Shown here piece by piece: positions 1 through 64,000 of a stretch of DNA of 64,000 nucleotides (positions are counted from its first letter, which is position 1; each line of letters starts with the position of its first letter). The notes below the pieces were generated by a model, which saw nothing but the letters and a program-made list of their open reading frames with translations, had not been told where the DNA came from and made no database searches. The translations under genes were made by a program, and so were the position numbers. Source of the DNA: Escherichia phage cardinal; sequence record PQ567651.1; one strand, written 5' to 3'.

Positions 1-1
1 G

Positions 2-274
2 GAAGTTCAGGACAGTGAAAAAACTCGTTGCCTCACGACTGTGCCTAAAGACGTACTATTAGCTTACATTCCACCTGGAAGATATCTAGATGCCTTTGAA
101 AAATTAAGTGAAGGCGTACATTATAGAAAGTTAACGGTTAAAGAGTGTTGCCGCTTGCAAGGTGTGCCAGATGACTACTTTAAAGTGAGTAGTAACACAC
201 AAGCATATAAGATGTTAGGTAACGGTTGGACTATACCTGTCATTGCACATATTCTTAAATGTATGGAGGAATAG
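2..274 (+). CDS. DNA (cytosine-5) methyltransferase, C-terminal fragment (gene begins upstream of window)
   Basis: C-terminal C5-MTase pattern RKLTVKECCRLQGVPDDY ... MLGNGWTIPVIAHI; frame open to window edge. Confidence 0.7.
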   Translation, partial: EVQDSEKTRCLTTVPKDVLLAYIPPGRYLDAFEKLSEGVHYRKLTVKECCRLQGVPDDYFKVSSNTQAYKMLGNGWTIPVIAHILKCMEE

Positions 275-397
275 TGGAAACATTGTGGAAAGGCTGGAAG
301 ACTGCTCTGATAGCTTTTATAATTCCATTAACTTTTCTTGGTTGGTGTTTTTGGGAATTTATCTTTTGGTTAATTTCCCATATACATTGGGGGTAAT

Positions 398-1006
398 ATG
401 ACTCAAAAAGTTGCATATCAAGTAGATCGTGAAGATGGTGAAGGTAGTGTTGTAGTTTTTGATACACATGGTCTTGCAGCAAGACGCAAAGGCGCTTGTC
501 TACTGGACATTGGTGGTGAAGATGAATACTGCACTGTACGTAGAGTAAAAGAATTTGATCAATATGCTGAAAAAGGTTTTGTACCCGTGAAAGCACTATT
601 AGAAGCTGGATGGTGGATACCTAGTGCACATGATTATGATATTTTGGAAGATACAGATGAATTCAACAGTGAAGATTTTGTTTTTTCTCTGGATGAAAAA
701 TGCGTTTGGAAAAACTGGGATGAAATGGAACGCCATGCTTATTTTATAAACGAAGCATTAGATCGTAAAACTTGGTTTGAAAATACAGTTAAAGCAGCGT
801 ATCCTCAATTTACTTTTATACAGTTTTGGGGTGGCCCACATCATATTACTCATACAGCATATTTCGAGTTCCCAGGTTCACGTTATAAAGGTACTGTTTA
901 TTGGGATTGGGACGAGGACAAAGAACCTTCTGCTCAAGACTTCCGTTGCTATGTTTGTCAAGGTGATCAAGAAGCCCTTGACAAGTACCTTAAAAGTCTG
1001 GTATAA
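398..1006 (+). CDS. hypothetical protein
   Basis: 202-aa ORF, purine-rich stretch before ATG, followed by hairpin terminator. Confidence 0.5.
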   Translation: MTQKVAYQVDREDGEGSVVVFDTHGLAARRKGACLLDIGGEDEYCTVRRVKEFDQYAEKGFVPVKALLEAGWWIPSAHDYDILEDTDEFNSEDFVFSLDEKCVWKNWDEMERHAYFINEALDRKTWFENTVKAAYPQFTFIQFWGGPHHITHTAYFEFPGSRYKGTVYWDWDEDKEPSAQDFRCYVCQGDQEALDKYLKSLV

Positions 1007-1023
1007 TCCGTAAAACTTAACCA

Positions 1024-1050
1024 AAGCCCCCCAAGCAGGGGCTTTATTTG
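1024..1050 (+). terminator. rho-independent terminator
   Basis: aagcccc-ccaagca-ggggctt hairpin followed by tatttg. Confidence 0.5.
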
Positions 1051-1062
1051 TCTGGAGGATAT

Positions 1063-1617
1063 ATGGGTTTTGATGATATGTTATTATATGAGGAGGCTTG
1101 TGTGAAAGAAGCTATGGCTTTACCAGTTTTATCTATTGATATTACAACAGTAGACACTTTTTCAGATTGTGAAACGTGTGGATCGTATTCAAGTATTGTA
1201 CATGTGGTCTGTGGGGATTTAGGCACTTACGAAGATGGAGATTATGCAAGTTGTTTAGGTGATAATCAAGATGGTGAAGTGGCAAATGTTGCAAACTGGA
1301 TTGCTTCTAAGTTAAAAGAAAGAAATCGTCCGTTCCCTAATCTTCTTACACCAGAAGCTATGCTTAAAGCTGAACAAGAGATGTATGATTATGGTTATAA
1401 AGTAGATTATGACTATAATGATCCTAATTATAAAAAATTGAGTGACAAGTATTGGGAACTAGCTAACGCTTATGATAAATACTACTCTACAGAAAACATT
1501 GTTAAATTGTTTTTAGATTTTGGAGTAGAAATTAATTGGGATTTCGAAGAGGAAGAGCGTTACGACGCATCTTCTTGGGATGATGATTACGAAGAGGATA
1601 TTGAATGCGAAGAGTAA
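1063..1617 (+). CDS. acidic hypothetical protein
   Basis: ORF with GGAGG RBS before ATG at 1063; D/E-rich C-terminus. Confidence 0.5.
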   Translation: MGFDDMLLYEEACVKEAMALPVLSIDITTVDTFSDCETCGSYSSIVHVVCGDLGTYEDGDYASCLGDNQDGEVANVANWIASKLKERNRPFPNLLTPEAMLKAEQEMYDYGYKVDYDYNDPNYKKLSDKYWELANAYDKYYSTENIVKLFLDFGVEINWDFEEEERYDASSWDDDYEEDIECEE

Positions 1618-2417
1618 TTTTTGTTAGTGGCGCAGGACTATCTGTGGATAGCGGTATCCCAGCTTTTAGAACAGATACTTCTTCAGGGGAGGCGTTATGG
1701 TCTTCTTATGATCTTTCTGAGGTTTGTGACATTTTCAACTTCCGTGACGGTTATCAGCAAGAACAAGGTGTTCTTGATGCTATGGGTGGTTTAGATGCGG
1801 AAGGATATAACCTCTACCGTAAAACTCACGACTTTTACAATAAACGTCGCGTGGAATTAGAGAAAGTTGACCCGAATCCAGCACATCTTCAGATTGGAGA
1901 ATGGTTCAAAAAATATGGCCCAGAACGAATTATTAACATTACTACTAACGTGGATGACCTCCTTGAACGAGCAGGAGTAGATAGGGAAGAAGTGCTACAT
2001 GTGCACGGTTTTCTTCCTGAAATTACTTTTCAAAGAAAAGCCGGACAACCTACAATTGTAAAAGATGTTGGTTATCAAGCCATAGATGTAGATGACTACC
2101 ATTATGTAAAACCTAATGTAATTTTCTTTGGGGAAGCTGCTCCACTTTACACGGATATGTATTATATTTTTGATACACTGACGGCTCAAGATTTGGTTGT
2201 AGTAGTAGGATGTTCAAACCAAGTTATCAATTTTAATTGGGAATTATTCCCTGCACTTAATATGGGTACAAAAATGATCGTTGTTAACCCAGGAATTAAT
2301 TACGAAGAAACTCTTCTTTACGAAGATAGAGGAGTCTTTGTTTATCGAGAAAAGGCCGCAGATGCTTTTAGCAATCCTGCTTTCATAAAAATGATAGAAG
2401 ATCATTTGACTAAATAA
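1605..2417 (+). CDS. Sir2-family (sirtuin-like) NAD-binding protein lacking the zinc-ribbon module
   Basis: Motifs FVSGAGLSVDSGIPAFRTD (GAGxS..GIPxFR), ITTNVDDLL, VLHVHG, PNVIFFGE; no CxxC pairs. Confidence 0.7.
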   Translation: MRRVIFVSGAGLSVDSGIPAFRTDTSSGEALWSSYDLSEVCDIFNFRDGYQQEQGVLDAMGGLDAEGYNLYRKTHDFYNKRRVELEKVDPNPAHLQIGEWFKKYGPERIINITTNVDDLLERAGVDREEVLHVHGFLPEITFQRKAGQPTIVKDVGYQAIDVDDYHYVKPNVIFFGEAAPLYTDMYYIFDTLTAQDLVVVVGCSNQVINFNWELFPALNMGTKMIVVNPGINYEETLLYEDRGVFVYREKAADAFSNPAFIKMIEDHLTK

Positions 2418-2424
2418 CTTAACC

Positions 2425-2447
2425 AAGGGGCGAAAGCCCCTTTTCTT
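2425..2447 (+). terminator. rho-independent terminator
   Basis: aaggggc-gaaa-gcccctt hairpin plus T-rich tail. Confidence 0.5.
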
Positions 2448-2460
2448 ATAGGAGAATATT

Positions 2461-2718
2461 ATGACCACAGAACAAATCGTTAAAGACCATTTTATGATGC
2501 ACTACGTTTATTACTTCAATAATAATCAACAGAAAGGTGAGGGATTTTGTTATCTATCCGCACAACAAGGTTTTGGTATCCGTCAAGCAGATATTAACGG
2601 AGCAGTGGCTGGAATTACAAAAGGCTTGGTTGCAAACCTTAAAGACAATGTTGTTGTTGTCCCAACGTGCATCTCTTACCTCTCAACCTGCCCTGAAGAA
2701 GATTTTATGCATTCCTAA
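2461..2718 (+). CDS. hypothetical protein
   Basis: 85-aa ORF with AGGAGA RBS. Confidence 0.45.
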   Translation: MTTEQIVKDHFMMHYVYYFNNNQQKGEGFCYLSAQQGFGIRQADINGAVAGITKGLVANLKDNVVVVPTCISYLSTCPEEDFMHS

Positions 2719-2785
2719 AACCTCCTGTAACGAATTCTAACGCACTTTTTATTTTAGTAATACGTTTCCCTATCCAATGCAAACA

Positions 2786-2820
2786 AAAGCCCCTAGAATC
2801 GCTTCTAGGGGCTTTATTTT
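2786..2820 (+). terminator. rho-independent terminator
   Basis: aaagcccctagaa-tcgc-ttctaggggcttt hairpin followed by atttt. Confidence 0.55.
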
Positions 2821-2893
2821 AGTCTTCTGTAAAATATCCTATGACAACAATGATAAAGATGATTAACACTACGATACTCTCTAGTAAAGTCAT

Positions 2894-3115
2894 CTATAAA
2901 TCTCGTTCATATAGTTCAATTATCAATTCATCCTCTGCTGTTATCGTACCAATTTGCCAAGTGTGAAGATAAACCTCTGTGTAAGAGTGTATCTTACTAT
3001 CTAACAAGCACAACCACGTATTGTTGCTTACCTTTTCTTGAATATGAACCTTAACCACGAAAGGGTGAGGGTTATCTACTAAGAAACCAATACTACCTTC
3101 TACAACTACAGACAT
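2894..3115 (-). CDS. hypothetical protein
   Basis: ORF with AGGAGG RBS on minus strand. Confidence 0.5.
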   Translation of the reverse strand: MSVVVEGSIGFLVDNPHPFVVKVHIQEKVSNNTWLCLLDSKIHSYTEVYLHTWQIGTITAEDELIIELYERDL

Positions 3116-3169
3116 AATACCTCCTATTATTTATGCTAAGAAAATACTTATAACAAATAAAGAACACAC

Positions 3170-3197
3170 ATACAAGAAAACCCGCCGAAGCGGGTTT
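3170..3197 (-). terminator. hairpin terminator (bidirectional-looking)
   Basis: aaacccgc-cgaa-gcgggttt hairpin with T-run on minus strand after gene 3203-3526. Confidence 0.45.
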
Positions 3198-3202
3198 ATG
3201 TG

Positions 3203-3526
3203 TTATACAATGTGTTTTGTTTTAACGTGCGAAGATTTAAAAATCTTATTATGTAATGAAATACGATTATCACGGAACACATAATAGTTAACAACATCTG
3301 GTTTATCAACACAGAGTGTAGCCACAACTTTCATAGGTATAGATACATTCTCACGAAGAGTAACACTACCTTTCAAACGTTCAGATGAAATGTGAATCAA
3401 ACCTTCTTTTTCATCAATGATAACTTCTTTAACATTTTTGAAATTATAACAAGAGTTGTCAACATAAGATACCCTTGCTTTTGTTTGCTTCTGTTTAGGA
3501 CGAGAACCAGTGTTTATTTTTTGCAT
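3203..3526 (-). CDS. hypothetical protein
   Basis: 107-aa ORF in co-directional block. Confidence 0.5.
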   Translation of the reverse strand: MQKINTGSRPKQKQTKARVSYVDNSCYNFKNVKEVIIDEKEGLIHISSERLKGSVTLRENVSIPMKVVATLCVDKPDVVNYYVFRDNRISLHNKIFKSSHVKTKHIV

Positions 3527-3534
3527 AGTTTTCC

Positions 3535-3822
3535 TTATTTGCTTTCACGAGCAAAATAATAATTTTCATATTCATTACGTGTAACGATTTCTGGATGATC
3601 AGGTTCACCGTAACTAAGTTTAATTTCAGGATACACTTTGGTGTTGAATAGACACGTAACACCTCTCATATAATATCCTGTAGGACTTAAAACAACATCA
3701 TCTTCACTTACACTTGAGAATTTTATTTCACCATTAGTATCTTTGACGACAATAAGAGCATGTTCAGGCCAATCAAGATTCTCTTCTTTCAGTTTTTCAT
3801 AAACTTCTTGCACTAGTTCCAT
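3535..3822 (-). CDS. hypothetical protein
   Basis: 95-aa ORF, GAGGAGG RBS immediately upstream. Confidence 0.55.
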   Translation of the reverse strand: MELVQEVYEKLKEENLDWPEHALIVVKDTNGEIKFSSVSEDDVVLSPTGYYMRGVTCLFNTKVYPEIKLSYGEPDHPEIVTRNEYENYYFARESK

Positions 3823-3831
3823 ATTGCCTCC

Positions 3832-4005
3832 TCAGATTACAAATTTTTCTTCTTCTGGTTTCTCGTAGTTGGGAGAATAAACGTGGGATGGATTAAAACC
3901 TTTAAAGCTACCCCGCCCTTTTCGTGGACAATTGAATGTTTTAGCTTTGTGATCACCAAAAGATTTACCACAATGTACACATTTATAATTGGTATCTTTG
4001 AACAT
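3832..4005 (-). CDS. small Cys-rich (zinc-ribbon-like) protein, 57 aa
   Basis: MFKDTNYKCVHCGKSFGDHKAKTFNCPRKG..., strong AGGAG RBS; below the 60-aa track cutoff; replaces GTG-start track ORF 3837-4034. Confidence 0.5.
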   Translation of the reverse strand: MFKDTNYKCVHCGKSFGDHKAKTFNCPRKGRGSFKGFNPSHVYSPNYEKPEEEKFVI

Positions 4006-4160
4006 TTTACTCTCCTTTGAAAGATAGGCTGCACAGCAGTACAGCCTTTTAAAAATTAGTGTTTAAATTTTTCGATTACTTCGTCAACTTTAGCGATGAT
4101 AACATCTTGGTACTTGTGACCAAAATAACCAACAACAACACCAACAATAAACGTCATCAT

Positions 4161-4760
4161 TTACTTCTCCTTTTTAACTATAATTGCTTCTTCATTCAGG
4201 GTAAACAGCAAGGAAGATGTATCACCAACACACCTTGCACCTGGAATGAGTTCTAAAATCTTAGAGGATATAGCAATAGTATCTTCATCCAGTACATATT
4301 CTCCAGGTAACAATCTTAATGTTATTGGAAAATCTACGGATGCCAAACCAGAGAACATCCCATCATTAAGAAGAACAACTTCTAAACCGTTGCCTTCTTG
4401 TTGTGCATTATGCACTTTTTCAGGTAAGAAGTCAATACATTGATTTAAAATTTCCACATTTAATTCTACGCCAGTCCGAGCTTTATAAACTCTAGCCAAA
4501 TCTATGATCCGAGGATCAATACTGGCGTAAGGAGATTCTAGGTGTTTTGGGTCAATAGGAGCAACGCGCAATTTACCATCGAGAGATATCCACGTTACAA
4601 TCCACATTTCACCAACCCCAGGTTGATCTCGCTCAGTAAGGAATTCTACTAATGCTCCAGGGTTAGGCATTATGTAATCTTGTGTGATCAACATGTTCTT
4701 TACTCGCAAAAGCATTCCTGGCTTTAGTAAGCCCCTCTCACCACTCCAATATTCTTTCAT
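4161..4760 (-). CDS. hypothetical protein
   Basis: ORF; start moved to internal ATG (MKEYWSGE) with AGGAG RBS to avoid overlap. Confidence 0.5.
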   Translation of the reverse strand: MKEYWSGERGLLKPGMLLRVKNMLITQDYIMPNPGALVEFLTERDQPGVGEMWIVTWISLDGKLRVAPIDPKHLESPYASIDPRIIDLARVYKARTGVELNVEILNQCIDFLPEKVHNAQQEGNGLEVVLLNDGMFSGLASVDFPITLRLLPGEYVLDEDTIAISSKILELIPGARCVGDTSSLLFTLNEEAIIVKKEK

Positions 4761-4773
4761 TTTTACTCCTGAT

Positions 4774-5046
4774 TTAATGTCGTAGTTCACTAAACTTACA
4801 AACAAAGTGAACGTTAAGAAAAGTTAGTTTTCGATCTGGTGTAAACTCTGTTACTGTTTTATACACCTGTGCAATACCGAACCTGTTGATAGCAGGTACT
4901 GACAATTGGCTTATACATTTCATAGCTGACAGTTTTGCCTCTTCTTCAGATGCAAAATAAGTAAAGATACCTTCTTCGTCAACTATAATTTCTTGTGTAA
5001 CACAATCTACAAAACAAAAGAAAACATTAGGTAATTTTTCCGACAT
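4774..5046 (-). CDS. hypothetical protein
   Basis: 90-aa ORF with RBS. Confidence 0.5.
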   Translation of the reverse strand: MSEKLPNVFFCFVDCVTQEIIVDEEGIFTYFASEEEAKLSAMKCISQLSVPAINRFGIAQVYKTVTEFTPDRKLTFLNVHFVCKFSELRH

Positions 5047-5047
5047 A

Positions 5048-5260
5048 TTAGTTGTTCCTGTACTTAGAGAACAAAGTATTGACTAACCAGTCAGCAAACA
5101 GTAATCCAAGTGTACCAATACCGTAACCGATAAGCATAATGTAAGGCACTGCCTTATTTTCATTACCTGTCATTACTTCAGGAAAAATCAAAAACACAAT
5201 ACCGTTACCAACGATAATCCAGAACATAAGAAACACAAACATACGAAGCAACATTGTCAT
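5048..5260 (-). CDS. small hydrophobic (membrane) protein
   Basis: 70 aa, two hydrophobic segments. Confidence 0.5.
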   Translation of the reverse strand: MTMLLRMFVFLMFWIIVGNGIVFLIFPEVMTGNENKAVPYIMLIGYGIGTLGLLFADWLVNTLFSKYRNN

Positions 5261-5261
5261 A

Positions 5262-5444
5262 TTATTCTTCCTCCTTCACTTCTTCAACTTTACGAAGCAT
5301 ACGTTTATCAAATGTAGCTTTCTGTAGTTGTTCATTAACATCAAACCACACCACTTCGCAAGTATCGTAGGTAGATACCATTACAGTCATTAACATTTCT
5401 TCACTGGCAAGACGTACAATATCACCTGTTTTAATATTTACCAT
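5262..5444 (-). CDS. hypothetical protein
   Basis: 60-aa ORF, packed between neighbours. Confidence 0.45.
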   Translation of the reverse strand: MVNIKTGDIVRLASEEMLMTVMVSTYDTCEVVWFDVNEQLQKATFDKRMLRKVEEVKEEE

Positions 5445-5848
5445 AACTCCTCCAGAAGTTTACCAAGTTTAGTTTTAAATTCATTATCCCACGCTATACG
5501 AACTATGTCAAGATCACCTTGTGCATTACGTTTTGTATCTAAGTAGTAACCACCATGCTCATAGCGGTGTTTTATATGCTCGATCAGACGTTCTTTACCA
5601 CTCTTAGATAAATAATCATCAAATTCCCCATTGAAAAGGTCTAAGATTGTTTGTCTATTATCTCCTAATTGAGTGATTCTAAAGCTAATCAAACATCCCT
5701 GTAAACCTATATCTGTTTGTTTAAGAGAAAACTCATGACCAAAGCCGCCTGTAACTATAACAAGCGGTTTTCCTGTGATAGAGCTTTTAATAACATCTTG
5801 CTTAGGTTCTGCCAAAGATGTTAGAAACTCTTTTAACCATTTGAACAT
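5438..5848 (-). CDS. hypothetical protein
   Basis: 136-aa ORF. Confidence 0.5.
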   Translation of the reverse strand: MFKWLKEFLTSLAEPKQDVIKSSITGKPLVIVTGGFGHEFSLKQTDIGLQGCLISFRITQLGDNRQTILDLFNGEFDDYLSKSGKERLIEHIKHRYEHGGYYLDTKRNAQGDLDIVRIAWDNEFKTKLGKLLEELW

Positions 5849-6008
5849 AAACTCTCCTGTGTGGCGTGGCTTTGCCTAAGCGCCGAAGGCGCGGATCAAA
5901 TATAAGCTGAATTTATTACGCCCAGGTAGCCAGGGCGCATAAATATCAGAAATTTACCATCGAATAACTATTCGAGTAAAATTTTCATCGTAATGAGATG
6001 TTTCTGTA

Positions 6009-6203
6009 TCAATAAAAGTTGAAAAAACCTTCAGCATCCAAGCTAACTTTTGCGAAAGTTGGATAAAGCGTGTATATAGCAACTTCTCTGTCTCCATCTT
6101 TAGCTGCTCTCTCAATATACGCGTAGATATTTTGTAAACTCTCCTTTGCTTTGTTAAGTTCTGCGTTTTCTGCCAGTTCTCTCATTTTATCTGCTACAGT
6201 CAT
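6009..6203 (-). CDS. hypothetical protein
   Basis: 64-aa ORF. Confidence 0.45.
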   Translation of the reverse strand: MTVADKMRELAENAELNKAKESLQNIYAYIERAAKDGDREVAIYTLYPTFAKVSLDAEGFFNFY

Positions 6204-6472
6204 TTGTCAGTATCCTTTTCAATAAATCCTGTGGTTTTACAAGGCACACATTCATACATCTGTCCAACATCTGCAACTACCCAACCCATTCCATTGCAAT
6301 AAGGACAGATTGTTTTGTTCTCTTTAGCATACACAGCCAGAAGTCTTTCTTCTAGCTTGTTGTAATCAGCAAGAAGAACATAGTCTCCTTCTGGATCTGG
6401 TACAATATCACATTGACCAGCAGCACCTTGGCTGTACACCTCTAAATCATATCGTGTAACCATTATTCCCAC
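6200..6472 (-). CDS. small zinc-ribbon-like protein
   Basis: CPYCNG...CVPCK cysteine pairs; overlapping start/stop with neighbours. Confidence 0.5.
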   Translation of the reverse strand: MGIMVTRYDLEVYSQGAAGQCDIVPDPEGDYVLLADYNKLEERLLAVYAKENKTICPYCNGMGWVVADVGQMYECVPCKTTGFIEKDTDK

Positions 6473-6681
6473 TCCGCAATCAGTTTTGGATTTTCTGCAC
6501 GAGAATAGAATGTTGTAATGTCACCGTAAGTGTACTCTTGTTCCGACAGTTTTACAAGAGAGATCATTTCACGATCTGGAGTACCAGGAATCCAATCAAA
6601 TACGGCAACGCCACGTGGTGTTACATAGAAACCAGATGTATTACCCGTAAACTTATCTTTTCCTTTATATAATTTGTACAC
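6463..6681 (-). CDS. hypothetical protein
   Basis: 72-aa ORF. Confidence 0.45.
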   Translation of the reverse strand: MYKLYKGKDKFTGNTSGFYVTPRGVAVFDWIPGTPDREMISLVKLSEQEYTYGDITTFYSRAENPKLIAEWE

Positions 6682-6734
6682 TTTCTACTCCTCATAGATA
6701 GAATCTATTAAAAACCTGCTATCAATCGGTATAA

Positions 6735-6805
6735 ACAGTTTTACTTTTCGTAAAAAACATGCTACCCTAATCTTATATACCGAGCGATAGCGAGGTAGAG
6801 AATAT
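6735..6805 (+). promoter_or_regulatory. conserved ~70-nt intergenic element, copy A
   Basis: ttttacttttcgtaaaaaacatgctaccctaa...cgagcgatagcgaggtag matches copy at 33616-33685. Confidence 0.4.
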
Positions 6806-6888
6806 TCCATGTTATACATGGAAAGAGTATATGTAATGTTACTAACTCTATAACTAACTATATACTCTTTATACCTTACTTACTACTC

Positions 6889-7131
6889 TTATTGAAGTTC
6901 AAAGATATCCCCATCTCCATCATATCCATACTCTAACTCTCCTGTATCATATAATACAATAAAGTCTGTATCATCTTCAATAAAAGATTTAGCATAATCT
7001 ACTAACTCTTCATTATCTTCATACCCTTCCAGGTACTCAATACGACCATTGATACATTTAGCTGCAACAACTCCTGGGCCATTGCTTGGAGTCCACTCAC
7101 TGTATACTCGCATACCTAATTCTTTAATCAT
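6889..7131 (-). CDS. hypothetical protein
   Basis: ORF; start set at ATG preceded by GAGGAG. Confidence 0.5.
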   Translation of the reverse strand: MIKELGMRVYSEWTPSNGPGVVAAKCINGRIEYLEGYEDNEELVDYAKSFIEDDTDFIVLYDTGELEYGYDGDGDIFELQ

Positions 7132-7348
7132 TGTTTGTCTCCTCATAATCAATGTAGTTGTAACACTTATTCTTTAAGAAATCTTCTGCTTGTTTCTTGT
7201 GTTTTAGAATGATGCACTTCTCTTTATTCTGTTCTACATCATTATGTAGATTGTATAAGTTAGATGCACCATACAGAATACCAATTAACAAAAGCAAAAA
7301 GATTGCTGTTGATAACAAAAATTGTTGCAACTTGTTTACAGACTTCAT
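7124..7348 (-). CDS. small membrane-anchored protein (paralog of 12134-12343)
   Basis: N-terminal hydrophobic helix; shared C-terminal motif C(I/V)(I/V)LKH..AE.FL...Y.(D/N)Y; AAGGAGG RBS. Confidence 0.55.
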   Translation of the reverse strand: MKSVNKLQQFLLSTAIFLLLLIGILYGASNLYNLHNDVEQNKEKCIILKHKKQAEDFLKNKCYNYIDYEETNND

Positions 7349-7401
7349 AAACCCTCCTTATCGTTAGTACACATTGATACTAACAAGAAGTTAAGATCGT
7401 G

Positions 7402-7575
7402 TCAACATCTTTGTGTTAATTTTATCCACTGTTCACATTCTTCTTTTGTGTCGTACTCTACAGGCTTTCCTGTATCATTTCCACAACCATCTCCGAACGT
7501 AGCCCACCAGGAGAATAGAAAACAAGTTTCTCTTACTCTCCACTTATTGGCATAAGGTACAACATAATAACTCAT
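7402..7575 (-). CDS. small Cys/Trp-rich protein, 57 aa
   Basis: ATG overlaps upstream stop (ATGA); below track cutoff. Confidence 0.4.
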   Translation of the reverse strand: MSYYVVPYANKWRVRETCFLFSWWATFGDGCGNDTGKPVEYDTKEECEQWIKLTQRC

Positions 7576-7823
7576 AAGATTGTGATCCTTAGTTCATTTT
7601 CTAAGGTATGTCTCACACATTCTTTGAAATTGTTATCAATATAAACAACACGTACTCCATGAGGTGTTTCTTTACATTCAAACACATTATATACAGTGTC
7701 AGATAAGACATGTTGTACGTTTACTTGTCCAATACCATCTTTAACCACAACCATCACTTTCAGTAAACTTGTATGGTTTTTAACTTCATCTTCTACGTAT
7801 GCTACAACATCTTTGATATTCAT
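7572..7823 (-). CDS. hypothetical protein
   Basis: 83-aa ORF, AGGAGA RBS. Confidence 0.5.
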   Translation of the reverse strand: MNIKDVVAYVEDEVKNHTSLLKVMVVVKDGIGQVNVQHVLSDTVYNVFECKETPHGVRVVYIDNNFKECVRHTLENELRITIL

Positions 7824-8119
7824 TGTTTCTCCTGTTTAAGTACGATATAAGATTGACGAGATTTCCATCGTCCTATCTTAACAAGGCAAATAATGCCTCT
7901 CTTTAACAGATATTTCATATCTTCGTCATAAGCTGTTTGCAATTGCCACTTACTGTTAACAGGAAGAGAACCATGTACCCTTAAATGAGCTAACAGATAC
8001 TTTCTTCGCTCCTTCCCATAAGGCAGATATTGCCATTCTTTCTTTGATACAGGTTCATGTACTTTACGATGCCAGTAAGTAAGGTGTCTTCTTTTATGTA
8101 AACCCCTATTCCTTACCAT
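7820..8119 (-). CDS. basic hypothetical protein
   Basis: 99 aa, K/R/H-rich; GGAGG RBS. Confidence 0.5.
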   Translation of the reverse strand: MVRNRGLHKRRHLTYWHRKVHEPVSKKEWQYLPYGKERRKYLLAHLRVHGSLPVNSKWQLQTAYDEDMKYLLKRGIICLVKIGRWKSRQSYIVLKQEKQ

Positions 8120-8358
8120 TATACCTCTACCTCCGTTACCCCAGGATCTCTAGTCCAGGTGTAGTAGAGCATACCATCTTCTTTCAGTGCAATGCGATCA
8201 CTTTCGTCTCGAAGATATAGGTCACATACTACGCGCAGTTGCGGATCTGATCCGAGTAGTTCTGAAACAATAAGGTCATCACCGCTCATACGAGCAACAA
8301 TCACTGCATATTGACCAGTATCTGCATCAAAAATTGGTTGTCCGATGTTTAATTGCAT
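8119..8358 (-). CDS. hypothetical protein
   Basis: 79-aa ORF, AAGGAGA RBS. Confidence 0.5.
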   Translation of the reverse strand: MQLNIGQPIFDADTGQYAVIVARMSGDDLIVSELLGSDPQLRVVCDLYLRDESDRIALKEDGMLYYTWTRDPGVTEVEV

Positions 8359-8543
8359 TGTGTTGTCTCCTTATTCAGTACGTTGTTTTGTGCTGCGCAC
8401 CAGCACTCATAAAAACCTTGGGTTAATGGCATAGTGTAGTTTCCAGAAGGATCTCTTTCGAGATCCCCATCTGCATAACAACCACTACCTAAGAACCATT
8501 TTTCAAAATCGGATAAATCATCCCAATCTACACTATTTTTCAT
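8349..8543 (-). CDS. hypothetical protein
   Basis: ORF; start trimmed to internal ATG abutting upstream stop. Confidence 0.4.
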   Translation of the reverse strand: MKNSVDWDDLSDFEKWFLGSGCYADGDLERDPSGNYTMPLTQGFYECWCAAQNNVLNKETTQCN

Positions 8544-8544
8544 A

Positions 8545-9003
8545 TTATACTGTCTTATATCCGACAATAGCAACCTGATTCGTAGGCTTCCAACGACCAA
8601 TAATCTCACCAGAAATCTCTGTGCTACCATTTATGTATTGGTAATGGGTATCATCATGATTAACCCATGCCATAACGTCAAGAGTAGGGGTTTTGACGTG
8701 TACCAGTAGTGTAGCCCATTCTGGGGCTTCTTTAATATCCACAGAATCTTGCCAATCTTCTTCGATGTGCCAAGTAGGTTCGCCATCAACATCTGTAACG
8801 AAGAAACGAGCTTTCATACGTTTAAAGAACATTGGTGTATACCCATGATCGCACTCTGGGATAAAATCATCCATCGTTTCGTCATAGGTGAAATATTGTC
8901 CATCTTTATAATGAAAAGATGCACAAAACAGTTCATTACGAGCAGGAACATGCCATACAGCTACAAAACTACGACCATGTGGATAATGTTTAACCTCTTT
9001 CAT
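8545..9003 (-). CDS. hypothetical protein
   Basis: 152-aa ORF, AAGGAGA RBS. Confidence 0.55.
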   Translation of the reverse strand: MKEVKHYPHGRSFVAVWHVPARNELFCASFHYKDGQYFTYDETMDDFIPECDHGYTPMFFKRMKARFFVTDVDGEPTWHIEEDWQDSVDIKEAPEWATLLVHVKTPTLDVMAWVNHDDTHYQYINGSTEISGEIIGRWKPTNQVAIVGYKTV

Positions 9004-9018
9004 AGTTTTCTCCTTATT

Positions 9019-9363
9019 TTATTCAAAAGAATCAATTCGATTTTGTTCTATGTCAATTGCAGCTTCTAAGATAAGTTTTAATGCTTCAAATTGCAAGTCT
9101 TCCTCTAAAGAGAAGACATATAAAACAACGGATTCCAAGTAAGACAGCACTCCAAGACTAAGCGTTGCAATCTCTACTCCTGCATCGGAGAAACCTGTTT
9201 GCAAAACTTCTTTGAAGAAACGTTGTTTATCAACAATAGCAGATAAGATAAGCGTTTTACGCTCGTCTGCTGATCGTACTGTGCAGTATATGTTGCTAAA
9301 AGAATCTAGCCACATTTTGATCATACCTTGTCGGTACATAAGGATTTCAATATCAGCCAACAT
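9019..9363 (-). CDS. hypothetical protein
   Basis: ORF; start set at internal ATG (MLADIEIL) adjacent to upstream stop. Confidence 0.45.
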   Translation of the reverse strand: MLADIEILMYRQGMIKMWLDSFSNIYCTVRSADERKTLILSAIVDKQRFFKEVLQTGFSDAGVEIATLSLGVLSYLESVVLYVFSLEEDLQFEALKLILEAAIDIEQNRIDSFE

Positions 9364-9364
9364 A

Positions 9365-9532
9365 TTATCTCTCCTCTGGAGAAAGATTTGCATTAATTTG
9401 ATAGTAAAAATCAAAATCCTTGTGTTGATCGCACCATTCTTGAGCTTCTTTAAATGACGCAAATTGCATAGTGAATGTTGCCATCCACGTGTTCATACTT
9501 TTATTGAACTTGTCGATAAAAAATGTTTGCAT
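9365..9532 (-). CDS. hypothetical protein
   Basis: GGGAGGA RBS then ATG overlapping upstream stop (TAATG). Confidence 0.45.
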   Translation of the reverse strand: MQTFFIDKFNKSMNTWMATFTMQFASFKEAQEWCDQHKDFDFYYQINANLSPEER

Positions 9533-9750
9533 TATTCCTCCCATTTTATCCAAAGGCAGTATTCTGGAACATAAACCTCCTTCCCTTTGTTATTTACAAA
9601 GGTGTACTCCACAAATTCTGCTTTATATGTTTTGTTATATTCCTGTGCTGCTGGCACAGGACATTTTGTAATGCGCGTTTCAGTCCAACGGCGGTGTATA
9701 ACCGCCTTGTTCTTTGGATCAAACGGATGTATAAAGTGTGTTTTACTCAT
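9532..9750 (-). CDS. hypothetical protein
   Basis: 72-aa ORF from first ATG. Confidence 0.45.
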   Translation of the reverse strand: MSKTHFIHPFDPKNKAVIHRRWTETRITKCPVPAAQEYNKTYKAEFVEYTFVNNKGKEVYVPEYCLWIKWEE

Positions 9751-10147
9751 GCGCCATTTCCACAAGATTTTTAATCATAGTTTCTCGACAGAGATTCCAC
9801 ATGTCCGAAGCAACCATAGCAGCATATTCATCGGGGTTGGATTCTGGTAAAATCTCTTTAACTGCTTCTGGTGTCGGGTTGCACATAGCAGGTAGTGCTT
9901 TAAGTGCATCTTCAATAGAGAGCTTTTTACCTTCACTGTAAATAACTTCGTAAGCATAGTCATTTACATCTTCTGGAATATCTTGATCCAGGTAACGCAC
10001 AGTAGAGTTATGCATTTTGTTCATAGCTTCACTAACACCAGCGCCACAAAGCTGTGCAACTTCTTTAGAGATACAGTCACAAATAACAACTTCGTAAGGC
10101 TTTCCACCATAATACTGCGCATTATATTTGATTTTAACAGACCACAT
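9743..10147 (-). CDS. hypothetical protein
   Basis: 134-aa ORF with AAGGAGAG RBS. Confidence 0.55.
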   Translation of the reverse strand: MWSVKIKYNAQYYGGKPYEVVICDCISKEVAQLCGAGVSEAMNKMHNSTVRYLDQDIPEDVNDYAYEVIYSEGKKLSIEDALKALPAMCNPTPEAVKEILPESNPDEYAAMVASDMWNLCRETMIKNLVEMAHE

Positions 10148-10157
10148 ATTACTCTCC

Positions 10158-10844
10158 TTATTTAACGTGTTTTAGCAATTCAATGTTGGCAGAATAGTTT
10201 TCACCACAATTAGTAACGCTCAACAGTGACCATTTACAAGAGAATACACCTTTTAGATGATCTGGAACACACATCAGCGGAACATAAACTGTTTCTGAAT
10301 CTTGTGTTTGCTCTGTTTTGTTAACATTGCAACAAAATGGCAATACATCATCATGAATCATTTTACATTCACTCAAATTATCTAACATATGTGAAACTTG
10401 TTCTGAAGTTTCAAACATTTGTGCTTCACAAGCCAGCGCACCAACCACTTGATAAGCCTCTCCACACAAATCTTCTAGTTCTAAAATACGTTCAGACATA
10501 GCTTCGATGATTGCTGATCGTGCTTTCACCTTAGTTTCTGCTTCTTTAATTTTCTTCTCAAGTTCTGTAATGTACTTCAGTAGTGCACTAACAACATCTG
10601 GAGTATTTTCTTGATCATCTTGGGAAATTTTTACCAAAGAAGAAGCTGCTTTGCAGCGCACTTTAGGCTCTACGTAGCCAAAAGTCATATTTTCCGAAGA
10701 AGATTGTTGTGAAAACCAGTGTTTGTTCGAAGAAAACACAGGTTCATCTTCAAACCAGAACACATCTCCAGTGATATCACGAGCCATGAAATTTGCATTG
10801 TCTGGAACTTCGTAACGATGCCCTTCAAACATAATCTCTTTCAT
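10158..10844 (-). CDS. hypothetical protein
   Basis: 228-aa ORF; start overlaps upstream stop. Confidence 0.55.
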   Translation of the reverse strand: MKEIMFEGHRYEVPDNANFMARDITGDVFWFEDEPVFSSNKHWFSQQSSSENMTFGYVEPKVRCKAASSLVKISQDDQENTPDVVSALLKYITELEKKIKEAETKVKARSAIIEAMSERILELEDLCGEAYQVVGALACEAQMFETSEQVSHMLDNLSECKMIHDDVLPFCCNVNKTEQTQDSETVYVPLMCVPDHLKGVFSCKWSLLSVTNCGENYSANIELLKHVK

Positions 10845-11254
10845 TACACATCCTCCATTTGGAACATCTTCTTGTGGTTAGAATAGATCTGTTTGAAAAT
10901 CTTGTCAAGGCGTTCATATGATTCTTTATGCTCTTGTTTCCATCCATGATTTCGGATTTTATCTGCCAGGTCATAAGCCTCGCATAAAACTTTGGCAAAG
11001 TTGGTATTATCTATAGCACAAGCCTCAAAACCTTGAACTAAACCCTCTACATCATACCACGTATAGTCAGAGTCACTAGGAGTCTTTCCTGCATCGGCTA
11101 AACGTTGCCTCACCCATTCGATACGTTTTTCATTTAAATGGCACTTACCTTCTCTACACTCTTGTTCTAATTCTTCTTTAGATTCGTTGAATGGGTGAAG
11201 GACAGGAAGTTCTGCTTTTTGCAATTGCTCCAGGTATTCACCTACAATGCGCAT
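10844..11254 (-). CDS. hypothetical protein
   Basis: 136-aa ORF. Confidence 0.55.
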   Translation of the reverse strand: MRIVGEYLEQLQKAELPVLHPFNESKEELEQECREGKCHLNEKRIEWVRQRLADAGKTPSDSDYTWYDVEGLVQGFEACAIDNTNFAKVLCEAYDLADKIRNHGWKQEHKESYERLDKIFKQIYSNHKKMFQMEDV

Positions 11255-11258
11255 AGCT

Positions 11259-11426
11259 TCACTGTGTACACTTTCTGCCTGTGTGCCAATAACGGAAGAT
11301 ACTTTCTGTTAAACAGATGTTTTTACTAAACATCGCATTGTCTTTAACATTCGATCTATTAACCCAGTCTAAGTAATATACATAAAACTGCAATAATTCA
11401 TAACTGCTTGGTATAACTTTACTCAT
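11259..11426 (-). CDS. hypothetical small protein, 55 aa
   Basis: strong AAGGAGAGG RBS; not in ORF track. Confidence 0.45.
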   Translation of the reverse strand: MSKVIPSSYELLQFYVYYLDWVNRSNVKDNAMFSKNICLTESIFRYWHTGRKCTQ

Positions 11427-11604
11427 AACCTCTCCTTAATTGTGCAAAATGTTATCGATCAGTATGACTAATAGTACGAGGATAGAAGGGAGTAGGAATA
11501 GAAATCTTAACATTATGTGATGCGTGTGAGAAGCGGCTTTAGCGCCAGCCGCCAATAAGCCTACTAATCCTACAATAAAGAGCAGTTGTTCAGGGACACC
11601 CATA

Positions 11605-11829
11605 TTATGGAACACTTGGATACTCCGTAAGTTCGGCTAATAGTTGGATATGTGGACACGTGAATTGTTGTCCTGGATAGCGTGAGCTAATATCATCCAG
11701 TAAAGCAATCACAGCATTGTGCAATGCTTCGTAATCTTCATAATACACCATCTCTCCATTAGGATCTTCAACAATATCACAGTGGCAAGCGTGAGCAGTA
11801 CACGCATCCCATTCCAGACGTTTTACCAT
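11605..11829 (-). CDS. small Cys/His-rich protein
   Basis: 74 aa; AGGAGGG RBS. Confidence 0.5.
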   Translation of the reverse strand: MVKRLEWDACTAHACHCDIVEDPNGEMVYYEDYEALHNAVIALLDDISSRYPGQQFTCPHIQLLAELTEYPSVP

Positions 11830-11875
11830 AAACCCTCCTATTTATATATCAAGAAACACAAAAGAATAACATCTA

Positions 11876-12124
11876 TCACCAAACCGTTACTACTCCGGTA
11901 CGTAGCGTCTCTTCATGTCCCCAAATATCCGCTTCAATTGTAATTACAACCCACTCCGTGCTCCACTGAATACCAGTGATCTCTGTGAGATGTGCAGCTT
12001 CACGTTGTAGTGAGGCTGTGTCTGTAAGAGACGCACGTAAAGCATCCAATTCTTGTTCAATTTTGGTACGTTCTTCTTCGGTAATCGGTGTACCAACACG
12101 ATCAAAGGTAAAAATATCTAACAT
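11876..12124 (-). CDS. hypothetical protein
   Basis: 82-aa ORF, AGGAGGG RBS. Confidence 0.5.
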   Translation of the reverse strand: MLDIFTFDRVGTPITEEERTKIEQELDALRASLTDTASLQREAAHLTEITGIQWSTEWVVITIEADIWGHEETLRTGVVTVW

Positions 12125-12133
12125 ACTTCCCTC

Positions 12134-12343
12134 CTAATTATAATTCACATAGCGCCCACAATCCTGTTCAAGAAATTTTTCAGCATCCCTTTGGTGCTTT
12201 AACACGATGCACTGTTCTTTTTTAGCTTCACTTTCACGAGCTTCTCTTGCCATATACTCACCTAAACGAATGATACTAGAGAATAACACGTATGCAAGAA
12301 TAAGACAAACAGTGATTGCACAGAAAGTTTTAAACTTAACCAT
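12134..12343 (-). CDS. small membrane-anchored protein (paralog of 7124-7348)
   Basis: hydrophobic N-terminus; C-terminal EQCIVLKHQRDAEKFL...YVNYN matches EKCIILKHKKQAEDFL...YIDYE; GGAGGA RBS. Confidence 0.5.
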   Translation of the reverse strand: MVKFKTFCAITVCLILAYVLFSSIIRLGEYMAREARESEAKKEQCIVLKHQRDAEKFLEQDCGRYVNYN

Positions 12344-12686
12344 TGTATTCCTCCATATCACGAATACGATCAATCACCCATTGTACACGTTCTTTATTAA
12401 GGTGTGCAATGCCTAGTTCTGTTTCCGTAAAGTAGTGCGAGAAATCCGTATTAAACGGATGTAAATGGTTCAAACCCGCTTTCTTAAATTGTTCCTTCAT
12501 TTCCTCTCGTACAGAGGATTGGAGCTTTGATACATTCTCAACATCTTTTATCCAAGCAATATTGTACAAGAAGTCTACAAGACACGTGCAAAGACCATAA
12601 TGCTTTTTGCTAAAGTTTGTATCTTCTTGTTCTAACCACCACTCATAAAATTGTAGCAAATAGGAGCTGCTTTTCATGTTACACAC
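12336..12686 (-). CDS. hypothetical protein
   Basis: 116-aa ORF, AGGAGA RBS (possible GTG start). Confidence 0.45.
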   Translation of the reverse strand: MCNMKSSSYLLQFYEWWLEQEDTNFSKKHYGLCTCLVDFLYNIAWIKDVENVSKLQSSVREEMKEQFKKAGLNHLHPFNTDFSHYFTETELGIAHLNKERVQWVIDRIRDMEEYNG

Positions 12687-12699
12687 TTTATTATTCTCC

Positions 12700-12999
12700 T
12701 TAATACCAGTCTACGATCACTGAATCTACAAAGCCCTCTTTGGTGTTTAAAGCATACACCTTACTAAGCCCATGCTCTCGTAGTGCTTCCATAGCAAGAT
12801 CAATCAAATCAACTTGTCGTTTCTTTGCTTGTTCATTTTTTGGATAGTCATCCAAACCGAAAACAGACGGTTTAAATGCTTTGGAGTATTTGCCAGTTTT
12901 AGCCTGATCATAACAGTCCTGAATAATTTCCTCAATAGGAAACCATAAACCTTCTCCACTTTGCTTTGCAATACAGCGCAGTTTTTCTGTAATAGTCAT
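12700..12999 (-). CDS. hypothetical protein
   Basis: 99-aa ORF, AGGAGAGG RBS. Confidence 0.5.
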   Translation of the reverse strand: MTITEKLRCIAKQSGEGLWFPIEEIIQDCYDQAKTGKYSKAFKPSVFGLDDYPKNEQAKKRQVDLIDLAMEALREHGLSKVYALNTKEGFVDSVIVDWY

Positions 13000-13208
13000 T
13001 CTTCCTCTCCTTTCAATTTACACTCAAAGATACCATTCTTAATGTTATCTGTCAAATAAAGGCTATCTTCTATCTCTTCTTTTGTATACACATAAGCCTC
13101 CTTTTCCACGTCTGTCAGACCTTGCATCGGAGCTAGTAGCCACCAGCCCCGCCAGTCAAACATAGGAGACTTATCAGATACACGAAGAATGTATCTGTCA
13201 TTACACAT
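12996..13208 (-). CDS. hypothetical protein
   Basis: 70-aa ORF. Confidence 0.45.
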   Translation of the reverse strand: MCNDRYILRVSDKSPMFDWRGWWLLAPMQGLTDVEKEAYVYTKEEIEDSLYLTDNIKNGIFECKLKGEEE

Positions 13209-13211
13209 ATA

Positions 13212-13664
13212 TTATACGATGTTCACACTAATATCTGCAACACCAACAAGAGAATAGACTTCAACTACACTTTGTGTACGATCCAGCTTGTAACGTTTCG
13301 CCTCTTTTTCAACTTCCTCACGGGAGATGGTTTCCATGATCGGAACTCCATCCACTACAAGCAGGTATTTCTCTTCGTGTTTACTTTTTGGTGCTTCCTC
13401 TAAGACTTCTACAAAATACTCAAACTCACTTTTTGCAAGCAACGTGTAACACTGAAGAAAGTCTCCTTCATTTTGAGCGATAATTTCTTGTTCTCCTGCT
13501 AAGGATTGCAAAGCAGTGACACCATACCAATCATCCACATCTAATACACGAAAATAAGAATCACCTAAAAAAGAAGCAATCCTGCTATTGCACTCAGACA
13601 CGTTAGCAAACTTACGGATATAAGATGGGTTTTTAAAACGATACACTTTACCAATTTCAAACAT
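13212..13664 (-). CDS. hypothetical protein
   Basis: 150-aa ORF. Confidence 0.5.
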   Translation of the reverse strand: MFEIGKVYRFKNPSYIRKFANVSECNSRIASFLGDSYFRVLDVDDWYGVTALQSLAGEQEIIAQNEGDFLQCYTLLAKSEFEYFVEVLEEAPKSKHEEKYLLVVDGVPIMETISREEVEKEAKRYKLDRTQSVVEVYSLVGVADISVNIV

Positions 13665-13675
13665 TACACAAATCC

Positions 13676-13852
13676 TTATTGTTCAAGAGTAAAAGGAATG
13701 ATTTCACCATAGCTGTATTGCATGGCATTCACTTCTGCTTCTGCACGTTGTGCTAGTTCTAATGTTGCACAGATTTTGTAAGGTACAGTGCTGCATTGGC
13801 TCCAGCCTGGGGTATTCTTTGTTACTAAGTACACAGTAGTCTCTTTATCCAT
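13676..13852 (-). CDS. hypothetical small protein, 58 aa
   Basis: AAGAGGAAAAG RBS; not in track. Confidence 0.45.
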   Translation of the reverse strand: MDKETTVYLVTKNTPGWSQCSTVPYKICATLELAQRAEAEVNAMQYSYGEIIPFTLEQ

Positions 13853-13866
13853 CTTCTTTTCCTCTT

Positions 13867-14082
13867 TTAAACAGTATATTCGTGTGGAAGGAAAACATAG
13901 TCTTCTCCTTCAACAACATCAACTACTTCCCACTTCCAGCCAGGTACTTGGCTCATTGTCTTGAATGACACATAAGCAACTCCGCTGTAAGCGATATCGG
14001 CATCTAACATAAGAGGGAAAGCAACGTGTGTCAATCCCAGATAACCACAATTATTTTCAATACACACCTGAATGCTTTTCAT
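13867..14082 (-). CDS. hypothetical protein
   Basis: ORF trimmed to ATG next to upstream stop. Confidence 0.45.
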   Translation of the reverse strand: MKSIQVCIENNCGYLGLTHVAFPLMLDADIAYSGVAYVSFKTMSQVPGWKWEVVDVVEGEDYVFLPHEYTV

Positions 14083-14083
14083 G

Positions 14084-14542
14084 TTATGCTCCATTAAAGA
14101 CGGGGCGTGTAGCATTACGTTCATCATTCACTGTAATAAGGTTTTTCATAACCATAACACCCTGAATATAGCCTAACCAACGATGGCGTTTGGTTTCAGA
14201 CATACCATTACACCCATCCTGAATTTCATTCAACATCCACAGTAAGTGGGAAGCACCTGTTTCACTGGTATCTGGATCTTCTACAGAACTAAGAATCGTT
14301 TCATAGCGTTCACAAATTTCTGGGTAGAATTCATAATCCTGTTGTACATCTCGCATTTCTCGAATGAAGTGACGAGCAATAGGCTTCCCACGAAAATATT
14401 CATTGATGAAATCAATAACACACATCTCACTGCCTGTCACCACGGAAGGCGTTCCTATGTTAAATTGAACACTCACACCGCATTCTTTTACAAGATTATG
14501 TACACGCTCAGTGTTAGCAAGATACAAAGATACAGTTTTCAT
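14084..14542 (-). CDS. hypothetical protein (first gene of leftward block)
   Basis: 152-aa ORF next to the large non-coding region. Confidence 0.5.
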   Translation of the reverse strand: MKTVSLYLANTERVHNLVKECGVSVQFNIGTPSVVTGSEMCVIDFINEYFRGKPIARHFIREMRDVQQDYEFYPEICERYETILSSVEDPDTSETGASHLLWMLNEIQDGCNGMSETKRHRWLGYIQGVMVMKNLITVNDERNATRPVFNGA

Positions 14543-15000
14543 TTACACCTCTCATTAGTAGTTTGTTATGCGCGATATTGCATATTTTATGGAACACAGT
14601 GTACAGACATTTCTATTCAATGCAAGCATTATTTGCATCTTATAAATTTACGTCTCATGCCACACATCATACAGCGTCTTTTCATCTATTACAAGAACAG
14701 CAACCTAGGAACATCATTAATGGAGGGATTAGTATAGGGATTAGTATAGGATTTCCCTATCAATTATTCTATATATACCTAATATTTTTAACACACCCCT
14801 TTGTACATAATATAGACAAATAAATATCTATGCCACAAAAATTTTCTGGTATACCCGATTTATTTCGACACACCCCCTTTTCATAAGCGTAAAGTCAATA
14901 ATATCAATAACTTGCCGCAAAATACTGCTCGCTTGCGAGAGGTGCTTAACGCGATTTTCAGCGCCCCCCCGATTTCTGCCGACCGTCCCCCTCAAATATC

Positions 15001-15036
15001 AATGAGAATAATTATCATTTGCATTATCATTCAATG
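15001..15036. promoter_or_regulatory. Fur-box-like palindromic site(s)
   Basis: aatgagaataattatcatttgcattatcattcaatg; overlapping (n)AT(a/t)AT hexamers. Confidence 0.4.
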
Positions 15037-15198
15037 ACTTATAAGACTTTTGATTATTTTCTGAGCAAGAAAGGTACTACTCACAACAAAACAGATAAAT
15101 TCTAAGTAAATCAATGGCTTGGCAAGTCTAAACATCTATATACACCTTGCCAAATGAAATGATCTGGCGTGAAATAGTGCCACCCGTGGAAGATAGCT

Positions 15199-15217
15199 GA
15201 TAATGATTATCATTTGC
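15199..15217. promoter_or_regulatory. Fur-box-like 19-mer
   Basis: GATAATGATTATCATTTGC vs E. coli Fur consensus GATAATGATAATCATTATC (16/19). Confidence 0.45.
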
Positions 15218-15450
15218 ATACTTTCTGTACTATAAAACCGACTAAAAATCAAGATAATTCTGATTTATTGCGCTTTTAAGAGAGTAGGCTCAACAAATAA
15301 CAACAAATGAGGTATGTTATAGGGGCAATAGTATGAAAAATCATCTATTCAGATGTAAATAATTTTGCGCAATAGTGGTAATATTTTTCTTGACAAGAAA
15401 GATTTCTTTGTGTGCACATAGCGCCCCTGGAGGGTGGCGCATTATGATCA

Positions 15451-15504
15451 TCAGTGTCATTATTCATTTCAGTGTCATTATTCATTTCAGTGTCATTATT
15501 CACC
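15451..15504. repeat. tandem direct repeat, 3 x 18 bp
   Basis: tcagtgtcattattcatt repeated three times head-to-tail. Confidence 0.9.
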
Positions 15505-15604
15505 ATGTTTATTATTGCATAGCTTATTATATGGAGCTTATATTATAGCCAATGTTCTAAACATTAGCTAATAATAACGCACCGCAACAATGTAAGGGAT
15601 ACAA

Positions 15605-15745
15605 TATACCATGTATATTGTTGCGCTTGCAATTGTTGCAAGCTACATAAGCACAAATAATAACTATCGGTGATGGTTATTATGTGGGGTGTGTAGTTGC
15701 GTTATTATTAGCCGCCTATGTGTCCGGCATAGGCTGCTAATGATA
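15605..15745. repeat. inverted-repeat cluster
   Basis: gcttgcaa-ttg-ttgcaagc palindrome and gccgcctatg...cataggctgc hairpin. Confidence 0.6.
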
Positions 15746-15779
15746 CGCTTGCGAATTATATTTCTTGTTATAGTTATTG

Positions 15780-16203
15780 TATGGAATGATTACTACATGA
15801 AATGGTTACTGTATGAAATGATTATCTAAGTAATAGATAGGAAGGTAAAGATTAGATCATAAATAGATAGGATGTGAATTATTTAGTAATGTTACTAACA
15901 ATTTAATAGTTACTTTGTGCAACAATTCGATAGATTATAATTGTAGTTTTAAGGGTTAGATAGATTATATTTAGCTTAGTAATGATTTATATTAGTTATT
16001 ATTGTTTAATACAATGTTATCAATGAGATAGTAACAGTAAGTTATAAATAAAGGTGAGATAATTAGTTTTAATTTAGTTAGATAACTTATTATTTTATAG
16101 GTTAGATGGTCTTAAGTTAAGAATGATTCTCATTATTGCATTATGCAATTTATTGCATAAATAATCAGCTATAAATAAGAATGATTATCATTTAAGAGGA
16201 AAG
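15780..16203. repeat. AT-rich iteron-like region with Fur-box-like sites near 3' end
   Basis: repeated tagatag(g) and atgaaatg(g/a)tta motifs; agaatgattctcattattgc and agaatgattatcattta near 16120-16203. Confidence 0.5.
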
Positions 16204-16402
16204 ACAAGAAAAAGGCTGTTTTTGCCAGGTAATTACATGAAGAAATTAAAAATAAGCGGTCTAAAACACGTTGTAAGCGCCTTATGATCTTCATGGTATG
16301 GTTGTTCATCTGCTCCTTGATTAGCTCGATACCGCGATCTATTCACTTTTTTCGGTGAACGTTTTTGATAGGTAAAAGCTATCATCTTTATTTAGGTAAA
16401 AA

Positions 16403-16430
16403 GAAAGGGCGCAATAAGCGCCCTTGTTTG
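16403..16430 (-). terminator. hairpin terminator after gene 16440-16811
   Basis: aagggcgc-aataa-gcgccctt plus T-run on minus strand. Confidence 0.5.
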
Positions 16431-16439
16431 AAATGTTAT

Positions 16440-16811
16440 TTACTGATAAGCTGGATCGTTTGTTATATCAATCCAATGAGATAAATTAATTTTATTTTTT
16501 GCTTTCATTTTCTCGATCAAACGTTCGGCTAATGTTTCTGAACGAATATAAACATGCTCGCTAAAATCTTGCCCCGTTTCTTCGTCGATCATTTCTCTAT
16601 ATTCAACCTTGCCGATAAACGCATAAGTTTTACCCGTGTACCAGTTATGTAAATGGATCTCGCATTTATAATCATCGCTATACCCTTCGGTTGTTCTAAC
16701 TTCAACCAAGTCACCTTTAAACACTGATAAGCACCACATAGGATCACGATCTACAGCGCCGTTAAAATCTTTACCGTTTACAGTAGCCGCCAGGTTGATG
16801 ATATTGCTCAT
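16440..16811 (-). CDS. hypothetical protein
   Basis: 123-aa ORF with GAGGAA RBS. Confidence 0.55.
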   Translation of the reverse strand: MSNIINLAATVNGKDFNGAVDRDPMWCLSVFKGDLVEVRTTEGYSDDYKCEIHLHNWYTGKTYAFIGKVEYREMIDEETGQDFSEHVYIRSETLAERLIEKMKAKNKINLSHWIDITNDPAYQ

Positions 16812-16886
16812 GGTGATTCCTCGTTTACCGTTTAAAATGATTTGCCCTACACGATAACTATAAGTTAACAGAGGCTATAAAGCAAG

Positions 16887-17117
16887 TTATTTTTCAAAAA
16901 ATTTTTCTACTGTGATATTCTTCCCAGTGGGATTAGCTACTTTCAAAATTTTATCATGTACTGGACGCCCAAAAGAATAAGATCCGTATACAGTAAACCA
17001 ATAATCACCGTCAGGCTGTACTATCACCGCTGCATAGGGTACGCCTTTTTCGTTATTGCTGACAGAATAGATCACATTGCCGTTAATAGCTTCAGCGCGT
17101 TTAATTTGTTCGATCAT
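16887..17117 (-). CDS. hypothetical protein
   Basis: 76-aa ORF preceded by promoter/stem-loop cassette. Confidence 0.55.
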   Translation of the reverse strand: MIEQIKRAEAINGNVIYSVSNNEKGVPYAAVIVQPDGDYWFTVYGSYSFGRPVHDKILKVANPTGKNITVEKFFEK

Positions 17118-17134
17118 GATATGATTCCTATATT

Positions 17135-17195
17135 GAGCGGGAAACCACTTCCCGCCTTACGTGATACATCTTAGTATAAGGGCGATCCGGTGTCA
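17135..17195 (-). promoter_or_regulatory. promoter + 5' stem-loop cassette
   Basis: minus strand: TTGACA-N17-TAAGAT then GGCGGGAAGTGGTTTCCCGC hairpin before RBS. Confidence 0.6.
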
Positions 17196-17317
17196 ATAGG
17201 TAGAATTGTAAAGATTTGATAGTTTATTTCTTTGATGTTTTGTTATTTGATAGGTGGAAGCTATCAATATATAATAAGATCGTCCGGTGATTATCTTCCC
17301 CTGCTCCCAGGTGCCGC

Positions 17318-17352
17318 CCGTTCAATAAGCATAACAAAAAACAGGACAAAAA
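17318..17352 (-). terminator. hairpin terminator after gene 17373-17576
   Basis: acagg...cctgt stem followed by T-run on minus strand. Confidence 0.4.
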
Positions 17353-17372
17353 CAAGCCCTGTTTTGTAAAGA

Positions 17373-17576
17373 TTAGATGATCTGCATATCCTCCACGATA
17401 ATTTCTAATTTCCAAACAAGATGATCTAAGCTCCCTGATAAAAATGATTCCGATACATAACCGCCATCTGACACCGTAGCAAGGATCTCGCCATTTGCTT
17501 GCTCTTTGATTTGAACATCCAGGCGGTTAGCCTTTGCTTTATTCAGGACGGCGATCAGGCGGTTAGCTGTAGTCAT
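17373..17576 (-). CDS. hypothetical protein
   Basis: 67-aa ORF with GGAAGGAAA RBS. Confidence 0.5.
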   Translation of the reverse strand: MTTANRLIAVLNKAKANRLDVQIKEQANGEILATVSDGGYVSESFLSGSLDHLVWKLEIIVEDMQII

Positions 17577-17590
17577 GGTGTTTTCCTTCC

Positions 17591-17654
17591 AGTTGTGAGC
17601 GGCACTATTGCCGCCCTACGAAATACATTCTACCCGATTTATAATTGTTGTCAA
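17591..17654 (-). promoter_or_regulatory. promoter + 5' stem-loop cassette
   Basis: TTGACA-N16-TAGAAT then GGGCGGCAATAGTGCCGCTC hairpin. Confidence 0.55.
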
Positions 17655-17655
17655 A

Positions 17656-17925
17656 CTATTTTTTCAAGCTCGACCAGTCAAAACACGGGGCGATCTCGTT
17701 AAAACTTGTACCATGTAAAGCACATAATTTTTTAGCAATAGCCGCCGTAACCTGGCGTTGTACGCGCGGATCTGCTACTGATTGGAGAAAATAGGCGGTT
17801 TTATATGTGATCATGCTTTCGCCTGTTTCCTTGTTAACGTGGTGCACGGTTTTAGCCTTATCATCTTTTACCAGGGTGTAACCGGATTCGATGGCCTTGA
17901 TTGCAACGTCCAAAGATATTTTCAT
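17656..17925 (-). CDS. hypothetical protein
   Basis: 89-aa ORF. Confidence 0.5.
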   Translation of the reverse strand: MKISLDVAIKAIESGYTLVKDDKAKTVHHVNKETGESMITYKTAYFLQSVADPRVQRQVTAAIAKKLCALHGTSFNEIAPCFDWSSLKK

Positions 17926-17972
17926 GATTTACCTCTTTATTGACGGCGGGGAATACTCCCCCGCCTTATTAA

Positions 17973-18143
17973 TTACTCTTCATCGTCGCCGTTATAGTAT
18001 TCAATGCCGTTTTCATCGGTTACAGTAATGTTAACGCCACCGATAGCAACACGATCACGGGCAAACGTCATGGCTTCATTTAAATCTTCAGACCAAAAAA
18101 TATTGTGACCTTTGCGCGATACATAAAACATAGTTGGGATCAT
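17973..18143 (-). CDS. hypothetical small protein, 56 aa
   Basis: ATG after cassette at 18166-18226; not in track. Confidence 0.45.
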   Translation of the reverse strand: MIPTMFYVSRKGHNIFWSEDLNEAMTFARDRVAIGGVNITVTDENGIEYYNGDDEE

Positions 18144-18165
18144 GATTTGTTTCTCTTCTGTTGTG

Positions 18166-18226
18166 AGCGGGAAACCATTTCCCGCCCTATGTGATAAACT
18201 TTACTACGTTGTTTGCCTAGTGTCAA
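18166..18226 (-). promoter_or_regulatory. promoter + 5' stem-loop cassette
   Basis: TTGACA-N17-TAAAGT then cacatag-GGCGGGAAATGGTTTCCCGC. Confidence 0.6.
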
Positions 18227-18227
18227 A

Positions 18228-18512
18228 TTATTTTTTAATGTTTTGCCCTACAAAATTGATCACTTCCTTAAGCTGTTTCTCAGTCATGATCGTGCCTGGT
18301 AATTCTTCTTTGATTTCTTCCGGTAGATAGATATTACCGCGCCAGGTTAATAAACAACCGTTTTGATCTTCGCAGATAGAATAAGAGAAGATCCACTCAT
18401 TATCATTCTCAAGCTCCCAAAAGCACAAAAAATCTTCTTTCCCTAAATTTTCAACGGTTAAACATAATCCGCGACGTGCTGCATAGTTGGAAAGTGCTTT
18501 TGTGATCTTCAT
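18228..18512 (-). CDS. hypothetical protein
   Basis: 94-aa ORF. Confidence 0.5.
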   Translation of the reverse strand: MKITKALSNYAARRGLCLTVENLGKEDFLCFWELENDNEWIFSYSICEDQNGCLLTWRGNIYLPEEIKEELPGTIMTEKQLKEVINFVGQNIKK

Positions 18513-18532
18513 AGCTTATCTCTTCTGTTAAG

Positions 18533-18594
18533 GCGGGGAAACCATTTCCCCGCTCTATGAGATACAATATACTATCTGTTAGGTGTGCTGTCAA
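18533..18594 (-). promoter_or_regulatory. promoter + 5' stem-loop cassette
   Basis: TTGACA-N17-TATATT then GCGGGGAAATGGTTTCCCCGCC. Confidence 0.6.
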
Positions 18595-18918
18595 TCAATA
18601 ATCTTTAAGATTTTCTACATTTACAAAAGTGCGTTTATTTTCTAAGTTTTCGCCGTACCATTGCCCCATGTTGATTTCTGCGGTGCGCAACCAGGACATG
18701 CCGCGCTCTATCTTTTTACTTGCAATCTCGATCCGGCTTTTGCATAGTGCTTTCGCTTGCAATGTAAAAACACTATTGCCCTGTAATGCTTCCAGGTCAT
18801 CATGTGCAAGGCGATACTCTTTAAAGCCTGATTCTATCATTTCAATAGCATCAAGTAAACGCGCGCGATGATAGAAAAAATCAGAGTTATCCAAATAAAC
18901 ACCGATCACAGATTTCAT
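18595..18918 (-). CDS. hypothetical protein
   Basis: ORF from ATG (MKSVIGVY) with AAAGGG RBS. Confidence 0.5.
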   Translation of the reverse strand: MKSVIGVYLDNSDFFYHRARLLDAIEMIESGFKEYRLAHDDLEALQGNSVFTLQAKALCKSRIEIASKKIERGMSWLRTAEINMGQWYGENLENKRTFVNVENLKDY

Positions 18919-19247
18919 AATTTTACCCTTTTGTTTGCGGCCTTTGCCGTTTTCAAGATATAGTTTAAAGCATAACAAAAAATTGTCAAGCCTTTAAAGC
19001 GTACAACTATAAAACCTATTAAAACACAATGTATAACAACATGGCTATAGTAGCAATACAACATAAAGCCATGCTTGTTTTCCTTCCTTCCTCGTATGCT
19101 GGATTTATTACGCTATATTGTACGGGAATAATTTTCATGCTGTTTCCTTAATGTCTTAAAACGTGGTTTACAATAGAAACAAGCATACAGAAGAAAAAAG
19201 ATCCTGTCAATAAGATACCGAAAAATAAATGTAAATAGGGCATGGTT

Positions 19248-19550
19248 TTACTCCTTAAAAAAATCATTGACAATTAAACTGATAACGCCCAGCACCAGAT
19301 CACCAGGTAGTGCCGCGCTTTCGTTGTTGCTTGTTTGCACTTCCTCACTAGTACCAGCACGATAGATTGCATGGTAAGCAATAGTATAATAACCTTTCGT
19401 TATTTCTTTAAGATTAATGATTAGCACGTTATTTGTTTCATCTTGAAACAATTTAGCGGTGATAGTATTGTTTTCTTTTACACTATCGACTTTTATTGAT
19501 GGATCATTTACACCAGAAAAAAGAAAAAACGTTTTAGCTATGCCGTTCAT
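19248..19550 (-). CDS. hypothetical protein
   Basis: 100-aa ORF with AAGGAGA RBS; TTGACA-N15-TATAAG upstream. Confidence 0.5.
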   Translation of the reverse strand: MNGIAKTFFLFSGVNDPSIKVDSVKENNTITAKLFQDETNNVLIINLKEITKGYYTIAYHAIYRAGTSEEVQTSNNESAALPGDLVLGVISLIVNDFFKE

Positions 19551-19597
19551 GTAGTTCTCCTTTGTTGTGTGTATCTTATAACGTGCTTTCTATGTTG

Positions 19598-19999
19598 TCA
19601 ATCTTTTATCTCGGTGCATTTTGCCAGGGTATACGTTGCAAGTGCTGACACTAGTTTTTCATTGCTACGATCTGCGGCTGTACTGTGTACTTTTTGAATA
19701 CTTTTTAACCACGGCGTAAAATTTTGAGTAGTCAGCACACTGGTAATAATTTCACATGGCACATCTTCATTTAAGCCGTTAACAATAGATTTATCTATTT
19801 TTGCCGTTAGTTGTGTAACAGCACCATAAGCGATCATGTGTGAATCCTCCATGATTTCATCGGGGATCGCATTATTAATAAGCATGACGTTTTCCATTGC
19901 ATCAACGGCGCTTAATTCTGCTACTGTGGAGGATATCGCCGCGCTAGATGTTCCAACCATGCCAAAAGAGATTAAACCAGCGATCAATAATTTTTTCAT
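19598..19999 (-). CDS. secreted/periplasmic hypothetical protein
   Basis: N-terminal signal peptide MKKLLIAGLISFGMVGTSSAA. Confidence 0.55.
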   Translation of the reverse strand: MKKLLIAGLISFGMVGTSSAAISSTVAELSAVDAMENVMLINNAIPDEIMEDSHMIAYGAVTQLTAKIDKSIVNGLNEDVPCEIITSVLTTQNFTPWLKSIQKVHSTAADRSNEKLVSALATYTLAKCTEIKD

Positions 20000-20007
20000 T
20001 TCTTGCC

Positions 20008-20190
20008 TCATATATGTTTTATTGAGATTATATTGTCACTATATACAACGTTTTTCAACGTGTCAATAAAAATCTTATTGCCTTCAATCCCCAGGATCAC
20101 GCCGCTAGTTATGAAGCCATATTGATCACGATATCGGGCGCATAACCTTTGCCCCTGGGCTAGTGCCTTGCTTATTTCGTCTAATTTCAT
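20008..20190 (-). CDS. hypothetical protein
   Basis: 60-aa ORF with AGGAG RBS. Confidence 0.45.
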   Translation of the reverse strand: MKLDEISKALAQGQRLCARYRDQYGFITSGVILGIEGNKIFIDTLKNVVYSDNIISIKHI

Positions 20191-20283
20191 TTTTAAAGCT
20201 CCTGTAAAGCCGTCTAACGTTGATTTATAGGCTTATCCTGGCGTTACCATTGCCTATGGGTAACAAGCCTCTATATAAGCTAA

Positions 20284-20308
20284 AAGGGCGCTTATTGCGC
20301 CCTTTTTT
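20284..20308 (-). terminator. bidirectional hairpin terminator
   Basis: gggcgc-ttatt-gcgccc flanked by T-runs on both strands. Confidence 0.5.
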
Positions 20309-20309
20309 G

Positions 20310-20447
20310 TTATTCGTTCCAGTATCTTTTTGTGCTGCGATCTCTTTTTGTTTTGTTCCGCTTGTCGCCTTTTTTGGTGATCTCTTCGTTCCAATTTTTA
20401 CGCGCCTTGCTGCGGTTGAATTTTTCGATCTGCTGTGATGCGTTCAT
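20310..20447 (-). CDS. very basic small protein, 45 aa
   Basis: MNASQQIEKFNRSKARKNWNEEITKKGDKRNKTKRDRSTKRYWNE; AAGAGGAAG RBS. Confidence 0.4.
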   Translation of the reverse strand: MNASQQIEKFNRSKARKNWNEEITKKGDKRNKTKRDRSTKRYWNE

Positions 20448-20462
20448 GTTTCTTCCTCTTAA

Positions 20463-20822
20463 TTACGCCACGTTATGCTGTTTTGCCAGGATTACGATCA
20501 TGCTTGCAATATATAACCAATAATTTTCCCGCTCACGGGTAACGGTTGTTTCTTTGCTTGTTTCTTTTATGTACTTCCATTCAATTAACAAGTGATCGAT
20601 CTCGTTATAATCAAAAGCAATATTGATTTCTGACGGTAAACCTTGTAACCAGGAGGCTATCGCCTTGATCATGTTGTGATTGTAACGTTTTTGATTATCG
20701 GGATACCAGTATTCAGATGTAAAACGGCGCATCAGTTCGGTGATCTTTTCTTTTTCTGTTGTAGTACCCTCAAAAGAAATAGCCGACACAATGTAAGTTT
20801 TAATTGCTTTTACTGATTTCAT
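20463..20822 (-). CDS. hypothetical protein
   Basis: 119-aa ORF. Confidence 0.5.
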   Translation of the reverse strand: MKSVKAIKTYIVSAISFEGTTTEKEKITELMRRFTSEYWYPDNQKRYNHNMIKAIASWLQGLPSEINIAFDYNEIDHLLIEWKYIKETSKETTVTRERENYWLYIASMIVILAKQHNVA

Positions 20823-20842
20823 AATCTTATCTCTTTATTGTT

Positions 20843-20901
20843 GGCGGGAAACCATTCCCCGCCGTTGTTGTTACTTTACTTATAAATGATGCTACTGTCA
20901 A
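20843..20901 (-). promoter_or_regulatory. promoter + 5' stem-loop cassette
   Basis: TTGACA-N17-TAAAGT then GGCGGGGAATGGTTTCCCGCC. Confidence 0.6.
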
Positions 20902-20908
20902 ACGGATA

Positions 20909-21079
20909 TTATTTGTTTTTTAACGTTAATGTTCCCAGCTTATCAGCGTGACGCAGACCAGGAAAGATCCATTTTCCTGATTCATCTTTTACCGGGGCTT
21001 TAAGCGTAGCGCCCAGGTTGGCGGCATTAACTTTACGTGCAACGTTGCGAGCGGCTTCACGGGTAGCGAAAGTGATCAT
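20909..21079 (-). CDS. hypothetical small protein, 56 aa
   Basis: AAGAGGAAAA RBS; not in track. Confidence 0.4.
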   Translation of the reverse strand: MITFATREAARNVARKVNAANLGATLKAPVKDESGKWIFPGLRHADKLGTLTLKNK

Positions 21080-21103
21080 GATGTTTTCCTCTTCTCTTTG
21101 TTA

Positions 21104-21165
21104 GGCGGTGGGCTATTCCACCGCCTTGATGAATACAGTTTACTTTATTTTTGCAGTATTGCAAG
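21104..21165 (-). promoter_or_regulatory. promoter-like + 5' stem-loop cassette (variant)
   Basis: GGCGGTGGAATAGCCCACCGCC hairpin with TTGCAA-N16-TAAACT upstream. Confidence 0.45.
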
Positions 21166-21170
21166 CGGTT

Positions 21171-21386
21171 TTATGAAATAAATGTCAAAGTAAAATCATA
21201 ATCTTTTGACAGTTTATATTGCACCTTGTTACCGTATATGTCACCTTTACGTAAAGATCCGCGAATACCTATTACATCCTTTACATCTTTAAGATTTTTC
21301 ACGCCTGTAATGTCTTTATTGAAATGATCGTGATCAGAAAATAAAACCTGCTTTGCATTTTTTAACAGTGTGCGGATATTAGCCAT
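21171..21386 (-). CDS. hypothetical protein
   Basis: 71-aa ORF. Confidence 0.5.
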   Translation of the reverse strand: MANIRTLLKNAKQVLFSDHDHFNKDITGVKNLKDVKDVIGIRGSLRKGDIYGNKVQYKLSKDYDFTLTFIS

Positions 21387-21405
21387 TTGATAATCTCTCT
21401 TACTA

Positions 21406-21464
21406 GGGGCGGCACTATTGCCGCCCTATGCATTACATTTTACTGATTTTAGTTATCTTGTCAA
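21406..21464 (-). promoter_or_regulatory. promoter + 5' stem-loop cassette
   Basis: TTGACA-N16-TAAAAT then GGGCGGCAATAGTGCCGCCCC. Confidence 0.6.
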
Positions 21465-21472
21465 TATTATTT

Positions 21473-21700
21473 TTAGTTTAATTGATCCAGGCACAACAAG
21501 CGATCAACATTCAGATCGGTTAGGCTAATCGTTGGCACCTGGTAGGATTCGATGTACTCAACGCTCGACCATTGCCCGAAGTTAGCGACCGCCCAGCTAT
21601 TCAAGGAAGAGTGAAGATCATCCCCTTTCTTCTCGGTGATAACTGCTACTACCTGGGAGCTTCCAACCGTACCGGATACGCGAACAATAACGATAGCCAT
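21473..21700 (-). CDS. hypothetical protein
   Basis: 75-aa ORF. Confidence 0.5.
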   Translation of the reverse strand: MAIVIVRVSGTVGSSQVVAVITEKKGDDLHSSLNSWAVANFGQWSSVEYIESYQVPTISLTDLNVDRLLCLDQLN

Positions 21701-21721
21701 AATGATAACCTTTCTTTGATT

Positions 21722-21781
21722 TGGCGGGAAACCATTTCCCGCCCTATGTGATATATCTTACACTAATTTAAAACGTTGTCA
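21722..21781 (-). promoter_or_regulatory. promoter + 5' stem-loop cassette
   Basis: TTGACA-N16-TAAGAT then atatcacatag-GGCGGGAAATGGTTTCCCGCC. Confidence 0.65.
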
Positions 21782-21877
21782 AATTATTTTCTATTTCTTC
21801 CGTAATAGCCCAATTTATGATCTAAGCTAAAACGTTTTGTGAGATAGGTCGAACGATGTTTCATTTTTATGTCTCCT

Positions 21878-22117
21878 TTACATTCCAACCATAGCGGCAC
21901 GGATCGCGGTTTTACTGAACTTGAATCCGTCTGGCGTTTTATCTTGATCCATACTTTCAAGAAATAACATCATATCCCGCGCTGCGTCATTCTTATTGGT
22001 GTTAGCTGCGATAAATTCACGCGCAAGATTATAAAAACCTTCATCGTTGTTGATCCAAAGGCTTACATTCCAATGAGTTTTGTTTTTGTGACCTAAGAAC
22101 ATTTTAGATTTAGCCAT
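21878..22117 (-). CDS. hypothetical protein
   Basis: 79-aa ORF. Confidence 0.5.
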   Translation of the reverse strand: MAKSKMFLGHKNKTHWNVSLWINNDEGFYNLAREFIAANTNKNDAARDMMLFLESMDQDKTPDGFKFSKTAIRAAMVGM

Positions 22118-22140
22118 GATGTTAATCTCTTTTTCAGTGA

Positions 22141-22199
22141 GGCGGGAACTATTCCCGCTCTCGATATAAGTATTATATGCTTTTTATTCGTGCTGTCAA
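22141..22199 (-). promoter_or_regulatory. promoter + 5' stem-loop cassette
   Basis: TTGACA-N16-TATAAT then GCGGGAATAGTTCCCGCC. Confidence 0.65.
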
Positions 22200-22205
22200 T
22201 GCTTT

Positions 22206-22571
22206 TTATAAATCTTTTTTACGTTTAACATCGCTTGCATGACTGTATACAGCGATCCCATTATCACGGCAAAAACGGGAAAGATACGCGCCGCGTGAAA
22301 ACTCTTTGCCCTCCAGGTTGATAACCTTGCTAAACTCTTCCAGGGCGACGGTATCAAAATGATCCCCATAACCATATTGAAACGGAACGTTAACGACTTC
22401 AATCAGTTTACCGCCGATCTCAACGTCAACCATCAAAGAGAAATAAGTATTACCATAAGACTTTTGAAACCAGCGACGGGCGCTAATATGTACCGCTTCA
22501 ATGCTGGATAGTTCAATTTTAGCAGTGTTAGCCAGGGTAGCATAAGCAGAAACATTGATATTTTTAGCCAT
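22206..22571 (-). CDS. hypothetical protein
   Basis: 121-aa ORF with AAAGAGA RBS. Confidence 0.5.
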   Translation of the reverse strand: MAKNINVSAYATLANTAKIELSSIEAVHISARRWFQKSYGNTYFSLMVDVEIGGKLIEVVNVPFQYGYGDHFDTVALEEFSKVINLEGKEFSRGAYLSRFCRDNGIAVYSHASDVKRKKDL

Positions 22572-22666
22572 AGTCTTTAATCTCTTTTGATTAGTTAGGA
22601 GTATTCCCGATAAAAGTTATTATGCTTGTACTATCGTTCGTTGTCAATAGCACAAGACTAAAACTT

Positions 22667-22846
22667 TTAACGATAATCATCATAGGCTTTATTGACCTGG
22701 CGAATATAGCATTCAAAAGCTAGATCAATAGATTTATATTCACGGATATAATCACCATAGGAAACCACATACATTTCTATAGCTTCCTCATATGCCAGGA
22801 TGATAGAATCTAAACCTACGATCTCAGTCTTTGCAATAATAGCCAT
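22667..22846 (-). CDS. hypothetical small protein, 59 aa
   Basis: ORF downstream of cassette 22934-22989; not in track. Confidence 0.4.
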   Translation of the reverse strand: MAIIAKTEIVGLDSIILAYEEAIEMYVVSYGDYIREYKSIDLAFECYIRQVNKAYDDYR

Positions 22847-22933
22847 GCTTTTATTCCTTAGTAATGTTTCAATCTATATAAGCATTATAGCTTACTGATT
22901 TCAGGTGTCAAGTGATTTTTTATTTCACCTTAT

Positions 22934-22989
22934 GGGGCGTTGCCCCGCTTTATGTGGTACATATTACGGGGCTTGTTCGCATATGTCAA
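22934..22989 (-). promoter_or_regulatory. promoter + 5' stem-loop cassette
   Basis: TTGACA-N17-TAATAT then GCGGGGCAACGCCCC. Confidence 0.55.
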
Positions 22990-22992
22990 GCC

Positions 22993-23547
22993 TTACACAA
23001 GACAATTTTCATAATTTTTTAGGGCTTGTCTTTTTTCCTCTTCCGTCGGCATGTATGGCTGGATCTCTTCCTCTTCCAGGGTAGGCATGATTTCTTCCTC
23101 TTCCTCCTGGTCGTCCTGGTCTTCCTCTTGCGCTACTGCAACAAGTTTATTGATCTTCTCCTGGGCTTTAATCAATTTTGCATCTAGCACCATTTTAGCG
23201 GTGTTGTATACCGTCCATGCCATGCGTTTTTCTTCGTATGCTTTATCTAGTGCGGCTAATTTAGCGGGATACTCTTCCAACACCTTAAAAGCCGGATCAA
23301 TGCTGTATAAGGGATTATTTTTAGCGTCATCGCTTGGATCTGCGGCGCTTGCAATGTCAGCGTTGCCATTCGCCAGCCATCCAGGGCGAACGGATCGCGC
23401 CTTTGTGTTGCCGTTGCTCTTTGCCGCTCGATTTCCTATCTGCTCCCCGCTATACCCTACCATGTGATCGATCATGTCATCTGGTATTATGCGCGGATCA
23501 TTAGCGTCATGCTTTACCCAGGACTGGATCACATATTCACGCCCCAT
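22993..23547 (-). CDS. hypothetical protein with acidic C-terminal tract
   Basis: 184 aa; QEEDQDDQEEEEE run. Confidence 0.5.
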   Translation of the reverse strand: MGREYVIQSWVKHDANDPRIIPDDMIDHMVGYSGEQIGNRAAKSNGNTKARSVRPGWLANGNADIASAADPSDDAKNNPLYSIDPAFKVLEEYPAKLAALDKAYEEKRMAWTVYNTAKMVLDAKLIKAQEKINKLVAVAQEEDQDDQEEEEEIMPTLEEEEIQPYMPTEEEKRQALKNYENCLV

Positions 23548-23809
23548 GTTCGTTCGCCTCTTCTGTTAGTAGTTTACATACCTTAAACATGCTTGCCGCG
23601 TCTTTTGACGGTAGCCAGCCTATGCGATACACTCCAGGATCTGGATTCGTTATATCTGTTAATTGAGCGTTACGATGATTAAAAATAGTGTAACCGCCGC
23701 CAGCACGGGGATAAACATTATCTTTAAACCTGATAGCGTATCTCGCCAGGTTGAACGTTGTAGCATGTTCAAAAGCGATCACATTATCAAAAACTTTTAG
23801 AAAAAACAA
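23537..23809 (-). CDS. hypothetical protein
   Basis: 90-aa ORF, GGGGAGGA RBS. Confidence 0.5.
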   Translation of the reverse strand: MFFLKVFDNVIAFEHATTFNLARYAIRFKDNVYPRAGGGYTIFNHRNAQLTDITNPDPGVYRIGWLPSKDAASMFKVCKLLTEEANEHGA

Positions 23810-23976
23810 GATTATCCTCCCCAGCGTTTAAAGCCCGTTGCACGGTTATTTTTTAACTCTCGTTTTAGTCTCTTGCAACGGTTTACAAGTGCAAACCGTG
23901 CCGGAGTGGTAACAGTAGCGCCGTTTTTGGTGTGAATACTCATTACATATTGTTTCATAAAGTTTTATCCTATGTA

Positions 23977-24030
23977 AGCGGGAACTATTCCCGCTTTAAG
24001 ATAGCTTATCAGGTTTTAGTGCAATGTCAA
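23977..24030 (-). promoter_or_regulatory. promoter + 5' stem-loop cassette
   Basis: TTGACA-N16-TAAGCT then GCGGGAATAGTTCCCGCT. Confidence 0.55.
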
Positions 24031-24036
24031 CCGTTT

Positions 24037-24399
24037 TTATTCGTAAATTTTACCGCTTTCTACCCATACCATAACGCGGCGCATATTATCCCATGCATCT
24101 TGTCGCAGATTTAAGGCATGCAATTCTTCGGTTGTGCTCATACCTGGTACGGGCTTGCTATATGTTACAAAGAGATCGCCAGCATATTCATAAGCCAGGG
24201 TAAGATCACATTGAATCATCTTTTTAAGCATAGCATTAAGCATCATATTAGCGGCATGTTGATCACGTTTTAGCGGTAGCGTTGCGATCTGTGAGCGATA
24301 GCTTTCGATCCGTGCATCCACTGCATCACGTGGAAGATTTTTCACGTCGTCGCGGAAAGATACCAGGTTTAACATGATAGTATTGATTTGCTTGCTCAT
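24037..24399 (-). CDS. hypothetical protein
   Basis: 120-aa ORF. Confidence 0.5.
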   Translation of the reverse strand: MSKQINTIMLNLVSFRDDVKNLPRDAVDARIESYRSQIATLPLKRDQHAANMMLNAMLKKMIQCDLTLAYEYAGDLFVTYSKPVPGMSTTEELHALNLRQDAWDNMRRVMVWVESGKIYE

Positions 24400-24424
24400 T
24401 GTGTTACCCTTTCTTTGATGGCCT

Positions 24425-24484
24425 GGCGGGAAACCATTTCCCGCCCTATGTGATACATCTTATCAGATTAAAAAACGTTGTCAA
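24425..24484 (-). promoter_or_regulatory. promoter + 5' stem-loop cassette
   Basis: TTGACA-N16-TAAGAT then gtatcacatag-GGCGGGAAATGGTTTCCCGCC. Confidence 0.65.
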
Positions 24485-24503
24485 GAATATTTTTTAGATA
24501 ATT

Positions 24504-24785
24504 TTAACTATATGATCCACATTGTTCGCAGTAGTGATCATCGTCGCCATCAGCTACCTGGCTGATAAAGTGATCTACTTTTGCTTTTAGGTTATTATAA
24601 TTGTTTTCTACTTCCTTTAATCGCTCCTGATAGTAGCCCAGGGCTTTAATATACGCCGCCTCTTCTGTTTTTTCACGCATGGCTAAATTCATGCCGCGCG
24701 TATCATCATACAGCCAAAAGCCATCGGTACATTCACTCATTGAAAGGGTAGGGCTTAACTCTTTATGATTAATTACCTTGCTCAT
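24504..24785 (-). CDS. hypothetical protein
   Basis: ORF; C-terminal CEQCG motif; start uncertain (24785 or 24818). Confidence 0.45.
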   Translation of the reverse strand: MSKVINHKELSPTLSMSECTDGFWLYDDTRGMNLAMREKTEEAAYIKALGYYQERLKEVENNYNNLKAKVDHFISQVADGDDDHYCEQCGSYS

Positions 24786-25169
24786 AGTGTGCGCCTTATA
24801 GAATGATTGAAACAACAATTGCTACAGTGATCCACACTGGAACGGCTAACAAAATAGCGTTAATCGTTCCAACCGTCAAGCTGTTTTCTTTCTTGATCAT
24901 CGTTATCAACCTTTTATAAGTAATGTTATTGTGACGGTGGATTGTGGAGATCCTCACCTTTGCCCGTCCTGCATTGCGCCCTCCTTTTGTTTATTGTCGT
25001 TGTGCCTCGCCCCCCTCGACAAGATGAATAATACGCTACCAGGTGAGGAACGTCAACCCCTTTTTTAATCTTTTTTTCATTTCTTTTTTTTGCTTGCTAT
25101 CTATAAAGGAAAGGGCTATTATCTTTCTACCACGCCAACCAGGGCGCACATCAAAGAAAGGGCGATACC

Positions 25170-25436
25170 ATGACAAATACTACTTTACACCTCATGCACT
25201 CATTAGGCTGGCAAGGCGGCACGGTGCACCAGGTAGCAAGCGCAACGGGCTTAAAGGTTGAAACCGTTCTCAACCTGGGCGATCATAAGGTGGAAGAAAT
25301 AGATCATTTTGATACGTTCGCAAATGGTTATCTATGGGCTTGCAGTGGCGGCGGGGAAAGCAAGATCCCACCAGGGGCGCGGGGTGATATATATTTTTGG
25401 TTAGGTGTCCTATCCTGGCAAGAAAACAAAAAATAA
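25170..25436 (+). CDS. hypothetical protein
   Basis: 88-aa ORF with AAAGAAAGGG RBS; TTGCTA-N17-TATTAT upstream. Confidence 0.45.
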   Translation: MTNTTLHLMHSLGWQGGTVHQVASATGLKVETVLNLGDHKVEEIDHFDTFANGYLWACSGGGESKIPPGARGDIYFWLGVLSWQENKK

Positions 25437-25437
25437 T

Positions 25438-25472
25438 ATTGACAAGCCCAGGGATCGGGCTTATACTGTTTT
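25438..25472 (+). promoter_or_regulatory. sigma70-like promoter with palindrome in spacer
   Basis: TTGACA-agcccagggatcgggct-TATACT; spacer is an inverted repeat. Confidence 0.55.
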
Positions 25473-25586
25473 ACATACAGAAGAGGAAGCGCCACCCCCA
25501 CGGCGTAAAGGCGGGGCTAACATACCAGGGCACTACTGGTTGGAAGGTTGATCGCTGGTACAACGTATTTACAAAGGAGGTTAGCA

Positions 25587-26180
25587 ATGAAAAAAGTTTT
25601 TGGAGTAGGCATTAACGATAGTGCAAAGCCGATCAAAGGTTGTCGATTCTATGCAACATGGCGCAACATGTTACAACGTTGTTATAGTGAATCATATCAG
25701 GACAAAAGGCCATCTTATAAAGGTTGTAGTGTTTGTGATGAATGGTTGACGTTTAGCACTTTTCGTGCTTGGATGGAACAGCAGGATCACCAGGGAAAAC
25801 AATTAGATAAAGATATAATAACACCGGGTAATAAACTCTATTGTCCTGATCGTTGCGTATTTGTAACGCAAGAAATGAATAGTTTGTTAACAGTTACAAA
25901 GAGTAACAAAGGGGATCATCCTTTGGGTGTTTCATTTTTGAATCATAAACCATTGCCGCGCCCTTATTTAGCAACAATACGTTATAATAACGTAGTGGAA
26001 AGATTAGGGTACTATGTAGATCCTTTATCCGCTCATTTGGCCTGGAATAGGCGCAAACGTGAAATAATCATAGAGATTATTAGTAATGAAACGGATTCAA
26101 GGATCGCCGCTGGCTTGGCTTTACGTGTTGACGCTCTCGATCTGGCTTATGAAAATAAAGCGGAAATAACTTGCTTATGA
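25587..26180 (+). CDS. putative homing-endonuclease-like protein with AP2-type DNA-binding domain
   Basis: N-terminal YATWRNMLQRCY...CDEWLTFSTFRAWM and AP2-like YLATIRYNNVVERLGYYVDPLSAHLAWN; AAAGGAGG RBS. Confidence 0.4.
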   Translation: MKKVFGVGINDSAKPIKGCRFYATWRNMLQRCYSESYQDKRPSYKGCSVCDEWLTFSTFRAWMEQQDHQGKQLDKDIITPGNKLYCPDRCVFVTQEMNSLLTVTKSNKGDHPLGVSFLNHKPLPRPYLATIRYNNVVERLGYYVDPLSAHLAWNRRKREIIIEIISNETDSRIAAGLALRVDALDLAYENKAEITCL

Positions 26181-26184
26181 CGCT

Positions 26185-26217
26185 TGACAAGCGCCCGACA
26201 AGGGCGCATAATCTCTT
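26185..26217 (+). promoter_or_regulatory. sigma70-like promoter with palindrome in spacer
   Basis: TTGACA-agcgcccgacaagggcg-CATAAT; gcgccc...gggcgc inverted repeat. Confidence 0.5.
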
Positions 26218-26435
26218 ACATAGACAGGAACGCCTACCAATGGCGCTAAACTTGGTGATGATAGCCGCAGGGCATCGACAGCTATAATCGCCGGTAGCTC
26301 GTCTAAAATAAATTTGTAAAGAAATGTAAAGATAAAAATAATCGCTTGCTTTTGTTGTTGGTTATGCTATTCTTATTGTATGGCGAGGGGACACGGGAGC
26401 GCGAGACAAACACCGCCCCTGCGCGTTATTTTCTA

Positions 26436-26550
26436 AATGAGAAAATTCTCATTTGCTAATGATTCTCATTCTCTTACTGAGAATGATTATCACTTACATA
26501 ATTAAATGATAATGATTCTCATTTACAAATGAGAATGATTATCATACGCA
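26436..26550. promoter_or_regulatory. cluster of Fur-box-like palindromes
   Basis: aaatgagaaaattctcattt, aatgattctcattctc, gagaatgattatcac, gataatgattctcattta, gagaatgattatcatacg. Confidence 0.45.
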
Positions 26551-26564
26551 TACCTATAAAAACA

Positions 26565-26775
26565 CGAAATTGAACTTTTCATTTTTGATTTTTCTACGGA
26601 AAAAGGCAAAAAAACTTTAAATAAACTGGGGAATTTTTAAAAAATTGAAGTTTTCATTTTCAAAATCTGGATAGAAATACGTACAAAAACTTTAAATAAT
26701 TTTGACCAAACTTGAACTTTTCATTTTCAAAATTTGTACCCAAAAATCTGTAAAAACTTTAAATAATTTTGTACT
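26565..26775. repeat. three ~65-bp imperfect direct repeats
   Basis: units start aaattgaa(c/g)ttttcatttt... and end ...aaaaactttaaataa at about 26568, 26642, 26711. Confidence 0.8.
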
Positions 26776-27082
26776 TTTTATAAAAATGATTTTACTGTTC
26801 TGTTATAAGTAGTAGTTAAGAGATAGTATGCCTTTTAAAGATCAGATACCATAGTCAAACAAACAAATTAAATACTTTATTAACAGAGTACAGAATAATA
26901 TTTACTCTGGATATATTATTCAGAGGGTGGATTTCCGTACATGAAACCCACACCCCTTTTTATAAAAATAAAAATTTTCAAAATATCAGTAAATATCAGA
27001 TTGTGCTTTTAGATAAACAGCAAGGTCTGTATGCCATTTTCCTAAAAGATTTTGTCCTTTCCAACAGTCCTTATTTTCCACA

Positions 27083-27538
27083 TCACGATCCCACATTCCC
27101 ATTTTTGATACCATAAATAGAATCATAAGGGCTTGCCTCTACGAACTCCTTATCTGCGTAAGCGATAAGTTTATTTTTGAGATCTTCATTTTGTGTGTAT
27201 TTAAGATACAAACCACGTTTGACAATCTTCTCCCGTAAAGAAGTCCAGGTATCTTCATCATAATCTTTAACTAATCTGCCTAGACGTTTATAATATGCTT
27301 GTTCTTTTTCTCCTGTATATCTTAGATCTCCGGTTAAAATAGAAGATGCAATATTGTAATCATAAAACAAACATGCTTTTCTCCACATCATATATTGTTC
27401 CACACAAGTAAATTCGACAGAACTTGTGATAGAATTATTATACTTGGGAGCTAAAGGTTCAATAAAAGATGATAGATACCAGTTGCTAAATTCATCTTTT
27501 GCCGAGAAAAAGAACACATACTTGTCAGTAATCCGCAT
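27083..27538 (-). CDS. NADAR (YbiA-like) domain protein
   Basis: YVFFFSAKDEFSNWYLS, FTCVEQYMMWRKACLF, EFVEASPYDSIYGIKNG align with E. coli YbiA motifs. Confidence 0.75.
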   Translation of the reverse strand: MRITDKYVFFFSAKDEFSNWYLSSFIEPLAPKYNNSITSSVEFTCVEQYMMWRKACLFYDYNIASSILTGDLRYTGEKEQAYYKRLGRLVKDYDEDTWTSLREKIVKRGLYLKYTQNEDLKNKLIAYADKEFVEASPYDSIYGIKNGNVGS

Positions 27539-28936
27539 TTACACCTCCTTATTGTATACTAATTTGCCACCATATTGTGTAACAATTTTTTGAAGATTTT
27601 CCAAATCAGAAACACTTACTGTTTCTGTATGACCATCTTTCAACTCTCTTGCCGTTAAAATACCAGTTTTTAATTTTTTCTTTATAGCTCTTTCAGCAGC
27701 CTTACATTGTTTCACTGTGCTAAAATCATATAAACAAATACGCTCCATAGGAAACATATTACAGCTATTTTGACGTTTTAATCGACTATCACTATTTTTA
27801 GCTATACCAAACTTAAGAGCAACTATAATATTATCATCCTTAACAATATTAATATATAACTGCTGCTGACTATGACCAGCACACATAGGACAACCTCGAC
27901 CGTGGCTTAATAAGGCATTAGCCCTCCCTGTCTGTTCCCCATGCACAAGACAAAGATATTTAAACTTACCGTGACTTCTAGACGGTTTACCGATCCAACC
28001 TACCCAGACATACCCTTTCCCTTCTACTTCCTTTTTTACCCTGTAGGTAATCTGATTTTCTGTATAGTGATAACTAGTTGCACAGCGGCAAGGGATACTT
28101 CCTTGTTTTAGGGGCCACCCTTTAGAGTAAAATTTACCATCGCAAACACCTGCTTGAACATATTCATCATGGGAGCAAACAGGACACTCAACCATCCATA
28201 CTGCATCACGCTTGTTACGTTTCCCTGTATTGGTGAAGATAGTGCCTTCCTTAAATTTCCCTGTAGAAAAGAAATCTGCAATATGTTGATCGTCGGACAT
28301 TGTTAGTGCCTTCCTTGTATTCTCATACCTACATAAAGGACAACCATAACCACGTTTAAAATTGTTAATACTTGTAGTATCCCATTTATAACCACAGTGA
28401 CACAACAAATCAAGTTTTGTTTTATGTCCTTTCCATTTTCCAACGTACCCTAACACCTGATACCCCTTCTTCTGTGCTATCTCTTCCAAGATCGGTAATT
28501 CTGTTTCCCATGCTAACGGTTTATTACTTGCACATGCCGGACAACCACGTCCATTCCTAAAATCAATAATGTTTGTGGTGTTCCACTCTCCATGTTTAGG
28601 GCAAATTATGCGAATTTTTGTTCGCACACCTCGCCACTCCTCGGCAAGACCTATAAAAGTAAACCCTCTTTCTTTAGCAATATCAACAAGGGAGATACAT
28701 TCCTTTTCTTCTGTTACTTTTCTATGACCATTGCAATCGGAGCAACATTTACCGCCTTTAGTTTTAAATACATTGATTATGGTACTTTCCCACTCTCCAT
28801 GATCAGAGCAAGATAGCTTAAGCCTAGTCCTGCTACCTTTCCATTCACCAACATAACCCAAGATTTGAATATTGTGATTTTTAGCAAGGGGTATTAATTC
28901 TTCTTTATATTGTTCCCATGATTTTAGTGCTACCAT
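27539..28936 (-). CDS. Cys/His-rich triple-repeat protein with C-terminal GIY-YIG-like (T5orf172-type) domain
   Basis: three modules of form GYVGxWKG..TKL.L.C..HGEW.T..I..F..G.GCP.C; C-terminal LYINIVKDDNIIVALKFGIAKNSDSRLKRQ. Confidence 0.45.
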   Translation of the reverse strand: MVALKSWEQYKEELIPLAKNHNIQILGYVGEWKGSRTRLKLSCSDHGEWESTIINVFKTKGGKCCSDCNGHRKVTEEKECISLVDIAKERGFTFIGLAEEWRGVRTKIRIICPKHGEWNTTNIIDFRNGRGCPACASNKPLAWETELPILEEIAQKKGYQVLGYVGKWKGHKTKLDLLCHCGYKWDTTSINNFKRGYGCPLCRYENTRKALTMSDDQHIADFFSTGKFKEGTIFTNTGKRNKRDAVWMVECPVCSHDEYVQAGVCDGKFYSKGWPLKQGSIPCRCATSYHYTENQITYRVKKEVEGKGYVWVGWIGKPSRSHGKFKYLCLVHGEQTGRANALLSHGRGCPMCAGHSQQQLYINIVKDDNIIVALKFGIAKNSDSRLKRQNSCNMFPMERICLYDFSTVKQCKAAERAIKKKLKTGILTARELKDGHTETVSVSDLENLQKIVTQYGGKLVYNKEV

Positions 28937-28973
28937 CTACTACTCCTTTTATTAAATCTGGCATCAATACAAG

Positions 28974-29003
28974 AAAACCCGCCGAAGCGGGTTTTTATTT
29001 GCT
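28974..29003 (-). terminator. bidirectional hairpin terminator
   Basis: aaaacccgc-cgaa-gcgggtttt with T-runs. Confidence 0.5.
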
Positions 29004-29010
29004 GGCTTAC

Positions 29011-30139
29011 TTAAAACACACTTGCCAAAGTTGCACCATTGGTGATAGTTGGTTCCAGAACAATACGGAAAGAATCTTCTGGATCATCACTAAACACAAC
29101 GATTTTACCGCCTGTAATAAGGTCTGCTTTCATTTTTGTCGCATTCAATGGAATTCGAGCATCTCCTTCATCATCAAAAACCACGTAAGAGCTATTAGCA
29201 AGGGCTTCTTTAGAGTCTGCATCACTTGGAGATGACAAGTACACGTCTAGTGTGCACGAACCACCTAAAAAGATTGCAGGTGTGAAGTTATGCCAACTAG
29301 ATACCCAGCTAACTTTCTGAAGTTTTCCATTAATAACAACGCTGCTGATATCCCATTTATTACCACCACCTAAAGAAACACCCATCATAGAGATGCATTC
29401 TTTAAAGGATAAATCAGGGTAGAAATTAAGTTCTTCTACTATACCTTGGATCACATCAAAGGACAACTCTAAACTTACATCCCAAAGTCTTTGGAAATTA
29501 TCAAAGTGTGCTTTGTTATCCAGGTTTTTATCTAAATAGTCAATCATAGTTTCTAGTGAGATTTTATCATAATTAAAATTATAAAACACACGACTAGGAC
29601 GATTTAAAAAGAATTCAGAGATAAAACCACTGTTTTTAGTCAGAATAAACAGTTTATTACCACTGCCAGTACCATCTAACAAAGTGAGAAGTGCTTCTTG
29701 ATCTTGTTTCTTCTCATACACTTTATCAAACTCGTCAAAAATAATCACTGCTTTGTCGGTGATCTTGCTAATAAGTTCAATGAAATTAGCATCGCTGTAG
29801 GCTTGAGTAACCATAATAGTTGGAATACCTTCTTCTACAAGGTCACGACTAATGAGTTTGGCTAACATAGTTTTACCACTGCCCTTAGTTCCTGTCAGGA
29901 GCAAACCTGTATTTTTACCTTGTGCACTCCGGCGATGGAATGTACGAATAACGTGATTTGCTCGTTTTTCTGTTTCACCATACAGAACATCCGGTACACC
30001 TGTTAGATTACCACGGCTTAAAAAAATAATTGCCAAGGGGATCACGACTAACAGTATAGAATCCAGGTGGAAGATAGTTAGATTCCACGCCCATATCTTT
30101 ATTTACACTTACAATATCACCATAAATCGTGTATTTCAT
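29011..30139 (-). CDS. P-loop ATPase, paralog of 45151-46311, interrupted by a frameshift at a T7 run (~30020-30026)
   Basis: Walker A TGTKGSGKT, Walker B VIIFDEFDK; N-terminal 40 codons (ATG 30139, AAAAGGGG RBS) are in another frame and restore paralog alignment if one T is removed. Confidence 0.5.
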
Positions 30140-30151
30140 TTTAAACCCCTT

Positions 30152-30589
30152 TTATTTTTGTTGAGATGAACGAATTAAATCAGCAGCAAATTCAATCAGA
30201 TACACTTTTGGTGCAATAATGATTTTTAGCCAATCAAAATTCGAAAAGAAAATAACAAATCCTAAAAAGAAAAAGAAAGCACAGACAACAAGACCAACAA
30301 TAGGTAAAGCAGATACTTCACCATAGCGATCTCGTGACCACAGGCATTCTTTATCTTTAATTGCTTTTACGAGGTTCCGTACAGCAATAAAAGTAATAAA
30401 CATAAAGCAAATACTAAAAAGTTGCCATAAACCTGCGGATACTGCTTTCCACAATAACAATTGATGGATTACTTCTGGAATTTGTTGTTTTCCAAACTCC
30501 ACAACATCACTCATTGTTTGAATAGTGACGTTAACCATGTTCAGAAGTACATCCGTTGCTTTATCTGCGATTGCGTTTGTTTTACTCAT
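30152..30589 (-). CDS. membrane protein
   Basis: 145 aa with several hydrophobic segments. Confidence 0.5.
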   Translation of the reverse strand: MSKTNAIADKATDVLLNMVNVTIQTMSDVVEFGKQQIPEVIHQLLLWKAVSAGLWQLFSICFMFITFIAVRNLVKAIKDKECLWSRDRYGEVSALPIVGLVVCAFFFFLGFVIFFSNFDWLKIIIAPKVYLIEFAADLIRSSQQK

Positions 30590-30603
30590 TCTTTATTCCT
30601 CAC

Positions 30604-30777
30604 TTACCTTTTAAGGAAACCAATCATAATGAAGAACCACATCCAGGCAGGAGAGATAATAAAGCCAAAGAAACCGCAAATAACCGCTTTCTTAATCTCT
30701 TCCAGACAACCCACCAGGAAAAGACCGAGTGAGACTACAATCCAGATAGCCATAAATACTGTAACAAAGAAACTCAT
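30604..30777 (-). CDS. small membrane protein, 57 aa
   Basis: hydrophobic; GGGAGAAAGG RBS; not in track. Confidence 0.45.
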   Translation of the reverse strand: MSFFVTVFMAIWIVVSLGLFLVGCLEEIKKAVICGFFGFIISPAWMWFFIMIGFLKR

Positions 30778-30797
30778 ACCTTTCTCCCGTCTGTATT

Positions 30798-31049
30798 TTA
30801 AAATTCAACCACCACTTTATCGAGGTGCTCTGCTTCAACTTGATCTAATGTTAACACCTCAACTAAACCCTTGTCAATACCTAATTTAATAACATCAACA
30901 TATTGTCCAAACAGATCCTGAATAGATATCTTGTGTTCGACAACAACCACTACTTCATTCCCTTTTGTGAATTCTCTCCATACACGTCCACATTTGAAAA
31001 TAAAGTCTGCTTCATCTGCTGTTATCATTTTAGGTTTGATACTTAACAT
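30798..31049 (-). CDS. hypothetical protein
   Basis: 83-aa ORF. Confidence 0.5.
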   Translation of the reverse strand: MLSIKPKMITADEADFIFKCGRVWREFTKGNEVVVVVEHKISIQDLFGQYVDVIKLGIDKGLVEVLTLDQVEAEHLDKVVVEF

Positions 31050-31600
31050 TATAAAACTCCGTATTCCGGCTCAAAATCATATTTTTCACAAATCATGTCC
31101 CAGCGTTCGTTGCCGAAGCTGCGACCACAAATTGCATCGTAAGCATAATGCTCTGCTAACCATTTTACAACAGTGTCTACATCGTTATCAAGTGGTAATC
31201 TGAATTCTTTGCCATATCGCATACGAAGAACAAATTCATCCCCTTCTTCAAACAAGTGCATATGGCTTTTTGCATAAGAAGCCAAGTTGAAAAAAGATAC
31301 CTCTTCCCAGCATTCTTTTTCCACTGCAATCCCGTGATCAACAACTAAAGCACCGATAACGCGATACATAATAGGGCTAAACAGTGCGCTTGAGCTAGGC
31401 TGCTCTTCAACTACAGACCAACCTGTTCCCTGCCAAATTTCATTTTTGAACCATTGTTGCATGTCATTCCCTTTTTCATCTACAAGGGATCGGTTACGCA
31501 TTTCAAACCATTCTCCTTCGCAAAAGTATTTATGTTTAACACGTTTGCCTTTTAACATTGCTTCTTTGGCTTCTATCCAAGTCAGATCGGTGTTTTGCAT
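31049..31600 (-). CDS. hypothetical protein, N-terminus DUF2829/Tad2-like (tentative)
   Basis: start MQNTDLTWIEAKEAMLKGKRVKHKYF with GAGAGGAGA RBS; resembles recalled DUF2829 opening pattern. Confidence 0.4.
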   Translation of the reverse strand: MQNTDLTWIEAKEAMLKGKRVKHKYFCEGEWFEMRNRSLVDEKGNDMQQWFKNEIWQGTGWSVVEEQPSSSALFSPIMYRVIGALVVDHGIAVEKECWEEVSFFNLASYAKSHMHLFEEGDEFVLRMRYGKEFRLPLDNDVDTVVKWLAEHYAYDAICGRSFGNERWDMICEKYDFEPEYGVL

Positions 31601-31719
31601 TCGTTTATCTCCTCTCATTTGTGTATGCATTAAGATTAGCACAATAAAACAGTATGTCAATACTTGATCTGAAATTAATTTCTGGTATTCTGTGTGTATC
31701 GTAACAAAAGAGGTTAGAT

Positions 31720-32010
31720 ATGAACATCACACTAGCAACTAAGAATATTACAGAAACTTTTGATGGTTTTGGCATTATTATTGCTGTTCATGGGCATAAC
31801 GAAAAATGGTTAGCCTCTTTTGAAGAGGACAAAGAACGCAATGTACGTTTGAATGCACCAATCAAAGTTTTACACCAGGTAGGTGAGAATAAGAAACAAT
31901 GGAGATCATACAAAGAGTGGAACATTACGAACGAGTTAATACACAAACTTGACAAAGTGATAAACATGTTCGACAATGCACCAAGCAGTGCAAAACGTGT
32001 TTTACTATAA
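31720..32010 (+). CDS. hypothetical protein
   Basis: 96-aa ORF, AAAGAGG RBS. Confidence 0.5.
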   Translation: MNITLATKNITETFDGFGIIIAVHGHNEKWLASFEEDKERNVRLNAPIKVLHQVGENKKQWRSYKEWNITNELIHKLDKVINMFDNAPSSAKRVLL

Positions 32011-32021
32011 AGGAGAGTGAT

Positions 32022-32375
32022 ATGAAAATTGTACACGATGAAATTCAATTTGAAGAGAGTGATCTTCTTGATCTAGATGTAGCACTAAGTAAACTGATCT
32101 ACAATGCACTTTCTGCTTATCGTGCAAAAGTGATAGCCACAAACAATGTTAAAATTCCTAGTGGGTTACTTCGTCGGATGTACCCACACGCTAAAGGTGA
32201 CTATCTACCTTATATGGAAGAACGAGCAGCAGAGCACTGGTTGGAAATTCTTGAAAAAATGGAGTCTTCTTTTAAGGACTCAACTCCACCAGAAGAAGTT
32301 AATGAAAAACAGCGGCAAGATCGTTTAGAAGGTCGTATTTTGTTTGCTAAGTATTTTCATAATCTGTGGATGTAA
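32022..32375 (+). CDS. hypothetical protein
   Basis: 117-aa ORF, AAGGAGAG RBS. Confidence 0.5.
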   Translation: MKIVHDEIQFEESDLLDLDVALSKLIYNALSAYRAKVIATNNVKIPSGLLRRMYPHAKGDYLPYMEERAAEHWLEILEKMESSFKDSTPPEEVNEKQRQDRLEGRILFAKYFHNLWM

Positions 32376-32387
32376 CAAGGAGTAAAC

Positions 32388-32543
32388 ATGGTTATCTACA
32401 AAAATAAGTTCACTGGCTGTCTGCGTAAATTTATTGACAAAAAAGGGTATGTTTCTGTTGACAATGGTGTTACGTGGGTGCAAAATGGCACTTCAGAACA
32501 ACTGATCAAGGCTTTACCTTACTATGAGGAGTTTACAAAATGA
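32388..32543 (+). CDS. hypothetical small protein, 51 aa
   Basis: CAAGGAG RBS; stop overlaps next ATG. Confidence 0.4.
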   Translation: MVIYKNKFTGCLRKFIDKKGYVSVDNGVTWVQNGTSEQLIKALPYYEEFTK

Positions 32544-32740
32544 CAGGATGGGCAAAAGTAGAAGATCCATACGATATCCCACTAGGTGAGTATGTGGTGG
32601 TAATGGAAGATGGTGGAAAAGGGTATTGTGAAGTGCATAAAAGTATGTCTGGTAAGATTATTGTGGTGAACCATCATTTTCACTTTGATTACCCTCCCAT
32701 TGTGGCATATATGCCTTTACCTAAATATGAAGGGGATTAA
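32540..32740 (+). CDS. hypothetical protein
   Basis: 66-aa ORF. Confidence 0.45.
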   Translation: MTGWAKVEDPYDIPLGEYVVVMEDGGKGYCEVHKSMSGKIIVVNHHFHFDYPPIVAYMPLPKYEGD

Positions 32741-32883
32741 ATGTTATTCTTTAGACTTAATATTGCTTTTTGTTTGTTTGCAAACATTGCATTCTGGGTA
32801 TTGGGTAGTGTAAAATTAGGCTACTTCTTTATTGTACTACAAGCTATTTGTTTAGCTGGTCAAATAATCACTAAGGGGCGAGT

Positions 32884-33312
32884 ATGACACAACAAATCCA
32901 AGACAAGTTTAATGAACTCTATCCAGCAAGCGAAAGCGGCACTCATAACGTGCGTAAATCGCTCTATAACGTCTTTAAAGCAGGATGGGAGGCTTGCCTT
33001 CAGGCTCAAGAAGAACCAGCTTCAGGGACGCGTAACGGCTTTTATATCCCGATTGTTGAAAGTGAGGAAGGATGGGGTAGCAAACATGATGGTTATATGG
33101 TAGGATTCACCATAGAAGATCTTGAAGAACGCCGTAAAGTCTTTGAGGCAGCTAATACAGAAAAGTATGGCTACTATTATGAACGACCTGTTCGTTACAT
33201 TCCTGTTGTGCTTAGTCCTAAAGCTGTTGAAACAATGTCTGCAACAGAAAAAGAAAGGACTCGCCATTGTGTATGGTTTGACGATATTGACGATTTTCGA
33301 TTTGGAGAATAA
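32884..33312 (+). CDS. hypothetical protein
   Basis: 142-aa ORF. Confidence 0.5.
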   Translation: MTQQIQDKFNELYPASESGTHNVRKSLYNVFKAGWEACLQAQEEPASGTRNGFYIPIVESEEGWGSKHDGYMVGFTIEDLEERRKVFEAANTEKYGYYYERPVRYIPVVLSPKAVETMSATEKERTRHCVWFDDIDDFRFGE

Positions 33313-33315
33313 ATT

Positions 33316-33588
33316 ATGAAAAATAAACACCCTTACTACAAATTATTGCATGTACTGCGCCGATTGCGCAATAAACAGATTGAAGATTTCCGTCACTTCA
33401 AGCGTGATCGTGTGAATCGTCAATGGATGGATCATCGTTTCTTCTCTTTAACTGTACGTAAGTTCCGTGAAGAGATTAAGAAGACAGACCAGGTAATTGC
33501 AGGTGCTAAACGTGCAATCTCTATGTCAAAAATCACAGGTGTAAATCATATGTACGACTTCAAAACAGACTCTGTTGTACCTATGTAA
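33316..33588 (+). CDS. basic hypothetical protein
   Basis: 90 aa, K/R-rich. Confidence 0.5.
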   Translation: MKNKHPYYKLLHVLRRLRNKQIEDFRHFKRDRVNRQWMDHRFFSLTVRKFREEIKKTDQVIAGAKRAISMSKITGVNHMYDFKTDSVVPM

Positions 33589-33615
33589 AAGTATTTTGTA
33601 AAGTTTTGTGGAGAG

Positions 33616-33685
33616 TATTGACTTTTTCAGAAAAACATGCTACCCTAAACCTGAAAGGTGACGAGCGAAGCGAGTTAGTATTCTC
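33616..33685 (+). promoter_or_regulatory. conserved ~70-nt intergenic element, copy B
   Basis: ttgactttttcagaaaaacatgctaccctaa...gacgagcgaagcgagttag matches 6735-6805. Confidence 0.4.
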
Positions 33686-33752
33686 TATAGATATTGTTCC
33701 TGTCACTCATGGAGGGGCAGGAACAGAGTATATTACTGTATAGGAGAATGCT

Positions 33753-33959
33753 ATGGATATTACTACACTAAAGTTTATACTTCTCTTCTTACTTATAGTT
33801 ATAGGCTTAATTGTTATACCCTATCTATATGTCTACATGTTATCTCGTAAGTATGGTTATGAGCGTATACCATTTTACTATTTAATACCTGTCTTAGTTA
33901 TCTATCTATTTCTCTTTTGTAGATATTGTCCTGAACTAGTCCTGAACATTGGAAGTTAG
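33753..33959 (+). CDS. small membrane protein
   Basis: 68 aa, two hydrophobic helices. Confidence 0.5.
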   Translation: MDITTLKFILLFLLIVIGLIVIPYLYVYMLSRKYGYERIPFYYLIPVLVIYLFLFCRYCPELVLNIGS

Positions 33960-34078
33960 AACCTGTTGAAGTTTACCATCGTGTATGGAAGACAAAATAC
34001 AGATCTAACAGTAATTAGTTATTGACTCTATCTACTAAATAATCTAGACTCTATGTAAAGTTTACTAAGGAGATTACT

Positions 34079-34243
34079 ATGCAAAACATTTCTATCACTA
34101 AAACAAAAAGATCTGTACCTAAACTTACTCACTCTACCTACCCTGTTATCATCCGAAAAGGAAAAGAATGGATTAAAGATGATCATGGTGGTTATGTAGA
34201 AGTGTCAAAGCTGAAAGAAGCAGAAGTTAACTTTGTACGCTAA
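34079..34243 (+). CDS. hypothetical small protein, 54 aa
   Basis: TAAGGAGA RBS; not in track. Confidence 0.45.
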   Translation: MQNISITKTKRSVPKLTHSTYPVIIRKGKEWIKDDHGGYVEVSKLKEAEVNFVR

Positions 34244-34253
34244 GGAGTAGATT

Positions 34254-34535
34254 ATGACTGAAGAGTTTAAGCAATGGTTTGATAAAAACTTTCTACCACA
34301 TCTGTGGCCTAATGAAGAAGAACGTCAAGAGATGATGATCTACACTTGGCTTGCCTGGCGGGATGGCATCCGTAGCAAAGAAGCACAGGAAGAGGAACCT
34401 ATTGCTTACATCTTTAAACATCCAGCAGGTAAGTTGTTTTGGGCTTTAACAGATGAAAGTAATAAAGATCACGACGATGTTATTCCTGTGTATACCAAGA
34501 GCAATGTAAAGGATCAATCAGATGACAATGTATAG
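34254..34535 (+). CDS. hypothetical protein
   Basis: 93-aa ORF. Confidence 0.5.
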   Translation: MTEEFKQWFDKNFLPHLWPNEEERQEMMIYTWLAWRDGIRSKEAQEEEPIAYIFKHPAGKLFWALTDESNKDHDDVIPVYTKSNVKDQSDDNV

Positions 34536-35004
34536 CATATGGGGTAGAATGGGCGAAGACCATGATTACTATTGCTTGAAAAGTAATGTTGAACAGGCAG
34601 ATGTTGATAAAATTATAAAGCACTACCTAAAAACATGGCGTGAAGTGGAGTTTAGAGAGTTCGCTATCCTCCATAGTCAAGAAGGAGAAAAGGAGATAGA
34701 CATGAGTACACTAACTAAAGCAGTACAAACGCATAAAGAATATGAGGAAGCAGTTAAAGATGAAATAAACCCTACTTCACTGACCTTCGAAAACCTTACC
34801 CCTTTGTTTTGGTCATACGATGGTAATGAAATTCTTACACATCATACACCAGAAGCCGTTAAAAATTGGGAAGGCTGTTGTAATTCCTATGAGGTATTAT
34901 ATGTCGTAGAAGAAGATGATACGTACATTATGTTCCGCATAGATAACGGTTGTGGTGATCAATGGGATATTGTTCTTTCTAAACATTTGCAATTGGGTGG
35001 TTAA
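34522..35004 (+). CDS. hypothetical protein
   Basis: 160-aa ORF. Confidence 0.5.
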   Translation: MTMYSIWGRMGEDHDYYCLKSNVEQADVDKIIKHYLKTWREVEFREFAILHSQEGEKEIDMSTLTKAVQTHKEYEEAVKDEINPTSLTFENLTPLFWSYDGNEILTHHTPEAVKNWEGCCNSYEVLYVVEEDDTYIMFRIDNGCGDQWDIVLSKHLQLGG

Positions 35005-35005
35005 A

Positions 35006-35368
35006 ATGCTAAAGTACCTGATGATCACTTGGTTATGTTTACTTTCATTTGCTGGACATGCAACAGAAGGTTTTAAACTTGGTGCTGACGGTACTAAATT
35101 CTTTACATATTGGGGTGGGAAAGCCTTATACCAAGAAGAAAAGAATAGCATAGAGTGTACGGTTAGTAAGAAGATTAAATCAGTAGATCAATATGGGGAT
35201 GCCTATACTGGTGTAGGTTTTAACTGTGGAAAAGATTTATTTCTATTTGTTAAGAAGTATTTAGATGTTAACCTTGTATTGCTTATTGTTGTAGATCCTG
35301 CTAAGTTTGAAGAGCGTAAAGCATATCGTGCAGATATGTTCTTAGAATATGATGATAAGGAGAAATAA
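35006..35368 (+). CDS. secreted hypothetical protein
   Basis: signal peptide MLKYLMITWLCLLSFAGHA. Confidence 0.5.
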   Translation: MLKYLMITWLCLLSFAGHATEGFKLGADGTKFFTYWGGKALYQEEKNSIECTVSKKIKSVDQYGDAYTGVGFNCGKDLFLFVKKYLDVNLVLLIVVDPAKFEERKAYRADMFLEYDDKEK

Positions 35369-35719
35369 ATGCTTGATGTAACTATTAATGGTGTTAAATA
35401 TATTCCTTATGTAGAGAAAAGCAATCCTGATGCCTTGGATGTTATGTTTGAGGATTCAGATCTTGGTACTGTCACTGTACGGGAATATTTCCGACAACTA
35501 CTCTCTACGTTATGGAGAGAAGAAGAGTGTTTTAATGGTAAACGTCCATTTGGTAACTCATGCTGGCAATTTGATATGATCCGCGCCTTAATTGAGGCAG
35601 GGTATATTGAAGGTACAGTTGTGTACGATGAAGATGGATATCCAGAAGAGACTGACTACGACAGTAAAGAAGCTAATAAATTTATACAGGGCTTGATTGC
35701 ACAGATGTGTTTGGGTTAA
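35369..35719 (+). CDS. hypothetical protein
   Basis: 116-aa ORF. Confidence 0.5.
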   Translation: MLDVTINGVKYIPYVEKSNPDALDVMFEDSDLGTVTVREYFRQLLSTLWREEECFNGKRPFGNSCWQFDMIRALIEAGYIEGTVVYDEDGYPEETDYDSKEANKFIQGLIAQMCLG

Positions 35720-35720
35720 T

Positions 35721-36107
35721 ATGAAAGTATTAAATTTTTACCACTTAGGTAAAGTAATACCTGAAGGTGCAGTGTACATTGGCAGAGCTATGCCTCATAT
35801 GGGACTAAAAGCCTCAAAGTTTGCAAATCCTTTTAAGCTAAAGGATGATGAACCACGAGGATCAACTATACAAAGATATAAAGAGTGGTTGTGGGAACAA
35901 ATTCGTTGTGGTAAAATCACTCTTGAGGATTTGTTAGAATTAGAAGGGAAAGACTTAGTTTGCTTCTGCGCACCTCAACCTTGTCATGGTGATGTGTTGG
36001 TAGCAGCGGTTGCTTGGGCTAGAACAGAGTGGGATAAAAGGCATCCTACTTACACAGATGATTATTGGATTTGGGAGGATATTTATGAAGACTACACAAG
36101 AAATTAA
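35721..36107 (+). CDS. DUF4326-like protein (tentative)
   Basis: YIGRAMPHMGLKASKFANPF and LVCFCAPQPCHGDVL resemble recalled DUF4326 pattern. Confidence 0.4.
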   Translation: MKVLNFYHLGKVIPEGAVYIGRAMPHMGLKASKFANPFKLKDDEPRGSTIQRYKEWLWEQIRCGKITLEDLLELEGKDLVCFCAPQPCHGDVLVAAVAWARTEWDKRHPTYTDDYWIWEDIYEDYTRN

Positions 36108-36450
36108 CGTATTTGATCTGTCAGGTTTAGATATGGAAAAAGCAACCCTGTATCATCACGATAAAGATAACATTACATACATCTACATCGGAGCAGATAA
36201 ATATAACATTCCTGAAAACTCCCTGGCAGTAATGAAGGAAGGGGATATGCCTTTGCAAGAGAAGATGATTGGTTTTTCCTTTCGTCAAGATGTTAAGATG
36301 GATGGTGTTATTGCTATCTTCCAGGTGGACGAGTTTTATATGGTTACTTTTGTCACACCAAATTTCACCAATATCAATGGGGAAGAGGCAGCAAACGATG
36401 TTATTGTTCTAACGTTGGGTAATGCCTTAAAAGATTTAGAAAACGTTTAA
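36085..36450 (+). CDS. hypothetical protein
   Basis: ORF from ATG with GGGAGGA RBS. Confidence 0.45.
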   Translation: MKTTQEINVFDLSGLDMEKATLYHHDKDNITYIYIGADKYNIPENSLAVMKEGDMPLQEKMIGFSFRQDVKMDGVIAIFQVDEFYMVTFVTPNFTNINGEEAANDVIVLTLGNALKDLENV

Positions 36451-36471
36451 CAAACCAATAAGGAAAATATA

Positions 36472-36987
36472 ATGTTTTTTGATGCTCAATCTCCACTTGT
36501 TGACTCTGTAAGCAGGGCGGTAATATATCCAGACTTTGATGAAAGAGAAATATGGCTTAAGGAACACCACTATGATCCAGAAAATGTCAACTGGTGCAAT
36601 CTGGATGTTGGTAAGTATCCGCGAGATAAGGGCATCTTGAAATATTATGCTTGCTATACGGTGGATAACATCTATGAATACTACGTGTTTCGTAGTTTGA
36701 TTATCCATCTAAATAAATTGGGTGCTCTAACAGGGGATTCTCAATTTACTCTAGGCCACTATAAACCATTTAAGAAAGGTGGAGAGCACTTTCCAAGCAA
36801 TTGGATTATACAAACATTAAAAGATAATTCTCGTGCTAGTGATGTTATCCCAGACAAAAAAGAAAAGTGGACATGGCATGAGCAAATGGAGTATATTATA
36901 CAACATATGCCACAACGTGTATTGTATGAGGAAAAGTTGGTCAACCGTTGTGCCGAGTTAATACAGATTGTTAAAGGGTTTTACTAG
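36472..36987 (+). CDS. hypothetical protein
   Basis: 171-aa ORF. Confidence 0.5.
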   Translation: MFFDAQSPLVDSVSRAVIYPDFDEREIWLKEHHYDPENVNWCNLDVGKYPRDKGILKYYACYTVDNIYEYYVFRSLIIHLNKLGALTGDSQFTLGHYKPFKKGGEHFPSNWIIQTLKDNSRASDVIPDKKEKWTWHEQMEYIIQHMPQRVLYEEKLVNRCAELIQIVKGFY

Positions 36988-36995
36988 GGGGAAAT

Positions 36996-37472
36996 ATGTC
37001 TAAACGTTTTGGTCGTAATCAAAAAAGAAAGTTAAGTGCTCAACTAGCAGCTTTGCAAAAAGAGGTTAACACTTTACAAAAAAGTGTTTGTGAACTTAAG
37101 GAACAAAACCAACTTGAAAAAGAGTGTATCCAGCTTACACAGGAAGTTATTGGTGAGTATTTTCCTTCACTAGTTCCTAAGAAGGTGGCTCTTAGGGAAA
37201 ATCTACCTTTTACCTTGTCCTTAATGCAAGCAAATGATAGATTCCAAACTGAAACTGATGATTTGATGTTTGCAATGCATCAATTACATGGTTTAGAATA
37301 TACAGCACAAGTGGATAAACTTCGTAACATGTTATATGTGCGGGTAGAAACACCTAAAGGTGAGACAGTAGCTTTTAATTATAATTTCCAACAGCTACCT
37401 GATCATATTATTGAACAAATTTTAAAACGAGATTTTGTTCCTATGCTTGTTAAACAAATTAAGAGAGGTTGA
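36996..37472 (+). CDS. hypothetical protein (coiled-coil N-terminus)
   Basis: 158-aa ORF. Confidence 0.5.
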   Translation: MSKRFGRNQKRKLSAQLAALQKEVNTLQKSVCELKEQNQLEKECIQLTQEVIGEYFPSLVPKKVALRENLPFTLSLMQANDRFQTETDDLMFAMHQLHGLEYTAQVDKLRNMLYVRVETPKGETVAFNYNFQQLPDHIIEQILKRDFVPMLVKQIKRG

Positions 37473-37473
37473 A

Positions 37474-40248
37474 ATGGCTAAGAAAGAGTTGAGCTTCACT
37501 CCGACAGAAGAGCAAACAGCTATTAAGGAGGCTTTTCCAGATCATCGCTTTTTAACTATCCAAGCTAAATCTGGATCAGGTAAAACGTCAACACTTTATT
37601 TGCTGGCTAACAGTACAGAAGATCGCATTCTTTACTTAGCTTTCAATAAAAGCATGGCAGAAGAAGCACGACGTAAGATGCCACCAAATGTAGAATGCCG
37701 TACATTGCATTCTATTTGCTATCAATTCCTGGATCATCGTTTACGTGCAAAACTGTCACGACCAGAAGGACAGTATGTTAACGTTGCAGGTACAGGTAGC
37801 GAGATAGCAAAGAAATTTAAGATTAATAATCTTATTGATAAACGAGGGAAAACACTTTTAACTCGTGCTATGATTGGTTTAATGATCAAGCAAACCGTAG
37901 GTAAGTTTGAATTTTCGGATGATCCTTTTATCAGCCGTAAACATTTTCCTAGTGTACATCTTGCAGATATTAAAAGAAAAGGTATTAACGAACACAAACT
38001 AATTACAGAAGTAGTTAAGTATGCAAAACAATTGTGGCGAGAGCGCATCGATCCTAACACAGATACTTTGATGACGCATGACACCTATGTAAAATTGTTT
38101 GAATTGTCTGGTGCTGATCTTGGTTATGACATTATTTTTGGGGATGAATTCCAGGATGTTAACCCTGCATTCTTGTCTATTCTGCGAAATGCTAAATCTG
38201 CAAAACAAATTGTGGTAGTTGGCGATGAATTCCAATGTGTGTCGGAAAACACGGTACTTAACACCGAGAATGGTCAGGTTACAATGAAAGACCTGCAAAT
38301 CGGTGATAAGGTAGAGTCTTATTCTAATGGTAAAGTTACATTTAGAAAAGTAACAAATAAGACTTTATCTACACGTACAAAAGGTAGGAATATTATTACT
38401 GCTACAGGTAAAACTTTAGATATGACACATAACCATCGTATTTGGGCTTCATCCTATGTTCTGAAAGATGACCAGATGGTGGTATACCTAATGTGGAGGA
38501 AAGATTTAGGTTTCCGAGTAGGGATCACTAACAAATTCGATGATAAAGAAGGTTTTTCTAAACTGGGGCAACGTACACGTTCTGAAAAAGCACAGAAATT
38601 ATGGGTGTTGGACATTGTTGAAAATCGCGAAGCTGCTATGGAAAAAGAAATGGCATACAGTTTACAATATGGCATTCCTACTTGTGTATTTGAAGCAAGT
38701 TCACGCGGCATTAATCAAGAAAGGATCAATAACATCTTTGAACAATTCGGACAAAATGGTTTTAAACTTTTAGAGGATAAAGATTATCATTTTGCTTATC
38801 CACACTGGCACAGCATCAATTGTGCAGTAGATGAAAGAAAAATGCTAACAGTGACTTTGCGAGCACAAAGTTGTAAAGGAACACAAGTTAGTTTTGAGTG
38901 GACAGAAAGTGAAATGCCGATCTATTCTTCACTGATTAAAGCAGGTGTAAGCGTAAGTGCTGCTAAATTGGAAGGTCGTTACCGTGTACGTAAATATTTC
39001 AATTCTTATCGTGAAGCATTGAGTTTTGCACAAAAGATCCTTGAAATAGTTCCGTTTGCATCTTTAAAAGAATGCATGTCCTCTGTGAACAGTGCCAAAT
39101 ATAACTTAATTCCGGCAGCGGGTTTGTTTAAAGGCATGTCTGTGTTGGTAAAAGATGGTGATACTGTAACGGCAGAAGAGATTGTGGATATTGTAGATAG
39201 TGAGGGTATCTATTATGATATTGAAGTAGAGGATACTGCTAACTTCTTTGGCAATGAAATTCTTAGCCACAACTGCATTTATCAATTTAGAGGTAGCTCT
39301 AATATGATGATTGAAACAGCTAAGTATGGGGCAGAACTTCCATTAACTGCTTGCTTCCGTTTTGGCCCCAAAGTGGCAAACATTGCCAATATGATTTTAA
39401 GCGATAAAGAACCTTTGCGTCATCCTTTGGTTGGTAAAGGCTTTGATACTGTAGTAGGTAGCTACAAATCAGATGTTGTAGACTATACAAAACCTTACAC
39501 TATCATCTTTCGCAAGAATTTAACCTTGCTTATGGAGGCAATGGATCGTATTGCAGATGGGGAAGAAATTATTATTAACGTAGATACCAGGGATTTTATC
39601 TCTATGGTAGATAGTGTTAATGCTCTTCGGAGAGGAGATATTGAGAAAGTAAAACATGAAACTGTATTACCTTACGCAGACTGGGATGAATTTGTTGAGT
39701 GTGCAGAGGCTGATCCAGATGCTAAACGCTTGTTAAACATCGTAGTTTCTGGTAAGGCGAACACCATAGCACATACACTTAGAACGCACAGAAATTCTCC
39801 TACAGCAAAAGTCACACTTACTACAGCACACAAGTCTAAAGGTTTGGAGTGGGATCAGGTTATTGTTGCTAATGATTTTCCTTCCAACTATGATAAAAAG
39901 ACTGGTGAATGGGTAGGACTAGAAGAGGCAGAGCGAAACCTACTGTATGTAGCGCATACCCGTTGTGTTAAATGCTTACAATGGAACACAACCGTACAGG
40001 AGATTATAGATATCAATCGTGTTGCAACAGAGAAAGTACCAACAAGCACCACTTTACCGATCAATGGTATTAAACTTGGTGTATTTGGCGCTGGCACATC
40101 TCGAAAAACTGTAGAAAAATTTGTTGCAGATTCTTTTGATGGTAACTATAATCATGCACAAGCATATGAGAGTTGGTTAGAGGAAGGTGAAGGTGATTTT
40201 TTAGGTGAAATAAATCTTTTACCAGACATAAATAAACTGGTAAACTAA
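37474..40248 (+). CDS. SF1 (UvrD/PcrA-like) DNA helicase containing an intein
   Basis: Walker A AKSGSGKTSTL, motif II FGDEFQD, motif III VVVGDEFQ|CIYQFRG split by 346-aa insert; AAGAGAGG RBS. Confidence 0.8.
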   Translation: MAKKELSFTPTEEQTAIKEAFPDHRFLTIQAKSGSGKTSTLYLLANSTEDRILYLAFNKSMAEEARRKMPPNVECRTLHSICYQFLDHRLRAKLSRPEGQYVNVAGTGSEIAKKFKINNLIDKRGKTLLTRAMIGLMIKQTVGKFEFSDDPFISRKHFPSVHLADIKRKGINEHKLITEVVKYAKQLWRERIDPNTDTLMTHDTYVKLFELSGADLGYDIIFGDEFQDVNPAFLSILRNAKSAKQIVVVGDEFQCVSENTVLNTENGQVTMKDLQIGDKVESYSNGKVTFRKVTNKTLSTRTKGRNIITATGKTLDMTHNHRIWASSYVLKDDQMVVYLMWRKDLGFRVGITNKFDDKEGFSKLGQRTRSEKAQKLWVLDIVENREAAMEKEMAYSLQYGIPTCVFEASSRGINQERINNIFEQFGQNGFKLLEDKDYHFAYPHWHSINCAVDERKMLTVTLRAQSCKGTQVSFEWTESEMPIYSSLIKAGVSVSAAKLEGRYRVRKYFNSYREALSFAQKILEIVPFASLKECMSSVNSAKYNLIPAAGLFKGMSVLVKDGDTVTAEEIVDIVDSEGIYYDIEVEDTANFFGNEILSHNCIYQFRGSSNMMIETAKYGAELPLTACFRFGPKVANIANMILSDKEPLRHPLVGKGFDTVVGSYKSDVVDYTKPYTIIFRKNLTLLMEAMDRIADGEEIIINVDTRDFISMVDSVNALRRGDIEKVKHETVLPYADWDEFVECAEADPDAKRLLNIVVSGKANTIAHTLRTHRNSPTAKVTLTTAHKSKGLEWDQVIVANDFPSNYDKKTGEWVGLEEAERNLLYVAHTRCVKCLQWNTTVQEIIDINRVATEKVPTSTTLPINGIKLGVFGAGTSRKTVEKFVADSFDGNYNHAQAYESWLEEGEGDFLGEINLLPDINKLVN
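38236..39273 (+). mobile_element. intein (346 aa) in helicase motif III
   Basis: N-terminal CVSENTVLNT (block A), TLDMTHNHRIW (block B), C-terminal YYDIEVEDTANFFGNEILSHN then +1 Cys. Confidence 0.75.
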
Positions 40249-40258
40249 GGGGGTTAAA

Positions 40259-40510
40259 GTGGCAGGGTATCATTTGAAGGAGATTAGCAAAGAGGAATAT
40301 GGTTCTATTGCTAAGATTCAAGAAGAGCTTTATGAACTTCAAGATGCTATTGATCAAGATTGCAAGCTGATGCAACTTATTGAGTTATCAGATATTGTAG
40401 GCGCTGTTGAAGGTGTTCTTGAACAACATTTTCCTGATATGACGCTTCAAGATTTGATCACTATGTCAAACATTACTAAACGTGCATTCCGCAATGGAGG
40501 TCGATCATGA
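40259..40510 (+). CDS. hypothetical protein
   Basis: 83-aa ORF, GTG start with AAGGGGG RBS. Confidence 0.45.
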   Translation: MAGYHLKEISKEEYGSIAKIQEELYELQDAIDQDCKLMQLIELSDIVGAVEGVLEQHFPDMTLQDLITMSNITKRAFRNGGRS

Positions 40511-41079
40511 ATGTTGCAGTAATAGCTCAAGCTGTTGATTACTATGGTCGGTTTGCACAAATGTTGGAAGTTCCATATCTCGTGGATGCTGATATACTGG
40601 CGTACACACTACCAGAAAATAAAGAGGATCGCCCATTAGGGCATCCTAACGGTAAATACTATGTAGCTAGTGCAGAACAATCTTTCCTGCAAATGGAGAA
40701 GGATGGTTTTGAATTTGCAGCAGGAAATCCTTACATGGCACTAACACCATGTTACCGTACAGAAGAAAATTTAGATGATACTCATTTTAATATTTTCTTG
40801 AAATTGGAGTTGATTGAGTTCTACCCTGATGCTACAATTGAAGAGTATGCTAACTCTATGCGCTGTTTCTTCTCTACTTATTATGGAGTTAAAACATATT
40901 TAGTACCCACTAATATTGGGGTTGACGTAGAGGATGAATATGGTTTAGAATTAGGTTCATTCGGTATAAGGGAGTCTCCAAAAGGTCATCCTTATATCTA
41001 TGCAACAGGTATTGCGGAGCCTAGGGCTTCACTGGCAATAAACCGTGTTGTAAATAAGATTCAAAGCATTAGCAAATAA
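40507..41079 (+). CDS. hypothetical protein
   Basis: 190-aa ORF. Confidence 0.5.
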   Translation: MNVAVIAQAVDYYGRFAQMLEVPYLVDADILAYTLPENKEDRPLGHPNGKYYVASAEQSFLQMEKDGFEFAAGNPYMALTPCYRTEENLDDTHFNIFLKLELIEFYPDATIEEYANSMRCFFSTYYGVKTYLVPTNIGVDVEDEYGLELGSFGIRESPKGHPYIYATGIAEPRASLAINRVVNKIQSISK

Positions 41080-41091
41080 GAGGAGAATAGA

Positions 41092-41526
41092 ATGTCTATT
41101 GTGACACAAATGAAAGCAGATCGTATCTTAGCACGTACAACCGATAAGGGTGCTTTTGCTTTGTTAACTAATATTATTGGTGAGTTTGACCTTGCTCGTA
41201 CTCAAAAGGCAAATCTGAATAAATCAGAAGATGATATTATGATTAACATTGTTAAGATTGGTATTGCACACGCTAAAGAGGAACTAGACTCGCTTAAGAA
41301 AGTTAATGCCTCCATTAGCAAATGTGAGCGAGCTATGCGTGATATCACCACTCTGGAGAAATATTTACCAGAAATGCTATCTGAAGATGATCTTCGAGCT
41401 ATTGCCGAAGAATTTGCCTTGACAGGCAAGAAAATGCCAGATATGATGAAACACCTTAAAGCAGAGTATCCGAATCAATATGATGGAAAACTTGCTTCTA
41501 CCATTGCAAAAGAAATTTTAAACTAA
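41092..41526 (+). CDS. GatB/YqeY-domain protein
   Basis: LSEDDLRAIAEEFALTGKKMPDMMKHLKAEY resembles YqeY C-terminal pattern. Confidence 0.5.
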   Translation: MSIVTQMKADRILARTTDKGAFALLTNIIGEFDLARTQKANLNKSEDDIMINIVKIGIAHAKEELDSLKKVNASISKCERAMRDITTLEKYLPEMLSEDDLRAIAEEFALTGKKMPDMMKHLKAEYPNQYDGKLASTIAKEILN

Positions 41527-41543
41527 TTTAGAAGGAGAACATA

Positions 41544-42494
41544 ATGATTGCATTTTACGCTAATAAACTGGAAGTTAAAAAAGCAGCAGAAGAGATGGGT
41601 ATCCTGCATATTCTTAATGAAGCAATTCACAAAAGTTTTGGTTACACATCTGAAGCAGAAATCAATGATCTGATTCATAGTGTTAATGACTTGTTCTTCT
41701 ATCCTAACTTCCTACAGCAATTAGATGGTTGTGGATTTGAATATATGGAACTTCACCCTGAATACACATTTATGGAAGTAACACCTGAAGGTTTTCTGGA
41801 GATTATTCGTACTGAATATCTTGCCAACGAGGATAAAGAAATGGATATGGTTGCAAAAGTACAACTGACTGTGCATAATACGTGTTTCCTGGATACTAGT
41901 GCAACGGAAGAAGATATTAGTTATCTGCTTTCCGTTTGTAATCCGCATTGTCCACAACCACATTGGAAAGATGCAGACCATTATCTAACATATTCAACTG
42001 AAGAAAACATTACTTTCTTCGATGAAAACAGTGGTATTAATGGTGCACATAAGAATTCTCCATATAGGAAAGATCGGTTTGTAGTTGATGTAAAAACATT
42101 TACTAAACTGTTTGAGGAGTATTATTCAAAAAATGAAAGTAAGACTGAATCTTCACCAAAACCACGTTTTCGTCGTCCACGTAAACCTGTGCCTACTCGT
42201 TCTGTAAGTTATGTTCGTATCATTTACACTACGCAGCAGGTATATACTCTTAAGAACGTAAGCACTCTTACTGTACAAGAAGATGTAATTAATATTGTGC
42301 GTAATAATGTTATTACAGAGGGTATTGAGGAAAAGATTATGTCTGTTATCGATCCTAAACTTGTTATGGCAATCATTATTAATGAACCAAAAGGTGTAAC
42401 AACATTGTTCCGAAATATTCATGGCACTTGGGAAACTCAAGTTGACGGTTTGACTTCTGACGGTTGTACACGTATTACCAAAAACCTTGACTAA
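41544..42494 (+). CDS. hypothetical protein
   Basis: 316-aa ORF, AGAAGGAGA RBS. Confidence 0.5.
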   Translation: MIAFYANKLEVKKAAEEMGILHILNEAIHKSFGYTSEAEINDLIHSVNDLFFYPNFLQQLDGCGFEYMELHPEYTFMEVTPEGFLEIIRTEYLANEDKEMDMVAKVQLTVHNTCFLDTSATEEDISYLLSVCNPHCPQPHWKDADHYLTYSTEENITFFDENSGINGAHKNSPYRKDRFVVDVKTFTKLFEEYYSKNESKTESSPKPRFRRPRKPVPTRSVSYVRIIYTTQQVYTLKNVSTLTVQEDVINIVRNNVITEGIEEKIMSVIDPKLVMAIIINEPKGVTTLFRNIHGTWETQVDGLTSDGCTRITKNLD

Positions 42495-42541
42495 GATCAA
42501 GGACAATCTTACGAAAAAGATTTAAAATAAAGATCCACCCT

Positions 42542-42572
42542 AAAGCCAGCATTAAGCTGGCTTTTATTTTCC
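42542..42572 (+). terminator. rho-independent terminator
   Basis: aaagccagc-atta-agctggcttt then tatttt. Confidence 0.6.
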
Positions 42573-42583
42573 ACGGAGGATTA

Positions 42584-43441
42584 ATGACCCAAAAACTATA
42601 TGAGGATGTAATCGGATTCCTCGAACAAACATCCGAAGAATTTACTCGTGAAAATGCAAACAAACCTGCAATGATTGTTAATACTCACCGAGATTTACTA
42701 GCAGGTATCCTAAGCAAGCACATGGCAATGACCCATATTTTACCTGAAGATTTAGCAGAATGGCATAAAAGTGGGTATGGTCACATCCACGATTTAGATT
42801 ATTTACTCTCACCTTTAACTAATTGTTGCCTGGTAAATTACCAAGATATGCTTGAGAACGGTTTCCGTATTGGTAATGCACATATTGAAAAACCAAAATC
42901 TATCGGTGTAGCGACTACTGTCCTAACTCAAATTATTCAAGCAGTAGCTTCTAGCCAATATGGTGGACAAACTTGTGCACATGTTGATACTGGGCTTAGT
43001 CAATACGTTAAAGCAAGTTTTAATAAAATATATGCCGATGTTGGCGATTATGATATTGCTATGCGTATGGTAGATAAACAGGTCTATGATGCAATGCAAA
43101 CTTTAATCTACCAGGTGAACACTCTAATGAGTGTAAATGGTCAGTCACCTTTTATAACAATTAGTTTAGGTTTGGATACCTCTGCTTTTGGTAGAATGAT
43201 CACTAAAAACTACCTAATGGTGCACAAACAAGGATTGGGAAAAGATAGGGTAACTCCTGTGTTTCCTAAAGTTATCTTCTTCTTGGAAGATGGTGTTAAC
43301 ATGAAAGCTGGCGATCCAAACTATGATTTGAAGCAACTGGCAATGGAGTGTTGTGCTGAACGCATTTATCCTGATTTTATCTCTGTACCTTTAAACAAAG
43401 AAGTTACAGGATCTTCAGATGGTCGCGTCACAAGCATGGGT
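42584..43441 (+). CDS. nrdD: anaerobic ribonucleoside-triphosphate reductase NrdD, exon 1 (3' boundary approximate)
   Basis: N-terminal NrdD-like sequence ...GYGHIHDLDY...; frame hits stop inside intron. Confidence 0.75.
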
Positions 43442-43688
43442 AAACTATAACTGCTCATGTAAAATCTGCCTAAACGGGGGAACTCTCAACGAGACAATCC
43501 CGTGCTAAACGTAACAGAACTCCCAACACAGAAGAAGGGGGGTACTATTACGAAATGCCTAACGACTAGCTGTGATGAATGTAGCAGCGTAGGGTGTAAG
43601 CCTATGACACCCCAAATGGTAGACATGCTTTAAGCATGAAGATATAGTCTGATCTGCATGGTGACATGCAGCAGCACGTAATGGTGCG
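43442..43688 (+). ncRNA. group I self-splicing intron (ORF-less) in nrdD; boundaries approximate
   Basis: aaatctgcctaaacggggg...gagacaatcccgtgctaaa...aatgcctaacgacta...aagatatagtctga.ctgcatggtgacatgcag resembles the T4 nrdD (sunY) intron core as recalled from memory. Confidence 0.7.
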
Positions 43689-44663
43689 GGAGTGGCCTTG
43701 CGAGCCACTTTGAACATAATGTGTAGAAGTTTCTTGTCATACTATGCAACAGAGCAAGGTGAAAAATATGATGGTCGTTTCAACTTAGGCGTAGTTTCTT
43801 TAAACTTACCTATCATTGCAGCAGAGTCCCGTGAAAAGGGCATCTTATTTACTGAACTGTTGGAACAACATATGGAGATGGCGTATAAGGCACATATGCT
43901 ACGTGTTAACCGTATTAGACATACCAAAGCATCTCAAAACCCTACATTGTTTATGGAAGGGGCTTTAGCTCGACTAGAAGCTAATGAAGAGATTGGTAAA
44001 CTATTTGAAGGTGGTTATGCCTCTATTAGTATCGGTTATGTAGGTTTAGCAGAAGCTATGGAGATTTTATACCCAAATAACACCAATCCAAAAGCAATGG
44101 GTAAAAACATCCTTCAATATATGAAGGATATCTGTTGCACATTTAAAGAACGTTCTGGTTTAGCTTTTAGTTTGTATGGAACACCAGCAGAATCCTTGTG
44201 CTATAAATTTGCCAAAGCGTTAAATGATCGCTATCCTGGCTCTATTGATCGTGACTATTTGACAAACTCTTTCCATCAACCTGTATGGATGCACACTACC
44301 CCGTTCCAAAAGTGGGATTATGAGGAAGGTTTTGCACAAATTAGTAATGGTGGGAACATAGGTTATGTAGAAACACCAAACCTTAAAAATAACTTGCAAG
44401 CACTGGAAACTCTTGTAGATTATGCCTACAATAAAATTCCTTATTTTGGCGTGAACCAACCTGTAGATCAGTGTTTCAAATGTGGTTTTCATGGTGAATT
44501 TAAGGCAACAGCTAAAGGCTTCGAGTGTCCAAGTTGTGGAAATCATGAAGAAGAATCCATATCTGTGATCAGAAGAGTGTCAGGATACCTTTCTGCTCCT
44601 AACTCTCGCCCTTATAATAAAGGTAAGATGCAAGAGGTACTAGAAAGGGAGAAACACTTTTGA
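43689..44663 (+). CDS. nrdD: anaerobic ribonucleoside-triphosphate reductase NrdD, exon 2 (5' boundary approximate)
   Basis: NIMCRSF near exon start; C-terminal glycyl-radical motif RVSGYL and Zn site CFKCGFHG...CPSCG. Confidence 0.8.
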   Translation, partial: GVALRATLNIMCRSFLSYYATEQGEKYDGRFNLGVVSLNLPIIAAESREKGILFTELLEQHMEMAYKAHMLRVNRIRHTKASQNPTLFMEGALARLEANEEIGKLFEGGYASISIGYVGLAEAMEILYPNNTNPKAMGKNILQYMKDICCTFKERSGLAFSLYGTPAESLCYKFAKALNDRYPGSIDRDYLTNSFHQPVWMHTTPFQKWDYEEGFAQISNGGNIGYVETPNLKNNLQALETLVDYAYNKIPYFGVNQPVDQCFKCGFHGEFKATAKGFECPSCGNHEEESISVIRRVSGYLSAPNSRPYNKGKMQEVLEREKHF

Positions 44664-45130
44664 ATTACGCCGGATATGAACCTGTTGACATGCTCAACGG
44701 TGACGGTGTAAGATGCTCTTTGTGGGTGAGCGGTTGTAGCCACGGTTGCCGTGGCTGCTTTAACCAGAAAGCCTGGTCGTATAACTACGGACAAGAGTTC
44801 ACTGCTGAAACATTAGATCTTATCTTGGAAGATTTATCTCGACCTTTCATTAAAGGATTAACAGTTTTAGGTGGTGAACCTCTTGACAAAGAGAACATTG
44901 ACACTGTAGAGTATGTTCTTGAGAAGGTAAGAGATTGTTTTGGAAACAAAAAAGATATTGTCTTATATACAGGATATCTTTTTGAAGAAATTCCAGAGAA
45001 AATTAAAAAACTGGTTGACATAGTGATAGATGGTAAGTATGATATGAATCAACCAACAACGAAACGTTATAGAGGTTCAGATAATCAACGAATGTGGGTT
45101 AAGAAAGACAACATTTGGGAATCTGACTAA
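44660..45130 (+). CDS. nrdG: anaerobic RNR activating protein (radical SAM) NrdG
   Basis: CSHGCRGC radical-SAM cluster motif; directly downstream of nrdD; TTG start overlapping nrdD stop. Confidence 0.7.
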   Translation: MNYAGYEPVDMLNGDGVRCSLWVSGCSHGCRGCFNQKAWSYNYGQEFTAETLDLILEDLSRPFIKGLTVLGGEPLDKENIDTVEYVLEKVRDCFGNKKDIVLYTGYLFEEIPEKIKKLVDIVIDGKYDMNQPTTKRYRGSDNQRMWVKKDNIWESD

Positions 45131-45150
45131 ATTAAATAGAGGAGAAAACT

Positions 45151-46311
45151 ATGTTTACAGTATTCGGCAATCAAATCTTTCTGCGTCAGAAATCTGGTAC
45201 AGATATTGAAGAAATTCCAGCAGGAACTTTTGGTGTAGGTGTTACTCAAAGTGGTGAGTTCTTCCTGTATCCTAAAAACGATATGGAAGTCCCTTCAGTA
45301 ACATACGGTGATACTGATGATAAATCAGAACGTATTATCAAAACGTTCCTTAGCCGCAAAGGTAAAAACACAGGTGTTCTCCTTGAAGGTACGAAAGGTA
45401 GCGGTAAAACTTTGCAAGCTAAAATGCTGTCTTCTGCTCTTCGTGAAATGGGTATTCCTACTATTTCTATCGGTAGTGCTTTTAATGGTGAAGGCTTTAT
45501 CAATTTTATGTCTAAAATCACACAACCTGTGATGATTATGATCGATGAATTTGATAAACTGTATGCTGAAAAAGATGCACAAGATGGTTTGCTTACCCTG
45601 CTGGATGGTGTTGGTGGCTACGACAAACTGTTTGTATTGACTAAAAATGATGGTTATGTATCAGAATTTTTGCGTAATCGTCCTAGCCGTATTTTCTACA
45701 GTTTTAGCTATAAGAAACTACCTAAAGCTACTATGGATGATTATCTGGCTAAAAATCTGGAGAACAAAGCCTTCTTACCAGACTTTGAAACGCTTTATAA
45801 TCTCTCCGTGGATTTGAACTTTGATATTGTTCAGTCATTAGTAGAAGAACTTAACCGTTACCCTAATGACAAATTTTCTGATGCACTTGCACTAATGGGT
45901 ATCAGTATTACTGAACACCGCTATGCTGCAAAAGAGGTTAAACTTCTGAAAGTTAACGGTGTAGATCGTACAGGAGATGTTTCGGCAGATACCGATATTG
46001 ACGGTATGACAGCACAAGGTTTGTTTAGTGGTAATCGTTATGTTGTAGCTGTAGACCATAAACTAGGTGAAGAGCATCTTCCTGAAATGGAAGGGATCGT
46101 TACCGTAGAAGATAAAGATGAAGAAGGTGACTACTACTGGGGTGTAGACCGTATCTTGCTAACGTATGATGAAAAACACATCCGTACAATGGGTGGTGAC
46201 GGTTATCACTTTATGTTCACCGATGATAAAGGTAACAACATTGAAGTTGTTATTAAAAACAAAGAACGTAAAAACTACACAGAGTATGTGTTTGGTGGTC
46301 GTTCTTACTAA
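45151..46311 (+). CDS. P-loop ATPase (paralog of 29011-30139)
   Basis: Walker A EGTKGSGKT, Walker B VMIMIDEFDK; collinear similarity to the minus-strand paralog. Confidence 0.6.
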   Translation: MFTVFGNQIFLRQKSGTDIEEIPAGTFGVGVTQSGEFFLYPKNDMEVPSVTYGDTDDKSERIIKTFLSRKGKNTGVLLEGTKGSGKTLQAKMLSSALREMGIPTISIGSAFNGEGFINFMSKITQPVMIMIDEFDKLYAEKDAQDGLLTLLDGVGGYDKLFVLTKNDGYVSEFLRNRPSRIFYSFSYKKLPKATMDDYLAKNLENKAFLPDFETLYNLSVDLNFDIVQSLVEELNRYPNDKFSDALALMGISITEHRYAAKEVKLLKVNGVDRTGDVSADTDIDGMTAQGLFSGNRYVVAVDHKLGEEHLPEMEGIVTVEDKDEEGDYYWGVDRILLTYDEKHIRTMGGDGYHFMFTDDKGNNIEVVIKNKERKNYTEYVFGGRSY

Positions 46312-46316
46312 GTGAT

Positions 46317-46345
46317 AAAAGGAGGCGAAAGCCTCCTTTATTTAT
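46317..46345 (+). terminator. rho-independent terminator
   Basis: aaaggaggc-gaaa-gcctccttt then atttat. Confidence 0.5.
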
Positions 46346-46357
46346 ATGGAGGGTATT

Positions 46358-46549
46358 ATGGATCATTATTTTGTTTTTAAAGATAAAGTTGATACAGCAG
46401 GTGGTCACGTTGCTAAAAATGATCGTGACATTAAAGAAGTATTAGGAGATCTGATTAACATTTTAGAACAAAAAGAGTTGCTTTTAGATAAGGATATTGC
46501 TAGACTTCTTGGTGTGGGGATAAGTGATATACAAAGATTACCATTCTAA
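46358..46549 (+). CDS. hypothetical protein
   Basis: ORF with TGGAGGG RBS. Confidence 0.45.
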   Translation: MDHYFVFKDKVDTAGGHVAKNDRDIKEVLGDLINILEQKELLLDKDIARLLGVGISDIQRLPF

Positions 46550-46560
46550 AGGGGAAGAAA

Positions 46561-46716
46561 ATGCTTACAGATGATGAATATAAAGCTATCCAAGAAAAAC
46601 TAACGGAGCTTGAAATTCTTGCTGTCAATATTAAAGATCAATCACATGCTGGAAAGTTACTACATCAAGAGATCAATAAAATTAAGCAGATGATATTCTT
46701 TTGGACGGAGGATTAA
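46561..46716 (+). CDS. hypothetical small protein, 51 aa
   Basis: AGGGGAAGAAA RBS; not in track. Confidence 0.4.
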   Translation: MLTDDEYKAIQEKLTELEILAVNIKDQSHAGKLLHQEINKIKQMIFFWTED

Positions 46717-46718
46717 AA

Positions 46719-47375
46719 ATGACTGTTAAGCATATTTCTTTTGATGTATGGAACACTCTTATTACTGCTAATCCTTTGTATGCAGAAGAGCGCAACAAGG
46801 TAATTGCCGAGTATGCCTCTTGTTCTGAGGCAGAAGCAGCAACTGTATATAAAGAAGTAAAAACTCTCCTGGATTTAAGAGCAGAAAAAGGCATTTGTGG
46901 AACATCTAGAAATGCTTGGGAAACACTTTCTGCTCATTTGAACATTGATCTTGATAAAGTAGATGGGTTAAAAAGAGACTGTTTAGCAATGTTTATAAAA
47001 CATCCTCCAATATTAAACCCTGAACTTTGCAAGAAGTTGGAAGAGCTAAGTTCAACCTATTCTTTGAGTATTAAAAGCAATACCAATTTTGTACCTGGTA
47101 GTTTCTTAGCTGTATATTCTGGCTTGACAAAATTACCATTTGACTTTATGCATTTTTCTGATGAGTTTTGCTTGTGTAAACCAGATCCCAGGTTTTTTAA
47201 ACTCTCTTTTGATGAAATGGTAACGTTTGATCTCGCACCAGAGGAGATCTTACACGTTGGAGATAGTTTGATCTATGATGGAAAAGCTGTTGACATAGGG
47301 ATGAAGTTCTGTCATATTATTAATCCAGAAGACTTGTTGGCTAAACTTAAAAAAGAGGAACTTATTAATGCGTAA
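46719..47375 (+). CDS. HAD-superfamily hydrolase-like protein (variant motif I)
   Basis: ISFDVWNTLI (motif I-like, second Asp replaced) and HVGDSLIYDGKA (motif IV GDxxxD). Confidence 0.5.
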   Translation: MTVKHISFDVWNTLITANPLYAEERNKVIAEYASCSEAEAATVYKEVKTLLDLRAEKGICGTSRNAWETLSAHLNIDLDKVDGLKRDCLAMFIKHPPILNPELCKKLEELSSTYSLSIKSNTNFVPGSFLAVYSGLTKLPFDFMHFSDEFCLCKPDPRFFKLSFDEMVTFDLAPEEILHVGDSLIYDGKAVDIGMKFCHIINPEDLLAKLKKEELINA

Positions 47376-48225
47376 TCAAATTCAACATTTTGCTAATATT
47401 TTTACTAACCTGAAGGAAGCAAAATTTAACATTGCAGATTATTCCAAGCTAAAGTTTGGTAGTAACCAGGCAGCAAAAAGAATGGGGCGCATTCTGGCTG
47501 AAAGTTTCTTTTCCAAGTATGAAGAACGACTGGTAAATGAAAGTTTTGTTGTTATTCCATCTCCATATAACTATGTGAAAAATGCAGCTACAGTGTTATC
47601 TGAACATTTTGTAGATCACCTCAACTACCTAATCTCTATCAAAGGAGGTAAAGCAGTGGAGTGGGATATCGTTCATCGTAAAGTGAGCTATATCAATGAT
47701 TATGGATTTCTTAGCAAAGAAGATCGTAAGGCTTTGATCGATGGTGACACTTTCTCTATCAATCGTGATTTCTGGGGTAATAAAACTCTGATTTTCATTG
47801 ATGATGTTAATATTACAGGAACGCACGAAGAAAAACTTATTGAAATTTTAGACAAAGAAGGTGTTGAAAACGATACGTTTTTCCTGTACTTTGCAAAGTA
47901 TGAAGGTACAGAAGCCAACACCGAAGCTGCACTTAACTTCAACTATATCAATAACCTGGCAGCTTTTATTAAAATGATTAAGCAAGAAACTGATGCTAAA
48001 TGTTTGGTTCGTCCTATTAAGTATCTAATGAGTCAAAGCGAAGTTGATTTTAAAATTGCACTTTCACAGCTTCCTTTGTATTATGTAGAACAACTGTTCT
48101 TTGGTTGCCTTGCAGAAGGCTACAATAACATTGAAAAATATAAAGAGAACTTTGATTTCCTGCGTCAATTTTTTGAAAGCAACATTATCAACAAATCTAA
48201 TGTTAAAGGGGATTATTATGTCTAA
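47368..48225 (+). CDS. type I phosphoribosyltransferase (PRTase)-like protein
   Basis: PRPP-binding signature TLIFIDDVNITGTHEE. Confidence 0.6.
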   Translation: MRNQIQHFANIFTNLKEAKFNIADYSKLKFGSNQAAKRMGRILAESFFSKYEERLVNESFVVIPSPYNYVKNAATVLSEHFVDHLNYLISIKGGKAVEWDIVHRKVSYINDYGFLSKEDRKALIDGDTFSINRDFWGNKTLIFIDDVNITGTHEEKLIEILDKEGVENDTFFLYFAKYEGTEANTEAALNFNYINNLAAFIKMIKQETDAKCLVRPIKYLMSQSEVDFKIALSQLPLYYVEQLFFGCLAEGYNNIEKYKENFDFLRQFFESNIINKSNVKGDYYV

Positions 48226-48934
48226 TAAAGTAATGACTTTCGGAGATCCTATCACCAATATTACAGAAAAAGATTTTGGGCGTGTAGCAACAGATAAAGA
48301 TGGTGTCTTAAGAATTCGTGTACAAGGTATTACAGCACAGGATGAATATGCTGTGTATGTTTCAGGTCTTAACTATATTGATGATCGCATTACACAAAAC
48401 TTTGCACTGATCGGTGGTGTAGAGAAAATGTATTGGGAAGATGAAATTGTAACAAGTTATCCGGCAGGTATCATTGAGGTATACGGTGATCTTTTAGCAG
48501 CAGCCGAGAGAGGCGATATAGACGCTATAGCACACTGCTGTAACTGTTTTTGCACTATGGGTAGTGGTATTGCACCAAAAATTAAAAGCAAGTGGCCTGG
48601 TGCGTTTAAAGCAGATTGTGCCACTAAACGTGGTGATTATAAAAAATTAGGTACGTTTACCAAATATACAGAAAACAATTTGACAATTTATAATTTATAT
48701 GGACAATATGGTTATAGTCGTCGTGAGGAAGGTAAGCGTGACCTGAATTATGAAGCTATCTACAATGCGTTAGATAGTATGGGAGACGATGTTGTATCTT
48801 CAGGCGGTAAAGTTGTAGGTTTACCGATGCTGGGTTGTGGTTTGGCTGGAGGGTCTTGGAATATTGTAAAACTTATGATCGAAGAAACTCTAGTAAACAA
48901 AGGTTTAAATGTAATTGTTTACAAACTGAAATAA
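48218..48934 (+). CDS. macro-domain-like protein (tentative)
   Basis: IAHCCNCFCTMGSGIAPKI and GLPMLGCGLAGGSW resemble macro-domain glycine-rich motifs; AAAGGGG RBS. Confidence 0.4.
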   Translation: MSNKVMTFGDPITNITEKDFGRVATDKDGVLRIRVQGITAQDEYAVYVSGLNYIDDRITQNFALIGGVEKMYWEDEIVTSYPAGIIEVYGDLLAAAERGDIDAIAHCCNCFCTMGSGIAPKIKSKWPGAFKADCATKRGDYKKLGTFTKYTENNLTIYNLYGQYGYSRREEGKRDLNYEAIYNALDSMGDDVVSSGGKVVGLPMLGCGLAGGSWNIVKLMIEETLVNKGLNVIVYKLK

Positions 48935-48943
48935 GGAGAAAGT

Positions 48944-49150
48944 ATGGCAGGTGTTTTAGCAGTATTAGGTTGTTTTATTGTTGTGTTTTTGATTGTGTTA
49001 ATCCCTAGTTGGCTGCTGCTTTTAGCATACAACTATATGATTGACATTATCGGTTTAGACTGGCATCATGTTCCTGTAACGTTTTGGAGTGTAGTCTGTG
49101 TGACGTTCATTCTTGCGGTACTTCGTGGTATCTTTCAATCTAACAAATAA
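48944..49150 (+). CDS. small membrane protein
   Basis: 68 aa hydrophobic; AAGGAGA RBS. Confidence 0.5.
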   Translation: MAGVLAVLGCFIVVFLIVLIPSWLLLLAYNYMIDIIGLDWHHVPVTFWSVVCVTFILAVLRGIFQSNK

Positions 49151-49177
49151 GAGAGGATTTTTATATGCGTAAAGTAA

Positions 49178-49414
49178 ATGTTGAAGTGCTTGAAAAAATT
49201 TAGAAACACTCGTGATTGTACTATCGGCAAGGTTTACGAGGCTATTCTCCTTGAAGATGGAGATCAAGTTCCTGCCCCGTATCACGCCTTTAATGGTCAG
49301 ATTAGCAAAGTGGAAGGTGGTATTGCTATTTGCTTTATTGATGACGTAGGTGATGCTGTAGCTTTCCCTATCATTAACAAAGAAGATAAACTTAAAATTA
49401 CAGAACTGAACTAG
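49178..49414 (+). CDS. hypothetical protein (start uncertain; possible frameshift from 49165)
   Basis: RBS GAGAGG serves ATG 49165, which terminates after 12 codons at an A6 run; long frame starts at ATG 49178. Confidence 0.4.
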   Translation: MLKCLKKFRNTRDCTIGKVYEAILLEDGDQVPAPYHAFNGQISKVEGGIAICFIDDVGDAVAFPIINKEDKLKITELN

Positions 49415-49491
49415 TTGACTTTCTTTAAAAACAGTTTATAGTATAAGACATAGAGCGGAGGATTGTCCTCCGCATTAAAGAGGAGAAAAGA

Positions 49492-50469
49492 ATGCAACTG
49501 GGTTTCCCAATTATTGATGTGGTTGTTTTAGTGGGTATTTTAGTCTTGTCGATTTGTATTGACTTCTTTGGACACAGAGAAAACAAAGAAATTTCATTTA
49601 AATCGGCAGTTGGTTGGTCAATTTTCTGGATTGGAGTATCATTAGCCTACTATGGTTTTGTATACTTCCAACACGGTGCTGATTTTGCGAGCTTGTTCTT
49701 GAGTGGGTATGTGTTGGAGAAATCTCTTTCTGTAGATAACTTAGTAGTATTTGTGGCAGTATTCGCAAGTTTTGGTATTAAAAGCACACACTTGCAACAC
49801 AAGATTCTACTTTGGGGTATTGCAGGTGCGATTGTCTTCCGAGGTGTGTTTGTAGCAGTAGGCACTTACTTGTTGAGTTTGGGCTGGTATGTTAATATCT
49901 TCTTCGGTGCTGTCATCCTTTTCTGTGCGGCTAAAATGGTATTCGCTGGAGATAATGATGCAGAAGTTGATTACTCTAAACACTGGGCTACTCGCATTGT
50001 TCGTAAGCTGTTCCCTGTATCTGATCAGATGGATGGTGAGAAGTTCTTCACAATCAAAAATGGTGTTCGTGTAGCAACTCCGGCTCTGGTTTGTGTGTTT
50101 GTAATGGAAATGGTTGACGTAATCTTTGCAGTAGACTCTGTTCCAGCAGTAATTGCAGTGACACAAGAACCTCTGCTTGTATTTTCTTCGATGCTCTGTG
50201 CAATCTTAGGTTTACGTGCTCTGTTCTTTGTTCTTAGTGTTGCACTGAAGTATTTGGTTCATCTGGAGAAAGCAGTTATCGTAGTCCTGGTATTTGTGGG
50301 TGCAAAACTGATGTATCATCCGTTTGCAGAAACTCTGCACGCAAAAATGAGTTTCCTGCCAGCACACATTGATCCGACGATCAGTATGTATATTGTGTTA
50401 GGTACTCTTGGGTTGGGTGTTGTTGCAAGTTTAATCTTCCCTGAAAAAGAAGATCAGACTGTTGCTTAA
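49492..50469 (+). CDS. terC: TerC-family integral membrane protein
   Basis: multiple TM helices and TerC signature LEKSLSVDNLVVF. Confidence 0.8.
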   Translation: MQLGFPIIDVVVLVGILVLSICIDFFGHRENKEISFKSAVGWSIFWIGVSLAYYGFVYFQHGADFASLFLSGYVLEKSLSVDNLVVFVAVFASFGIKSTHLQHKILLWGIAGAIVFRGVFVAVGTYLLSLGWYVNIFFGAVILFCAAKMVFAGDNDAEVDYSKHWATRIVRKLFPVSDQMDGEKFFTIKNGVRVATPALVCVFVMEMVDVIFAVDSVPAVIAVTQEPLLVFSSMLCAILGLRALFFVLSVALKYLVHLEKAVIVVLVFVGAKLMYHPFAETLHAKMSFLPAHIDPTISMYIVLGTLGLGVVASLIFPEKEDQTVA

Positions 50470-50475
50470 TTCATT

Positions 50476-50498
50476 AAGCCCCTTCGGGGGCTTTGTTG
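50476..50498 (+). terminator. rho-independent terminator
   Basis: aagcccc-ttcg-ggggctt then tgttg. Confidence 0.55.
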
Positions 50499-50508
50499 AG
50501 GTGATCTG

Positions 50509-50715
50509 ATGGTGGTTTTACGTGTTCTTTGGATTCTGTTTGAAAATATTTGTTTTGCTCTAGGGTTGTTTTGTTTGATTTTTATCTTGACAACATATAT
50601 TGATAACCATACAATTACTATCAACAGGAACGGAGAACAGATGTATTGTTTCTCTAGGGATTTTAAAAATTGTGTTGAGACTTTAAATGAGAGGGTTACA
50701 AATGAAAAACATTAA
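50509..50715 (+). CDS. small membrane protein
   Basis: 68 aa with hydrophobic N-terminus. Confidence 0.45.
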   Translation: MVVLRVLWILFENICFALGLFCLIFILTTYIDNHTITINRNGEQMYCFSRDFKNCVETLNERVTNEKH

Positions 50716-51292
50716 ATCTTTTATTGTTGCAGTTGTTTTAGGTAGTGCATTGCTGGTAGGTTGTGATGATTCTGAAAATGTACAAAATCAACGTTACCAA
50801 CAAACACCAAATCAGATGGTAGATGAACAATATGTAAATCAGCCTGCACCTCAAGTTGTTCAAGCAGCACCTGCACAACCTTCAACAGTTGTTGTGCAAG
50901 GAGGCGGCAGTGGTTCTTCTGGCGTAGGTGAGTTTGCTACAGGTATGCTTCTTGGTCATATGTTGAGTGGTAATAGTGGCGGTGGTGGTTATAGAGATGG
51001 CGGTAGCAATACAACAATTATTAATAACAACGCTGCTCCTACAACTAACAGTAAAGCATATACAACACAAAAACATAGTTTTTATGATAAACAAGGGAAT
51101 ACATATACAACAACTAAACAAAACACAATTAAGCAGCAAAGTGTACAAACGTATTCACGCCCATCAACAACAAAAGTGAATAGTGATTACTCTGCTCGTA
51201 AGTCTTACTCAAGCCCTATTAGCTCTTATAGTAAGTCTTCGAAAAGTTATTCTTCGTCGAAACGTAGTTTTAGTAGCTCACGTCGTCGTTAA
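50702..51292 (+). CDS. putative lipoprotein with Gly- and Ser/Thr/Tyr-rich low-complexity regions
   Basis: signal peptide with lipobox MKNIKSFIVAVVLGSALLVGC; C-terminal SYSSPISSYSKSSKSYSSSKRSFSSSRRR. Confidence 0.6.
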   Translation: MKNIKSFIVAVVLGSALLVGCDDSENVQNQRYQQTPNQMVDEQYVNQPAPQVVQAAPAQPSTVVVQGGGSGSSGVGEFATGMLLGHMLSGNSGGGGYRDGGSNTTIINNNAAPTTNSKAYTTQKHSFYDKQGNTYTTTKQNTIKQQSVQTYSRPSTTKVNSDYSARKSYSSPISSYSKSSKSYSSSKRSFSSSRRR

Positions 51293-51327
51293 TAATTTAA
51301 TACAGATTAAATAAGAAGGAGAAACAG

Positions 51328-52179
51328 ATGAAACTAGAAGTTGGTAAAGTGTATCGCCTGGAAGGTTGGATCTTTAATCAAGAAATTCTTGAGAAGAATA
51401 AAGATGGTTTTGAGTTTGTTGGTACTACCAAAGAAAGTATGCACGATGACGAATACTGTAAATTCGTTGGTAAAAATACAGGTCAAGAACAATTTTGCTT
51501 TAAAAGCGCAATCGGTGATTATGCTTCTGTAATGCCAACACCAGAAAAGACTTCGAAGCAATATACTGTCTTTGGTGTAAAACTTGAAGAACTTGTAGAA
51601 CACCCACGTTTTGAAGAGTTCAAGGTTGCTGCAATGCGCAAGCATTCTGAAATTAAAATACATAATTTGTTTGATTTAGAAGATCGGTTTGATATCTTTA
51701 TGTATGATCGCAGGGAAAAGCATTTTGATGCAACGACTTCAAAATTTGCTGCAACAGAGGATATTAAAATCCTTGATGTTGATACCTTTCTTGAGAGTGT
51801 ATCGTTTGTATTCATCCATAAATACAAGAAACGTAGTGATCATAAACGTGTGAAAGGAACTCCTCGTAAGAAACGTACTGTAAACAAAGCAACTTTGCAC
51901 TTCACTTCTGGTGATAAATATACTCTCAAAGGGTTTGAAAGTGTTTTGTATGATGCTGGAACGGGTAATATCAAGTTTATTATTAAGGCAACCTACAAAG
52001 GTACGGTATTGCACGAAGAGGCTGTTACACTACCTGTATTCGATATCTCTCGTGTTGAGGTACGGGGTGTTAAAGAGTCCTTCGATCTGGATTTCTTAAC
52101 TGCTAATACCACGGGTTATGTTAATCTGGAAGCAGATGGAGCATTTATTACTACAAATTATTTAGATATGTTTGTTTAA
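51328..52179 (+). CDS. hypothetical protein
   Basis: 283-aa ORF, AAGAAGGAGA RBS. Confidence 0.5.
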   Translation: MKLEVGKVYRLEGWIFNQEILEKNKDGFEFVGTTKESMHDDEYCKFVGKNTGQEQFCFKSAIGDYASVMPTPEKTSKQYTVFGVKLEELVEHPRFEEFKVAAMRKHSEIKIHNLFDLEDRFDIFMYDRREKHFDATTSKFAATEDIKILDVDTFLESVSFVFIHKYKKRSDHKRVKGTPRKKRTVNKATLHFTSGDKYTLKGFESVLYDAGTGNIKFIIKATYKGTVLHEEAVTLPVFDISRVEVRGVKESFDLDFLTANTTGYVNLEADGAFITTNYLDMFV

Positions 52180-52247
52180 TACTTAACTTGTGTTATGATG
52201 GTGGTACAGAGGTATCACCATTTACTAAAGAATATGGAGGAAATTGA

Positions 52248-53351
52248 ATGTCCAGTCCTTTTATCAGTGCCGTAAAAAGCAAACCGTCTGAAATGAGTGT
52301 ATTCACGGCAACAACAGAAAAAAGTAAGTCTTTGTTTGCTCCAAGTGCTATGGATGCAAGCCCTGTATATGCCCCTGCTGTTGCACGCCCTGTACAAATG
52401 CTGCCTCCAATGTCTCGTGAAGAGATTGAACAGGTTGGTGCTGATGCAGGACTTACTCTTCGTAACCTTAATGCTGAAGTGCTTAAACACCAGCGTTCAT
52501 CTCAGGGAGATGAAATGAGTGAACGTTTAACTGCGCTTATTAAGCAAGCAAAGCAACTTGATCCTAACTCTATTAAACAATCTAAAGGTTTAGGTAAACT
52601 AGTTAAGAAAGTTTTAGGTATGAAAGAAGATTTGTTTGGAGAATTTGACACCATCAATAACCGTATTGAAGGTTTGGTAAAGACACTCCAAACAGACTTG
52701 AAAAAAGAAGAAGATTCTTTACGATATCTGCAACGTTTAGAGGAAGCTATTGCAAAATATGCTCTTAGCTTAAACAGGGATATAGAGCTTCTAACAGCTA
52801 CTTATGAAAAAGAAGAAGTTCGCCTTAATACACTACCTGAAAATGAGGTAGAAGAGCGTCAACGTACTCGTGATACTATGGATCTGCTTGAAATTCGTAT
52901 TGCAGACCTGAAAGCCTTACGCTTACTATGTGTTCAGATGGGGCCACGTGTACAAAGTATGCAGAAAGTATCTGCAAGTTTGATGCGATCAGCCCGTAAT
53001 ATTGTGAATAATGTTATTCCTGCTTACTCTGCAAACTTTTCTATGTATATTGAAAGTCTACGCCAGAAGAAAGCAGCCGATACACAGAACAATGTACTGA
53101 ATGAATTTAATGCTGCTATTGCAATGGGTAGTGATCTGGCTGCACAAAACCAGATTGAAGCTACACAACTTGCTAATCGTCAAGTATTGGATATTGAAAC
53201 ATTGCGTCGTGATCAAGAAAACTTAGTTAAAATGTTGGAAGAAACTAACCGAATCAACACTGAAGCCCGTGCTGCTCGTATTGATTACATTCAAGAAGTG
53301 CAGTCTCTTGAAGATGGTATGATTCAAACTGTTAAACGTGGTCTACTTTAA
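52248..53351 (+). CDS. TelA-like (toxic anion resistance family) protein, tentative
   Basis: 367-aa mostly helical/coiled-coil protein; call rests mainly on size, composition and Ter-gene context. Confidence 0.4.
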   Translation: MSSPFISAVKSKPSEMSVFTATTEKSKSLFAPSAMDASPVYAPAVARPVQMLPPMSREEIEQVGADAGLTLRNLNAEVLKHQRSSQGDEMSERLTALIKQAKQLDPNSIKQSKGLGKLVKKVLGMKEDLFGEFDTINNRIEGLVKTLQTDLKKEEDSLRYLQRLEEAIAKYALSLNRDIELLTATYEKEEVRLNTLPENEVEERQRTRDTMDLLEIRIADLKALRLLCVQMGPRVQSMQKVSASLMRSARNIVNNVIPAYSANFSMYIESLRQKKAADTQNNVLNEFNAAIAMGSDLAAQNQIEATQLANRQVLDIETLRRDQENLVKMLEETNRINTEARAARIDYIQEVQSLEDGMIQTVKRGLL

Positions 53352-53364
53352 GGAGAAATATATT

Positions 53365-53571
53365 ATGAATATTAAAATTTACAAACTGTCTGGTTCTATG
53401 ATTGCTGTTCAGTATGACAATGAAGATCGTTATGTTCTCCTCCAGGATGCTTGGTTAGATGATCCTAATGTATTCACTGTCCTGCGAGAACTACGTGCTG
53501 TCTATACCTATTCTTCTAAAGATGGTTTTGACAATTCAACAATGGAATTGGTAAAAGAGGAGAATGTGTAA
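53365..53571 (+). CDS. hypothetical protein
   Basis: ORF with AAGGAGA RBS. Confidence 0.45.
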   Translation: MNIKIYKLSGSMIAVQYDNEDRYVLLQDAWLDDPNVFTVLRELRAVYTYSSKDGFDNSTMELVKEENV

Positions 53572-53771
53572 TGAGTAAAGATATTCACTTAACTCGTGAA
53601 GAATTGCAAACCATTATGGAAGATGCTTTCATTGATGGTTGGAAACAAGGTCAAGAATCAGATTGGTATGATGCCGAAGATTTTTTGTATTATCATATGA
53701 CTGCACCTGTAGACGAGCAAACACACTCTGAAACAACTTTGGCTTTAATTGATCTTAAGGCTGGTGTATAA
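53571..53771 (+). CDS. hypothetical protein
   Basis: 66-aa ORF, overlapping start/stop. Confidence 0.45.
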   Translation: MSKDIHLTREELQTIMEDAFIDGWKQGQESDWYDAEDFLYYHMTAPVDEQTHSETTLALIDLKAGV

Positions 53772-54334
53772 TGGGGTGTTTTAGTTTCTTGTGCAAAGAG
53801 TCTGGTAATGCTGCTCTTTCTACCTCTTTCGATGGCTCTCCTTGCTACCTATTTCTTTTGAAAGGTGGTAAGGTTGTCGAAGAGATGTATGGGAATTATG
53901 ATAGCTATGGTAGTGTTTTCTCTAACGAAGAAGATAAACATGGCAATCGTAAAAGATTCAAGTGGTCTATGCCTTGGGAAGAAGTTTGTAATTTGATGTT
54001 CTCTTCCGATCTTGGAGATGGGATTGCTCTGGTATTAGAAGAGCACTTTACAGGCGAGATCCCAACAGAAAGATCTGAAGAAGATCCTAACCAGGGTTGG
54101 GGTGATGGGGAAGAAGATCCAGATTGCTTCTTCAGCACTGAAAATAATAAATTTAAACGTGTTGACAATCCTTACCACAAAGTGCATAATACTTGCATTG
54201 AGACAGAAGAAGACTCAAAGCTAGAAATTGAAGATGATTTAGTTGTAACTATCTCTTTAAACGAGTTGCAAAAGATCACCAGAGAGGCTTTCTATTTAGG
54301 CTTGAGAGCAGGTAAAGGAGAAGACAGTGCTTAA
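53771..54334 (+). CDS. hypothetical acidic protein
   Basis: 187-aa ORF. Confidence 0.5.
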   Translation: MGCFSFLCKESGNAALSTSFDGSPCYLFLLKGGKVVEEMYGNYDSYGSVFSNEEDKHGNRKRFKWSMPWEEVCNLMFSSDLGDGIALVLEEHFTGEIPTERSEEDPNQGWGDGEEDPDCFFSTENNKFKRVDNPYHKVHNTCIETEEDSKLEIEDDLVVTISLNELQKITREAFYLGLRAGKGEDSA

Positions 54335-54596
54335 ATTTAATATCAAAGACGACAAATCAGATGAACCTAAATGTTTTGGAGAACTTGACGTAGGTGATAC
54401 ATTTGTATATTATGTTGCCTATCAAGATTCTGGTTTAGATACGTTCAGAAACTTAGTGTTTATTAAAGTTAATACAAACCAAGCAATGTGTCTGAACGGT
54501 TCGCAAAGAGGTCAAATTAGCTGTATTTCGTATGATACAGAAATGGTAGAAGTGGATTTAGAAGTTACTAACATTACACTCAGAAAGGAGAAATAA
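54327..54596 (+). CDS. hypothetical protein
   Basis: 89-aa ORF, GTG start with AAAGGAGA RBS. Confidence 0.4.
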   Translation: MLKFNIKDDKSDEPKCFGELDVGDTFVYYVAYQDSGLDTFRNLVFIKVNTNQAMCLNGSQRGQISCISYDTEMVEVDLEVTNITLRKEK

Positions 54597-54597
54597 T

Positions 54598-55391
54598 ATG
54601 TCCAATAAAATCAGTCTTAAAAAACGTCAAGAAACTCTTACCGTATCTCTGCGTAAGAAAAAGATTAACGATGTTGTTCTTCGTGTCGGTAGCGCCTTAG
54701 ATATTTCGGGTAGTATGTGTGAGCTGTATCGTGATGGCACTGTTAGTGATTTTGTAGGTAAGCTGCTGCCGTTTGGTATGAAGTTTGATGATAATGCACA
54801 GATTGACATGTGGGCTTTCAATAGTTCTTCTTTTGAACTGCCTCCTGCAACGGCTGATGTATATGATGATTATGTCGGCTCTTGTATGTCTAACGTTTGC
54901 ATCAATGGTGGTACAGCTTATGCTCCAGTAATGCAAGAGATCTATGATACATACTTCGGTAGTGTACCTATGAAAAATATTACACGCGAAGTCGTTGAGT
55001 ATGAAGAAGTTCCGGCTAAGGGTTTCCTTGCTAAACTAACTGGTAAAAAGAACTTGTAGAAGTAACACGTACTGTTGTAGAACAGGTTGTAGATACTGAT
55101 GCACAAGTTGATCGTACTCCTGCAATGATTTTCTTCCAAACTGACGGGGAGAACATGGATACTTCAGCAGTACGTAGCTTACTGAACAAACACCGCAATA
55201 CGCCTGTTTACTGGTTTATGGTTGGTGTAGGTAATGCAAACTTTAAATTCCTGAAAGACTTGGCAAAGGAATACGATAATGTTGACTTTATCGGTATTGC
55301 AGATTTGTCCTTGTCTGATGAAGAACTTTACGATAAACTGTTATCCGAAGAGTTTGGTGAGTGGGTTAAAAAATTTGGAGCAAAAGCGTAA
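54598..55391 (+). CDS. von Willebrand factor A (vWA) domain protein (TerY-like), interrupted by a frameshift at an A5 run (~55045-55049)
   Basis: MIDAS motif ALDISGSM, NGGTAYAP; after TAG at 55057-55059 the domain continues in another frame (...MIFFQTDGENMD...). Confidence 0.6.
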
Positions 55392-55463
55392 AAAACGCTT
55401 GACTTTGTAGAAAAGATTAGTAAAATAGACAACGTAAATTAACAACAAAGGAGATAATAAATT

Positions 55464-56060
55464 ATGACTCAGAAAATTTCCCTGAAAAAAGGTTCTAGCG
55501 AAAAAGTTTCTCTGAAAAAGATCGCACCAGCACTGAAACGCATTCGTCTGGAATTCTCTTGGAAATCTAACGAAAAACTGGATCTGGATGTTAGTGCTCT
55601 GATTTGCCGACACAATGCATCTGGTCTGCCGGAACTGTTGTCTCCTCGTCACCTGGTGTGCTACGCGCAGAAATTTGATCCTGAACGTTCTACTTTTGCA
55701 GGTGAAGATGTTCGTGATGGTGTAGGACAGATGGAGCAGATCGATGTTACTCTGGATAATATCTCTGCTGAAGCACAGGAAATTGCATTCGTAATTACTA
55801 TTGATGACGAAACGGGTAAGAAACGCCTTGGTCACGCTACCGAAGGTTTCCTTAAAATCTTCGATGATGAACGTAACGTTGAACTGCTGGATTTTGACTT
55901 CTTGGCTCCAGAACTTGCAGGTAATACCATTTGCCACGTTGCCTCCCTGGTGCGGGAAGATAATGAATGGAAACTGAAAGCATATGGTGTAGGTAAAGCT
56001 GGACTTGACATTTATGATGTAGTTAAAGCGTTTGGCGCTGGTGACGATTGGTTCGAGTAA
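55464..56060 (+). CDS. terD: TerD-family protein
   Basis: collinear with E. coli TerD: SLKKGSSEKVSLKK, DLDVSALIC, IAFVITIDDE, NEWKLKAYGVGKAG. Confidence 0.8.
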   Translation: MTQKISLKKGSSEKVSLKKIAPALKRIRLEFSWKSNEKLDLDVSALICRHNASGLPELLSPRHLVCYAQKFDPERSTFAGEDVRDGVGQMEQIDVTLDNISAEAQEIAFVITIDDETGKKRLGHATEGFLKIFDDERNVELLDFDFLAPELAGNTICHVASLVREDNEWKLKAYGVGKAGLDIYDVVKAFGAGDDWFE

Positions 56061-56068
56061 TAAATCAT

Positions 56069-56093
56069 AGCGCCCTTCGGGGCGCATATTTTA
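56069..56093 (+). terminator. rho-independent terminator
   Basis: gcgccc-ttcg-gggcgc then atatttt. Confidence 0.55.
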
Positions 56094-56112
56094 AATAGAA
56101 GAGGAGAAAACA

Positions 56113-56715
56113 ATGGGTATTACTTTAGAAGGTCAAAAACTTATTCGTAGCGGTAATTTTCTTGTAGATATTGACAACAATGAAGATTATGCTTTAGAAG
56201 TTAGTGATGTACTGTTTGATGCTTTGCAGTCTGGTTTCAATTTTGAAGTTTATGAAGTAATCCGTGGAACTAAACTCAGAGAAACCCTTGGATCAACTAG
56301 TGATGTTTATTCTGCGATCTGGCAATATTTCGGGTTAATGGATGGTAAGACATACCTTACTGATAGTTATTCTGAAGATGTTGTTTATCTTGATATGGAA
56401 GAGTTTCGTCGTCTGTTCAAGAATGAAGAAAATGAAGAAGAGGGCGAACTTTTTGAAGGAATTACTCTCGAAGGTAATGTTGAAATTGTGTATAAAGCAG
56501 GAAAAACATTCCACTTGCGCGAAAACGGTAAAGCAAAAGTTGATTTTGTAAACAAGACAGTGACAACCGAACATAATTATCTTAAAGATGGTCAACCAGC
56601 TTTTGAACGTGTAAAAATTAAATTTAAAGTGTTGTCTGCACTAGTTACGGATCAAGAACGTATTGATTTTGTAGAAGATGGTGTAGTAACTCATACAAAG
56701 GTTTACAATATCTAA
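56113..56715 (+). CDS. hypothetical protein
   Basis: 200-aa ORF, AGAGGAGAAAA RBS. Confidence 0.5.
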   Translation: MGITLEGQKLIRSGNFLVDIDNNEDYALEVSDVLFDALQSGFNFEVYEVIRGTKLRETLGSTSDVYSAIWQYFGLMDGKTYLTDSYSEDVVYLDMEEFRRLFKNEENEEEGELFEGITLEGNVEIVYKAGKTFHLRENGKAKVDFVNKTVTTEHNYLKDGQPAFERVKIKFKVLSALVTDQERIDFVEDGVVTHTKVYNI

Positions 56716-56807
56716 CAGAGTGTAAGAGGGGGATAGTCCCCCTCCACTTGCAAAATAGCCTCTTCTGTGTTACAATAAAAGTTCGTTTAACAAAATAGGA
56801 GGCAAGT

Positions 56808-57317
56808 TTGTCAATAAAAACCTTTGTCGCAATTGCGTTACTATCCTTAACTGCTTTTACATTTACACCTGTTGTGGCGCAAGCCGAAGCTGCAAACGTA
56901 AAAACTGCTAAAGTAGTTCACAAGTGTACAAAGCGTGATAGTAAAGAAAATCTATTAGCTTGTGCAATCTATGCAGAAAGTCGTAATCAAGGAAAGCGCG
57001 GTATGTCTGCTGTTGGTAATGTAGTATTGAATAGGGCTAGAGATTCATATTTCCCTGATACTATAAAAGAAGTTTTGTTTCAAAAAGGACAATTCTCTTA
57101 CACAAAGACATTCAACGTTATGGAACGTGATAAGTGGAAAGACGCTAAAGCTATAGCAGAACGTCTACTTTATCTCGATAACCATTTTCCAGAATTACGA
57201 ATTGCATTAGATATTACAAAAGGAGCATTATACTTTAAAAAATCTACAATAAGAGCACACTGGGAAAAAGATATGGTTCTAGTGTACCGCTACAAAGAAC
57301 ATCAATTCTATCGCTAA
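56808..57317 (+). CDS. secreted SleB/CwlJ-family cell-wall hydrolase
   Basis: signal peptide then LLACAIYAESRNQGKRGMSAVGNVVLNRARDSYFPDTIKEVLFQKGQFS; TTG start with AGGAGG RBS. Confidence 0.7.
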   Translation: MSIKTFVAIALLSLTAFTFTPVVAQAEAANVKTAKVVHKCTKRDSKENLLACAIYAESRNQGKRGMSAVGNVVLNRARDSYFPDTIKEVLFQKGQFSYTKTFNVMERDKWKDAKAIAERLLYLDNHFPELRIALDITKGALYFKKSTIRAHWEKDMVLVYRYKEHQFYR

Positions 57318-57327
57318 GGAGATATAG

Positions 57328-57606
57328 ATGAAAGATGGCGTTATCGTTGCAAGTTATCTTGTTATTGGTCTTACAGAAGAGGATGTACATTACATTAGGA
57401 AACATTTAGAACAGTTTGCAATGATGTTCATCGAAGACGAAGACAATGTGGATGTTTATTCAATTGAAATGATCAATGATAACGTCTATCCTTGTGTAGC
57501 TTTACGAGTCGATGAAGATGTTTGGGAACGTTTTTCACGTAGTCACGATAATGTTGAATGTTCTATGGTTATGTCACAAAGCAACATACTGGGAGTGTTA
57601 CACTGA
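57328..57606 (+). CDS. hypothetical protein
   Basis: 92-aa ORF, TAAGGAGA RBS. Confidence 0.5.
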   Translation: MKDGVIVASYLVIGLTEEDVHYIRKHLEQFAMMFIEDEDNVDVYSIEMINDNVYPCVALRVDEDVWERFSRSHDNVECSMVMSQSNILGVLH

Positions 57607-57836
57607 TGGCTGATGTTATTGAAGTTAACTTTAAAACAAAAAAGAAAGTTGATAAGTATACAATCTTAAAAAATATTTGCGTTGTGTGCTTCAATTCTGT
57701 AATATATGACTCACGTAAGGGCGAAAATGAAAATGAACCTTACATCCAGATTTCTAAAGGTAAAGGGCAGTGTATCTGCAAAAACTGTGCTGTAGCAATT
57801 AAGGAGGTTGTAGATGAAAACCATTGGGATCAATGA
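57606..57836 (+). CDS. small zinc-ribbon-like protein
   Basis: CVVCF...CICKNC; ATG overlaps upstream stop. Confidence 0.45.
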   Translation: MADVIEVNFKTKKKVDKYTILKNICVVCFNSVIYDSRKGENENEPYIQISKGKGQCICKNCAVAIKEVVDENHWDQ

Positions 57837-58008
57837 TACTGGTGAAGTTGTAAAGTCTTGGGATGATCTTAGTGGTATCCCTACAGATAAACTGATTAAA
57901 CTGCGTGATGTTTGTCGTGATCATCTTAATGAAACATATAAAGAGTATATGGAAGCACGAGATCACAGTTTAGCTATCCAGATGGAACTCGCAAAACGTA
58001 ATCAATAG
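57814..58008 (+). CDS. hypothetical protein
   Basis: 64-aa ORF. Confidence 0.45.
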   Translation: MKTIGINDTGEVVKSWDDLSGIPTDKLIKLRDVCRDHLNETYKEYMEARDHSLAIQMELAKRNQ

Positions 58009-58065
58009 GTAAAACCATTTGGACTTTTTAGTCTAAAAATGCTAAAGTAATAATACGGAGGGAGT

Positions 58066-58629
58066 ATGATATTTCACATAACTCCCTATCTTTCTGGAGA
58101 TATTGGAAAAGGTATCAATGACACAATAAGTGTCTTACCAGAAGATAGTTGGATTTGCCTAAGAGACATTGATACAATGTTTCTTCTTCCAGAACAACCT
58201 GCTTGGTTGGAATCAATAGTCCGTTCAAATCCTGATTTTGATGTTCTTGGTGCATCTTGTAATAGATTGGGATCAACATATCAATTATTTAATAATGAAA
58301 GAAGTGAAGATCCAAATATATTACACCACATTGAGATTGCAAAAAGAGCACATCTAGAATGGGGAAACTCAATAGAGGAAGTACCTACAGATGCTATCTT
58401 AGCAGGATTCTTTCTTCTCTTTCGTAAGAGTCTGTGGAATGAAATCCCTTTTGAGGAAAGATCAATACAGTTTGATATAATTTTCTCTAAAGCATTACAC
58501 GCTAACAATAAAAGGCTAGGTTTATTACGTGGGCTATATTTATTTCACACATACCGTTTAGGTAGTGATGATCCTAGGAAAGCTGTTTCACACCTTTTAC
58601 ATTGTCAAGACATGAATAAAATTATTTAA
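58066..58629 (+). CDS. hypothetical protein (possible glycosyltransferase-like)
   Basis: 187-aa ORF with DID motif (CLRDIDTMFL); assignment weak. Confidence 0.35.
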   Translation: MIFHITPYLSGDIGKGINDTISVLPEDSWICLRDIDTMFLLPEQPAWLESIVRSNPDFDVLGASCNRLGSTYQLFNNERSEDPNILHHIEIAKRAHLEWGNSIEEVPTDAILAGFFLLFRKSLWNEIPFEERSIQFDIIFSKALHANNKRLGLLRGLYLFHTYRLGSDDPRKAVSHLLHCQDMNKII

Positions 58630-58638
58630 GGAGTTATT

Positions 58639-59325
58639 TTGGAAAATACAAAAATTGGTGTTGGTGTTATTACTGTAGGTAAGCGTCCTCTTAAAGATTA
58701 TCTTGTGACTGATCCTAATGCTACTTTTGTTGTACAGTATGATCGGGAACGAAAAGGTGTTGCATATGCCCGTAATGAACTGATGAAAAAGTTTTATGAT
58801 GAAGGGTATGATTACTGGTTTATTTTTGATGATGATTGTTATCCGGTTGTGCCAGGTTGGGAAACATATTTTGTAAAACAGGCTAAGGAAAATGGTTGGG
58901 ATTTCTTTGGTATGCCTGAATACTTTAAAGATAAAGTAAAAGGTATTGAAGGTGAAGTGGTTATTTGGGAACTAGGTATGTGCCAGTTTGGTATGTATTC
59001 CCGTGCAGTTATTGAGAAAGCTGGCTATTTCCGTTCATACACCCACGGTTATGGATATGAAGATGCAGAGTGGATTCAGCGCGTTCCACTGGCAGGTTTG
59101 AACCGAGGTATTCTCGGCGTACCATGTCCTATTCGAATTATGGCGTTTATCCATCCTGACGATGTGTTTGGAGATAATCCTTTACCTTTTGCGAATCTGT
59201 CAAAAGAAGAGAAAGAACAGGGGATTGGTGTAAACTGGGAACAATATAAACAATCACTGGAGGATCTTCGCAATGGTAAAACTTTTATCTCTTATGAGGA
59301 GGCTCAAAAATATGGTAAGTCCTAA
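58639..59325 (+). CDS. putative GT-A-type glycosyltransferase
   Basis: DYWFIFDDDCYP (DxD-like) after N-terminal nucleotide-binding-like segment. Confidence 0.4.
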   Translation: MENTKIGVGVITVGKRPLKDYLVTDPNATFVVQYDRERKGVAYARNELMKKFYDEGYDYWFIFDDDCYPVVPGWETYFVKQAKENGWDFFGMPEYFKDKVKGIEGEVVIWELGMCQFGMYSRAVIEKAGYFRSYTHGYGYEDAEWIQRVPLAGLNRGILGVPCPIRIMAFIHPDDVFGDNPLPFANLSKEEKEQGIGVNWEQYKQSLEDLRNGKTFISYEEAQKYGKS

Positions 59326-60286
59326 TACTCCTGTACTTAAGTGTGATAATAAGTTAGGCAGTGGTTGTGATTACCATCGTATTGTAATGCCGTTTGCGGG
59401 AAATACATTTAAACCTAAGAAAGACGTTTTGGTTTTTAATAGAGTGTATTCTCGTGGATCAGACGAGGTTAAACGCCTGAAGGCACAAGGTGTTAAGATT
59501 ATTGTTGACTTAGATGACTTTTATTCACTTAACCCTGAACATTATATGGCTGGCGTATTTACTAATCACTCAAAGACTATTGTAGAGATGATTAAGTTAG
59601 CAGATGTTGTTACTGTAACAACAGAATATCTAGCTTACAAAATTCGTCATTTAAACCGTAATGTTGTCGTTATTAGAAACGCACTGCCTTACGACGAAGG
59701 TCAATTTACTTTGACAAAAGACCGTTATTCTGACACGCCTATTATTTGGGCTGGAGGAGCAAGCCATGAGCCTGACTTATCTCTTGTAGCTAATACATTT
59801 GATGATACACTATTGACAATTGCAGGGTATGAAGTGTATCCTTCTGCACCTGTTGGAAATAATAGTCAGTATCTAACTACTGCGGAGTGGGTTAAAGTAA
59901 AACGTAAAATTCCAAATGCACAGTATAAACCAGCTATTAAAAATTTAGGTGAGTATATGTCTGTGTATGACGGTCACAGTATTGCAATTGCTCCTCTGGT
60001 AGATAACGACTTCAACAACTGTAAAAGTAATTTGAAGATTTTGGAAGCAGGTGCAAAGGGTCTTCCTATTATCTGTTCTCCTGTGCTGCCGTACTTCAAT
60101 CCGGTAGATGCAAAGGCTGTTATCTATGCAGACTCTAAAGCATCTTGGCATTATGAAGTTGTCAAGCTAATGAGAAACCCTAGATACACAGAAGATCGTG
60201 GTATGATGCTTGCAGAACACGTTCGTCTTAATTATAATCTTGCAGATGCCAATGAACTGCGTCGTCAAGTTATTGAAAGTCTTTAA
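59312..60286 (+). CDS. putative GT-B glycosyltransferase (paralog A)
   Basis: C-terminal KSNLKILEAGAKGLPIICSP (GT1/GT4-like E..G.P motif); GAGGAGG RBS. Confidence 0.5.
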   Translation: MVSPNTPVLKCDNKLGSGCDYHRIVMPFAGNTFKPKKDVLVFNRVYSRGSDEVKRLKAQGVKIIVDLDDFYSLNPEHYMAGVFTNHSKTIVEMIKLADVVTVTTEYLAYKIRHLNRNVVVIRNALPYDEGQFTLTKDRYSDTPIIWAGGASHEPDLSLVANTFDDTLLTIAGYEVYPSAPVGNNSQYLTTAEWVKVKRKIPNAQYKPAIKNLGEYMSVYDGHSIAIAPLVDNDFNNCKSNLKILEAGAKGLPIICSPVLPYFNPVDAKAVIYADSKASWHYEVVKLMRNPRYTEDRGMMLAEHVRLNYNLADANELRRQVIESL

Positions 60287-60297
60287 TAAGGAGCGAT

Positions 60298-61242
60298 ATG
60301 CCTAATATTATTCTTGACACACGTGGGCATGAGAGGTATAGTGTATGTGATTTTCATAGAATCATTTTGCCATATAAACGCAAACTGACCATTAATCCTA
60401 AGCATAATATTTTTGTGTTTAATGGAGTACCAACCCGTGGAAAGCCAGGTTTCCTGGCTCTTAAACAACTTGGGTTTAAATTGGTAATGGATCTGGATGA
60501 TTCTTTAATTATTCCTGAAGGGCATATGCTGGAAGGATTATTTGAAAATCAAATCCGAGATGACCTAAAATGGTTCCTTGAAAGAAGCGATCTTGTAACT
60601 ACAACAACTCCGGCATTAAAGGTTGAACTAAGCCAATACAATGATAATGTACATATTGTGCCTAACGGACTACCTTTTGATGAAGGACAGTTTGTTCTTA
60701 CTAAAGATCGTTATTCTAAAAGTCCACTGGTTTGGGCGGGAAGTGAAACACATAAACATGATTTAGCAATTCTTCCTGATTTTGGTAAAGATTTAACTTT
60801 ATGTGGATTTCGTAGAGATCACGAAGAGTTAAGTAGTGCTCAATGGTTGCAAATTAAAGAAAATATTCAACCAGATTGTGTTTATGAAGGTATTCGTCCT
60901 TATGAGTGTTATATGGAAGCATACGATGGTCATCAAATCTCCATAGCTCCATTAGTAAATAATCATTTTAATAATGCCAAAAGTAATTTAAAAATTCTTG
61001 AAGCTGGTGCTAAAGGTTTGCCACTCGTTTGTTCGCCACGAGAGAACTATTATACTGAAGAATTTAAAGATCTAATCTTCTTTGCTGATTCAGTTAAAGA
61101 GTGGAAAGATATTGTAGAATACTTAATCGAATCCCCTGATGTTTGTATTGAGAAAGGATTGGCTCTTGCTAAGTATGTAAGAGATAACTACAATATTGAT
61201 GATTTAAATGAAACCCGCAGACTGCTTATCGAGGATTTATAA
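60298..61242 (+). CDS. putative GT-B glycosyltransferase (paralog B)
   Basis: shares FVLTKDRYS..P..WAG and KSNLKILEAGAKGLP with paralog A. Confidence 0.5.
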   Translation: MPNIILDTRGHERYSVCDFHRIILPYKRKLTINPKHNIFVFNGVPTRGKPGFLALKQLGFKLVMDLDDSLIIPEGHMLEGLFENQIRDDLKWFLERSDLVTTTTPALKVELSQYNDNVHIVPNGLPFDEGQFVLTKDRYSKSPLVWAGSETHKHDLAILPDFGKDLTLCGFRRDHEELSSAQWLQIKENIQPDCVYEGIRPYECYMEAYDGHQISIAPLVNNHFNNAKSNLKILEAGAKGLPLVCSPRENYYTEEFKDLIFFADSVKEWKDIVEYLIESPDVCIEKGLALAKYVRDNYNIDDLNETRRLLIEDL

Positions 61243-61511
61243 TGCACACTTTTGATTTTGAGTATAAACAAGATAATAAAGAACCTATTATTGTTGAAGT
61301 AGATTACTATTATGAAGAACCTAACCCTTTCTCACGAGAAAGTGATTGGGATTATTATGGTGGTCTTATTGTTGATGGTATTAGGTTTTATTCTGGTACA
61401 AAAGACCTTTTTGATATAGATATTTCCCCATCGGAAATTGTTTACCAATTTAAGAAACATATGGAAGATTTGGAAATGCAATATATTATGGAGACAAACG
61501 AATCATTTTAG
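61242..61511 (+). CDS. hypothetical protein
   Basis: 89-aa ORF. Confidence 0.45.
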   Translation: MHTFDFEYKQDNKEPIIVEVDYYYEEPNPFSRESDWDYYGGLIVDGIRFYSGTKDLFDIDISPSEIVYQFKKHMEDLEMQYIMETNESF

Positions 61512-61523
61512 TAGGAGAATCCT

Positions 61524-63296
61524 GTGTCTTATGTTGTAAATAAATATGGGTATAACATTGATCTAAGTCAAGAAGGACATACTGGGTGTCCTCGTTGTAT
61601 GAAAGGAGGGCGTGATCGATCACAAAACAATTTGATGGTATATGGCTTAGATGCCGATGAAGACCATCGAGGCGCACATTGTTTTTCTTGTGGCTTTACT
61701 ATCCCTGATCAAAAATGGTTAAATGCACACGGCGAAGAAATTGAAGAGGAGGATATCTTGGGTAGTGAGTTTAATCCAGAAGTACATGATAAACTAAAAG
61801 CCAGCACTGGAACTAATCCAAAAGGTTATCGCGGTATTCGTGAAGATATCTCTAAGCCTTTCGGTGTACGTTATATGTACGATGAAGCTACTGGCGAAGT
61901 AATTTCAACACTATACCCTACAACTAAAGATTACAATATTGCTGGGTATAAACAACGTATCGATCCAAAAGATTTCTCACATCCTATAGGTGAAACAGGA
62001 AAGGATTGTGATCTTTTTGGGGAGTTTAAATATCGTAACCACAGCGGTACTATTCTAATCGTTGGTGGTGAACACGATATGCTGGCTGCAACACAGATGC
62101 TAAAAGATTATAACAAGGGTGGTAAATATCCTGTTCCTGCTGTAGTATCTGGTACTTGTGGCGAAACATCTCTGCATAAGCAGCTTCAACATCGTTATAA
62201 ATTCTTAGATCAATTTAAAAAGATTGTTCTATGTATGGATAATGATGAAGCTGGACGTGCAGCAGTTGAGAAATGTGTTAAAATCTTACCACGTAATAAA
62301 GTTTACGTGATGGAACTAACGGATGTTAAAGATCCTAACCAGGCACTAGTAGAAGGAAAAATTGATCATTTTATTGATCGCTTTTTCAAAGCTAAACTGT
62401 ACACACCTGCTGGTGTTTACGCTTCTAACGTACTATATGAAGCAGCCTTGGAATGCCTGGAAGCTAAAATGATCACCCTTCCTCCATTCATGCGTGTTGC
62501 TTCTAACATGTTAGGTGGAGGCTTGGTAGAAGAAGAAATTACTGTTATACTTGCAAAAACAAGTATCGGTAAAACACTGTTGGTTAACGAGATTACGAAG
62601 CACATTATTCTTGCACACCCAGAACATACTCTTGGTATTTTATCTTTGGAGGCAACGTATAAGAAGTATTCTCGTAACTTACTGTCTTCATTCTTGCACA
62701 TCCCTCTTCACCGTAAAACAAAAGAAGAGAAGGAAAAGATTTTAAAAGATAATGAAGAAAAGATTCGTGATTTTTACGAACGAGAAGATGGAACACCACG
62801 TTTCTATGTTTGTGATGATCGTGGAGCTAACGTAGATGTGATTAAAGAGAAGGTTCTGGAAATGATTATTTATTTCGGAGTAACCATTCTTGTTATCGAC
62901 CCTTATTCTGACTTGCTTTCTGGTATGGACGTGTCACAACAAGAGGAACTTGCGACGTGGCTCAAACGCATTATGAAAGAGTACGCAATTACCATTGTTG
63001 TAATTTCACACGTTAAAAAGTCTTCTAACAATAGTAATGAACATATTGTAGAAGATGATGCAATGGGTAGTAGCTTCCTTGCTAAAGGTGCTGGTATCAC
63101 AATTGCGCTGGAGCGTGATAAACAAGCTGAAGATCCTATGGAACGTAACCGCACATATTGCTACATTCTAAAGAACCGTGAGTTCTCAGAGACTGGTGCA
63201 GCAGGTAGTTTCTTCTATGAGATTAAAACAGCGACACTTCACGATTACGATCAATACACAAGTAACCCAGAGAATATTCCTGATGGTTCTTATTAA
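61524..63296 (+). CDS. bifunctional DNA primase-helicase (T7 gp4-like)
   Basis: N-terminal zinc ribbon CPRC...CFSCG, TOPRIM-like VGGEHD...CMDNDEAG, DnaB-type Walker A AKTSIGKT; GTG start with AGGAGA RBS. Confidence 0.8.
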   Translation: MSYVVNKYGYNIDLSQEGHTGCPRCMKGGRDRSQNNLMVYGLDADEDHRGAHCFSCGFTIPDQKWLNAHGEEIEEEDILGSEFNPEVHDKLKASTGTNPKGYRGIREDISKPFGVRYMYDEATGEVISTLYPTTKDYNIAGYKQRIDPKDFSHPIGETGKDCDLFGEFKYRNHSGTILIVGGEHDMLAATQMLKDYNKGGKYPVPAVVSGTCGETSLHKQLQHRYKFLDQFKKIVLCMDNDEAGRAAVEKCVKILPRNKVYVMELTDVKDPNQALVEGKIDHFIDRFFKAKLYTPAGVYASNVLYEAALECLEAKMITLPPFMRVASNMLGGGLVEEEITVILAKTSIGKTLLVNEITKHIILAHPEHTLGILSLEATYKKYSRNLLSSFLHIPLHRKTKEEKEKILKDNEEKIRDFYEREDGTPRFYVCDDRGANVDVIKEKVLEMIIYFGVTILVIDPYSDLLSGMDVSQQEELATWLKRIMKEYAITIVVISHVKKSSNNSNEHIVEDDAMGSSFLAKGAGITIALERDKQAEDPMERNRTYCYILKNREFSETGAAGSFFYEIKTATLHDYDQYTSNPENIPDGSY

Positions 63297-63306
63297 GGAG
63301 AGAAAT

Positions 63307-63702
63307 ATGAAAGACAACGAAAATATCCTCTATGGAGTATCCCCTTCTGCGTTAGGGTATGATTATACGAAAACTATTGCTAAGTTTAAATTTCAAGATG
63401 GATCGGAGTTAGAACCATACGGTTATGCTTATGGTGAACATTTGTGGTTTGAGGATGGTTGCCTATACCTTCTCATTCAAACTACCAGTGGTTTTGTGGG
63501 AGAGCTTGTAGATCGTATGCTGAAAAATGTTAGTGATAAAGTTGTTCTTGATATCGCTAGTAAGGATGAAAACATTAATAACATTGTTTCCACTTTTAAT
63601 GGTTTGACAGGCACTGTTAAAATTGAACGTGTAGGCTTGAGAAATACCAATGGTGTCCCTAATTGCCTTATTAAAGTACAACTAAGTGCTGACAATAAAT
63701 AA
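63307..63702 (+). CDS. hypothetical protein
   Basis: ORF from ATG with AAGGAGAG RBS. Confidence 0.5.
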   Translation: MKDNENILYGVSPSALGYDYTKTIAKFKFQDGSELEPYGYAYGEHLWFEDGCLYLLIQTTSGFVGELVDRMLKNVSDKVVLDIASKDENINNIVSTFNGLTGTVKIERVGLRNTNGVPNCLIKVQLSADNK

Positions 63703-63706
63703 CAAG

Positions 63707-63730
63707 AAGGGGCGAAAGCCCCTTTACAAA
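63707..63730 (+). terminator. hairpin, weak terminator
   Basis: aaggggc-gaaa-gcccctt, T tract weak. Confidence 0.35.
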
Positions 63731-63792
63731 ACAATTAATTTGTGGTACAGTATTAACAAATTAAGACTTTAGAAATATTTTAAGGAGGGAGA

Positions 63793-64000
63793 ATGGGAGC
63801 TTTTACTTTCGACATTGAAAGTAACAACTTGCTTAATGACGAAAGTGTAGATTACTTGGCAAGTCCATATCGTTTAAAAGATAGTTTTGCAATGCACTGT
63901 ATTGTGTGCGAAAGTCATGAGACTGGAGAGATTATTGCTTTCCATGATGGTGATAAATATCTTTTCGATGGTCGTCCGTATATTGAGACTGACGGAAAGT
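63793..64000 (+). CDS. family A DNA polymerase (T7 gp5-like), N-terminal fragment
   Basis: FTFDIESNNLL (Exo I DxE) and FHDGDKYLFDG resemble T7 DNA polymerase N-terminus; AAGGAGGGAGA RBS. Confidence 0.6.
   Translation, partial: MGAFTFDIESNNLLNDESVDYLASPYRLKDSFAMHCIVCESHETGEIIAFHDGDKYLFDGRPYIETDGK

Follow-up and report, generated by a model that had tools for sequence, protein, structure and literature searches.

Phage Ter systems that include phosphoribosyltransferases (PRTases) and HAD hydrolases, together with the hypothesis that they serve superinfection exclusion, were published in 2021 by Iyer, Anantharaman, Krishnan, Burroughs, and Aravind (PMC7824862), e.g., the "relatively complete" Ter system with PRTases and HAD of Acinetobacter phage vB_AbaM_ME3 and the TerD, TerC, TerF, and TelA proteins of Caulobacter jumbo phages. 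Virulent phages with terC, terD, terF-vWA, and telA have also been reported, namely, Klebsiella phage phiKp34 (PMC8386662) and the Pseudomonas phiPsa374-like Otagovirus (PMC9796965), and a 2015 paper (PMC4690881) had already pointed out gp172, gp173, and gp178 of phi92 as Ter proteins. In bacteria, terC, terD, and terZ are required for phage inhibition and colicin resistance, and the minimal functional unit is TerC-TerD; the ter operon of Klebsiella pneumoniae is Zn inducible, its terC confers resistance to Zn and Mn, and the deletion of terC results in larger plaques and Zn/Mn sensitivity (PMC12054061). Our literature search did not find experimental work on any phage Ter cluster.

The 64,000-nucleotide stretch of Escherichia phage cardinal (PQ567651.1) that was analyzed here, referred to as the window, originates from a Justusliebigvirus (phi92-like) of the subfamily Stephanstirmvirinae, i.e., a non-jumbo, ~146-kb E. 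coli myovirus. It carries a Ter-type cluster on the plus strand (positions 45151-56715), located 3' of nrdD/nrdG, which lie immediately upstream; all genes discussed below are encoded on the same strand. The cluster ORFs were assigned to families by Pfam and NCBIfam profile searches, with further matches from PDB and PHROG, and these searches support all of the HAD, PRTase, Macro, TerC, TelA, vWA, and TerD assignments that had been made next to nrdD/nrdG in the initial annotation. The entire 11.6 kb is present with 98-99% identity in >50 GenBank phages; in several of these records, some of the genes are already labeled as tellurite or stress resistance. The cluster is kept in >120 phage records. 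Gene order is kept between genera at 48-81% amino acid identity, several slots inside the block differ between genera, and dN/dS is 0-0.12 for every gene (window versus phage Paula). The cluster is real, and all of its genes are under strong purifying selection. Judged from its sequence, it is a compact, cut-down phage version of the membrane-stress system known in bacteria as "tellurite resistance" (Ter), with a two-enzyme small-molecule arm. It represents a further case of an already described phage cargo, and the novelty implied by the initial annotation was too high.

The cluster shares with the systems of the 2021 study (PMC7824862) the combination, in a lytic phage, of PRTase and HAD enzymes with TerC, TerD, TelA, and a vWA protein of the TerF type, the proposed logic of a small-molecule arm, a ligand-binding TerD, and membrane or sub-membrane effectors, and the proposed use in competition with superinfecting phages. 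Stephanstirmvirinae are not named in that study ("phi92" has 0 occurrences), and the phage investigated here is not a jumbo phage. Further differences from these systems, with ME3 being compared by its description only, are the single PRTase (PRTase_3), the Macro gene located after it, and the lineage-specific lipoprotein and small-TM genes. The reports on phiKp34 and the phiPsa374-like phages have the Ter subset in common with our cluster but list neither a PRTase nor a HAD protein, and the scanned Otagovirus records contained the vWA gene, while PRTase_3 was not found in them. The bacterial terZABCDEF genes, e.g., of the IncHI2 plasmid R478, E. coli O157, and K. pneumoniae, and telA/klaA share TerC, the TerD domain, the TerF-type vWA, and the TelA family with the phage, whose Ter proteins are only 25-30% identical to their bacterial counterparts. 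Unlike the bacterial operon, the phage cluster lacks the TerB/TerA/TerZ/TerE set and contains only one TerD-domain gene, and its vWA protein stands alone, with only a short TerD-like N-terminal motif and no fusion to a full TerD domain. Full bacterial ter loci, as laid out by Anantharaman in 2012, reportedly include TerB/TerA/TerZ/TerE, ATP-grasp, and C-C lyase genes; the Pfam search of the cluster ORFs detected no TerB, TerA, TerZ, TerE, ATP-grasp, or C-C lyase family.

The TerC/Alx-family integral membrane protein (49492-50469; PF03741, E 3e-38) reached 323 bits with the TIGR03718 TerC/Alx model (cutoff 246), and in Klebsiella phage FKP3 its place is taken in situ by the TerC-related DUF475. 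The initial annotation had rated TelA, HAD, and Macro as the weaker calls; for TelA (52248-53351), the match to PF05816 (E 5e-34, profile positions 13-330 of 332) proved stronger than this rating implied. TelA is predicted to consist of long helices, based on an all-helical AF2 model of low confidence (pLDDT 57), and shares 27% identity with its closest bacterial relative. The TerD-domain protein (55464-56060; PF02342, E 4e-28, 98.6 bits) was compared with K. pneumoniae TerD (2kxt) in an alignment of 176 residues; its first DxD motif is retained, and its second acidic Ca-loop is partly degenerate. The vWA-TerF-like gene (54598-55391) had been described as TerY-like; the family assignment holds (PF10138), but the gene is not intact in the window. 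Its halves (54598-55059 and 55125-55391, PF10138 positions 3-98 and 108-195) result from one A missing from an A6 run at about 55045 (55045-55049), as seen in the alignment with phages Paula and ALITA, and the gene measures 794 nt compared to 795 nt in 54/54 relatives. Since dN is 0 in both halves, the frameshift either arose very recently or reflects a read error in the homopolymer, and the vWA component may, given the frameshift in the window, be dispensable in culture. All MIDAS residues (DxSxS, T, and D) are present in the intact orthologue. The locus comprises TerD, TerC, TelA, and vWA with its MIDAS (in the intact orthologue), linked to a PRTase and a HAD protein.

The HAD-superfamily hydrolase (46701/46719-47375) scored 26.2 bits against PF00702 (cutoff 26.4), yet full-length NCBIfam HAD-IA matches and conserved motifs back the assignment. 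Phosphatases of the HAD type carry a general-acid Asp at position Asp+2. Motif I of the phage protein is S-F-D-V-W-N-T, i.e., the nucleophile is followed by a Trp at Asp+2 instead of the D-x-D arrangement; this Trp is invariant among 8 aligned homologs, and D-x-W is found in 41/43 loci. Motifs II-IV are canonical, with S120, K154, and G181-D182...D187 invariant among the 8 homologs and motif IV reading HVGD....D or HIGD....D in 41/43. Due to the missing general acid, the role of a simple nucleotide 5'-phosphatase is not assured. The neighboring PRTase_3 (47368-48225; PF15610, E 1e-41), a ComF-like type I phosphoribosyltransferase, has the type I PRTase fold, and its PRPP-binding loop is intact (DDVNITGTHE; DDVxITGTHE is invariant in the alignment). 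The predicted model (pLDDT 91) has ComF as its top structural match, followed by HGPRT/OPRT; its C-terminal helical domain had no counterpart in the fold search, and the PDB sequence search yielded nothing close. Compared with ComF/ComFC, HGPRT, OPRT, and UPRT, ~147/285 residues align with ~12% identity, and the ComF zinc-finger region was not detected. The PRTase_3 profile and the ComF-like structural match assign it to a ComF-like, Ter-linked family distinct from ordinary nucleotide-salvage enzymes. HAD is located directly 5' of PRTase_3 in 43/43 loci. In Rhizobiaceae genomes, the pair forms a low-GC island of its own, no Ter gene being closer than 10 kb, and is therefore probably functional without adjacent Ter genes; phages of Caulobacter, Rhizobium, and Xanthomonas carry the pair at a large distance from their Ter genes.

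The Macro-domain protein (238 aa, 48218-48934; PF01661, 31.1 bits at a gathering cutoff of 22) is composed of an ~85-aa N-terminal extension, which is an addition compared to the known SCO6735/TARG1/DarG macrodomains, and an SCO6735/BT1257/TARG1-like macrodomain (PDB matches 5e3b, E 3e-15; TARG1, E 3e-10; and 2fg1). It falls into the same sequence clade as SCO6735, BT1257, TARG1 (OARD1), and the DarG antitoxin macrodomain. What we take to be the position of TARG1 K84 / DarG K80 is occupied by Gln (GQYG) and that of TARG1 D125 by Ala (GCGLAGG); both motifs are as in SCO6735 and unlike the catalytic residues of TARG1/DarG. A DarG-type DNA ADP-ribosyl glycohydrolase directed against DarT was considered and rejected, because the catalytic Lys is missing and DarG models are matched only partially, the score with the NCBIfam DarG model (49 bits) being far below the cutoff of 250. 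The Macro gene is adjacent to the HAD-PRTase_3 pair only in Stephanstirmvirinae. Its product is probably a separate accessory that handles ADP-ribose in this phage subfamily and does not belong to the Ter machinery, and we slightly favor the view that the Macro protein, taken alone, is independent of Ter.

Phages, metagenomes, and bacteria contributed 43 loci to a comparison in which only six genes recur together, namely, those for HAD, PRTase_3, TerC, TelA, vWA-TerF, and TerD. In two unrelated jumbo-phage contigs, HAD-PRTase_3 sits between TerC and TerD, and five other loci have different gene orders of the core; in total, at least seven independent viral contigs outside Stephanstirmvirinae have the pair inside a Ter operon. 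At least one Ter gene was found somewhere in the genome in every phage lineage with PRTase_3, i.e., in Caulobacter, Brevundimonas, Xanthomonas, and Rhizobium phages. The grouping is not due to chance, because the six families colocalize in independent phage lineages with differing gene orders. The P-loop ATPase, the lipoprotein, the small membrane ORFs, and the ORFs without an assigned role were lineage specific in this comparison. Accordingly, the proposed Ter-like association stands for TerC, TerD, TelA, and vWA with PRTase and HAD, which recurs in unrelated phages, but it does not extend to the ATPase, the lipoprotein, and Macro.

Our preferred interpretation, in which we have about even confidence, is a phage-made, cut-down Ter system that is coupled to a HAD-PRTase_3 arm and serves superinfection exclusion as well as envelope and ion stability. 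TerC as a TerC/Alx-type metal-ion transporter, TelA, the vWA/TerF-type MIDAS protein, and the TerD-domain protein would constitute its membrane and sub-membrane part. PRTase_3 would join PRPP to a base-like acceptor, and HAD would process the phosphorylated product into a nucleoside-like small molecule, which, following the model of Anantharaman, Iyer, and Aravind, would act together with TerD and the membrane proteins. Produced in the infected cell, the system may copy what bacterial ter operons provide, i.e., inhibition of phages, protection from pore-forming colicins, and tolerance to Zn, Mn, and tellurite, with the outcome that superinfecting phages would be excluded and the envelope and ion balance of the infected cell would be kept stable until lysis. 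A remodeling of stress or membrane physiology in the host by the cluster, as suggested initially, is conceivable; the other early suggestion, a modified nucleotide for the phage DNA, found no support in our analysis.

Alternatively, the cluster might manage metal ions for the benefit of the phage, so that TerC, as an Alx-like Mn2+/Zn2+ exporter, and the metal-binding TerD and vWA proteins would adjust Mn, Zn, or Ca in the infected cell or periplasm, so that enzymes of the phage or the host would be protected or metallated, without any exclusion of competitors. The score of TerC on a model for "metal homeostasis," the intact MIDAS of the vWA orthologue, the retained DxD of TerD, and the Zn/Mn phenotypes of K. 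pneumoniae mentioned above are consistent with such a function, as is the location of the cluster in a nucleotide-metabolism region, where it adjoins the metalloenzymes NrdD/NrdG. However, the nrdDG adjacency is not conserved (missing there in FKP3 and different in the jumbo-phage contigs), the bacterial genes concerned have effects on phages and colicins as well (PMC12054061), and neither TelA nor the embedding of PRTase-HAD in the operon of several lineages is explained. We regard this alternative as unlikely.

It is equally doubtful that HAD-PRTase_3, possibly with Macro, represents a Ter-independent pathway of nucleotide, NAD, or ADP-ribose metabolism, merely located beside the Ter genes and functioning in salvage, detoxification of defense nucleotides, ADP-ribosylation counterdefense, or DNA modification. 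The solitary pair in Rhizobiaceae, its distance from the Ter genes in three groups of phages, and the resemblance of the macrodomain to ADP-ribosyl hydrolases point in this direction, and so do putative glycosyltransferases 2 kb downstream, including a weak TAGT match, and a 201-aa ORF that sister genera add before HAD. This ORF is MazG-like in one record but lacks Pfam support, Macro is devoid of the catalytic Lys and Asp of DarG/TARG1, and PRTase_3 is neither a known salvage family nor close to any PDB sequence. The pair's recurrence within Ter operons outside Stephanstirmvirinae and the co-occurrence of Ter genes in every phage lineage with PRTase_3 argue for the coupled Ter system instead.

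A quite improbable variant is that HAD(D-x-W)-PRTase_3, which is known from Rhizobiaceae (low-GC islands) and from phages of several bacterial phyla, acts autonomously as a horizontally mobile cassette of two genes for a ribosylated small molecule. Phages would have added TerC, to export or receive this molecule, and TerD, to sense it; the product would then be a phage-made signal or inhibitor that excludes rivals or manipulates the host rather than a copied host stress response, and the chemistry of HAD would go beyond simple dephosphorylation. That the block is dispensable hitchhiking cargo, i.e., a moron copied from a host ter island without a role in lytic infection, would fit the vWA frameshift in the window and the variable slots but is hardly credible in view of the low dN/dS of all genes including both vWA halves, the synteny across divergent genera, and the lack of close bacterial donors for TelA (at best 27% identical) and PRTase_3 (its nearest relatives among the contigs inspected being phage-like).

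The conserved unit comprises positions ~46346-56060, because the ATPase and the last ORF are set apart by terminator-like hairpins and are missing from sister genera. The AAA/P-loop ATPase (386 aa, 45151-46311; weak Pfam AAA match, E 1e-6; PHROG 2376 "ATPase"), which is followed by a hairpin at 46318-46339, is a flanking gene outside the conserved Ter core. At the other end, a GC-rich, bidirectional terminator-like hairpin (56070-56085, plus strand) bounds the cluster and precedes a flanking, non-core 200-aa protein (56113-56715; PHROG 22473, no Pfam match). Neither of the two genes was found in Phapecoctavirus ESCO13. Sigma-70-like promoters on the plus strand in the gap before TerC (TTGACT-16-TATAGT, 49415-49442) and before TerD (TTGACT-16-TAAAAT, 55399-55426) are suggestive only; promoter-like sites showed no enrichment over shuffles. 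Among the smaller genes, a 67-aa ORF upstream of HAD (46346-46549; PHROG 17780) is conserved in Stephanstirmvirinae and has homologs in nine of the compared loci, and a hydrophobic, two-TM-like protein of 68 aa (48944-49150; PHROG 16065) is conserved in this subfamily only. A single-TM protein of 68 aa (50509-50715; PHROG 17591) and the low-complexity lipoprotein (50687-51292; PHROG 21570) are lineage specific; the latter, already recognized in the initial annotation, has the lipobox LVGC in its translation, and the following Asp predicts retention in the inner membrane. A 283-aa protein without Pfam or PDB match (51328-52179) occupies a slot that varies in two loci and holds other genes in sister genera, e.g., an SprT-like gene. 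The 187-aa protein between TelA and vWA (53771-54334; PHROG 14928, no PDB match) is 75% identical in Phapecoctavirus.

Pfam and NCBIfam searches place the families of a Ter-type cluster in 45151-56715, directly downstream of nrdD and nrdG, and thereby confirm what the initial annotation had recognized from the sequence alone. Translation showed that every sizeable ORF of this block lies on the plus strand. From 5' to 3', it encodes an AAA protein (45151-46311; Pfam E value, 1e-6), a HAD protein (46701/46719-47375) that scores 26.2 bits in Pfam versus a cutoff of 26.4 bits and has full-length NCBIfam HAD-IA matches, a PRTase_3 protein (47368-48225; Pfam E value, 1e-41), a macro protein (48101/48218-48934; Pfam, 31 bits), TerC (49492-50469; Pfam E value, 3e-38; 323 bits to the NCBIfam TerC/Alx "metal homeostasis" model), an ORF whose translation contains the lipobox LVGC followed by Asp (50687-51292), TelA (52248-53351), a vWA-TerF-like protein recognized by Pfam in two halves (54598-55059 and 55125-55391), and TerD (55464-56060; Pfam E value, 4e-28). 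TelA had been regarded as one of the weaker calls, but its Pfam match (E value, 5e-34) is strong; the AF2 model of the protein is poor (pLDDT, 57). A search of PDB sequences provided nothing useful for PRTase_3, TelA, or the 187-aa and 283-aa ORFs, and PADLOC, which covers known defense systems, matched the macro protein partially to DarG, yielded nothing for the PRTase, HAD, and Ter proteins, and gave noise for the rest. Since TerD is strongly matched on the plus strand, an unsupported 248-aa minus-strand ORF antisense to it (55341-56087) is most likely spurious.

The gaps upstream of TerC and TerD hold sigma-70-like promoters and the block is bracketed by hairpins, but such sites are not enriched in comparison with shuffled sequence. 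A yybP-ykoY-type riboswitch upstream of TerC was rejected, as scanning the entire window against Rfam at gathering thresholds returned only a group I intron (43396-43671; RF00028, 72 bits). This intron lies within nrdD (42584-44663), the gene of the anaerobic ribonucleotide reductase, and splits it; the nrdD of the related phage Paula is uninterrupted (1,800 nt).

The cluster is real and conserved. Over its full length, the 11.6-kb block is 98 to 99% identical to those of more than 50 deposited Justusliebigvirus phages (phi92, Paula, arall, alia, and others), and weaker matches extend to Phapecoctavirus and to Klebsiella and Citrobacter relatives, with about 120 records in total. Several records already carry labels such as tellurite or toxic-anion resistance, TerC, orotate PRTase, hydrolase, phosphatase, and macrodomain. 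Five records (MG065639, MG065645, MG065656, MG065689, and MG065650) are designated "Campylobacter phage" with the host C. jejuni, yet they are about 98% identical to Justusliebigvirus/Phapecoctavirus phages of E. coli, and their host labels look doubtful.

The split vWA gene is a peculiarity of the present sequence. It measures 794 nt in the window versus 795 nt in 54/54 relatives, having lost one A from an A6 run at about position 55045 (55045-55049). In comparison with Paula, both halves have a dN of 0 (dS, 0.04 to 0.19), which means that the lesion either arose very recently or is a homopolymer read error. At 55042-55059, U AAA AAG resembles a -1 slippery site, but because all 54 relatives have the A6 run in frame, a deletion or read error is the simpler and more likely reading than programmed frameshifting. 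The MIDAS motif is complete in the intact protein. The N terminus of the stand-alone vWA protein, ISLKK...VSLRKK (locus L001, 15447-15520; window, 54598-54670), recurs as ISLKK...VSLKK where the TerD protein forms its first strands, as if it were the remnant of a TerD-vWA (TerF) fusion.

For a broader comparison, 43 loci with a PRTase_3 relative were drawn from GenBank phages, metagenome contigs, and scans of GTDB genomes and IMG/VR, and their ORFs were searched iteratively with the proteins of the window. The PRTase_3 gene has a HAD gene directly upstream in 43/43 loci. Outside the Stephanstirmvirinae, Ter genes are present within 10 kb at L006, L007, L024, L025, L030, L034, L036, L038, L039, and L043 in varying order, e.g., TelA-HAD-PRTase-vWA-TerC-TerD in L038 and with the HAD-PRTase_3 pair between TerC and TerD in the jumbo-phage contigs L030 and L036. 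Caulobacter, Brevundimonas, Xanthomonas, and Rhizobium phages lack a nearby Ter gene and have TerD or vWA elsewhere in the same genome; conversely, genome scans showed that PRTase_3 is absent from many phages with vWA/Ter genes, e.g., Pseudomonas Otagovirus. All-against-all clustering of the loci revealed no seventh universally recurrent gene beyond HAD, PRTase_3, TerC, TelA, vWA-TerF, and TerD. The ATPase, the lipoprotein, the small transmembrane ORFs, and the 187-, 200-, and 283-aa ORFs occur exclusively in Stephanstirmvirinae, the only lineage in which the macro gene adjoins the pair. Klebsiella phage FKP3 (L010) has, in the position of TerC, a DUF475 protein (13541-14593; E value, 2e-92) with a weaker TerC match, an in-place swap by a related membrane protein, which argues for functional coupling.

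Two further genes were noted around these loci. Directly upstream of HAD, where the window has a 51-aa ORF, the sister genera possess a 201-aa ORF (Phapecoctavirus L009, 9745-10350; L010, 9742-10347), whose label "MazG-like pyrophosphatase" in one record was discarded, as Pfam gives no match. A YqeY-like (GatB C-terminal-like) gene is located near the Ter/HAD-PRTase region in four separate phage lineages (window, 41092-41526; L034, 878-1279; L038, 8813-9256; L039, 13317-13754), and in L038 it lies directly between TelA and HAD.

With respect to the enzyme pair, the PRPP loop DDVxITGTHE of PRTase_3 is invariant in the alignment and the predicted model is confident (pLDDT, 91). Structural matches align with a core of about 147 residues only and hence leave out the C-terminal helical domain. 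The HAD protein retains the nucleophile Asp and motifs II to IV, but its motif I, S-F-D-V-W-N-T, has an invariant Trp at Asp+2 (46719-47375 and the homologs in the 43 loci) in place of the general acid of HAD phosphatases, so that the term "phosphatase" is an assumption. The genome scan detected the pair in 11 assemblies from Rhizobium, Sinorhizobium, or Ensifer; bacterial PRTase_3 is undersampled, since the strict peptide patterns used returned only 15 loci. In Rhizobiaceae (L012 to L023, including pRL10 of R. johnstonii 3841), the pair forms an isolated two-gene island with a low GC content (0.47 versus 0.55 to 0.61 in the flanks) and no Ter genes within 10 kb. The two genes are thus a mobile unit, one that can occur with no Ter gene beside it.

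The macro protein groups with the SCO6735, BT1257, and TARG1 macrodomains. It partially matches the DarG models of PADLOC and NCBIfam, but because it lacks the catalytic Lys of TARG1/DarG and the Asp of TARG1 and scores far below the cutoff, a DarG-like anti-DarT identity was rejected.

Known for decades, Ter operons are common in pathogens and are tied to resistance against phages, colicins, metals, and macrophages; a nucleoside-like metabolite is predicted for them. For the phage cluster, family identities, linkage, and selection are shown, and its best-supported reading is a shortened Ter system that would be produced in the infected cell. The chemistry and phenotype are inferred: TerC, TelA, vWA, and TerD would form a membrane and submembrane part, with a ribosylated small molecule produced by PRTase_3 and HAD as its partner. 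The phage system may mirror the effects of bacterial ter operons, i.e., phage inhibition, colicin resistance, and metal tolerance, and the benefit to the phage would be the exclusion of superinfecting phages and greater stability of the infected cell's envelope. In bacterial operons, phage inhibition and colicin resistance require terC, terD, and terZ, and the minimal unit is TerC-TerD (PMC12054061). The deletion of terC in K. pneumoniae results in larger plaques as well as Zn/Mn sensitivity (PMC12054061); that metal management alone explains the phage cluster is improbable. The Ter-less pair of Rhizobiaceae is the chief reason for caution in reading the enzymes strictly as a "Ter arm," and an independent nucleotide or ADP-ribose pathway is a rather unlikely alternative. 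Inert cargo is unlikely given the strong purifying selection on all cluster genes (dN/dS of 0 to 0.12 in comparison with Paula).

An abbreviated Ter system in a phage is not a new kind of system, being already published and annotated in many relatives. Abbreviated TerD/TerC/TerF/TelA operons have been described in Caulobacter phages, with mention of smaller tailed phages and a proposed role in the competition with superinfecting phages (Iyer et al. 2021, PMC7824862); subsets of Ter genes are carried by phiKp34 (PMC8386662) and phiPsa374 (PMC9796965), and a 2015 paper already identified gp172, gp173, and gp178 of phi92 as likely Ter proteins (PMC4690881). New are the recurrent six-gene core, the obligate HAD-to-PRTase_3 pairing, and the D-x-W motif of HAD, together with the lineage-restricted macro gene, the DUF475 swap, and the stand-alone islands of Rhizobiaceae. 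The literature searched contained no experiments on any phage-borne Ter cluster. Since phi92-like phages infect K-12, which is listed as the host of several relatives (e.g., EmilieFrey, JohannJBalmer, and PaulScherrer), the old Ter question would be experimentally tractable in them, and their minimal six-gene version under strong selection could offer access to the Ter mechanism, the PRTase_3/HAD product, and the idea of superinfection exclusion.

Elsewhere in the window, three ORFs located 3' of the cell wall hydrolase (58066-60286) are labeled glycosyltransferases in relatives, and one of them (58639-59325) has a subthreshold match to a TET-associated glycosyltransferase (TAGT; 23 versus 27.5 bits). 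A UvrD-like helicase ORF (37435-40248; 937 aa), whose orthologue in Paula is annotated with 1,737 nt, contains an intein-like insert with Intein_splicing and Hint matches at residues ~267 to 613.

Follow-up and report, generated by a model that had tools for sequence, protein, structure and literature searches.

A one-base homopolymer difference splits the vWA-TerF-like gene of a phi92-like Escherichia phage and co-occurs with seven other private repeat-tract indels

Orthologs of the phage protein Phi92_gp173 are found across the phi92-like E. coli myoviruses, where they are annotated as 'VWA domain-containing protein' (in JLBYU50, ALITA, SD2 and others), and in phi92, PATM, ECGD1 and JLBYU50 each is encoded by a single 795-nt ORF with a product of 264 aa. 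Genes interrupted at a run of adenines call to mind several described phenomena. Efficient transcriptional slippage occurs at A or T runs of roughly 9 or more. The -1 frameshift of E. coli dnaX takes place at A_AAA_AAG, with a Shine-Dalgarno (SD) sequence upstream and a hairpin downstream. In the 'savior' or compensated indels, G-run mutants of the herpesvirus thymidine kinase are rescued by low-level frameshifting (PMC5009743).

We analyzed a stretch of 64,000 nucleotides from Escherichia phage cardinal (PQ567651.1; hereafter the window), which belongs to a phi92-like E. coli myovirus (Justusliebigvirus, Stephanstirmvirinae) and is 98-99% identical to such phages in the region of its vWA gene. 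This gene, an ortholog of that for Phi92_gp173, is embedded in a Ter-like accessory cluster comprising TelA (52248-53351), a TerC-like membrane protein (49492-50469) and TerD (55464-56060). TelA and TerD were identified by means of Pfam, and the TerC homolog through its annotation at the corresponding position in phage arall. With TelA, TerC and TerD as neighbors, the vWA gene has the surroundings of a Ter-type stress-response cluster. A search with ARAGORN across positions 1-64000 recovered no tRNA genes. We also observed that four GenBank records flagged UNVERIFIED and labeled 'Campylobacter phage' (MG065639, MG065645, MG065656 and MG065689) are ~98% identical to phi92-like E. coli phages; probably, either the host labels are wrong or the samples were contaminated.

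The original prediction held that the vWA gene is split at an A5 run, and this is borne out by the TAG at 55057-55059 that ends the 5' ORF, the DISGSM motif upstream of it, an open -1 frame beyond, and complementary matches of the two pieces to a single Pfam domain (Table 1). The 5' ORF has a good ribosome-binding site ahead of its start, and the DISGSM read from its translation corresponds to the MIDAS DxSxS motif. The -1 frame is closed by a TAA at 55044-55046 and is then open from 55047 up to the TAA at 55389-55391, reading KELVEV...MIFFQTDGENMD... and KELVEVTRTVVEQVVDTDAQVDRTPAMIFFQTDGENMD...; hence, the join must fall in GGT-AAAAA-G (55042-55050), with LTGKKELVEVTR as the predicted junction peptide. 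In the PF10138 (vWA-TerF-like) profile of 200 positions, the 5' fragment covers positions 3-98 and the 3' fragment 108-195, and the 264-aa protein repaired by one extra A matches the profile with 133.8 bits (cut-off 29.4; E = 1.2e-38). Thus, the two fragments are halves of one vWA-TerF-like domain, which in the relatives is encoded by one 795-nt ORF, whereas here the frame is broken at codon 149. Separate translation of the 3' ORF from its first ATG was ruled out, as no Shine-Dalgarno sequence precedes it. The corresponding 88-aa product was called on 7 contigs, and those other than the contig from read set SRR33749226 and two error-rich ones are truncations at contig ends or a misassembly.

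Table 1. Coordinates of the split vWA gene and of the other private repeat-tract indels in the window
Feature	Position	Strand	Remarks
Whole vWA-TerF-like gene	54598..55391	+	794 nt here vs 795 nt (264 aa) in relatives
5' fragment ORF	54598..55059	+	153 aa; MIDAS DISGS at residues 35-39; TAG stop 55057-55059
A5 tract (A6 in all relatives)	55045..55049	+	one-base loss; zero frame GGU_AAA_AAG
3' domain continuation in -1 frame	55047..55391	+	first ATG 55125, without upstream Shine-Dalgarno
A6 on + strand (relatives A5)	6022..6027	-	82-aa gene (5954-6203) broken at codon 61
(TG)2 (relatives (TG)3)	about 11263..11266	-	194-aa gene (10844-11426) broken at codon 56
C7 (relatives C6)	14964..14970		intergenic by phage arall annotation
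T5 on + strand (relatives T4)	27102..27106	-	183-aa gene (26986-27538) broken at codon 145
A7 on + strand, T7 in gene (relatives 6)	30020..30026	-	375-aa AAA ATPase (29011-30139), codon 40
G6 (three relatives G5)	43537..43542		intergenic, between two nrdD pieces
A6 (relatives A5)	49193..49198	+	82-aa gene (49166-49414) broken at codon 10

When the vWA gene is aligned with those of phi92, PATM, ECGD1 and JLBYU50, the sole length difference is the A5 of the window against the A6 of these phages. A 52-nt probe centered on the run found no exact match, all 47 of the 47 matching phage records being one base longer (A6). The A5 pattern had 0 matches in IMG/VR and 0 in the JGI metagenomes, and the A6 pattern had 2 in IMG/VR. 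Adding one A yields a protein that is residue-for-residue identical to an allele present on 306 public contigs, and the 153-aa fragment was found on only one, Logan contig SRR33749226_0. With the gene whole in every relative, the break points to a slip in sequencing or to a private mutation of recent date rather than to a recoding signal. A search for a further read set of the same strain recovered its strain-specific proteins in SRR33749226 alone, and a literature search found this run mentioned in no paper.

The A6>A5 change was also observed in L019 (SRR32346278) and L020 (SRR32346273), short Logan contigs from a related phage, so that A5 at this tract is recorded in three read sets from two strains. 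Deletions are the only changes in these two contigs; they occur about once every 400 bases, at A6 runs and a CCTGG (Dcm) site, and hit identical sites in the two runs, which resembles systematic read error and is a signature typical of noisy reads. Its recurrence in such error-rich contigs suggests that the vWA tract is miscalled in noisy data. A phase-variable contingency tract is not supported, with A6 in 47/47 records and A5 in SRR33749226 and the two error-rich contigs only. Two other Logan contigs display unrelated peculiarities at this locus. In SRR31708054_197, a 630-bp segment (positions 2383-3012) reaching from the 3' part of the vWA gene into the 5' part of the TerD gene is inverted relative to its flanks, with a 9-nt overlap at the junctions (AGTTCCGGC on the vWA side and its reverse complement on the TerD side); the segment may truly have been inverted between short inverted repeats, or the contig may be chimeric through misassembly. 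In SRR5008238_3010, positions 1-24 are a remnant of a transposase-library adapter (ctcggagatgtgtataagagacag), from which the contig passes directly into phage sequence within the vWA gene.

The vWA tract is not the sole anomaly of this kind. The original prediction counted three homopolymer-linked breaks, for which it offered either systematic sequencing error or deliberate slippage. All three are real differences from the relatives, including the A7 in the AAA ATPase gene and the A6 at 49193-49198, and several such breaks in one window do call for a common cause, but the count was too low. Comparison of the window with four relatives (arall, A150, VEcB and PD211), followed by probing of each site against the phage collection, uncovered eight private repeat-tract indels absent from the compared relatives, six of which break CDSs that are intact in the latter (Table 1). 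At the ATPase site, 55/55 phage records have A6 rather than A7, and at site 49193, 54/54 have A5 rather than A6. The 194-aa gene is intact in 6 other assemblies carrying an identical neighboring 228-aa protein, and the 82-aa gene is also intact in 5 of these, whose loci reach that far; in the 183-aa gene a fragment retains a Pfam match to NADAR. A candidate for a further private break at 33939 (TT>T) was dropped since phi92 (gp208) and ESCO32 have the same allele. This one-base-shorter form (tag-tcc) alters the C-terminal frame of the gp208 homolog, an 88-aa gene at 33753-34018, and most relatives other than phi92 and ESCO32 have the longer form; being common to two phages, it represents a natural frame polymorphism at the 3' end of a gene.

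Several other differences were noted along the window. A 12-nt in-frame deletion (CGCATGATTCAG) is present at 16619 relative to all four compared relatives, and a GCC insertion at 24421 is lacking in three of them. The latter position begins a GC-rich palindrome resembling a terminator hairpin (24421-24450; ggcgggaaaccatttcccgcc), at which Logan contig SRR33749226_0 starts, and contig SRR33749226_1 ends at 15455-15510, where a 22-nt unit (cagtgtcattattcatttcagtgtcattattcattt...) is repeated in tandem about three times. The gene for the large subunit of the anaerobic ribonucleotide reductase, nrdD (~43460-46300), is annotated in arall as two pieces with an intervening ORF, and the relatives differ by ~490 bp in this region; the interruption may be due to an intron or to the insertion of a homing-endonuclease gene.

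Using the 135 CDSs of arall as a yardstick, we found 6 of ~120 shared CDSs privately frameshifted in the window, against 1 of ~364 comparisons for three relatives (Fisher p = 0.001), namely none in A150, none in VEcB and an internal one in PD211. Similarly, 6/8 private small indels of the window lie inside coding frames, against 1/23 in the four relatives (Fisher p = 2.5e-4). The 6/8 accords with random placement in a sequence with a coding fraction of 85%, and thus shows no sign of selection. The substitutions behave differently: the 266 private ones of the window have a nonsynonymous/synonymous ratio of 0.43, as against 0.27-0.55 in the relatives, a Ts/Tv of ~3.3, and no nonsense changes among them. 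Thus, the indels are the sole abnormal class in the window and the substitutions look normally selected, which argues that these indels are not old evolutionary changes. The private substitutions were also searched for traces of a noisy consensus or a mutator burst; their pattern is normal, with a power too low to reveal a modest burst of the mismatch-repair type.

In sum, the A5 differs by one base from the tract of the relatives, is absent from them, co-occurs with other private tract indels and is unaccompanied by recoding signals. As the seven further tract changes are indifferent to coding while the substitutions look normal, we read the A5 as a miscall rather than as biology, and on balance we lean toward a technical and not a mutational cause, namely an error in homopolymer length. 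We propose that an ordinary single-domain vWA-TerF-like gene, the Phi92_gp173 ortholog of a tellurite-resistance-like cluster with TelA, TerC and TerD, would carry an A6 tract recorded as A5 in the single read set SRR33749226, leaving its 3' 115 codons out of frame. A platform-level miscall of homopolymer length would have been carried into the consensus, and the true phage would produce an intact 264-aa vWA protein. Of the two causes that the original prediction had offered, systematic sequencing error fits the data; deliberate slippage, which lacks conservation, a stimulator and a common direction of shift, does not.

It is quite possible, though not the reading that we favor, that the A5 is instead a real and recent frameshift, with an A lost by replication slippage in the sequenced stock, turning the accessory vWA gene into a pseudogene. 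The other breaks would then be further slippage mutations in dispensable early genes, accrued for instance through passaging in the laboratory or against a mutator background. Nanopore errors tend to be deletions, and the loss of a dinucleotide unit is unusual among flow-based errors; in the window, most of the indels add one base (+1) to a short run (4-6), with one lost TG unit, and such a spectrum of plus or minus one in runs is that of polymerase slippage, so that all the tract changes could be explained by slippage in replication. Two Logan k-mer contigs of SRR33749226 (one of 72 kb, one of 63 kb) are identical to the window throughout the 30 kb compared and reproduce all the indel sites therein; of the two contig ends examined, one is at a 22-nt tandem repeat and the other at a palindrome. 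Exact k-mer contigs that end at repeats suggest clean reads, which would favor real variants over an artefact. The broken genes are all small or accessory, with no known essential gene among them, so that the breaks could be tolerated in a viable phage; moreover, the private internal frameshift of PD211 and the allele at 33939 indicate that real changes of frame do occur in this group. Were the A5 real, the vWA mutation would probably be slightly leaky, as a -1 slip at A_AAG, a documented low-level shift site in E. coli (PMC5009743), recreates the wild-type protein: a few percent of the ribosomes could slip with tRNA-Lys moving from AAG to AAA, yielding the wild-type 264 aa. Against a real mutation stand the six conserved genes broken in 64 kb, compared to 0, 0 and 1 in three similarly divergent relatives, and the lack of purifying selection on the indels despite its presence on the substitutions of the same lineage. 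Furthermore, the allele occurs in no other phage record or contig save the error-rich ones, and a special history, with a mutator or long bottlenecked passage, is required, although the substitution test is weak at excluding such a history.

We give very little weight to an extension of the mutational account, in which the tract changes are real and the vWA A-run slips recurrently, with expression of the vWA protein turned down to a low level that -1 slippage at A_AAG sustains. The accessory gene would thereby be subject to a phase-variation-like or 'compensated indel' form of control.

The least probable account is deliberate recoding, whereby a 153-aa product and the full-length protein would both be made through a programmed -1 shift at U_AAA_AAG or through transcriptional slippage, with the ATPase and 82-aa genes recoded in a similar way. 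The A_AAG tetranucleotide lies exactly at the vWA junction, a -1 shift there gives back the ancestral protein sequence exactly, and several of the breaks fall at A/T runs. However, the arrangement is not conserved, the relatives (~98% identical) being in frame at the three sites (47/47, 55/55 and 54/54), and opposite directions of shift would be needed, -1 at the vWA site and +1 at the ATPase and 49193 sites. U_AAA_AAG agrees with the X_XXY_YYZ heptamer in part, with the A_AAG present but an imperfect re-pairing in the P site (AAA to UAA; PMC5009743). The 80 nt that follow fold at -17.2 kcal/mol, on a par with shuffled sequence (z = -0.47), no SD-like stimulator is seen at the dnaX spacing (the nearest AAGGG is >20 nt upstream), and the 103 occurrences of AAAAAG in the window (99 expected) are at chance level. 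Transcriptional slippage in turn would have to act on an A5, the longest of the other tracts being 7, as against the ~9 at which it is efficient. Translation in the zero frame breaks off partway through the vWA fold; hence, with no conserved shift site, no stimulator structure and a product ending mid-domain, we reject programmed slippage.

Whether the A5 is a miscall or a mutation, the vWA gene belongs to a known family and its disruption is of a known and common kind; the locus is ordinary on either reading and holds no new biology. Its value is as a warning: six genes of the window that appear "split" or "N-terminally odd" are one-base tract differences, and several calls of "novel small ORFs" and of a "truncated ATPase" are the consequences thereof. 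Annotators should merge the two vWA ORFs, and likewise the pieces of each of the five further split genes, or flag them as frameshifted pending a check of the reads. If the changes are real, the vWA gene of the Ter cluster and five other early genes would be dispensable for the growth of a phi92-like phage, which would be a modest result.

The vWA site is best placed by comparison with the described systems. Like dnaX, it has AAA_AAG and decoding by a single tRNA-Lys, and a -1 shift is mechanically possible (PMC5009743). Unlike dnaX, its first base is U rather than A, it has neither stimulator nor conservation, and its zero-frame product is a broken domain and not a functional shorter protein. 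If the A5 is real, it would resemble the compensated indels in that unprogrammed slippage within the run makes up in part for a homopolymer indel; it would differ in that both a selective benefit and a product of the vWA A5 are hypothetical. The likeness to flow-based or nanopore miscalls lies in tract changes that are private to one data set, occur in short repeat tracts only and are indifferent to coding, and in the same A6>A5 call in two error-rich contigs. Unlike typical miscalls, insertions outnumber deletions in the window, and one of the changes is a lost TG unit. With the Ter-cluster PF10138 proteins the window gene shares the 133.8-bit domain, the DxSxS MIDAS and the nearby TelA, TerC-like and TerD genes; unlike TerF, where the domain forms the C-terminus, it stands alone as a phage protein. 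The likeness to the Phi92_gp173 orthologs of Justusliebigvirus lies in the same locus, the same neighbors (an 89-aa gene upstream and TerD downstream) and ~98-99% nucleotide identity, and the protein obtained after repair shows 100% identity to that of PATM, UAB_1 and muut. Unlike these, the window is one A short in the A6 tract, leaving 153 aa and a 3' remainder.

Follow-up and report, generated by a model that had tools for sequence, protein, structure and literature searches.

In this study, we found that a gene located in a 64-kb window (that is, the whole stretch of phage DNA analyzed here) encodes a cell-wall hydrolase of the SleB/CwlJ type that carries a predicted export signal and is unlikely to be the principal lysis enzyme of the phage. 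With modest confidence, we favor the view that the protein is an accessory, holin-independent peptidoglycan glycosidase of the periplasm, which assists lysis but is not the principal endolysin. Since another gene, located elsewhere in the genome, codes for the main lysis enzyme (a T4-type lysozyme), the hydrolase is in all likelihood a helper that the phage can do without. The enzymatic nature of the protein and its export are well supported, and the proposal that it assists lysis is the weakest step of this explanation.

The window belongs to Justusliebigvirus (phi92 group, phi92-like coliphages; subfamily Stephanstirmvirinae), and comparison with GenBank revealed 98.5% identity of the region to Escherichia phage SD2 and ∼55 other phi92-group genomes. 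The hydrolase gene is already known, and annotated copies of it have been deposited for more than 130 Stephanstirmvirinae genomes. It was found in 54–55 close phage records and in 77 more distant, Phapecoctavirus-type records, in which the protein identity is 60–80%; word-indexed protein searches for its homologs returned at least 19 and at least 10 close relatives. In the ∼98.5%-identical genomes the GenBank names are either 'cell wall hydrolase' or 'endolysin'. We took TTG as the start codon because the next in-frame ATG would cut off the catalytic motif. Sequence comparison showed that this TTG is kept in phages PsgM04F and EF1-1, GTG is the start codon of the rV5-like ortholog, and the open reading frame (ORF) was intact in all 20 subfamily homologs examined (20/20). 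Features of the gene and its surroundings are shown in Table 1.

Table 1. Coordinates of the hydrolase gene, its predicted elements and the neighboring genes in the 64-kb window
Feature	Position	Strand	Remarks
TerC gene	49492-50469		Upstream of hydrolase gene
TelA gene	52248-53351		Upstream of hydrolase gene
vWA-TerF-like gene	54598-55391		Upstream of hydrolase gene
TerD-domain gene	55464-56060	+	Pfam TerD, E=4e-28; no transmembrane domain (TMD)
200-aa ORF	56113-56715	+	No Pfam family; no TMD; directly upstream of hydrolase gene
Hairpin	56718-56749	+	Directly after stop codon of upstream gene; GAGGGGGA/UCCCCCUC core, no U-tract
Sigma-70-type promoter-like element	56748-56776	+	TTGCAA, 17 nt spacer, TACAAT, extended -10 TG (consensus scan)
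Shine-Dalgarno sequence AGGAGG	56797-56802	+	5 nt before TTG start
SleB/CwlJ-type cell-wall hydrolase, predicted secreted (CDS)	56808-57317	+	169 aa, TTG start, stop codon included
Predicted Sec signal peptide, aa 1-26	56808-56885	+	Cleavage predicted after residue 26, AQA↓EA
Predicted mature periplasmic enzyme, aa 27-169	56886-57314	+	16.8 kDa, pI 9.7
Cys40-Cys52 codons, possible periplasmic disulfide pair	56925-56963	+	Conservation
Glu57 codon, putative catalytic glutamate	56976-56978	+	Motif AIYAESRNQ; alignment with SleB, invariance
Three small soluble ORFs, 92/76/64 aa	57328-57606, 57606-57836, 57814-58008	+	Downstream
Glycosyltransferase-like genes	58066-61242		Downstream, weak Pfam hits only; then primase/helicase

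The original prediction had assigned a strong SleB-family core to the protein, which was borne out by profile and structure searches. Residues 61–168 matched positions 2–100 of the 100 positions of the Pfam Hydrolase_2 profile (PF07486; 71.9 bits against a cut-off of 27, E=7.2e-20), and the protein matched PHROG 938, a family labeled 'endolysin' (E=1e-20). When PDB sequences were searched with phmmer, SleB (4F55/4FET) was the sole match. An AlphaFold model, for which 24 homologs were used as input, reached pLDDT values above 90 for residues 36–169, with residues 1–31 unstructured and ∼10 residues between the predicted cleavage site and the folded domain. The only significant matches of this model in a Foldseek search against the PDB were again the SleB catalytic domains 4FET and 4F55 (E of ∼6e-5 to 9e-5; TM score of 0.70–0.76, normalized to the target; rmsd of 2.7–3.2 Å).

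Ten columns (C52, Y55, E57, R76, Q95, F96, D135, T137, G139 and W152) were invariant among the 24 homologs, whose identity goes down to 28%. The segment AIYAESRNQ of the hydrolase aligns with AVYGESRGE of SleB 4F55/4FET, which places Glu57 opposite the glutamate of YGESRGE. It is therefore probable that Glu57 corresponds to the catalytic glutamate described for SleB, the residue required for SleB lytic transglycosylase activity (PMC12331253). Cys40 is invariant within the subfamily and also kept in the rV5-like ortholog, and it may form a disulfide with Cys52 in the periplasm. Compared with the Bacillus SleB/CwlJ enzymes (4F55, 4FET), the hydrolase has the same catalytic fold and the Y-x-E-[SA]-R motif with its conserved glutamate, but it is 23–25% identical to Bacillus SleB, has no peptidoglycan-binding domain, and contains the invariant Cys52, which is missing in SleB. 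Its score against the SleB equivalog model (NCBIfam TIGR02869) was 52.1 bits, below the cut-off of 236.5, and the match was confined to positions 81–199 of the 201 profile positions, showing that the N-terminal peptidoglycan-binding domain is absent. The protein is not SleB proper; it has a CwlJ-like single-domain architecture plus an export signal. CwlJ is a single-domain protein and SleB has a signal peptide, and the hydrolase resembles each of them in that respect (PMC12331253). As the E. coli host makes no spores, the substrate cannot be the muramic-lactam cortex.

A cleavable signal peptide had also been proposed, and its layout proved canonical: a short basic n-region (MSIK), an h-region of ∼14–19 residues (Kyte-Doolittle maximum of 2.08), a proline at -6 and A-Q-A↓E around the -3/-1 positions. 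Small residues at -3/-1 were present in most of the 20 homologs compared, the c-region being otherwise variable (46% pairwise identity). The hydrophobic segment covers residues 5–25; it is rich in Leu, Phe, Ile and Val, has Ala, Ser or Thr at 8 of 19 positions (∼42%) and contains no glycine. The presequences of the T5-like and rV5-like homologs, MKAALLLVAALTFSFSSQA (cleaved before S) and VKIKIFAIILSALLSLPVVA (cleaved before A), respectively, are both short and classical, the rV5-like one being shorter than that of the hydrolase. Moreover, the h-region of the T5-like homolog has ∼13 residues and is therefore too short for a TMD. Because of the canonical cleavage site with its proline at -6, the absence of glycine and these short classical presequences, a cleaved signal appears to be favored over a SAR membrane anchor, the cleavage itself being predicted. 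On the other hand, the mean pairwise identity of the n- and h-regions was 80% versus 71% for the mature domain. A segment that serves for export alone is not usually so well conserved, which hints at an additional role, for example, in membrane retention.

Upstream of the gene, we identified a compact control region. The hairpin that follows the preceding gene has a predicted folding energy of -19 kcal/mol (z=-3.7), a value matched by none of 200 shuffled sequences, and it may be a terminator or a stabilizer of RNA ends. Its GGGGGA...CCCCC stem is kept in PsgM04F and EF1-1 with a different loop. The -35 box, a spacer motif (GCCTCT..TGTGTTA) and the -10 box of the sigma-70-like element are conserved in phages whose hydrolase protein is just 74–77% identical, and the 25-nt promoter motif occurs once in the window, with no occurrence expected by chance. 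The element probably acts as a promoter. The Shine-Dalgarno sequence is unchanged in three divergent phages. In PsgM04F and EF1-1, the hairpin, promoter, Shine-Dalgarno sequence and TTG codon are all kept despite a different upstream gene. We also considered occlusion of the ribosome-binding site as in the early transcripts of T4 e and rejected it, as the 5′ region showed no unusual degree of structure (z=+1.2). Judged from these elements, the gene may well be transcribed independently and its start codon may be deliberately weak; this combination would be appropriate for a toxic enzyme that is exported.

The genomic setting agrees with the earlier description of Ter-like and glycosyltransferase neighbors without a holin or spanin nearby. 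Four genes (TerC, TelA, vWA-TerF-like and TerD) precede the hydrolase gene, and glycosyltransferase-like genes follow it (Table 1). Hydropathy and Pfam analyses of the five flanking ORFs revealed no adjoining holin or spanin, with neither TMD nor lipobox in any of them, and no pinholin or holin was found beside the gene. The three small downstream ORFs, which also follow the hydrolase gene in PsgM04F and EF1-1, likewise had no significant Pfam family. A hydrophobic 69-aa ORF lying out of frame within the 200-aa ORF was considered spurious, and the enclosing gene is missing from Phapecoctavirus relatives. Synteny of a nearby ATPase with the MoxR ATPase of rV5 was also rejected, the two proteins not being homologous.

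No second muralytic gene was present in the 64-kb window among the families tested, and therefore we turned to the complete genome of phage VivaForever, which is 98.4–98.5% identical. In this genome, a local phmmer search identified CDS0092 (record positions 62012–62512) as a homolog of T4 lysozyme (E=1e-51), located ∼9.5 kb upstream of the counterpart of the first window base. The product has 166 residues, belongs to Pfam Phage_lysozyme (PF00959), shows 49.7% full-length identity to T4 gp e and keeps the Glu/Asp/Thr positions of the catalytic triad. It has no hydrophobic segment or TMD, and without a signal sequence it should depend on a holin. The VivaForever record labels CDS0092 a 'hypothetical protein', and some other records name it lysozyme. 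Analysis by tblastn detected this lysozyme with at least 95% identity in 55 records and with 60–90% identity in 77 records, counts equal to those of the hydrolase gene, and the matching counts suggest that both genes co-occur in the same records. Both enzymes are expected to degrade the glycan strand of peptidoglycan, whereas their folds are unrelated and the counterpart of CDS0092 in phage Bas54 is essential. VivaForever also contains a Rz/Rz1-type pair next to TerL, composed of an i-spanin with one TMD and an o-spanin with the lipobox MMTGC, ∼98 kb from the hydrolase gene. With regard to holins, no homolog of T4 T, RI, spackle or lambda S was detected below E=0.49 when all VivaForever ORFs and the window were searched with phmmer; several small ORFs with two TMDs are holin candidates, none of which could be assigned. 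A Phapecoctavirus genome announcement lists 'two lytic proteins', one with PF00959 and one with PF07486 (PMC10793346).

The most informative comparison comes from the rV5-like phages. Their 'cell wall hydrolases' (rV5 SleB, nimi_131, bas54_0065 and CB7_83) share with the protein studied here a signal peptide and a single Hydrolase_2 domain, the catalytic glutamate, both cysteines, a non-ATG start and a position in an early/replication block. As in the phi92 group, a separate Phage_lysozyme endolysin and spanins beside TerL are present; rV5 gp89, a Phage_lysozyme protein, has been called the obvious lysin (PMC3606486), and for Vequintavirinae, the sister subfamily, the literature describes a SleB-like protein that is exported, a lysozyme encoded separately and spanins beside TerL, not arranged in a cassette (PMC7344957, PMC3606486). 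The neighbors differ, being a MoxR ATPase and rIIA/rIIB in rV5-like phages, where the hydrolase gene overlaps the start of rIIA/rIIB, and Ter genes and glycosyltransferases here. The ortholog of phage Bas54, bas54_0065, is 41% identical to the hydrolase over its full length, with the glutamate and both cysteines kept. Bas54 was recognized as phage MaxBurger because the coordinates of bas54_0064/0065 (58428–59358) exactly match the BLAST hit.

A transposon map of Bas54 classified bas54_0065 as 'Non-essential', with 32 of 36 TA sites hit, and the lysozyme gene bas54_0202 as 'Essential', with none of its 24 sites disrupted (bioRxiv 10.1101/2025.11.20.689424). Both spanin genes were also free of insertions, and a comparison of K-12 with the uropathogenic (UPEC) strain CFE311 gave no conditional defect for bas54_0065 (log2FC of -0.88, adjusted p=1) (bioRxiv 10.1101/2025.11.20.689424). 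It should be noted that this dispensability refers to a 41%-identical ortholog, as seen in laboratory experiments and with a single clinical isolate. In Certrevirus CB7, the homolog CB7_83 carries a signal peptide, and its expression in E. coli was toxic, as mentioned by the authors with data not shown; it was not among the 26 proteins found by mass spectrometry of the virion, and in Certrevirus a holin candidate with two TMDs overlaps the hydrolase homolog (PMC7344957). The toxicity fits an active exported muralytic enzyme and would be the only hint of muralytic activity. Taken together, the T4-type lysozyme appears to be a better candidate for the essential endolysin than the hydrolase, and the label 'endolysin' on the hydrolase gene is probably misleading. 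The original prediction had named a canonical lysis cassette elsewhere, combined with dispensability of the gene, as one observation that would speak against it. This is largely what the relatives show: lysozyme and spanin genes are present in 98.5%-identical genomes, and dispensability was observed in the 41%-identical ortholog.

Similar proteins were found in more distant phages. T5-like phages carry a signal-bearing homolog in their early region, apart from the lysis cassette, and possess a holin and lysozyme cassette besides the SleB-type gene (PMC3326045, PMC5519627). These proteins, annotated as 'cell wall hydrolase SleB' (AKFV33 ORF81, VEc33 and phiLLS ORF55), are ∼35% identical to the hydrolase in the catalytic domain and share with it a classical, predicted cleavable signal peptide and a gene located apart from the holin and endolysin cassette, but they are shorter (149 aa), have a different cysteine partner and belong to an unrelated siphovirus genome. 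The homolog of Pseudomonas Pakpunavirus has an N-terminal transmembrane helix, and its gene is flanked by one for DNA ligase and one for a phosphohydrolase; an evolutionary relationship links Pakpunavirus with the rV5-like and phi92-like phages (PMC12846349). Hydrolase_2 is among the dominant catalytic domains of catalogued lysins from Gram-negative phages, and ∼28% of those lysins have predicted signals (PMC8223927). In the open-access literature we found no biochemical assay of a Hydrolase_2 enzyme encoded by a Gram-negative phage.

Enzymes exported through the host Sec system offer another comparison. P1 Lyz, phage 21 R and Oenococcus fOg44 Lys44 are Sec-exported or SAR endolysins, which are the sole and essential endolysins of their phages, are linked to a holin or pinholin and have lysozyme-type folds. 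They share with the hydrolase the holin-independent export of a muralytic enzyme via host Sec, whereas in the present case there is a separate cytoplasmic lysozyme, no holin adjoins the gene and the ortholog is dispensable. Phage N4 gp61 is a further Sec-exported or SAR endolysin (PMC12642591).

On the basis of these comparisons, the accessory enzyme may work in the following manner. Within the Ter/glycosyltransferase/replication block, the conserved sigma-70-like promoter of the gene would drive its transcription, translation from TTG would be weak, and the precursor would be exported by host Sec, with signal peptidase I cleaving it behind Ala26. The basic mature domain of 16.8 kDa would then fold in the periplasm, where the Cys40-Cys52 disulfide could stabilize it. 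By homology, Glu57 would serve as the general acid in cleavage of the MurNAc-GlcNAc bonds of the sacculus, with the enzyme probably acting as a SleB-like lytic transglycosylase. At a low dose, it would nick or thin the wall from outside the membrane, and such nicking would assist the spanins and the T4-e-type lysozyme that is let out when the holin fires. If an enzyme that degrades the wall is active in the periplasm before the cycle ends, premature lysis should be a risk, the weak start codon being the sole visible safeguard.

Several other explanations have to be weighed against an accessory role in lysis. The one we take most seriously, while considering it rather unlikely, is a periplasmic effector that has nothing to do with lysis and remodels or nicks the sacculus to hinder DNA delivery by superinfecting phages, to counter a host defense based on the envelope, or to adjust cell shape and growth. 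In this view, cutting of the wall would serve as a means to another purpose. The location of the gene is in keeping with this idea: in the four lineages examined, it was always placed in early or replication-type regions, with no lysis gene next to it (an exception has been reported in Certrevirus), and in rV5-like phages it overlaps rIIA/rIIB. The dispensability in Bas54 on both K-12 and UPEC CFE311 resembles that of many host-interaction genes, and a promoter of its own, a weak start codon and an unusually conserved signal peptide could be understood in the same way. However, conditional essentiality was not observed in the one clinical isolate (CFE311), and a simple auxiliary role in lysis covers the same facts with fewer assumptions. 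Superinfection exclusion, one of the functions originally suggested, or another periplasmic role is neither supported nor contradicted by our data. It is improbable that the protein is the true endolysin, either Sec-exported or of the SAR type, accumulating in or at the membrane and activated on membrane depolarization, with the T4-type lysozyme as a secondary enzyme. Such a role would agree with the label in PHROG 938 and in many GenBank records, with the frequency of Hydrolase_2 and of predicted signals among lysins of Gram-negative phages (∼28% for the latter; PMC8223927), with the highly conserved hydrophobic segment in which Ala, Ser and Thr make up ∼42%, and with the two-TMD holin candidate that overlaps the Certrevirus homolog (PMC7344957). 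Nevertheless, it is the lysozyme that is essential in Bas54 and the hydrolase ortholog that is not, a 50%-identical homolog of T4 gp e occurs in equal numbers of records, no pinholin or holin adjoins the gene, and the AXA site with proline at -6, together with the short h-region of the T5-like homolog, favors a cleaved signal. The earlier idea of a non-canonical endolysin is therefore unlikely to hold for the principal lysis enzyme.

A decaying or catalytically inert remnant, which the dispensability in Bas54 could suggest, seems very improbable considering that none of the 20 subfamily homologs has a disrupted ORF, the glutamate and nine other columns are invariant in 24 sequences, the promoter, Shine-Dalgarno sequence and start codon are conserved, and the gene equals core genes in its number of records. 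We give still less weight to a virion-associated lysin that opens the wall for the tail tube, although an entry role had been among the first suggestions and no muralytic Pfam domain was detected in 10 tail and baseplate proteins of VivaForever, which leaves no other evident enzyme for entry. A Sec signal is incompatible with virion assembly in the cytoplasm, the gene lies far from the structural module, within the Ter/glycosyltransferase/replication block, and the homolog is missing from the CB7 virion proteome. An accessory enzyme that assists lysis from the periplasm remains the explanation we prefer.

As a sequence feature, the gene is ordinary, and the literature mentions it as a second 'lytic protein'. 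The labeling of the two enzymes nevertheless matters for the mining of enzybiotics and for lysis engineering in phi92-like phages. Our analysis also raises the question of why several unrelated groups of virulent phages keep a dispensable exported wall hydrolase. One tentative answer, to which we assign a rather low probability, is that the Sec-exported SleB-type glycosidases of four virulent lineages (phi92-like, rV5-like, Pakpunavirus and T5-like) have a shared periplasmic function outside lysis, their occurrence alongside a canonical endolysin being documented for the phi92-like, rV5-like and T5-like phages. If this is true, the shared function might be, for example, remodeling of the wall in a way that blocks superinfecting phages or a defense based on the envelope, or that sets the timing of lysis, and the conserved signal segment might take part in its regulation.

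The related phage VivaForever encodes, outside the part corresponding to the window, a T4-e-type lysozyme that matches T4L with E=1e-51 and the Pfam family Phage_lysozyme. In the VivaForever record this lysozyme is labelled only 'hypothetical protein', and the label 'endolysin' has been given to the SleB-like gene. The automatic labels of these two genes have probably been swapped in importance. It was also observed that approximately 20 phage records in the MG065635-MG065690 range are titled 'Campylobacter phage'. Over the compared regions (4.5 kb and 0.9 kb), these records share 98-99% identity with phi92-like as well as rV5-like coliphages, and their host labels look doubtful. With regard to holins, three small ORFs of the window (57-68 aa), each with two predicted transmembrane segments, are possible class II holin candidates in a genome with no assigned holin.

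Features of the window and of related loci
Feature	Position	Strand	Evidence
Small ORF	30604-30777	-	two predicted transmembrane segments
Small ORF	33753-33959	+	two predicted transmembrane segments
Small ORF adjoining TerC	48944-49150	+	two predicted transmembrane segments
TerC	within 49492-56060		E=3e-38
TelA	within 49492-56060		E=5e-34
TerD	within 49492-56060		E=4e-28
Predicted lipoprotein adjoining TerC	50687-51292		lipobox LVGC
vWA-TerF-like gene	54598-55391		two ORFs, 54598-55059 and 55125-55391
200-aa ORF	56113-56715		no Pfam family
Signal peptide n+h region (aa 2-21)	56808-56870
Second glycosyltransferase-like gene	58639-59325		TAGT, 23.3 bits
VivaForever lysozyme	record 62012-62512 (stretch L003, 12012-12512)
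Equivalents of bas54_0063 and bas54_0068 in locus L006	1870-3054 and beyond 7190

The supplement on Bas54 shows strong depletion in the clinical isolate CFE311 for a MoxR ATPase gene (bas54_0063; log2FC -7.2), which lies two genes upstream of the SleB-like orthologue, and for the helicase downstream of rIIB (bas54_0068; log2FC -6.3); no such strong depletion in CFE311 was seen in these transposon data for the hydrolase, rIIA or rIIB.

The window carries a set of phage-borne Ter-type stress-response genes comprising TerC, TelA, a vWA-TerF-like gene and TerD. The vWA-TerF-like gene is divided into two ORFs because the A-run at 55045-55049 is A5 in the window versus A6 in VivaForever (98% identical), which has a single 264-aa ORF. 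The shorter run may reflect a homopolymer sequencing error or a true frameshift mutation, or it may mark slippage-prone expression. As for the second glycosyltransferase-like gene, its match to the TET-associated glycosyltransferase family (TAGT) fell below the cut-off of 27.5 bits, and from this sub-threshold similarity the gene might serve DNA base glycosylation instead of a surface-sugar function.

Only in the window's genus does a 200-aa ORF lie between TerD and the hydrolase gene. In PsgM04F and EF1-1, which are Phapecoctavirus-type relatives, the conserved hairpin/promoter comes immediately after TerD and leads into the hydrolase gene. Across the hydrolase subfamily, mean pairwise identity was 80% in the n+h region of the signal peptide, with L12, L14, T15, T18, F19 and P21 invariant, compared with 71% in the mature enzyme. 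The signal n+h region is therefore more conserved than the protein that it precedes, which is the reverse of the usual signal-peptide pattern.

Follow-up and report, generated by a model that had tools for sequence, protein, structure and literature searches.

Four adjoining glycosyltransferase genes of phi92-like coliphages and their possible role in glycosylating a protein acceptor

Introduction

Among phages of mycobacteria, virion glycosylation has reportedly been traced to the Che8 proteins gp108-110, in work by Freeman et al. from 2023. Capsid glycosylation of Che8 is also cited in PMC11256854, and glycosylated particles are likewise a feature of giant viruses. In another class of systems the sugar is placed on DNA pyrimidines, yielding glucosyl-hmC in T-even phages, arabinosyl-5hoC in RB69 and DLP3, and hexosyl-5hoC in RL38JI (PMC13326640).

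The window, by which we mean the whole 64,000-nucleotide stretch of Escherichia phage cardinal DNA that was analysed (PQ567651.1), comes from a Justusliebigvirus (phi92-like) coliphage and carries a block of four glycosyltransferase genes, here called the cassette. Annotation of these genes as glycosyltransferases is already present in phi92, in the BASEL phages Bas60-62 and in RefSeq records, and because DNA glycosylation has been speculated in print (Olsen 2020), the sequence-only reading of the block as a module for DNA hypermodification or host-surface modification adds nothing new as written. Here we weigh the candidate acceptors and tentatively favour a protein.

Gene organization and conservation

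The four genes lie on the + strand: ORF1 (58066-58629, 187 aa), ORF2 (58639-59325, 228 aa), ORF3 (59273-60286, 337 aa, pI 8.9) and ORF4 (60298-61242, 314 aa, pI 5.3). As they are co-directional, overlap or are separated by gaps of <=12 nt, and are free of terminator-like sites on the + strand from 56085 to the end of the window, they likely form one transcription unit; a promoter scan returned 34 matches against 29 expected, which is the chance level. The start of ORF3 is ambiguous, with GGAGG-type Shine-Dalgarno sequences before both ATG 59273 and ATG 59312, the latter (324 aa) being the better fit to the family alignment. ORF4 is followed on the same strand by an 89-aa ORF (61242-61511; phrog_4240, E = 3.9e-34, a family without assigned function) whose membership in the module is uncertain; a distant myophage contig (L014) encodes an 85-aa protein at the equivalent position. 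Next comes, as context, the primase/helicase gene (61524-63296, +; Toprim_2 and DnaB_C; phrog_239, E = 1e-166), co-directional with the cassette and with no terminator-like site in between, so that the location beside replication genes noted in the sequence-only reading holds. The glycosyltransferase genes are placed among early/middle replication genes and not among late structural genes, which counts against the protein reading preferred below. Directly upstream, on the same strand, sits a Ter-type cluster encoding HAD, ComF-like PRTase, Macro, TerC, TelA, vWA-TerF and TerD proteins.

The cassette is ~98% identical to that of dozens of deposited phages, in which the four genes already carry glycosyltransferase annotations. 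It is also conserved in Phapecoctavirus, and 124 phage records contain the block in full, 55 of them at 95-99% identity and the remainder at ~69%. Phages of the phi92-like group can be cultivated on E. coli K-12.

Enzyme families and folds

All four proteins match PHROG glycosyltransferase families (E = 1e-78 to 1e-149), which upholds the number of enzymes first proposed, and none of the four has a transmembrane-like or hydrophobic segment, indicating that they are soluble. When their sequences were searched against PDB chains and NCBIfam, none of the four gave a meaningful match. ORF1 and ORF2 have the single Rossmann-like domain of a GT-A fold. ORF1, at first only a weaker candidate, proves to be a genuine if minimal GT-A enzyme in which D34-x-D36, N66-R67, H88, D137, H161-x-Y163-R164 and H176 are invariant (for D34 and D36, in an alignment of 34 sequences), although it has no curated Pfam or NCBIfam match. 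ORF2 (phrog_2456, E = 1.2e-78), the DxD-containing candidate, is a GT2/GT7-like GT-A and probably an inverting enzyme, with the invariant motifs FDDD (63-66, the DxD) and Y138-G-x-E141-D142 (YGxED); D64, D65 and D66 do not vary among 16 sequences and hardly vary among 85. These 85 members were sampled from the 1485 representatives that an exhaustive profile search gave for the wider ORF2 family; Glycos_transf_2 matches 41 of them, Glyco_transf_7C 37 and TAGT, weakly, 12. ORF2 itself has no Pfam match above threshold and none in NCBIfam, Glyco_transf_7C being weak and TAGT reaching 23.3 bits (cut-off 27.5) over residues 16-75 only. The profile searches that had been proposed as a check recovered glycosyltransferase families, but not an above-threshold or family-wide TAGT relationship.

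ORF3 and ORF4 are GT4-like GT-B proteins with two Rossmann-like domains, the C-terminal one binding the nucleotide sugar. Judged by their sequences they are true paralogs, as first described (41% identity over 311 aa, E = 2e-82), and each carries the expected GT-B C-terminal motif, KSNLKILEAGAKGLPIICSP at residues 251-270 of ORF3 and KSNLKILEAGAKGLPLVCSP at residues 228-247 of ORF4. ORF3 belongs to phrog_7162 (E = 3.7e-149), with weak Pfam matches to Glyco_trans_1_4 and Glyco_trans_1_2; for the latter (PF13524), ORF4 scores 26.8 bits, above the 25-bit cut-off, and ORF3 14.7 bits, below it.

Distant homologs and their neighbourhoods

A GT-A-then-GT-B gene pair corresponding to ORF2-ORF3 was found in at least 552 viral contigs, and in 52 of 59 viral loci the GT-A gene lies directly upstream of the GT-B gene on the same strand, at a median gap of -18 nt. 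The 80 viral loci surveyed for the GT-B family are not independent, because one syntenic phage group dominates them. Among the neighbourhoods of distant homologs, one locus (L005) combines GT2, GLF, a polysaccharide deacetylase and two Methyltransf_24 genes adjoining portal and capsid; a second (L006) has GT-D-like, TOD1/MUCI70, DegT, epimerase and Stealth genes; a third (L009) has two PF13524 GT-Bs with GT2, dehydratase, radical SAM and DegT genes; and the distant myophage L014 carries a sugar dehydratase/epimerase within its cassette, which adjoins primase and polymerase. In an environmental group a hexapeptide acyltransferase gene precedes the homologs, and the large terminase gene lies 3.3 kb downstream of them. 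In Pseudomonas prophages a Thr-rich Big_2 Ig-like protein precedes the pair, and genes for a metallopeptidase, terminase, portal and head proteins come after it; in Burkholderia and Trinickia the GT-B gene comes after that of an inverse-autotransporter adhesin whose Ig-like domains are of the Big_1/invasin type. The Ig-like and the adhesin association each represent a single lineage. Bacterial chromosomes seldom carry the GT-B family (9 loci), and the contexts examined there contained no recognisable polysaccharide-biosynthesis genes. The only distant phage relatives of ORF2 are glycosyltransferases of ~480 aa from cluster F mycobacteriophages, syntenic with the Che8 glycosylation genes. The idea that these relatives are the proven Che8 enzymes was ruled out by BLASTP; a different glycosyltransferase occupies the syntenic position.

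DNA as a candidate acceptor

According to one alternative, already raised in the literature, the enzymes move rhamnose or hexoses onto a modified base of the phage DNA and thereby evade host nucleases. We regard this as very improbable, although not on account of fold, which cannot discriminate the acceptor because the proven DNA arabinosyltransferases of RB69 and DLP3 match the same PDB structures as the cassette enzymes; these arabinosyltransferases match 6kih, BshA and PimA and also occur as paralogs, and an argument from fold against DNA was dropped for this reason (PMC13326640, Table 1). A weak match of ORF2 to the PHROG of the T-even beta-glucosyl-HMC alpha-glucosyltransferase, together with its TAGT match, also points toward DNA, as does a ThyA homolog with N177D, a substitution that predicts dCMP specificity, within 4-7 kb of the GT-B gene in 2 of the 80 viral loci.

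What weighs against a DNA hypermodification module is that no ThyA-family or TET/JBP enzyme able to create a glycosyl acceptor on the base was found. A tblastn search with E. coli ThyA against the window plus 120 kb of the 98%-identical relative Eryne returned chance matches only (E about 7), the annotated and sole thymidylate synthase is ThyX (PF02511), and no ThyA-family protein with the hydroxymethylase/5hodCMP synthase signatures N177D, L143D/E or D169N came to light. No TET/JBP domain was found in window ORFs of >=165 aa, nor is one annotated in the relative. The C5 methyltransferase offered as a module partner does exist, in that window positions 2-274 encode the C-terminal 90 residues of such a cytosine methyltransferase, but ~58 kb separate it from the glycosyltransferases, and Pfam gave no match for its neighbours. 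Among the genes beside the homologs, moreover, are those of deacetylases, O-methyltransferases and aminotransferases, enzyme types not known from the modification of DNA with sugars.

The restriction-sensitivity check is addressed by published data on the near-identical phages Bas61, Bas62 and phiPATM, whose phenotypes fit unmodified DNA. Bas61 formed no plaques on EcoRI, EcoRV or EcoPI hosts, in keeping with the exceptional susceptibility to restriction-modification that the BASEL paper ascribes to these phages. Phage phiPATM is restricted ~10^7-fold by BREX, which DNA modifications prevent, and falls outside the BrxU-sensitive set even though BrxU cleaves 5mC, 5hmC, glc-5hmC and every cytosine modification tested; Bas61/62 are also subject to Druantia III and ARMADA II, whose target is inferred to be unmodified DNA. 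Such sensitivity excludes complete base replacement only and is compatible with sparse or site-specific modification. The literature searched contained no nucleoside LC-MS data for the lineage, Durham 2026 covering only Straboviridae.

Sugar supply and non-protein acceptors

Strong Pfam matches to RmlB, RmlC and RmlD are encoded outside the window, in the relative, and the taxon profile of RmlC is nearly the same as that of the glycosyltransferases, each search yielding 106 Escherichia records. Of RmlA the relatives encode only the C-terminal part of the NTP_transferase domain (profile 159-243 of 245), as a fusion with RmlB; the RmlABCD set is incomplete, and host RmlA or RffH would presumably be needed for dTDP-L-rhamnose. 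As dTDP-4-keto-6-deoxyglucose is the common precursor of rhamnose and of the Fuc4NAc of ECA, the phage Rml enzymes touch ECA metabolism.

This connection is one of the points that speak for remodelling of the host envelope, in which the enzymes would take as acceptors lipid-linked intermediates on the cytoplasmic side of the inner membrane (lipid A-core, or units of ECA or O-antigen linked to undecaprenyl) and alter surface glycans, for example by masking the phage's own ECA/NGR and LPS-core receptors so that superinfection or the loss of progeny on debris is reduced. The receptors of these phages are ECA and the first outer-core glucose of LPS (BASEL paper), the BASEL annotation names ORF3/ORF4 'putative disaccharide synthase', and the best structural matches of ORF4 include enzymes with lipid-linked acceptors (the Campylobacter undecaprenyl-PP-linked GalNAc transferase, WlaC, PimA/PimB, WaaG and WaaB). 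We nevertheless think the envelope an unlikely target, though a serious rival to a protein: the phage encodes neither a membrane anchor nor a flippase, polymerase or ligase, hydrophobic segments are absent from the four proteins, a strictly lytic phage would have little time to replace pre-existing outer-membrane glycans, the related pairs of many unrelated phages adjoin packaging/head genes or Ig-like proteins and not envelope genes, and the contexts examined for the few bacterial-chromosome homologs showed no recognisable polysaccharide genes.

Less likely still is some other cytoplasmic acceptor, such as a host protein modified during takeover, an RNA (e.g. tRNA) or a small molecule, possibly tied to the Ter-type cluster as a nucleoside-metabolite system. 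The position of that cluster directly upstream, the many tRNAs and NAD-salvage enzymes that the phage encodes, and top structural matches of ORF4 to small-molecule enzymes (sucrose-phosphate synthase, BshA, tetrahydrobiopterin glucosyltransferase, SenB) would suit such a role. Against it, Ter genes were never found beside the distant homologs in the loci examined, four consecutive transferases suggest an oligosaccharide and not a single modification, and no specific candidate emerged.

A protein acceptor

Because restriction data and missing precursor enzymes make a sugar chain on protein more likely than one on DNA, the reading we prefer, with somewhat less than even confidence, is that the cassette builds up, sugar by sugar, a glycan that probably contains rhamnose, on a protein that may be part of the virion. 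Hints of a protein acceptor come from the adhesin and Ig-like neighbours of distant homologs and from the mycobacteriophage relatives of ORF2; the sugar-tailoring genes beside other homologs speak for glycan assembly, and the shared taxon profile of RmlC links the cassette to sugar supply. The core of the cassette would be the ancient, translationally coupled GT-A-then-GT-B pair (ORF2-ORF3), presumably extended in the phi92-like lineage by the GT-B paralog ORF4 and the minimal GT-A ORF1. The donors would be host nucleotide sugars together with dTDP-L-rhamnose boosted by phage RmlB/C/D, from which the soluble cytoplasmic enzymes may add sugars sequentially, in an order that is presumed, so that a short oligosaccharide arises on an acceptor other than DNA. 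By analogy with the particle glycosylation of mycobacteriophages and giant viruses, that acceptor is most likely a protein, a plausible candidate being a virion-displayed fibre protein or one with Ig-like domains.

A bolder version, which we consider rather doubtful, would make this the first case of protein or virion glycosylation by a phage of Gram-negative bacteria, with pairs of the ORF2-ORF3 type glycosylating Ig-like surface proteins (fibres, decoration proteins, Burkholderiaceae adhesins) and phi92-like virions bearing a rhamnose-containing glycan. The literature searched contained no glycan, acceptor, glycoproteomic or structural report for the phi92-like lineage. Among 33 virion proteins none had a significantly Ser/Thr-rich C-terminus, the major capsid and tube proteins being unremarkable and the 9 Ser/Thr in the last 25 residues of the tail sheath not significant after testing all 33.

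Three further leads were set aside. The collagen-like tail fibre, considered as a BclA-like rhamnosylation target, has short Lys/Asp/Pro-rich G-x-y runs and no G-x-Thr arrays; similarity between the adhesin and a tail fibre was confined to a 40-residue match (E = 0.026) and is not significant; and the negative glycostain of JEP7, the only coliphage glycostain found, does not count as counter-evidence, JEP7 being a Rosemountvirus without the cassette. If virions do carry a phage-made glycan, immune recognition, stability and host interaction would be affected, and phage particle glycosylation would extend beyond actinobacteriophages.

Comparison with known systems

Set beside the clusters for DNA pyrimidine glycosylation (PMC13326640), the phi92-like locus differs in encoding ThyX in place of any ThyA-family enzyme, in coming from phages whose near-identical relatives have DNA that is cut by type II/III enzymes and restricted by BREX, in also including GT-A enzymes, and in its association with a dTDP-rhamnose pathway and not with UDP-arabinose, glucose or galactofuranose. 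With TAGT (PF20691), ORF2 shares a GT-A fold with DxD and a weak profile similarity along the N-terminal 60 residues, which bind the nucleotide sugar; it differs in its sub-threshold score, the lack of a TET/JBP partner, a C5 methyltransferase ~58 kb away and its GT2/GT7 family.

The cassette recalls bacterial adhesin glycosylation operons in that the only non-prophage bacterial homologs of its GT-Bs follow an Ig-like-domain inverse-autotransporter adhesin, in two Burkholderiaceae genera, in an operon that is likewise uncharacterised. Established glycosyltransferases of adhesins, such as the heptosyltransferases and HMW1C, probably fall into families other than those of the cassette GT-Bs. With the giant viruses (chloroviruses, mimiviruses) it has in common that soluble GT-A and GT-B enzymes are encoded by a virus which also supplies enzymes for rhamnose or rare sugars, and mimivirus R699/R655, chlorovirus B736L and several CgeB-like giant-virus proteins are among its structural matches; host domain and virion architecture are different, and the resemblance is one of fold level only.

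From Che8 it differs in having no detectable sequence similarity to gp108-110 (no BLASTP match below E = 0.2 for any of the four ORFs), in belonging to a virulent myophage of a Gram-negative host, with genes that adjoin replication genes, and in that no Ser/Thr-rich C-terminal acceptor is evident among the phi92-like virion proteins. The two systems are alike in being phage operons of several soluble glycosyltransferases without DNA-modification partners, in the relatives of ORF2 that occur in cluster F mycobacteriophages at the syntenic right genome end, and in the O-methyltransferases and other glycan-tailoring genes of the islands related to the cassette.

The four-gene cassette and its distribution

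Four co-directional genes occupy 58066-61242 on the plus strand, and all four products fall in PHROG glycosyltransferase families (E = 1e-78 to 1e-149), as expected from the sequence-only reading, which had proposed four putative glycosyltransferases at this locus. ORF3 (59273-60286, 337 aa) and ORF4 (60298-61242, 314 aa), both GT4-like enzymes of the GT-B fold, were correctly recognized there as a paralog pair; they share 41% identity (E = 2e-82), and the C-terminal motif quoted for them is common to both. The DxD-bearing GT-A of that reading is ORF2 (58639-59325, 228 aa), which carries an invariant FDDD as well as a YGxED motif of the beta4GalT/GT2 type, and the gene then listed as a weaker candidate, ORF1 (58066-58629, 187 aa), can now be considered a real GT-A with an invariant D34-x-D36. 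Profile searches, suggested as a check, supported all four assignments through PHROG, but curated Pfam support was thin: ORF4 is barely above the cut-off for PF13524 (26.8 vs 25 bits), ORF2 and ORF3 matches are sub-threshold, and ORF1 gave no Pfam match. Because searches of the four proteins against NCBIfam and PDB sequences found nothing, family alignments were built and structures predicted. For ORF3, ATG codons at 59273 and 59312 each lie behind a GGAGG-type ribosome-binding site; since alignments to the PHROG and to the paralog set in some 15-20 residues into the long form, the start at 59312 (324 aa) is favored over that of public annotations.

At 98.0-98.5% identity, the region 57800-61600 is shared with many Escherichia phages in public databases that belong to the genus Justusliebigvirus (phi92-like, Stephanstirmvirinae), among them phi92, PD06, BME3, Eryne, PATM from Durham, and Bas60-62 from the BASEL collection. 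In several relatives the four genes are publicly annotated as 'glycosyltransferase (x4)', and in the BASEL records as two 'putative glycosyltransferase' and two 'putative disaccharide synthase' genes. The entire block is kept in 124 phage records, 55 of them, the Justusliebigvirus group, at 95-99% identity and the remainder, Phapecoctavirus and relatives including some labelled as Klebsiella phages, at ~69%. Five GenBank 'Campylobacter phage' records with C. jejuni as host (MG065639, MG065645, MG065656, MG065689, MG065650) also match the locus, four at 98% (Justusliebigvirus-like) and one at ~69% (Phapecoctavirus-like); mislabelled hosts or contaminated samples are the probable cause.

DNA as a candidate acceptor

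Rhamnose-pathway genes were described in phi92-like and Phapecoctavirus genomes, and rhamnosylation of hydroxymethylated nucleotides was suggested (Olsen et al. 2020); a later study mentioned 'a putative dTDP glycosylation machinery' and found the phages 'exceptionally susceptible' to restriction-modification systems (Maffei et al. 2021). Of the two readings offered from the sequence alone, host-surface modification and a DNA hypermodification module that could join the cassette with a C5 methyltransferase, the second was not supported: base-hydroxylating enzymes were not found, and near-identical phages are restricted by EcoRI, EcoRV, EcoPI, and BREX. RB69, DLP3, and RL38JI glycosylate 5-hydroxycytosine, a base made by a ThyA homolog with the active-site diagnostics N177D, L143D/E, and D169N (PMC13326640, 2026). 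The 'thymidylate synthase' of Justusliebigvirus is ThyX (PF02511), and thus not a ThyA homolog. In Eryne, a 98%-identical relative, this divergent 323-aa ThyX (L004:18583-19554) matches Pfam Thy1 only over residues 22-170 (E = 4e-9), has an RHR-type motif that reads THR...S...S.R in place of RHR, and carries a C-terminal extension of ~150 aa. A tblastn search with E. coli ThyA against the window and 120 kb of Eryne found nothing, and no TET/JBP domain was found among window ORFs of at least 165 aa. The match of ORF2 to the TET-associated glycosyltransferase family (TAGT, PF20691) is sub-threshold in Pfam; an exhaustive profile search yielded 1485 representatives of the ORF2 family, and 85 sampled members matched Glycos_transf_2 (41), Glyco_transf_7C (37), and, weakly, TAGT (12).

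The C5 cytosine DNA methyltransferase is cut by the window start, leaving its C-terminal 90 aa (2-274, plus strand), and was assigned from PF00145 in the full-length Eryne ortholog; it lies ~58 kb from the glycosyltransferases, among neighbors without a Pfam match. Besides it, relatives have at least three other DNA methyltransferase genes, one of them Dam-like.

Published phenotypes of close relatives agree with unmodified DNA. In the BASEL raw data, Bas61 reaches 2.7e7 pfu on the vector control, and for EcoRI, EcoRV, and EcoPI the entry is the placeholder that denotes no plaques. BREX restricts phage phiPATM, 97.9% identical across the whole block, by about seven orders of magnitude. The phage is grouped with those sensitive to BREX rather than with those sensitive to BrxU, an enzyme that cuts DNA with 5mC, 5hmC, or glucosyl-5hmC, and the same authors report that DNA modifications prevent BREX activity. 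In a 2026 Durham follow-up, every modification tested was cleaved by BrxU. Druantia III and ARMADA II, whose inferred target is unmodified DNA, act on Bas61/62 and not on the hypermodified Straboviridae. Taken together, the acceptor-enzyme, TAGT, and phenotype evidence makes it very unlikely that glycosylation is complete or directed at cytosine; a different base might conceivably be modified at low density, and DNA as the acceptor is on the whole highly improbable.

Fold was dropped as evidence on a DNA acceptor, as the proven DNA arabinosyltransferases of DLP3 and RB69 share ORF4's top structural matches; like ORF3 and ORF4, they also occur as paralogs. Only two of the 80 best viral loci of the GT-B family encode a ThyA homolog, on environmental phage contigs (L089:11255-12034; L086:14574-15230). 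Both have N177D, one with L143/D169 and the other with K143/D169, so that D169 is retained and residue 143 is not acidic. N177D predicts dCMP specificity for both, and neither matches the published hydroxymethylase or 5hoC-synthase signatures.

A coupled GT-A/GT-B core and its neighborhoods

A GT-B profile scan of viral contigs recovered at least 552 loci. The 80 best of these mostly represent one syntenic environmental phage group and are therefore not independent observations; an ORF2-family GT-A is present in 59 of them and ORF1 relatives in 11. The GT-A lies directly upstream of the GT-B on the same strand in 52 of the 59 (median gap -18 nt), the arrangement also of ORF2 and ORF3. GT-A-then-GT-B is a conserved, translationally coupled core, to which ORF4 and ORF1 are lineage-specific additions. 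In the environmental group, a hexapeptide-repeat acyltransferase gene precedes the pair and the large terminase gene lies 3.3 kb downstream. Each of four unrelated contexts is an island of genes for building glycans: L005 (GT2, UDP-galactopyranose mutase, polysaccharide deacetylase, and two O-methyltransferase-type genes, adjoining portal and capsid), L006 (GT-D-like, TOD1/MUCI70, DegT, epimerase, and Stealth), L009 (two PF13524 GT-Bs, GT2, more GT-like genes, dehydratase, radical SAM, and DegT, adjoining DnaB and PolA), and L014 (a dehydratase/epimerase inside the cassette, just upstream of primase/helicase and DNA polymerase). No hydrophobic segment was found in any of the four window proteins, and host envelope or lipid-linked glycans are considered an unlikely acceptor.

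Other neighborhoods feature proteins as conceivable substrates. Bacteria seldom carry the GT-B family (9 loci). In Burkholderia dolosa and Trinickia (L015:3025-8440, L101:2765-8918), the GT-B gene belongs to a conserved operon and comes after the gene for an inverse-autotransporter adhesin composed of Big_1/invasin Ig-like domains, in the order adhesin (IAT_beta, Big_1, Invasin_D3), conserved ~560-aa protein without a Pfam match, GT-B; a ~475-aa gene, also conserved, runs on the other strand. Four Pseudomonas chromosomes carry the GT-A-then-GT-B pair within a prophage, followed immediately by phage metallopeptidase, terminase, portal, and head-morphogenesis genes; a small Thr/Ser/Ala-rich Big_2 Ig-like protein encoded immediately upstream of the pair (L099:6625-7266; also L100, L098, and L024) is a candidate glycosylation substrate. 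Among phages that have been isolated, ORF2 has its only distant relatives in ~340 mycobacteriophages, mostly of cluster F; these relatives are glycosyltransferases encoded at a genome end syntenic with the glycosylation genes of Che8, for which capsid glycosylation is reported second-hand in PMC11256854. These neighborhoods, each association coming from a single lineage, point to a protein acceptor. A search among the phage's own virion proteins identified none; a protein, probably of the virion, is tentatively the favored acceptor.

Proposed sugar supply and order of action

The taxon profile of RmlC is almost that of the glycosyltransferases, and Pfam confirms RmlB, RmlC, and RmlD as genuine in Eryne. 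Its 'RmlB' is a 436-aa fusion (L004:11717-13027, outside the window) of dTDP-glucose 4,6-dehydratase with the C-terminal third of RmlA, the latter covering only positions 159-243 of the 245 in the NTP_transferase profile. As RmlA is present only as this fragment, the literature seems to go too far in calling the dTDP-rhamnose pathway of these phages complete.

The donor dTDP-beta-L-rhamnose is normally used by inverting enzymes, so the best candidate for a rhamnosyltransferase would be one of the GT-As, ORF1 or ORF2. GT4-like enzymes are typically retaining, and the pair ORF3/ORF4 would draw on host UDP-sugars. No terminator-like site was found from 56085 onward, and the cassette is thus probably on one transcript with the primase/helicase gene (61524-63296). 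The soluble enzymes would act one after another in the cytoplasm; that they modify some other cytoplasmic molecule there, in place of the protein preferred here, seems rather improbable.

Other genes in the window

Directly upstream of the glycosyltransferases lies a Ter-type cluster (46701-56060, plus strand) encoding a HAD hydrolase, a ComF-like PRTase (PF15610), a Macro domain protein, a TerC membrane protein, TelA, a vWA-TerF-like protein, and TerD; the cluster resembles the 'Ter-dependent' module for nucleoside-like metabolites put forward by Anantharaman, Iyer and Aravind. In phage EmilieFrey the vWA-TerF-like gene is one CDS of 795 nt; here, a deletion of 1 nt breaks it into two ORFs (54598-55059 and 55125-55391, break about 55045), which points either to a pseudogene made by a frameshift or to an error in sequencing. 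Between this cluster and the glycosyltransferases, a SleB-like cell-wall hydrolase (PF07486; 56808-57317, plus strand) has a hydrophobic, signal-like N-terminus and is distinct from the endolysin annotated elsewhere in relatives. The stretch 43396-43671 (plus strand) was compared with Eryne, whose nrdD runs uninterrupted. A 937-aa UvrD-like helicase (37435-40248, plus strand) contains an intein (Intein_splicing/Hint matches, residues ~267-613); the Eryne ortholog, of 578 aa, has none. A 465-aa protein with five CapR-homology repeats and a T5orf172 domain (27539-28936, minus strand) and a Sir2-family protein (1605-2417, plus strand) are possible host-takeover or anti-defence genes.

Comparison with known systems

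The coliphage group that carries the cassette is tractable and therapy-relevant. What the sequence-only reading found is already known, in that the genes are annotated publicly and the DNA-glycosylation idea is in print. The proven mycobacteriophage glycosyltransferases Che8 gp108-110 differ from the enzymes described here, none of the four window proteins matching them. New are the evidence against the DNA idea, the finding that a coupled GT-A/GT-B core is widespread, and the recurrence around this core of glycan-tailoring genes, head/packaging genes, and Ig-like surface proteins.
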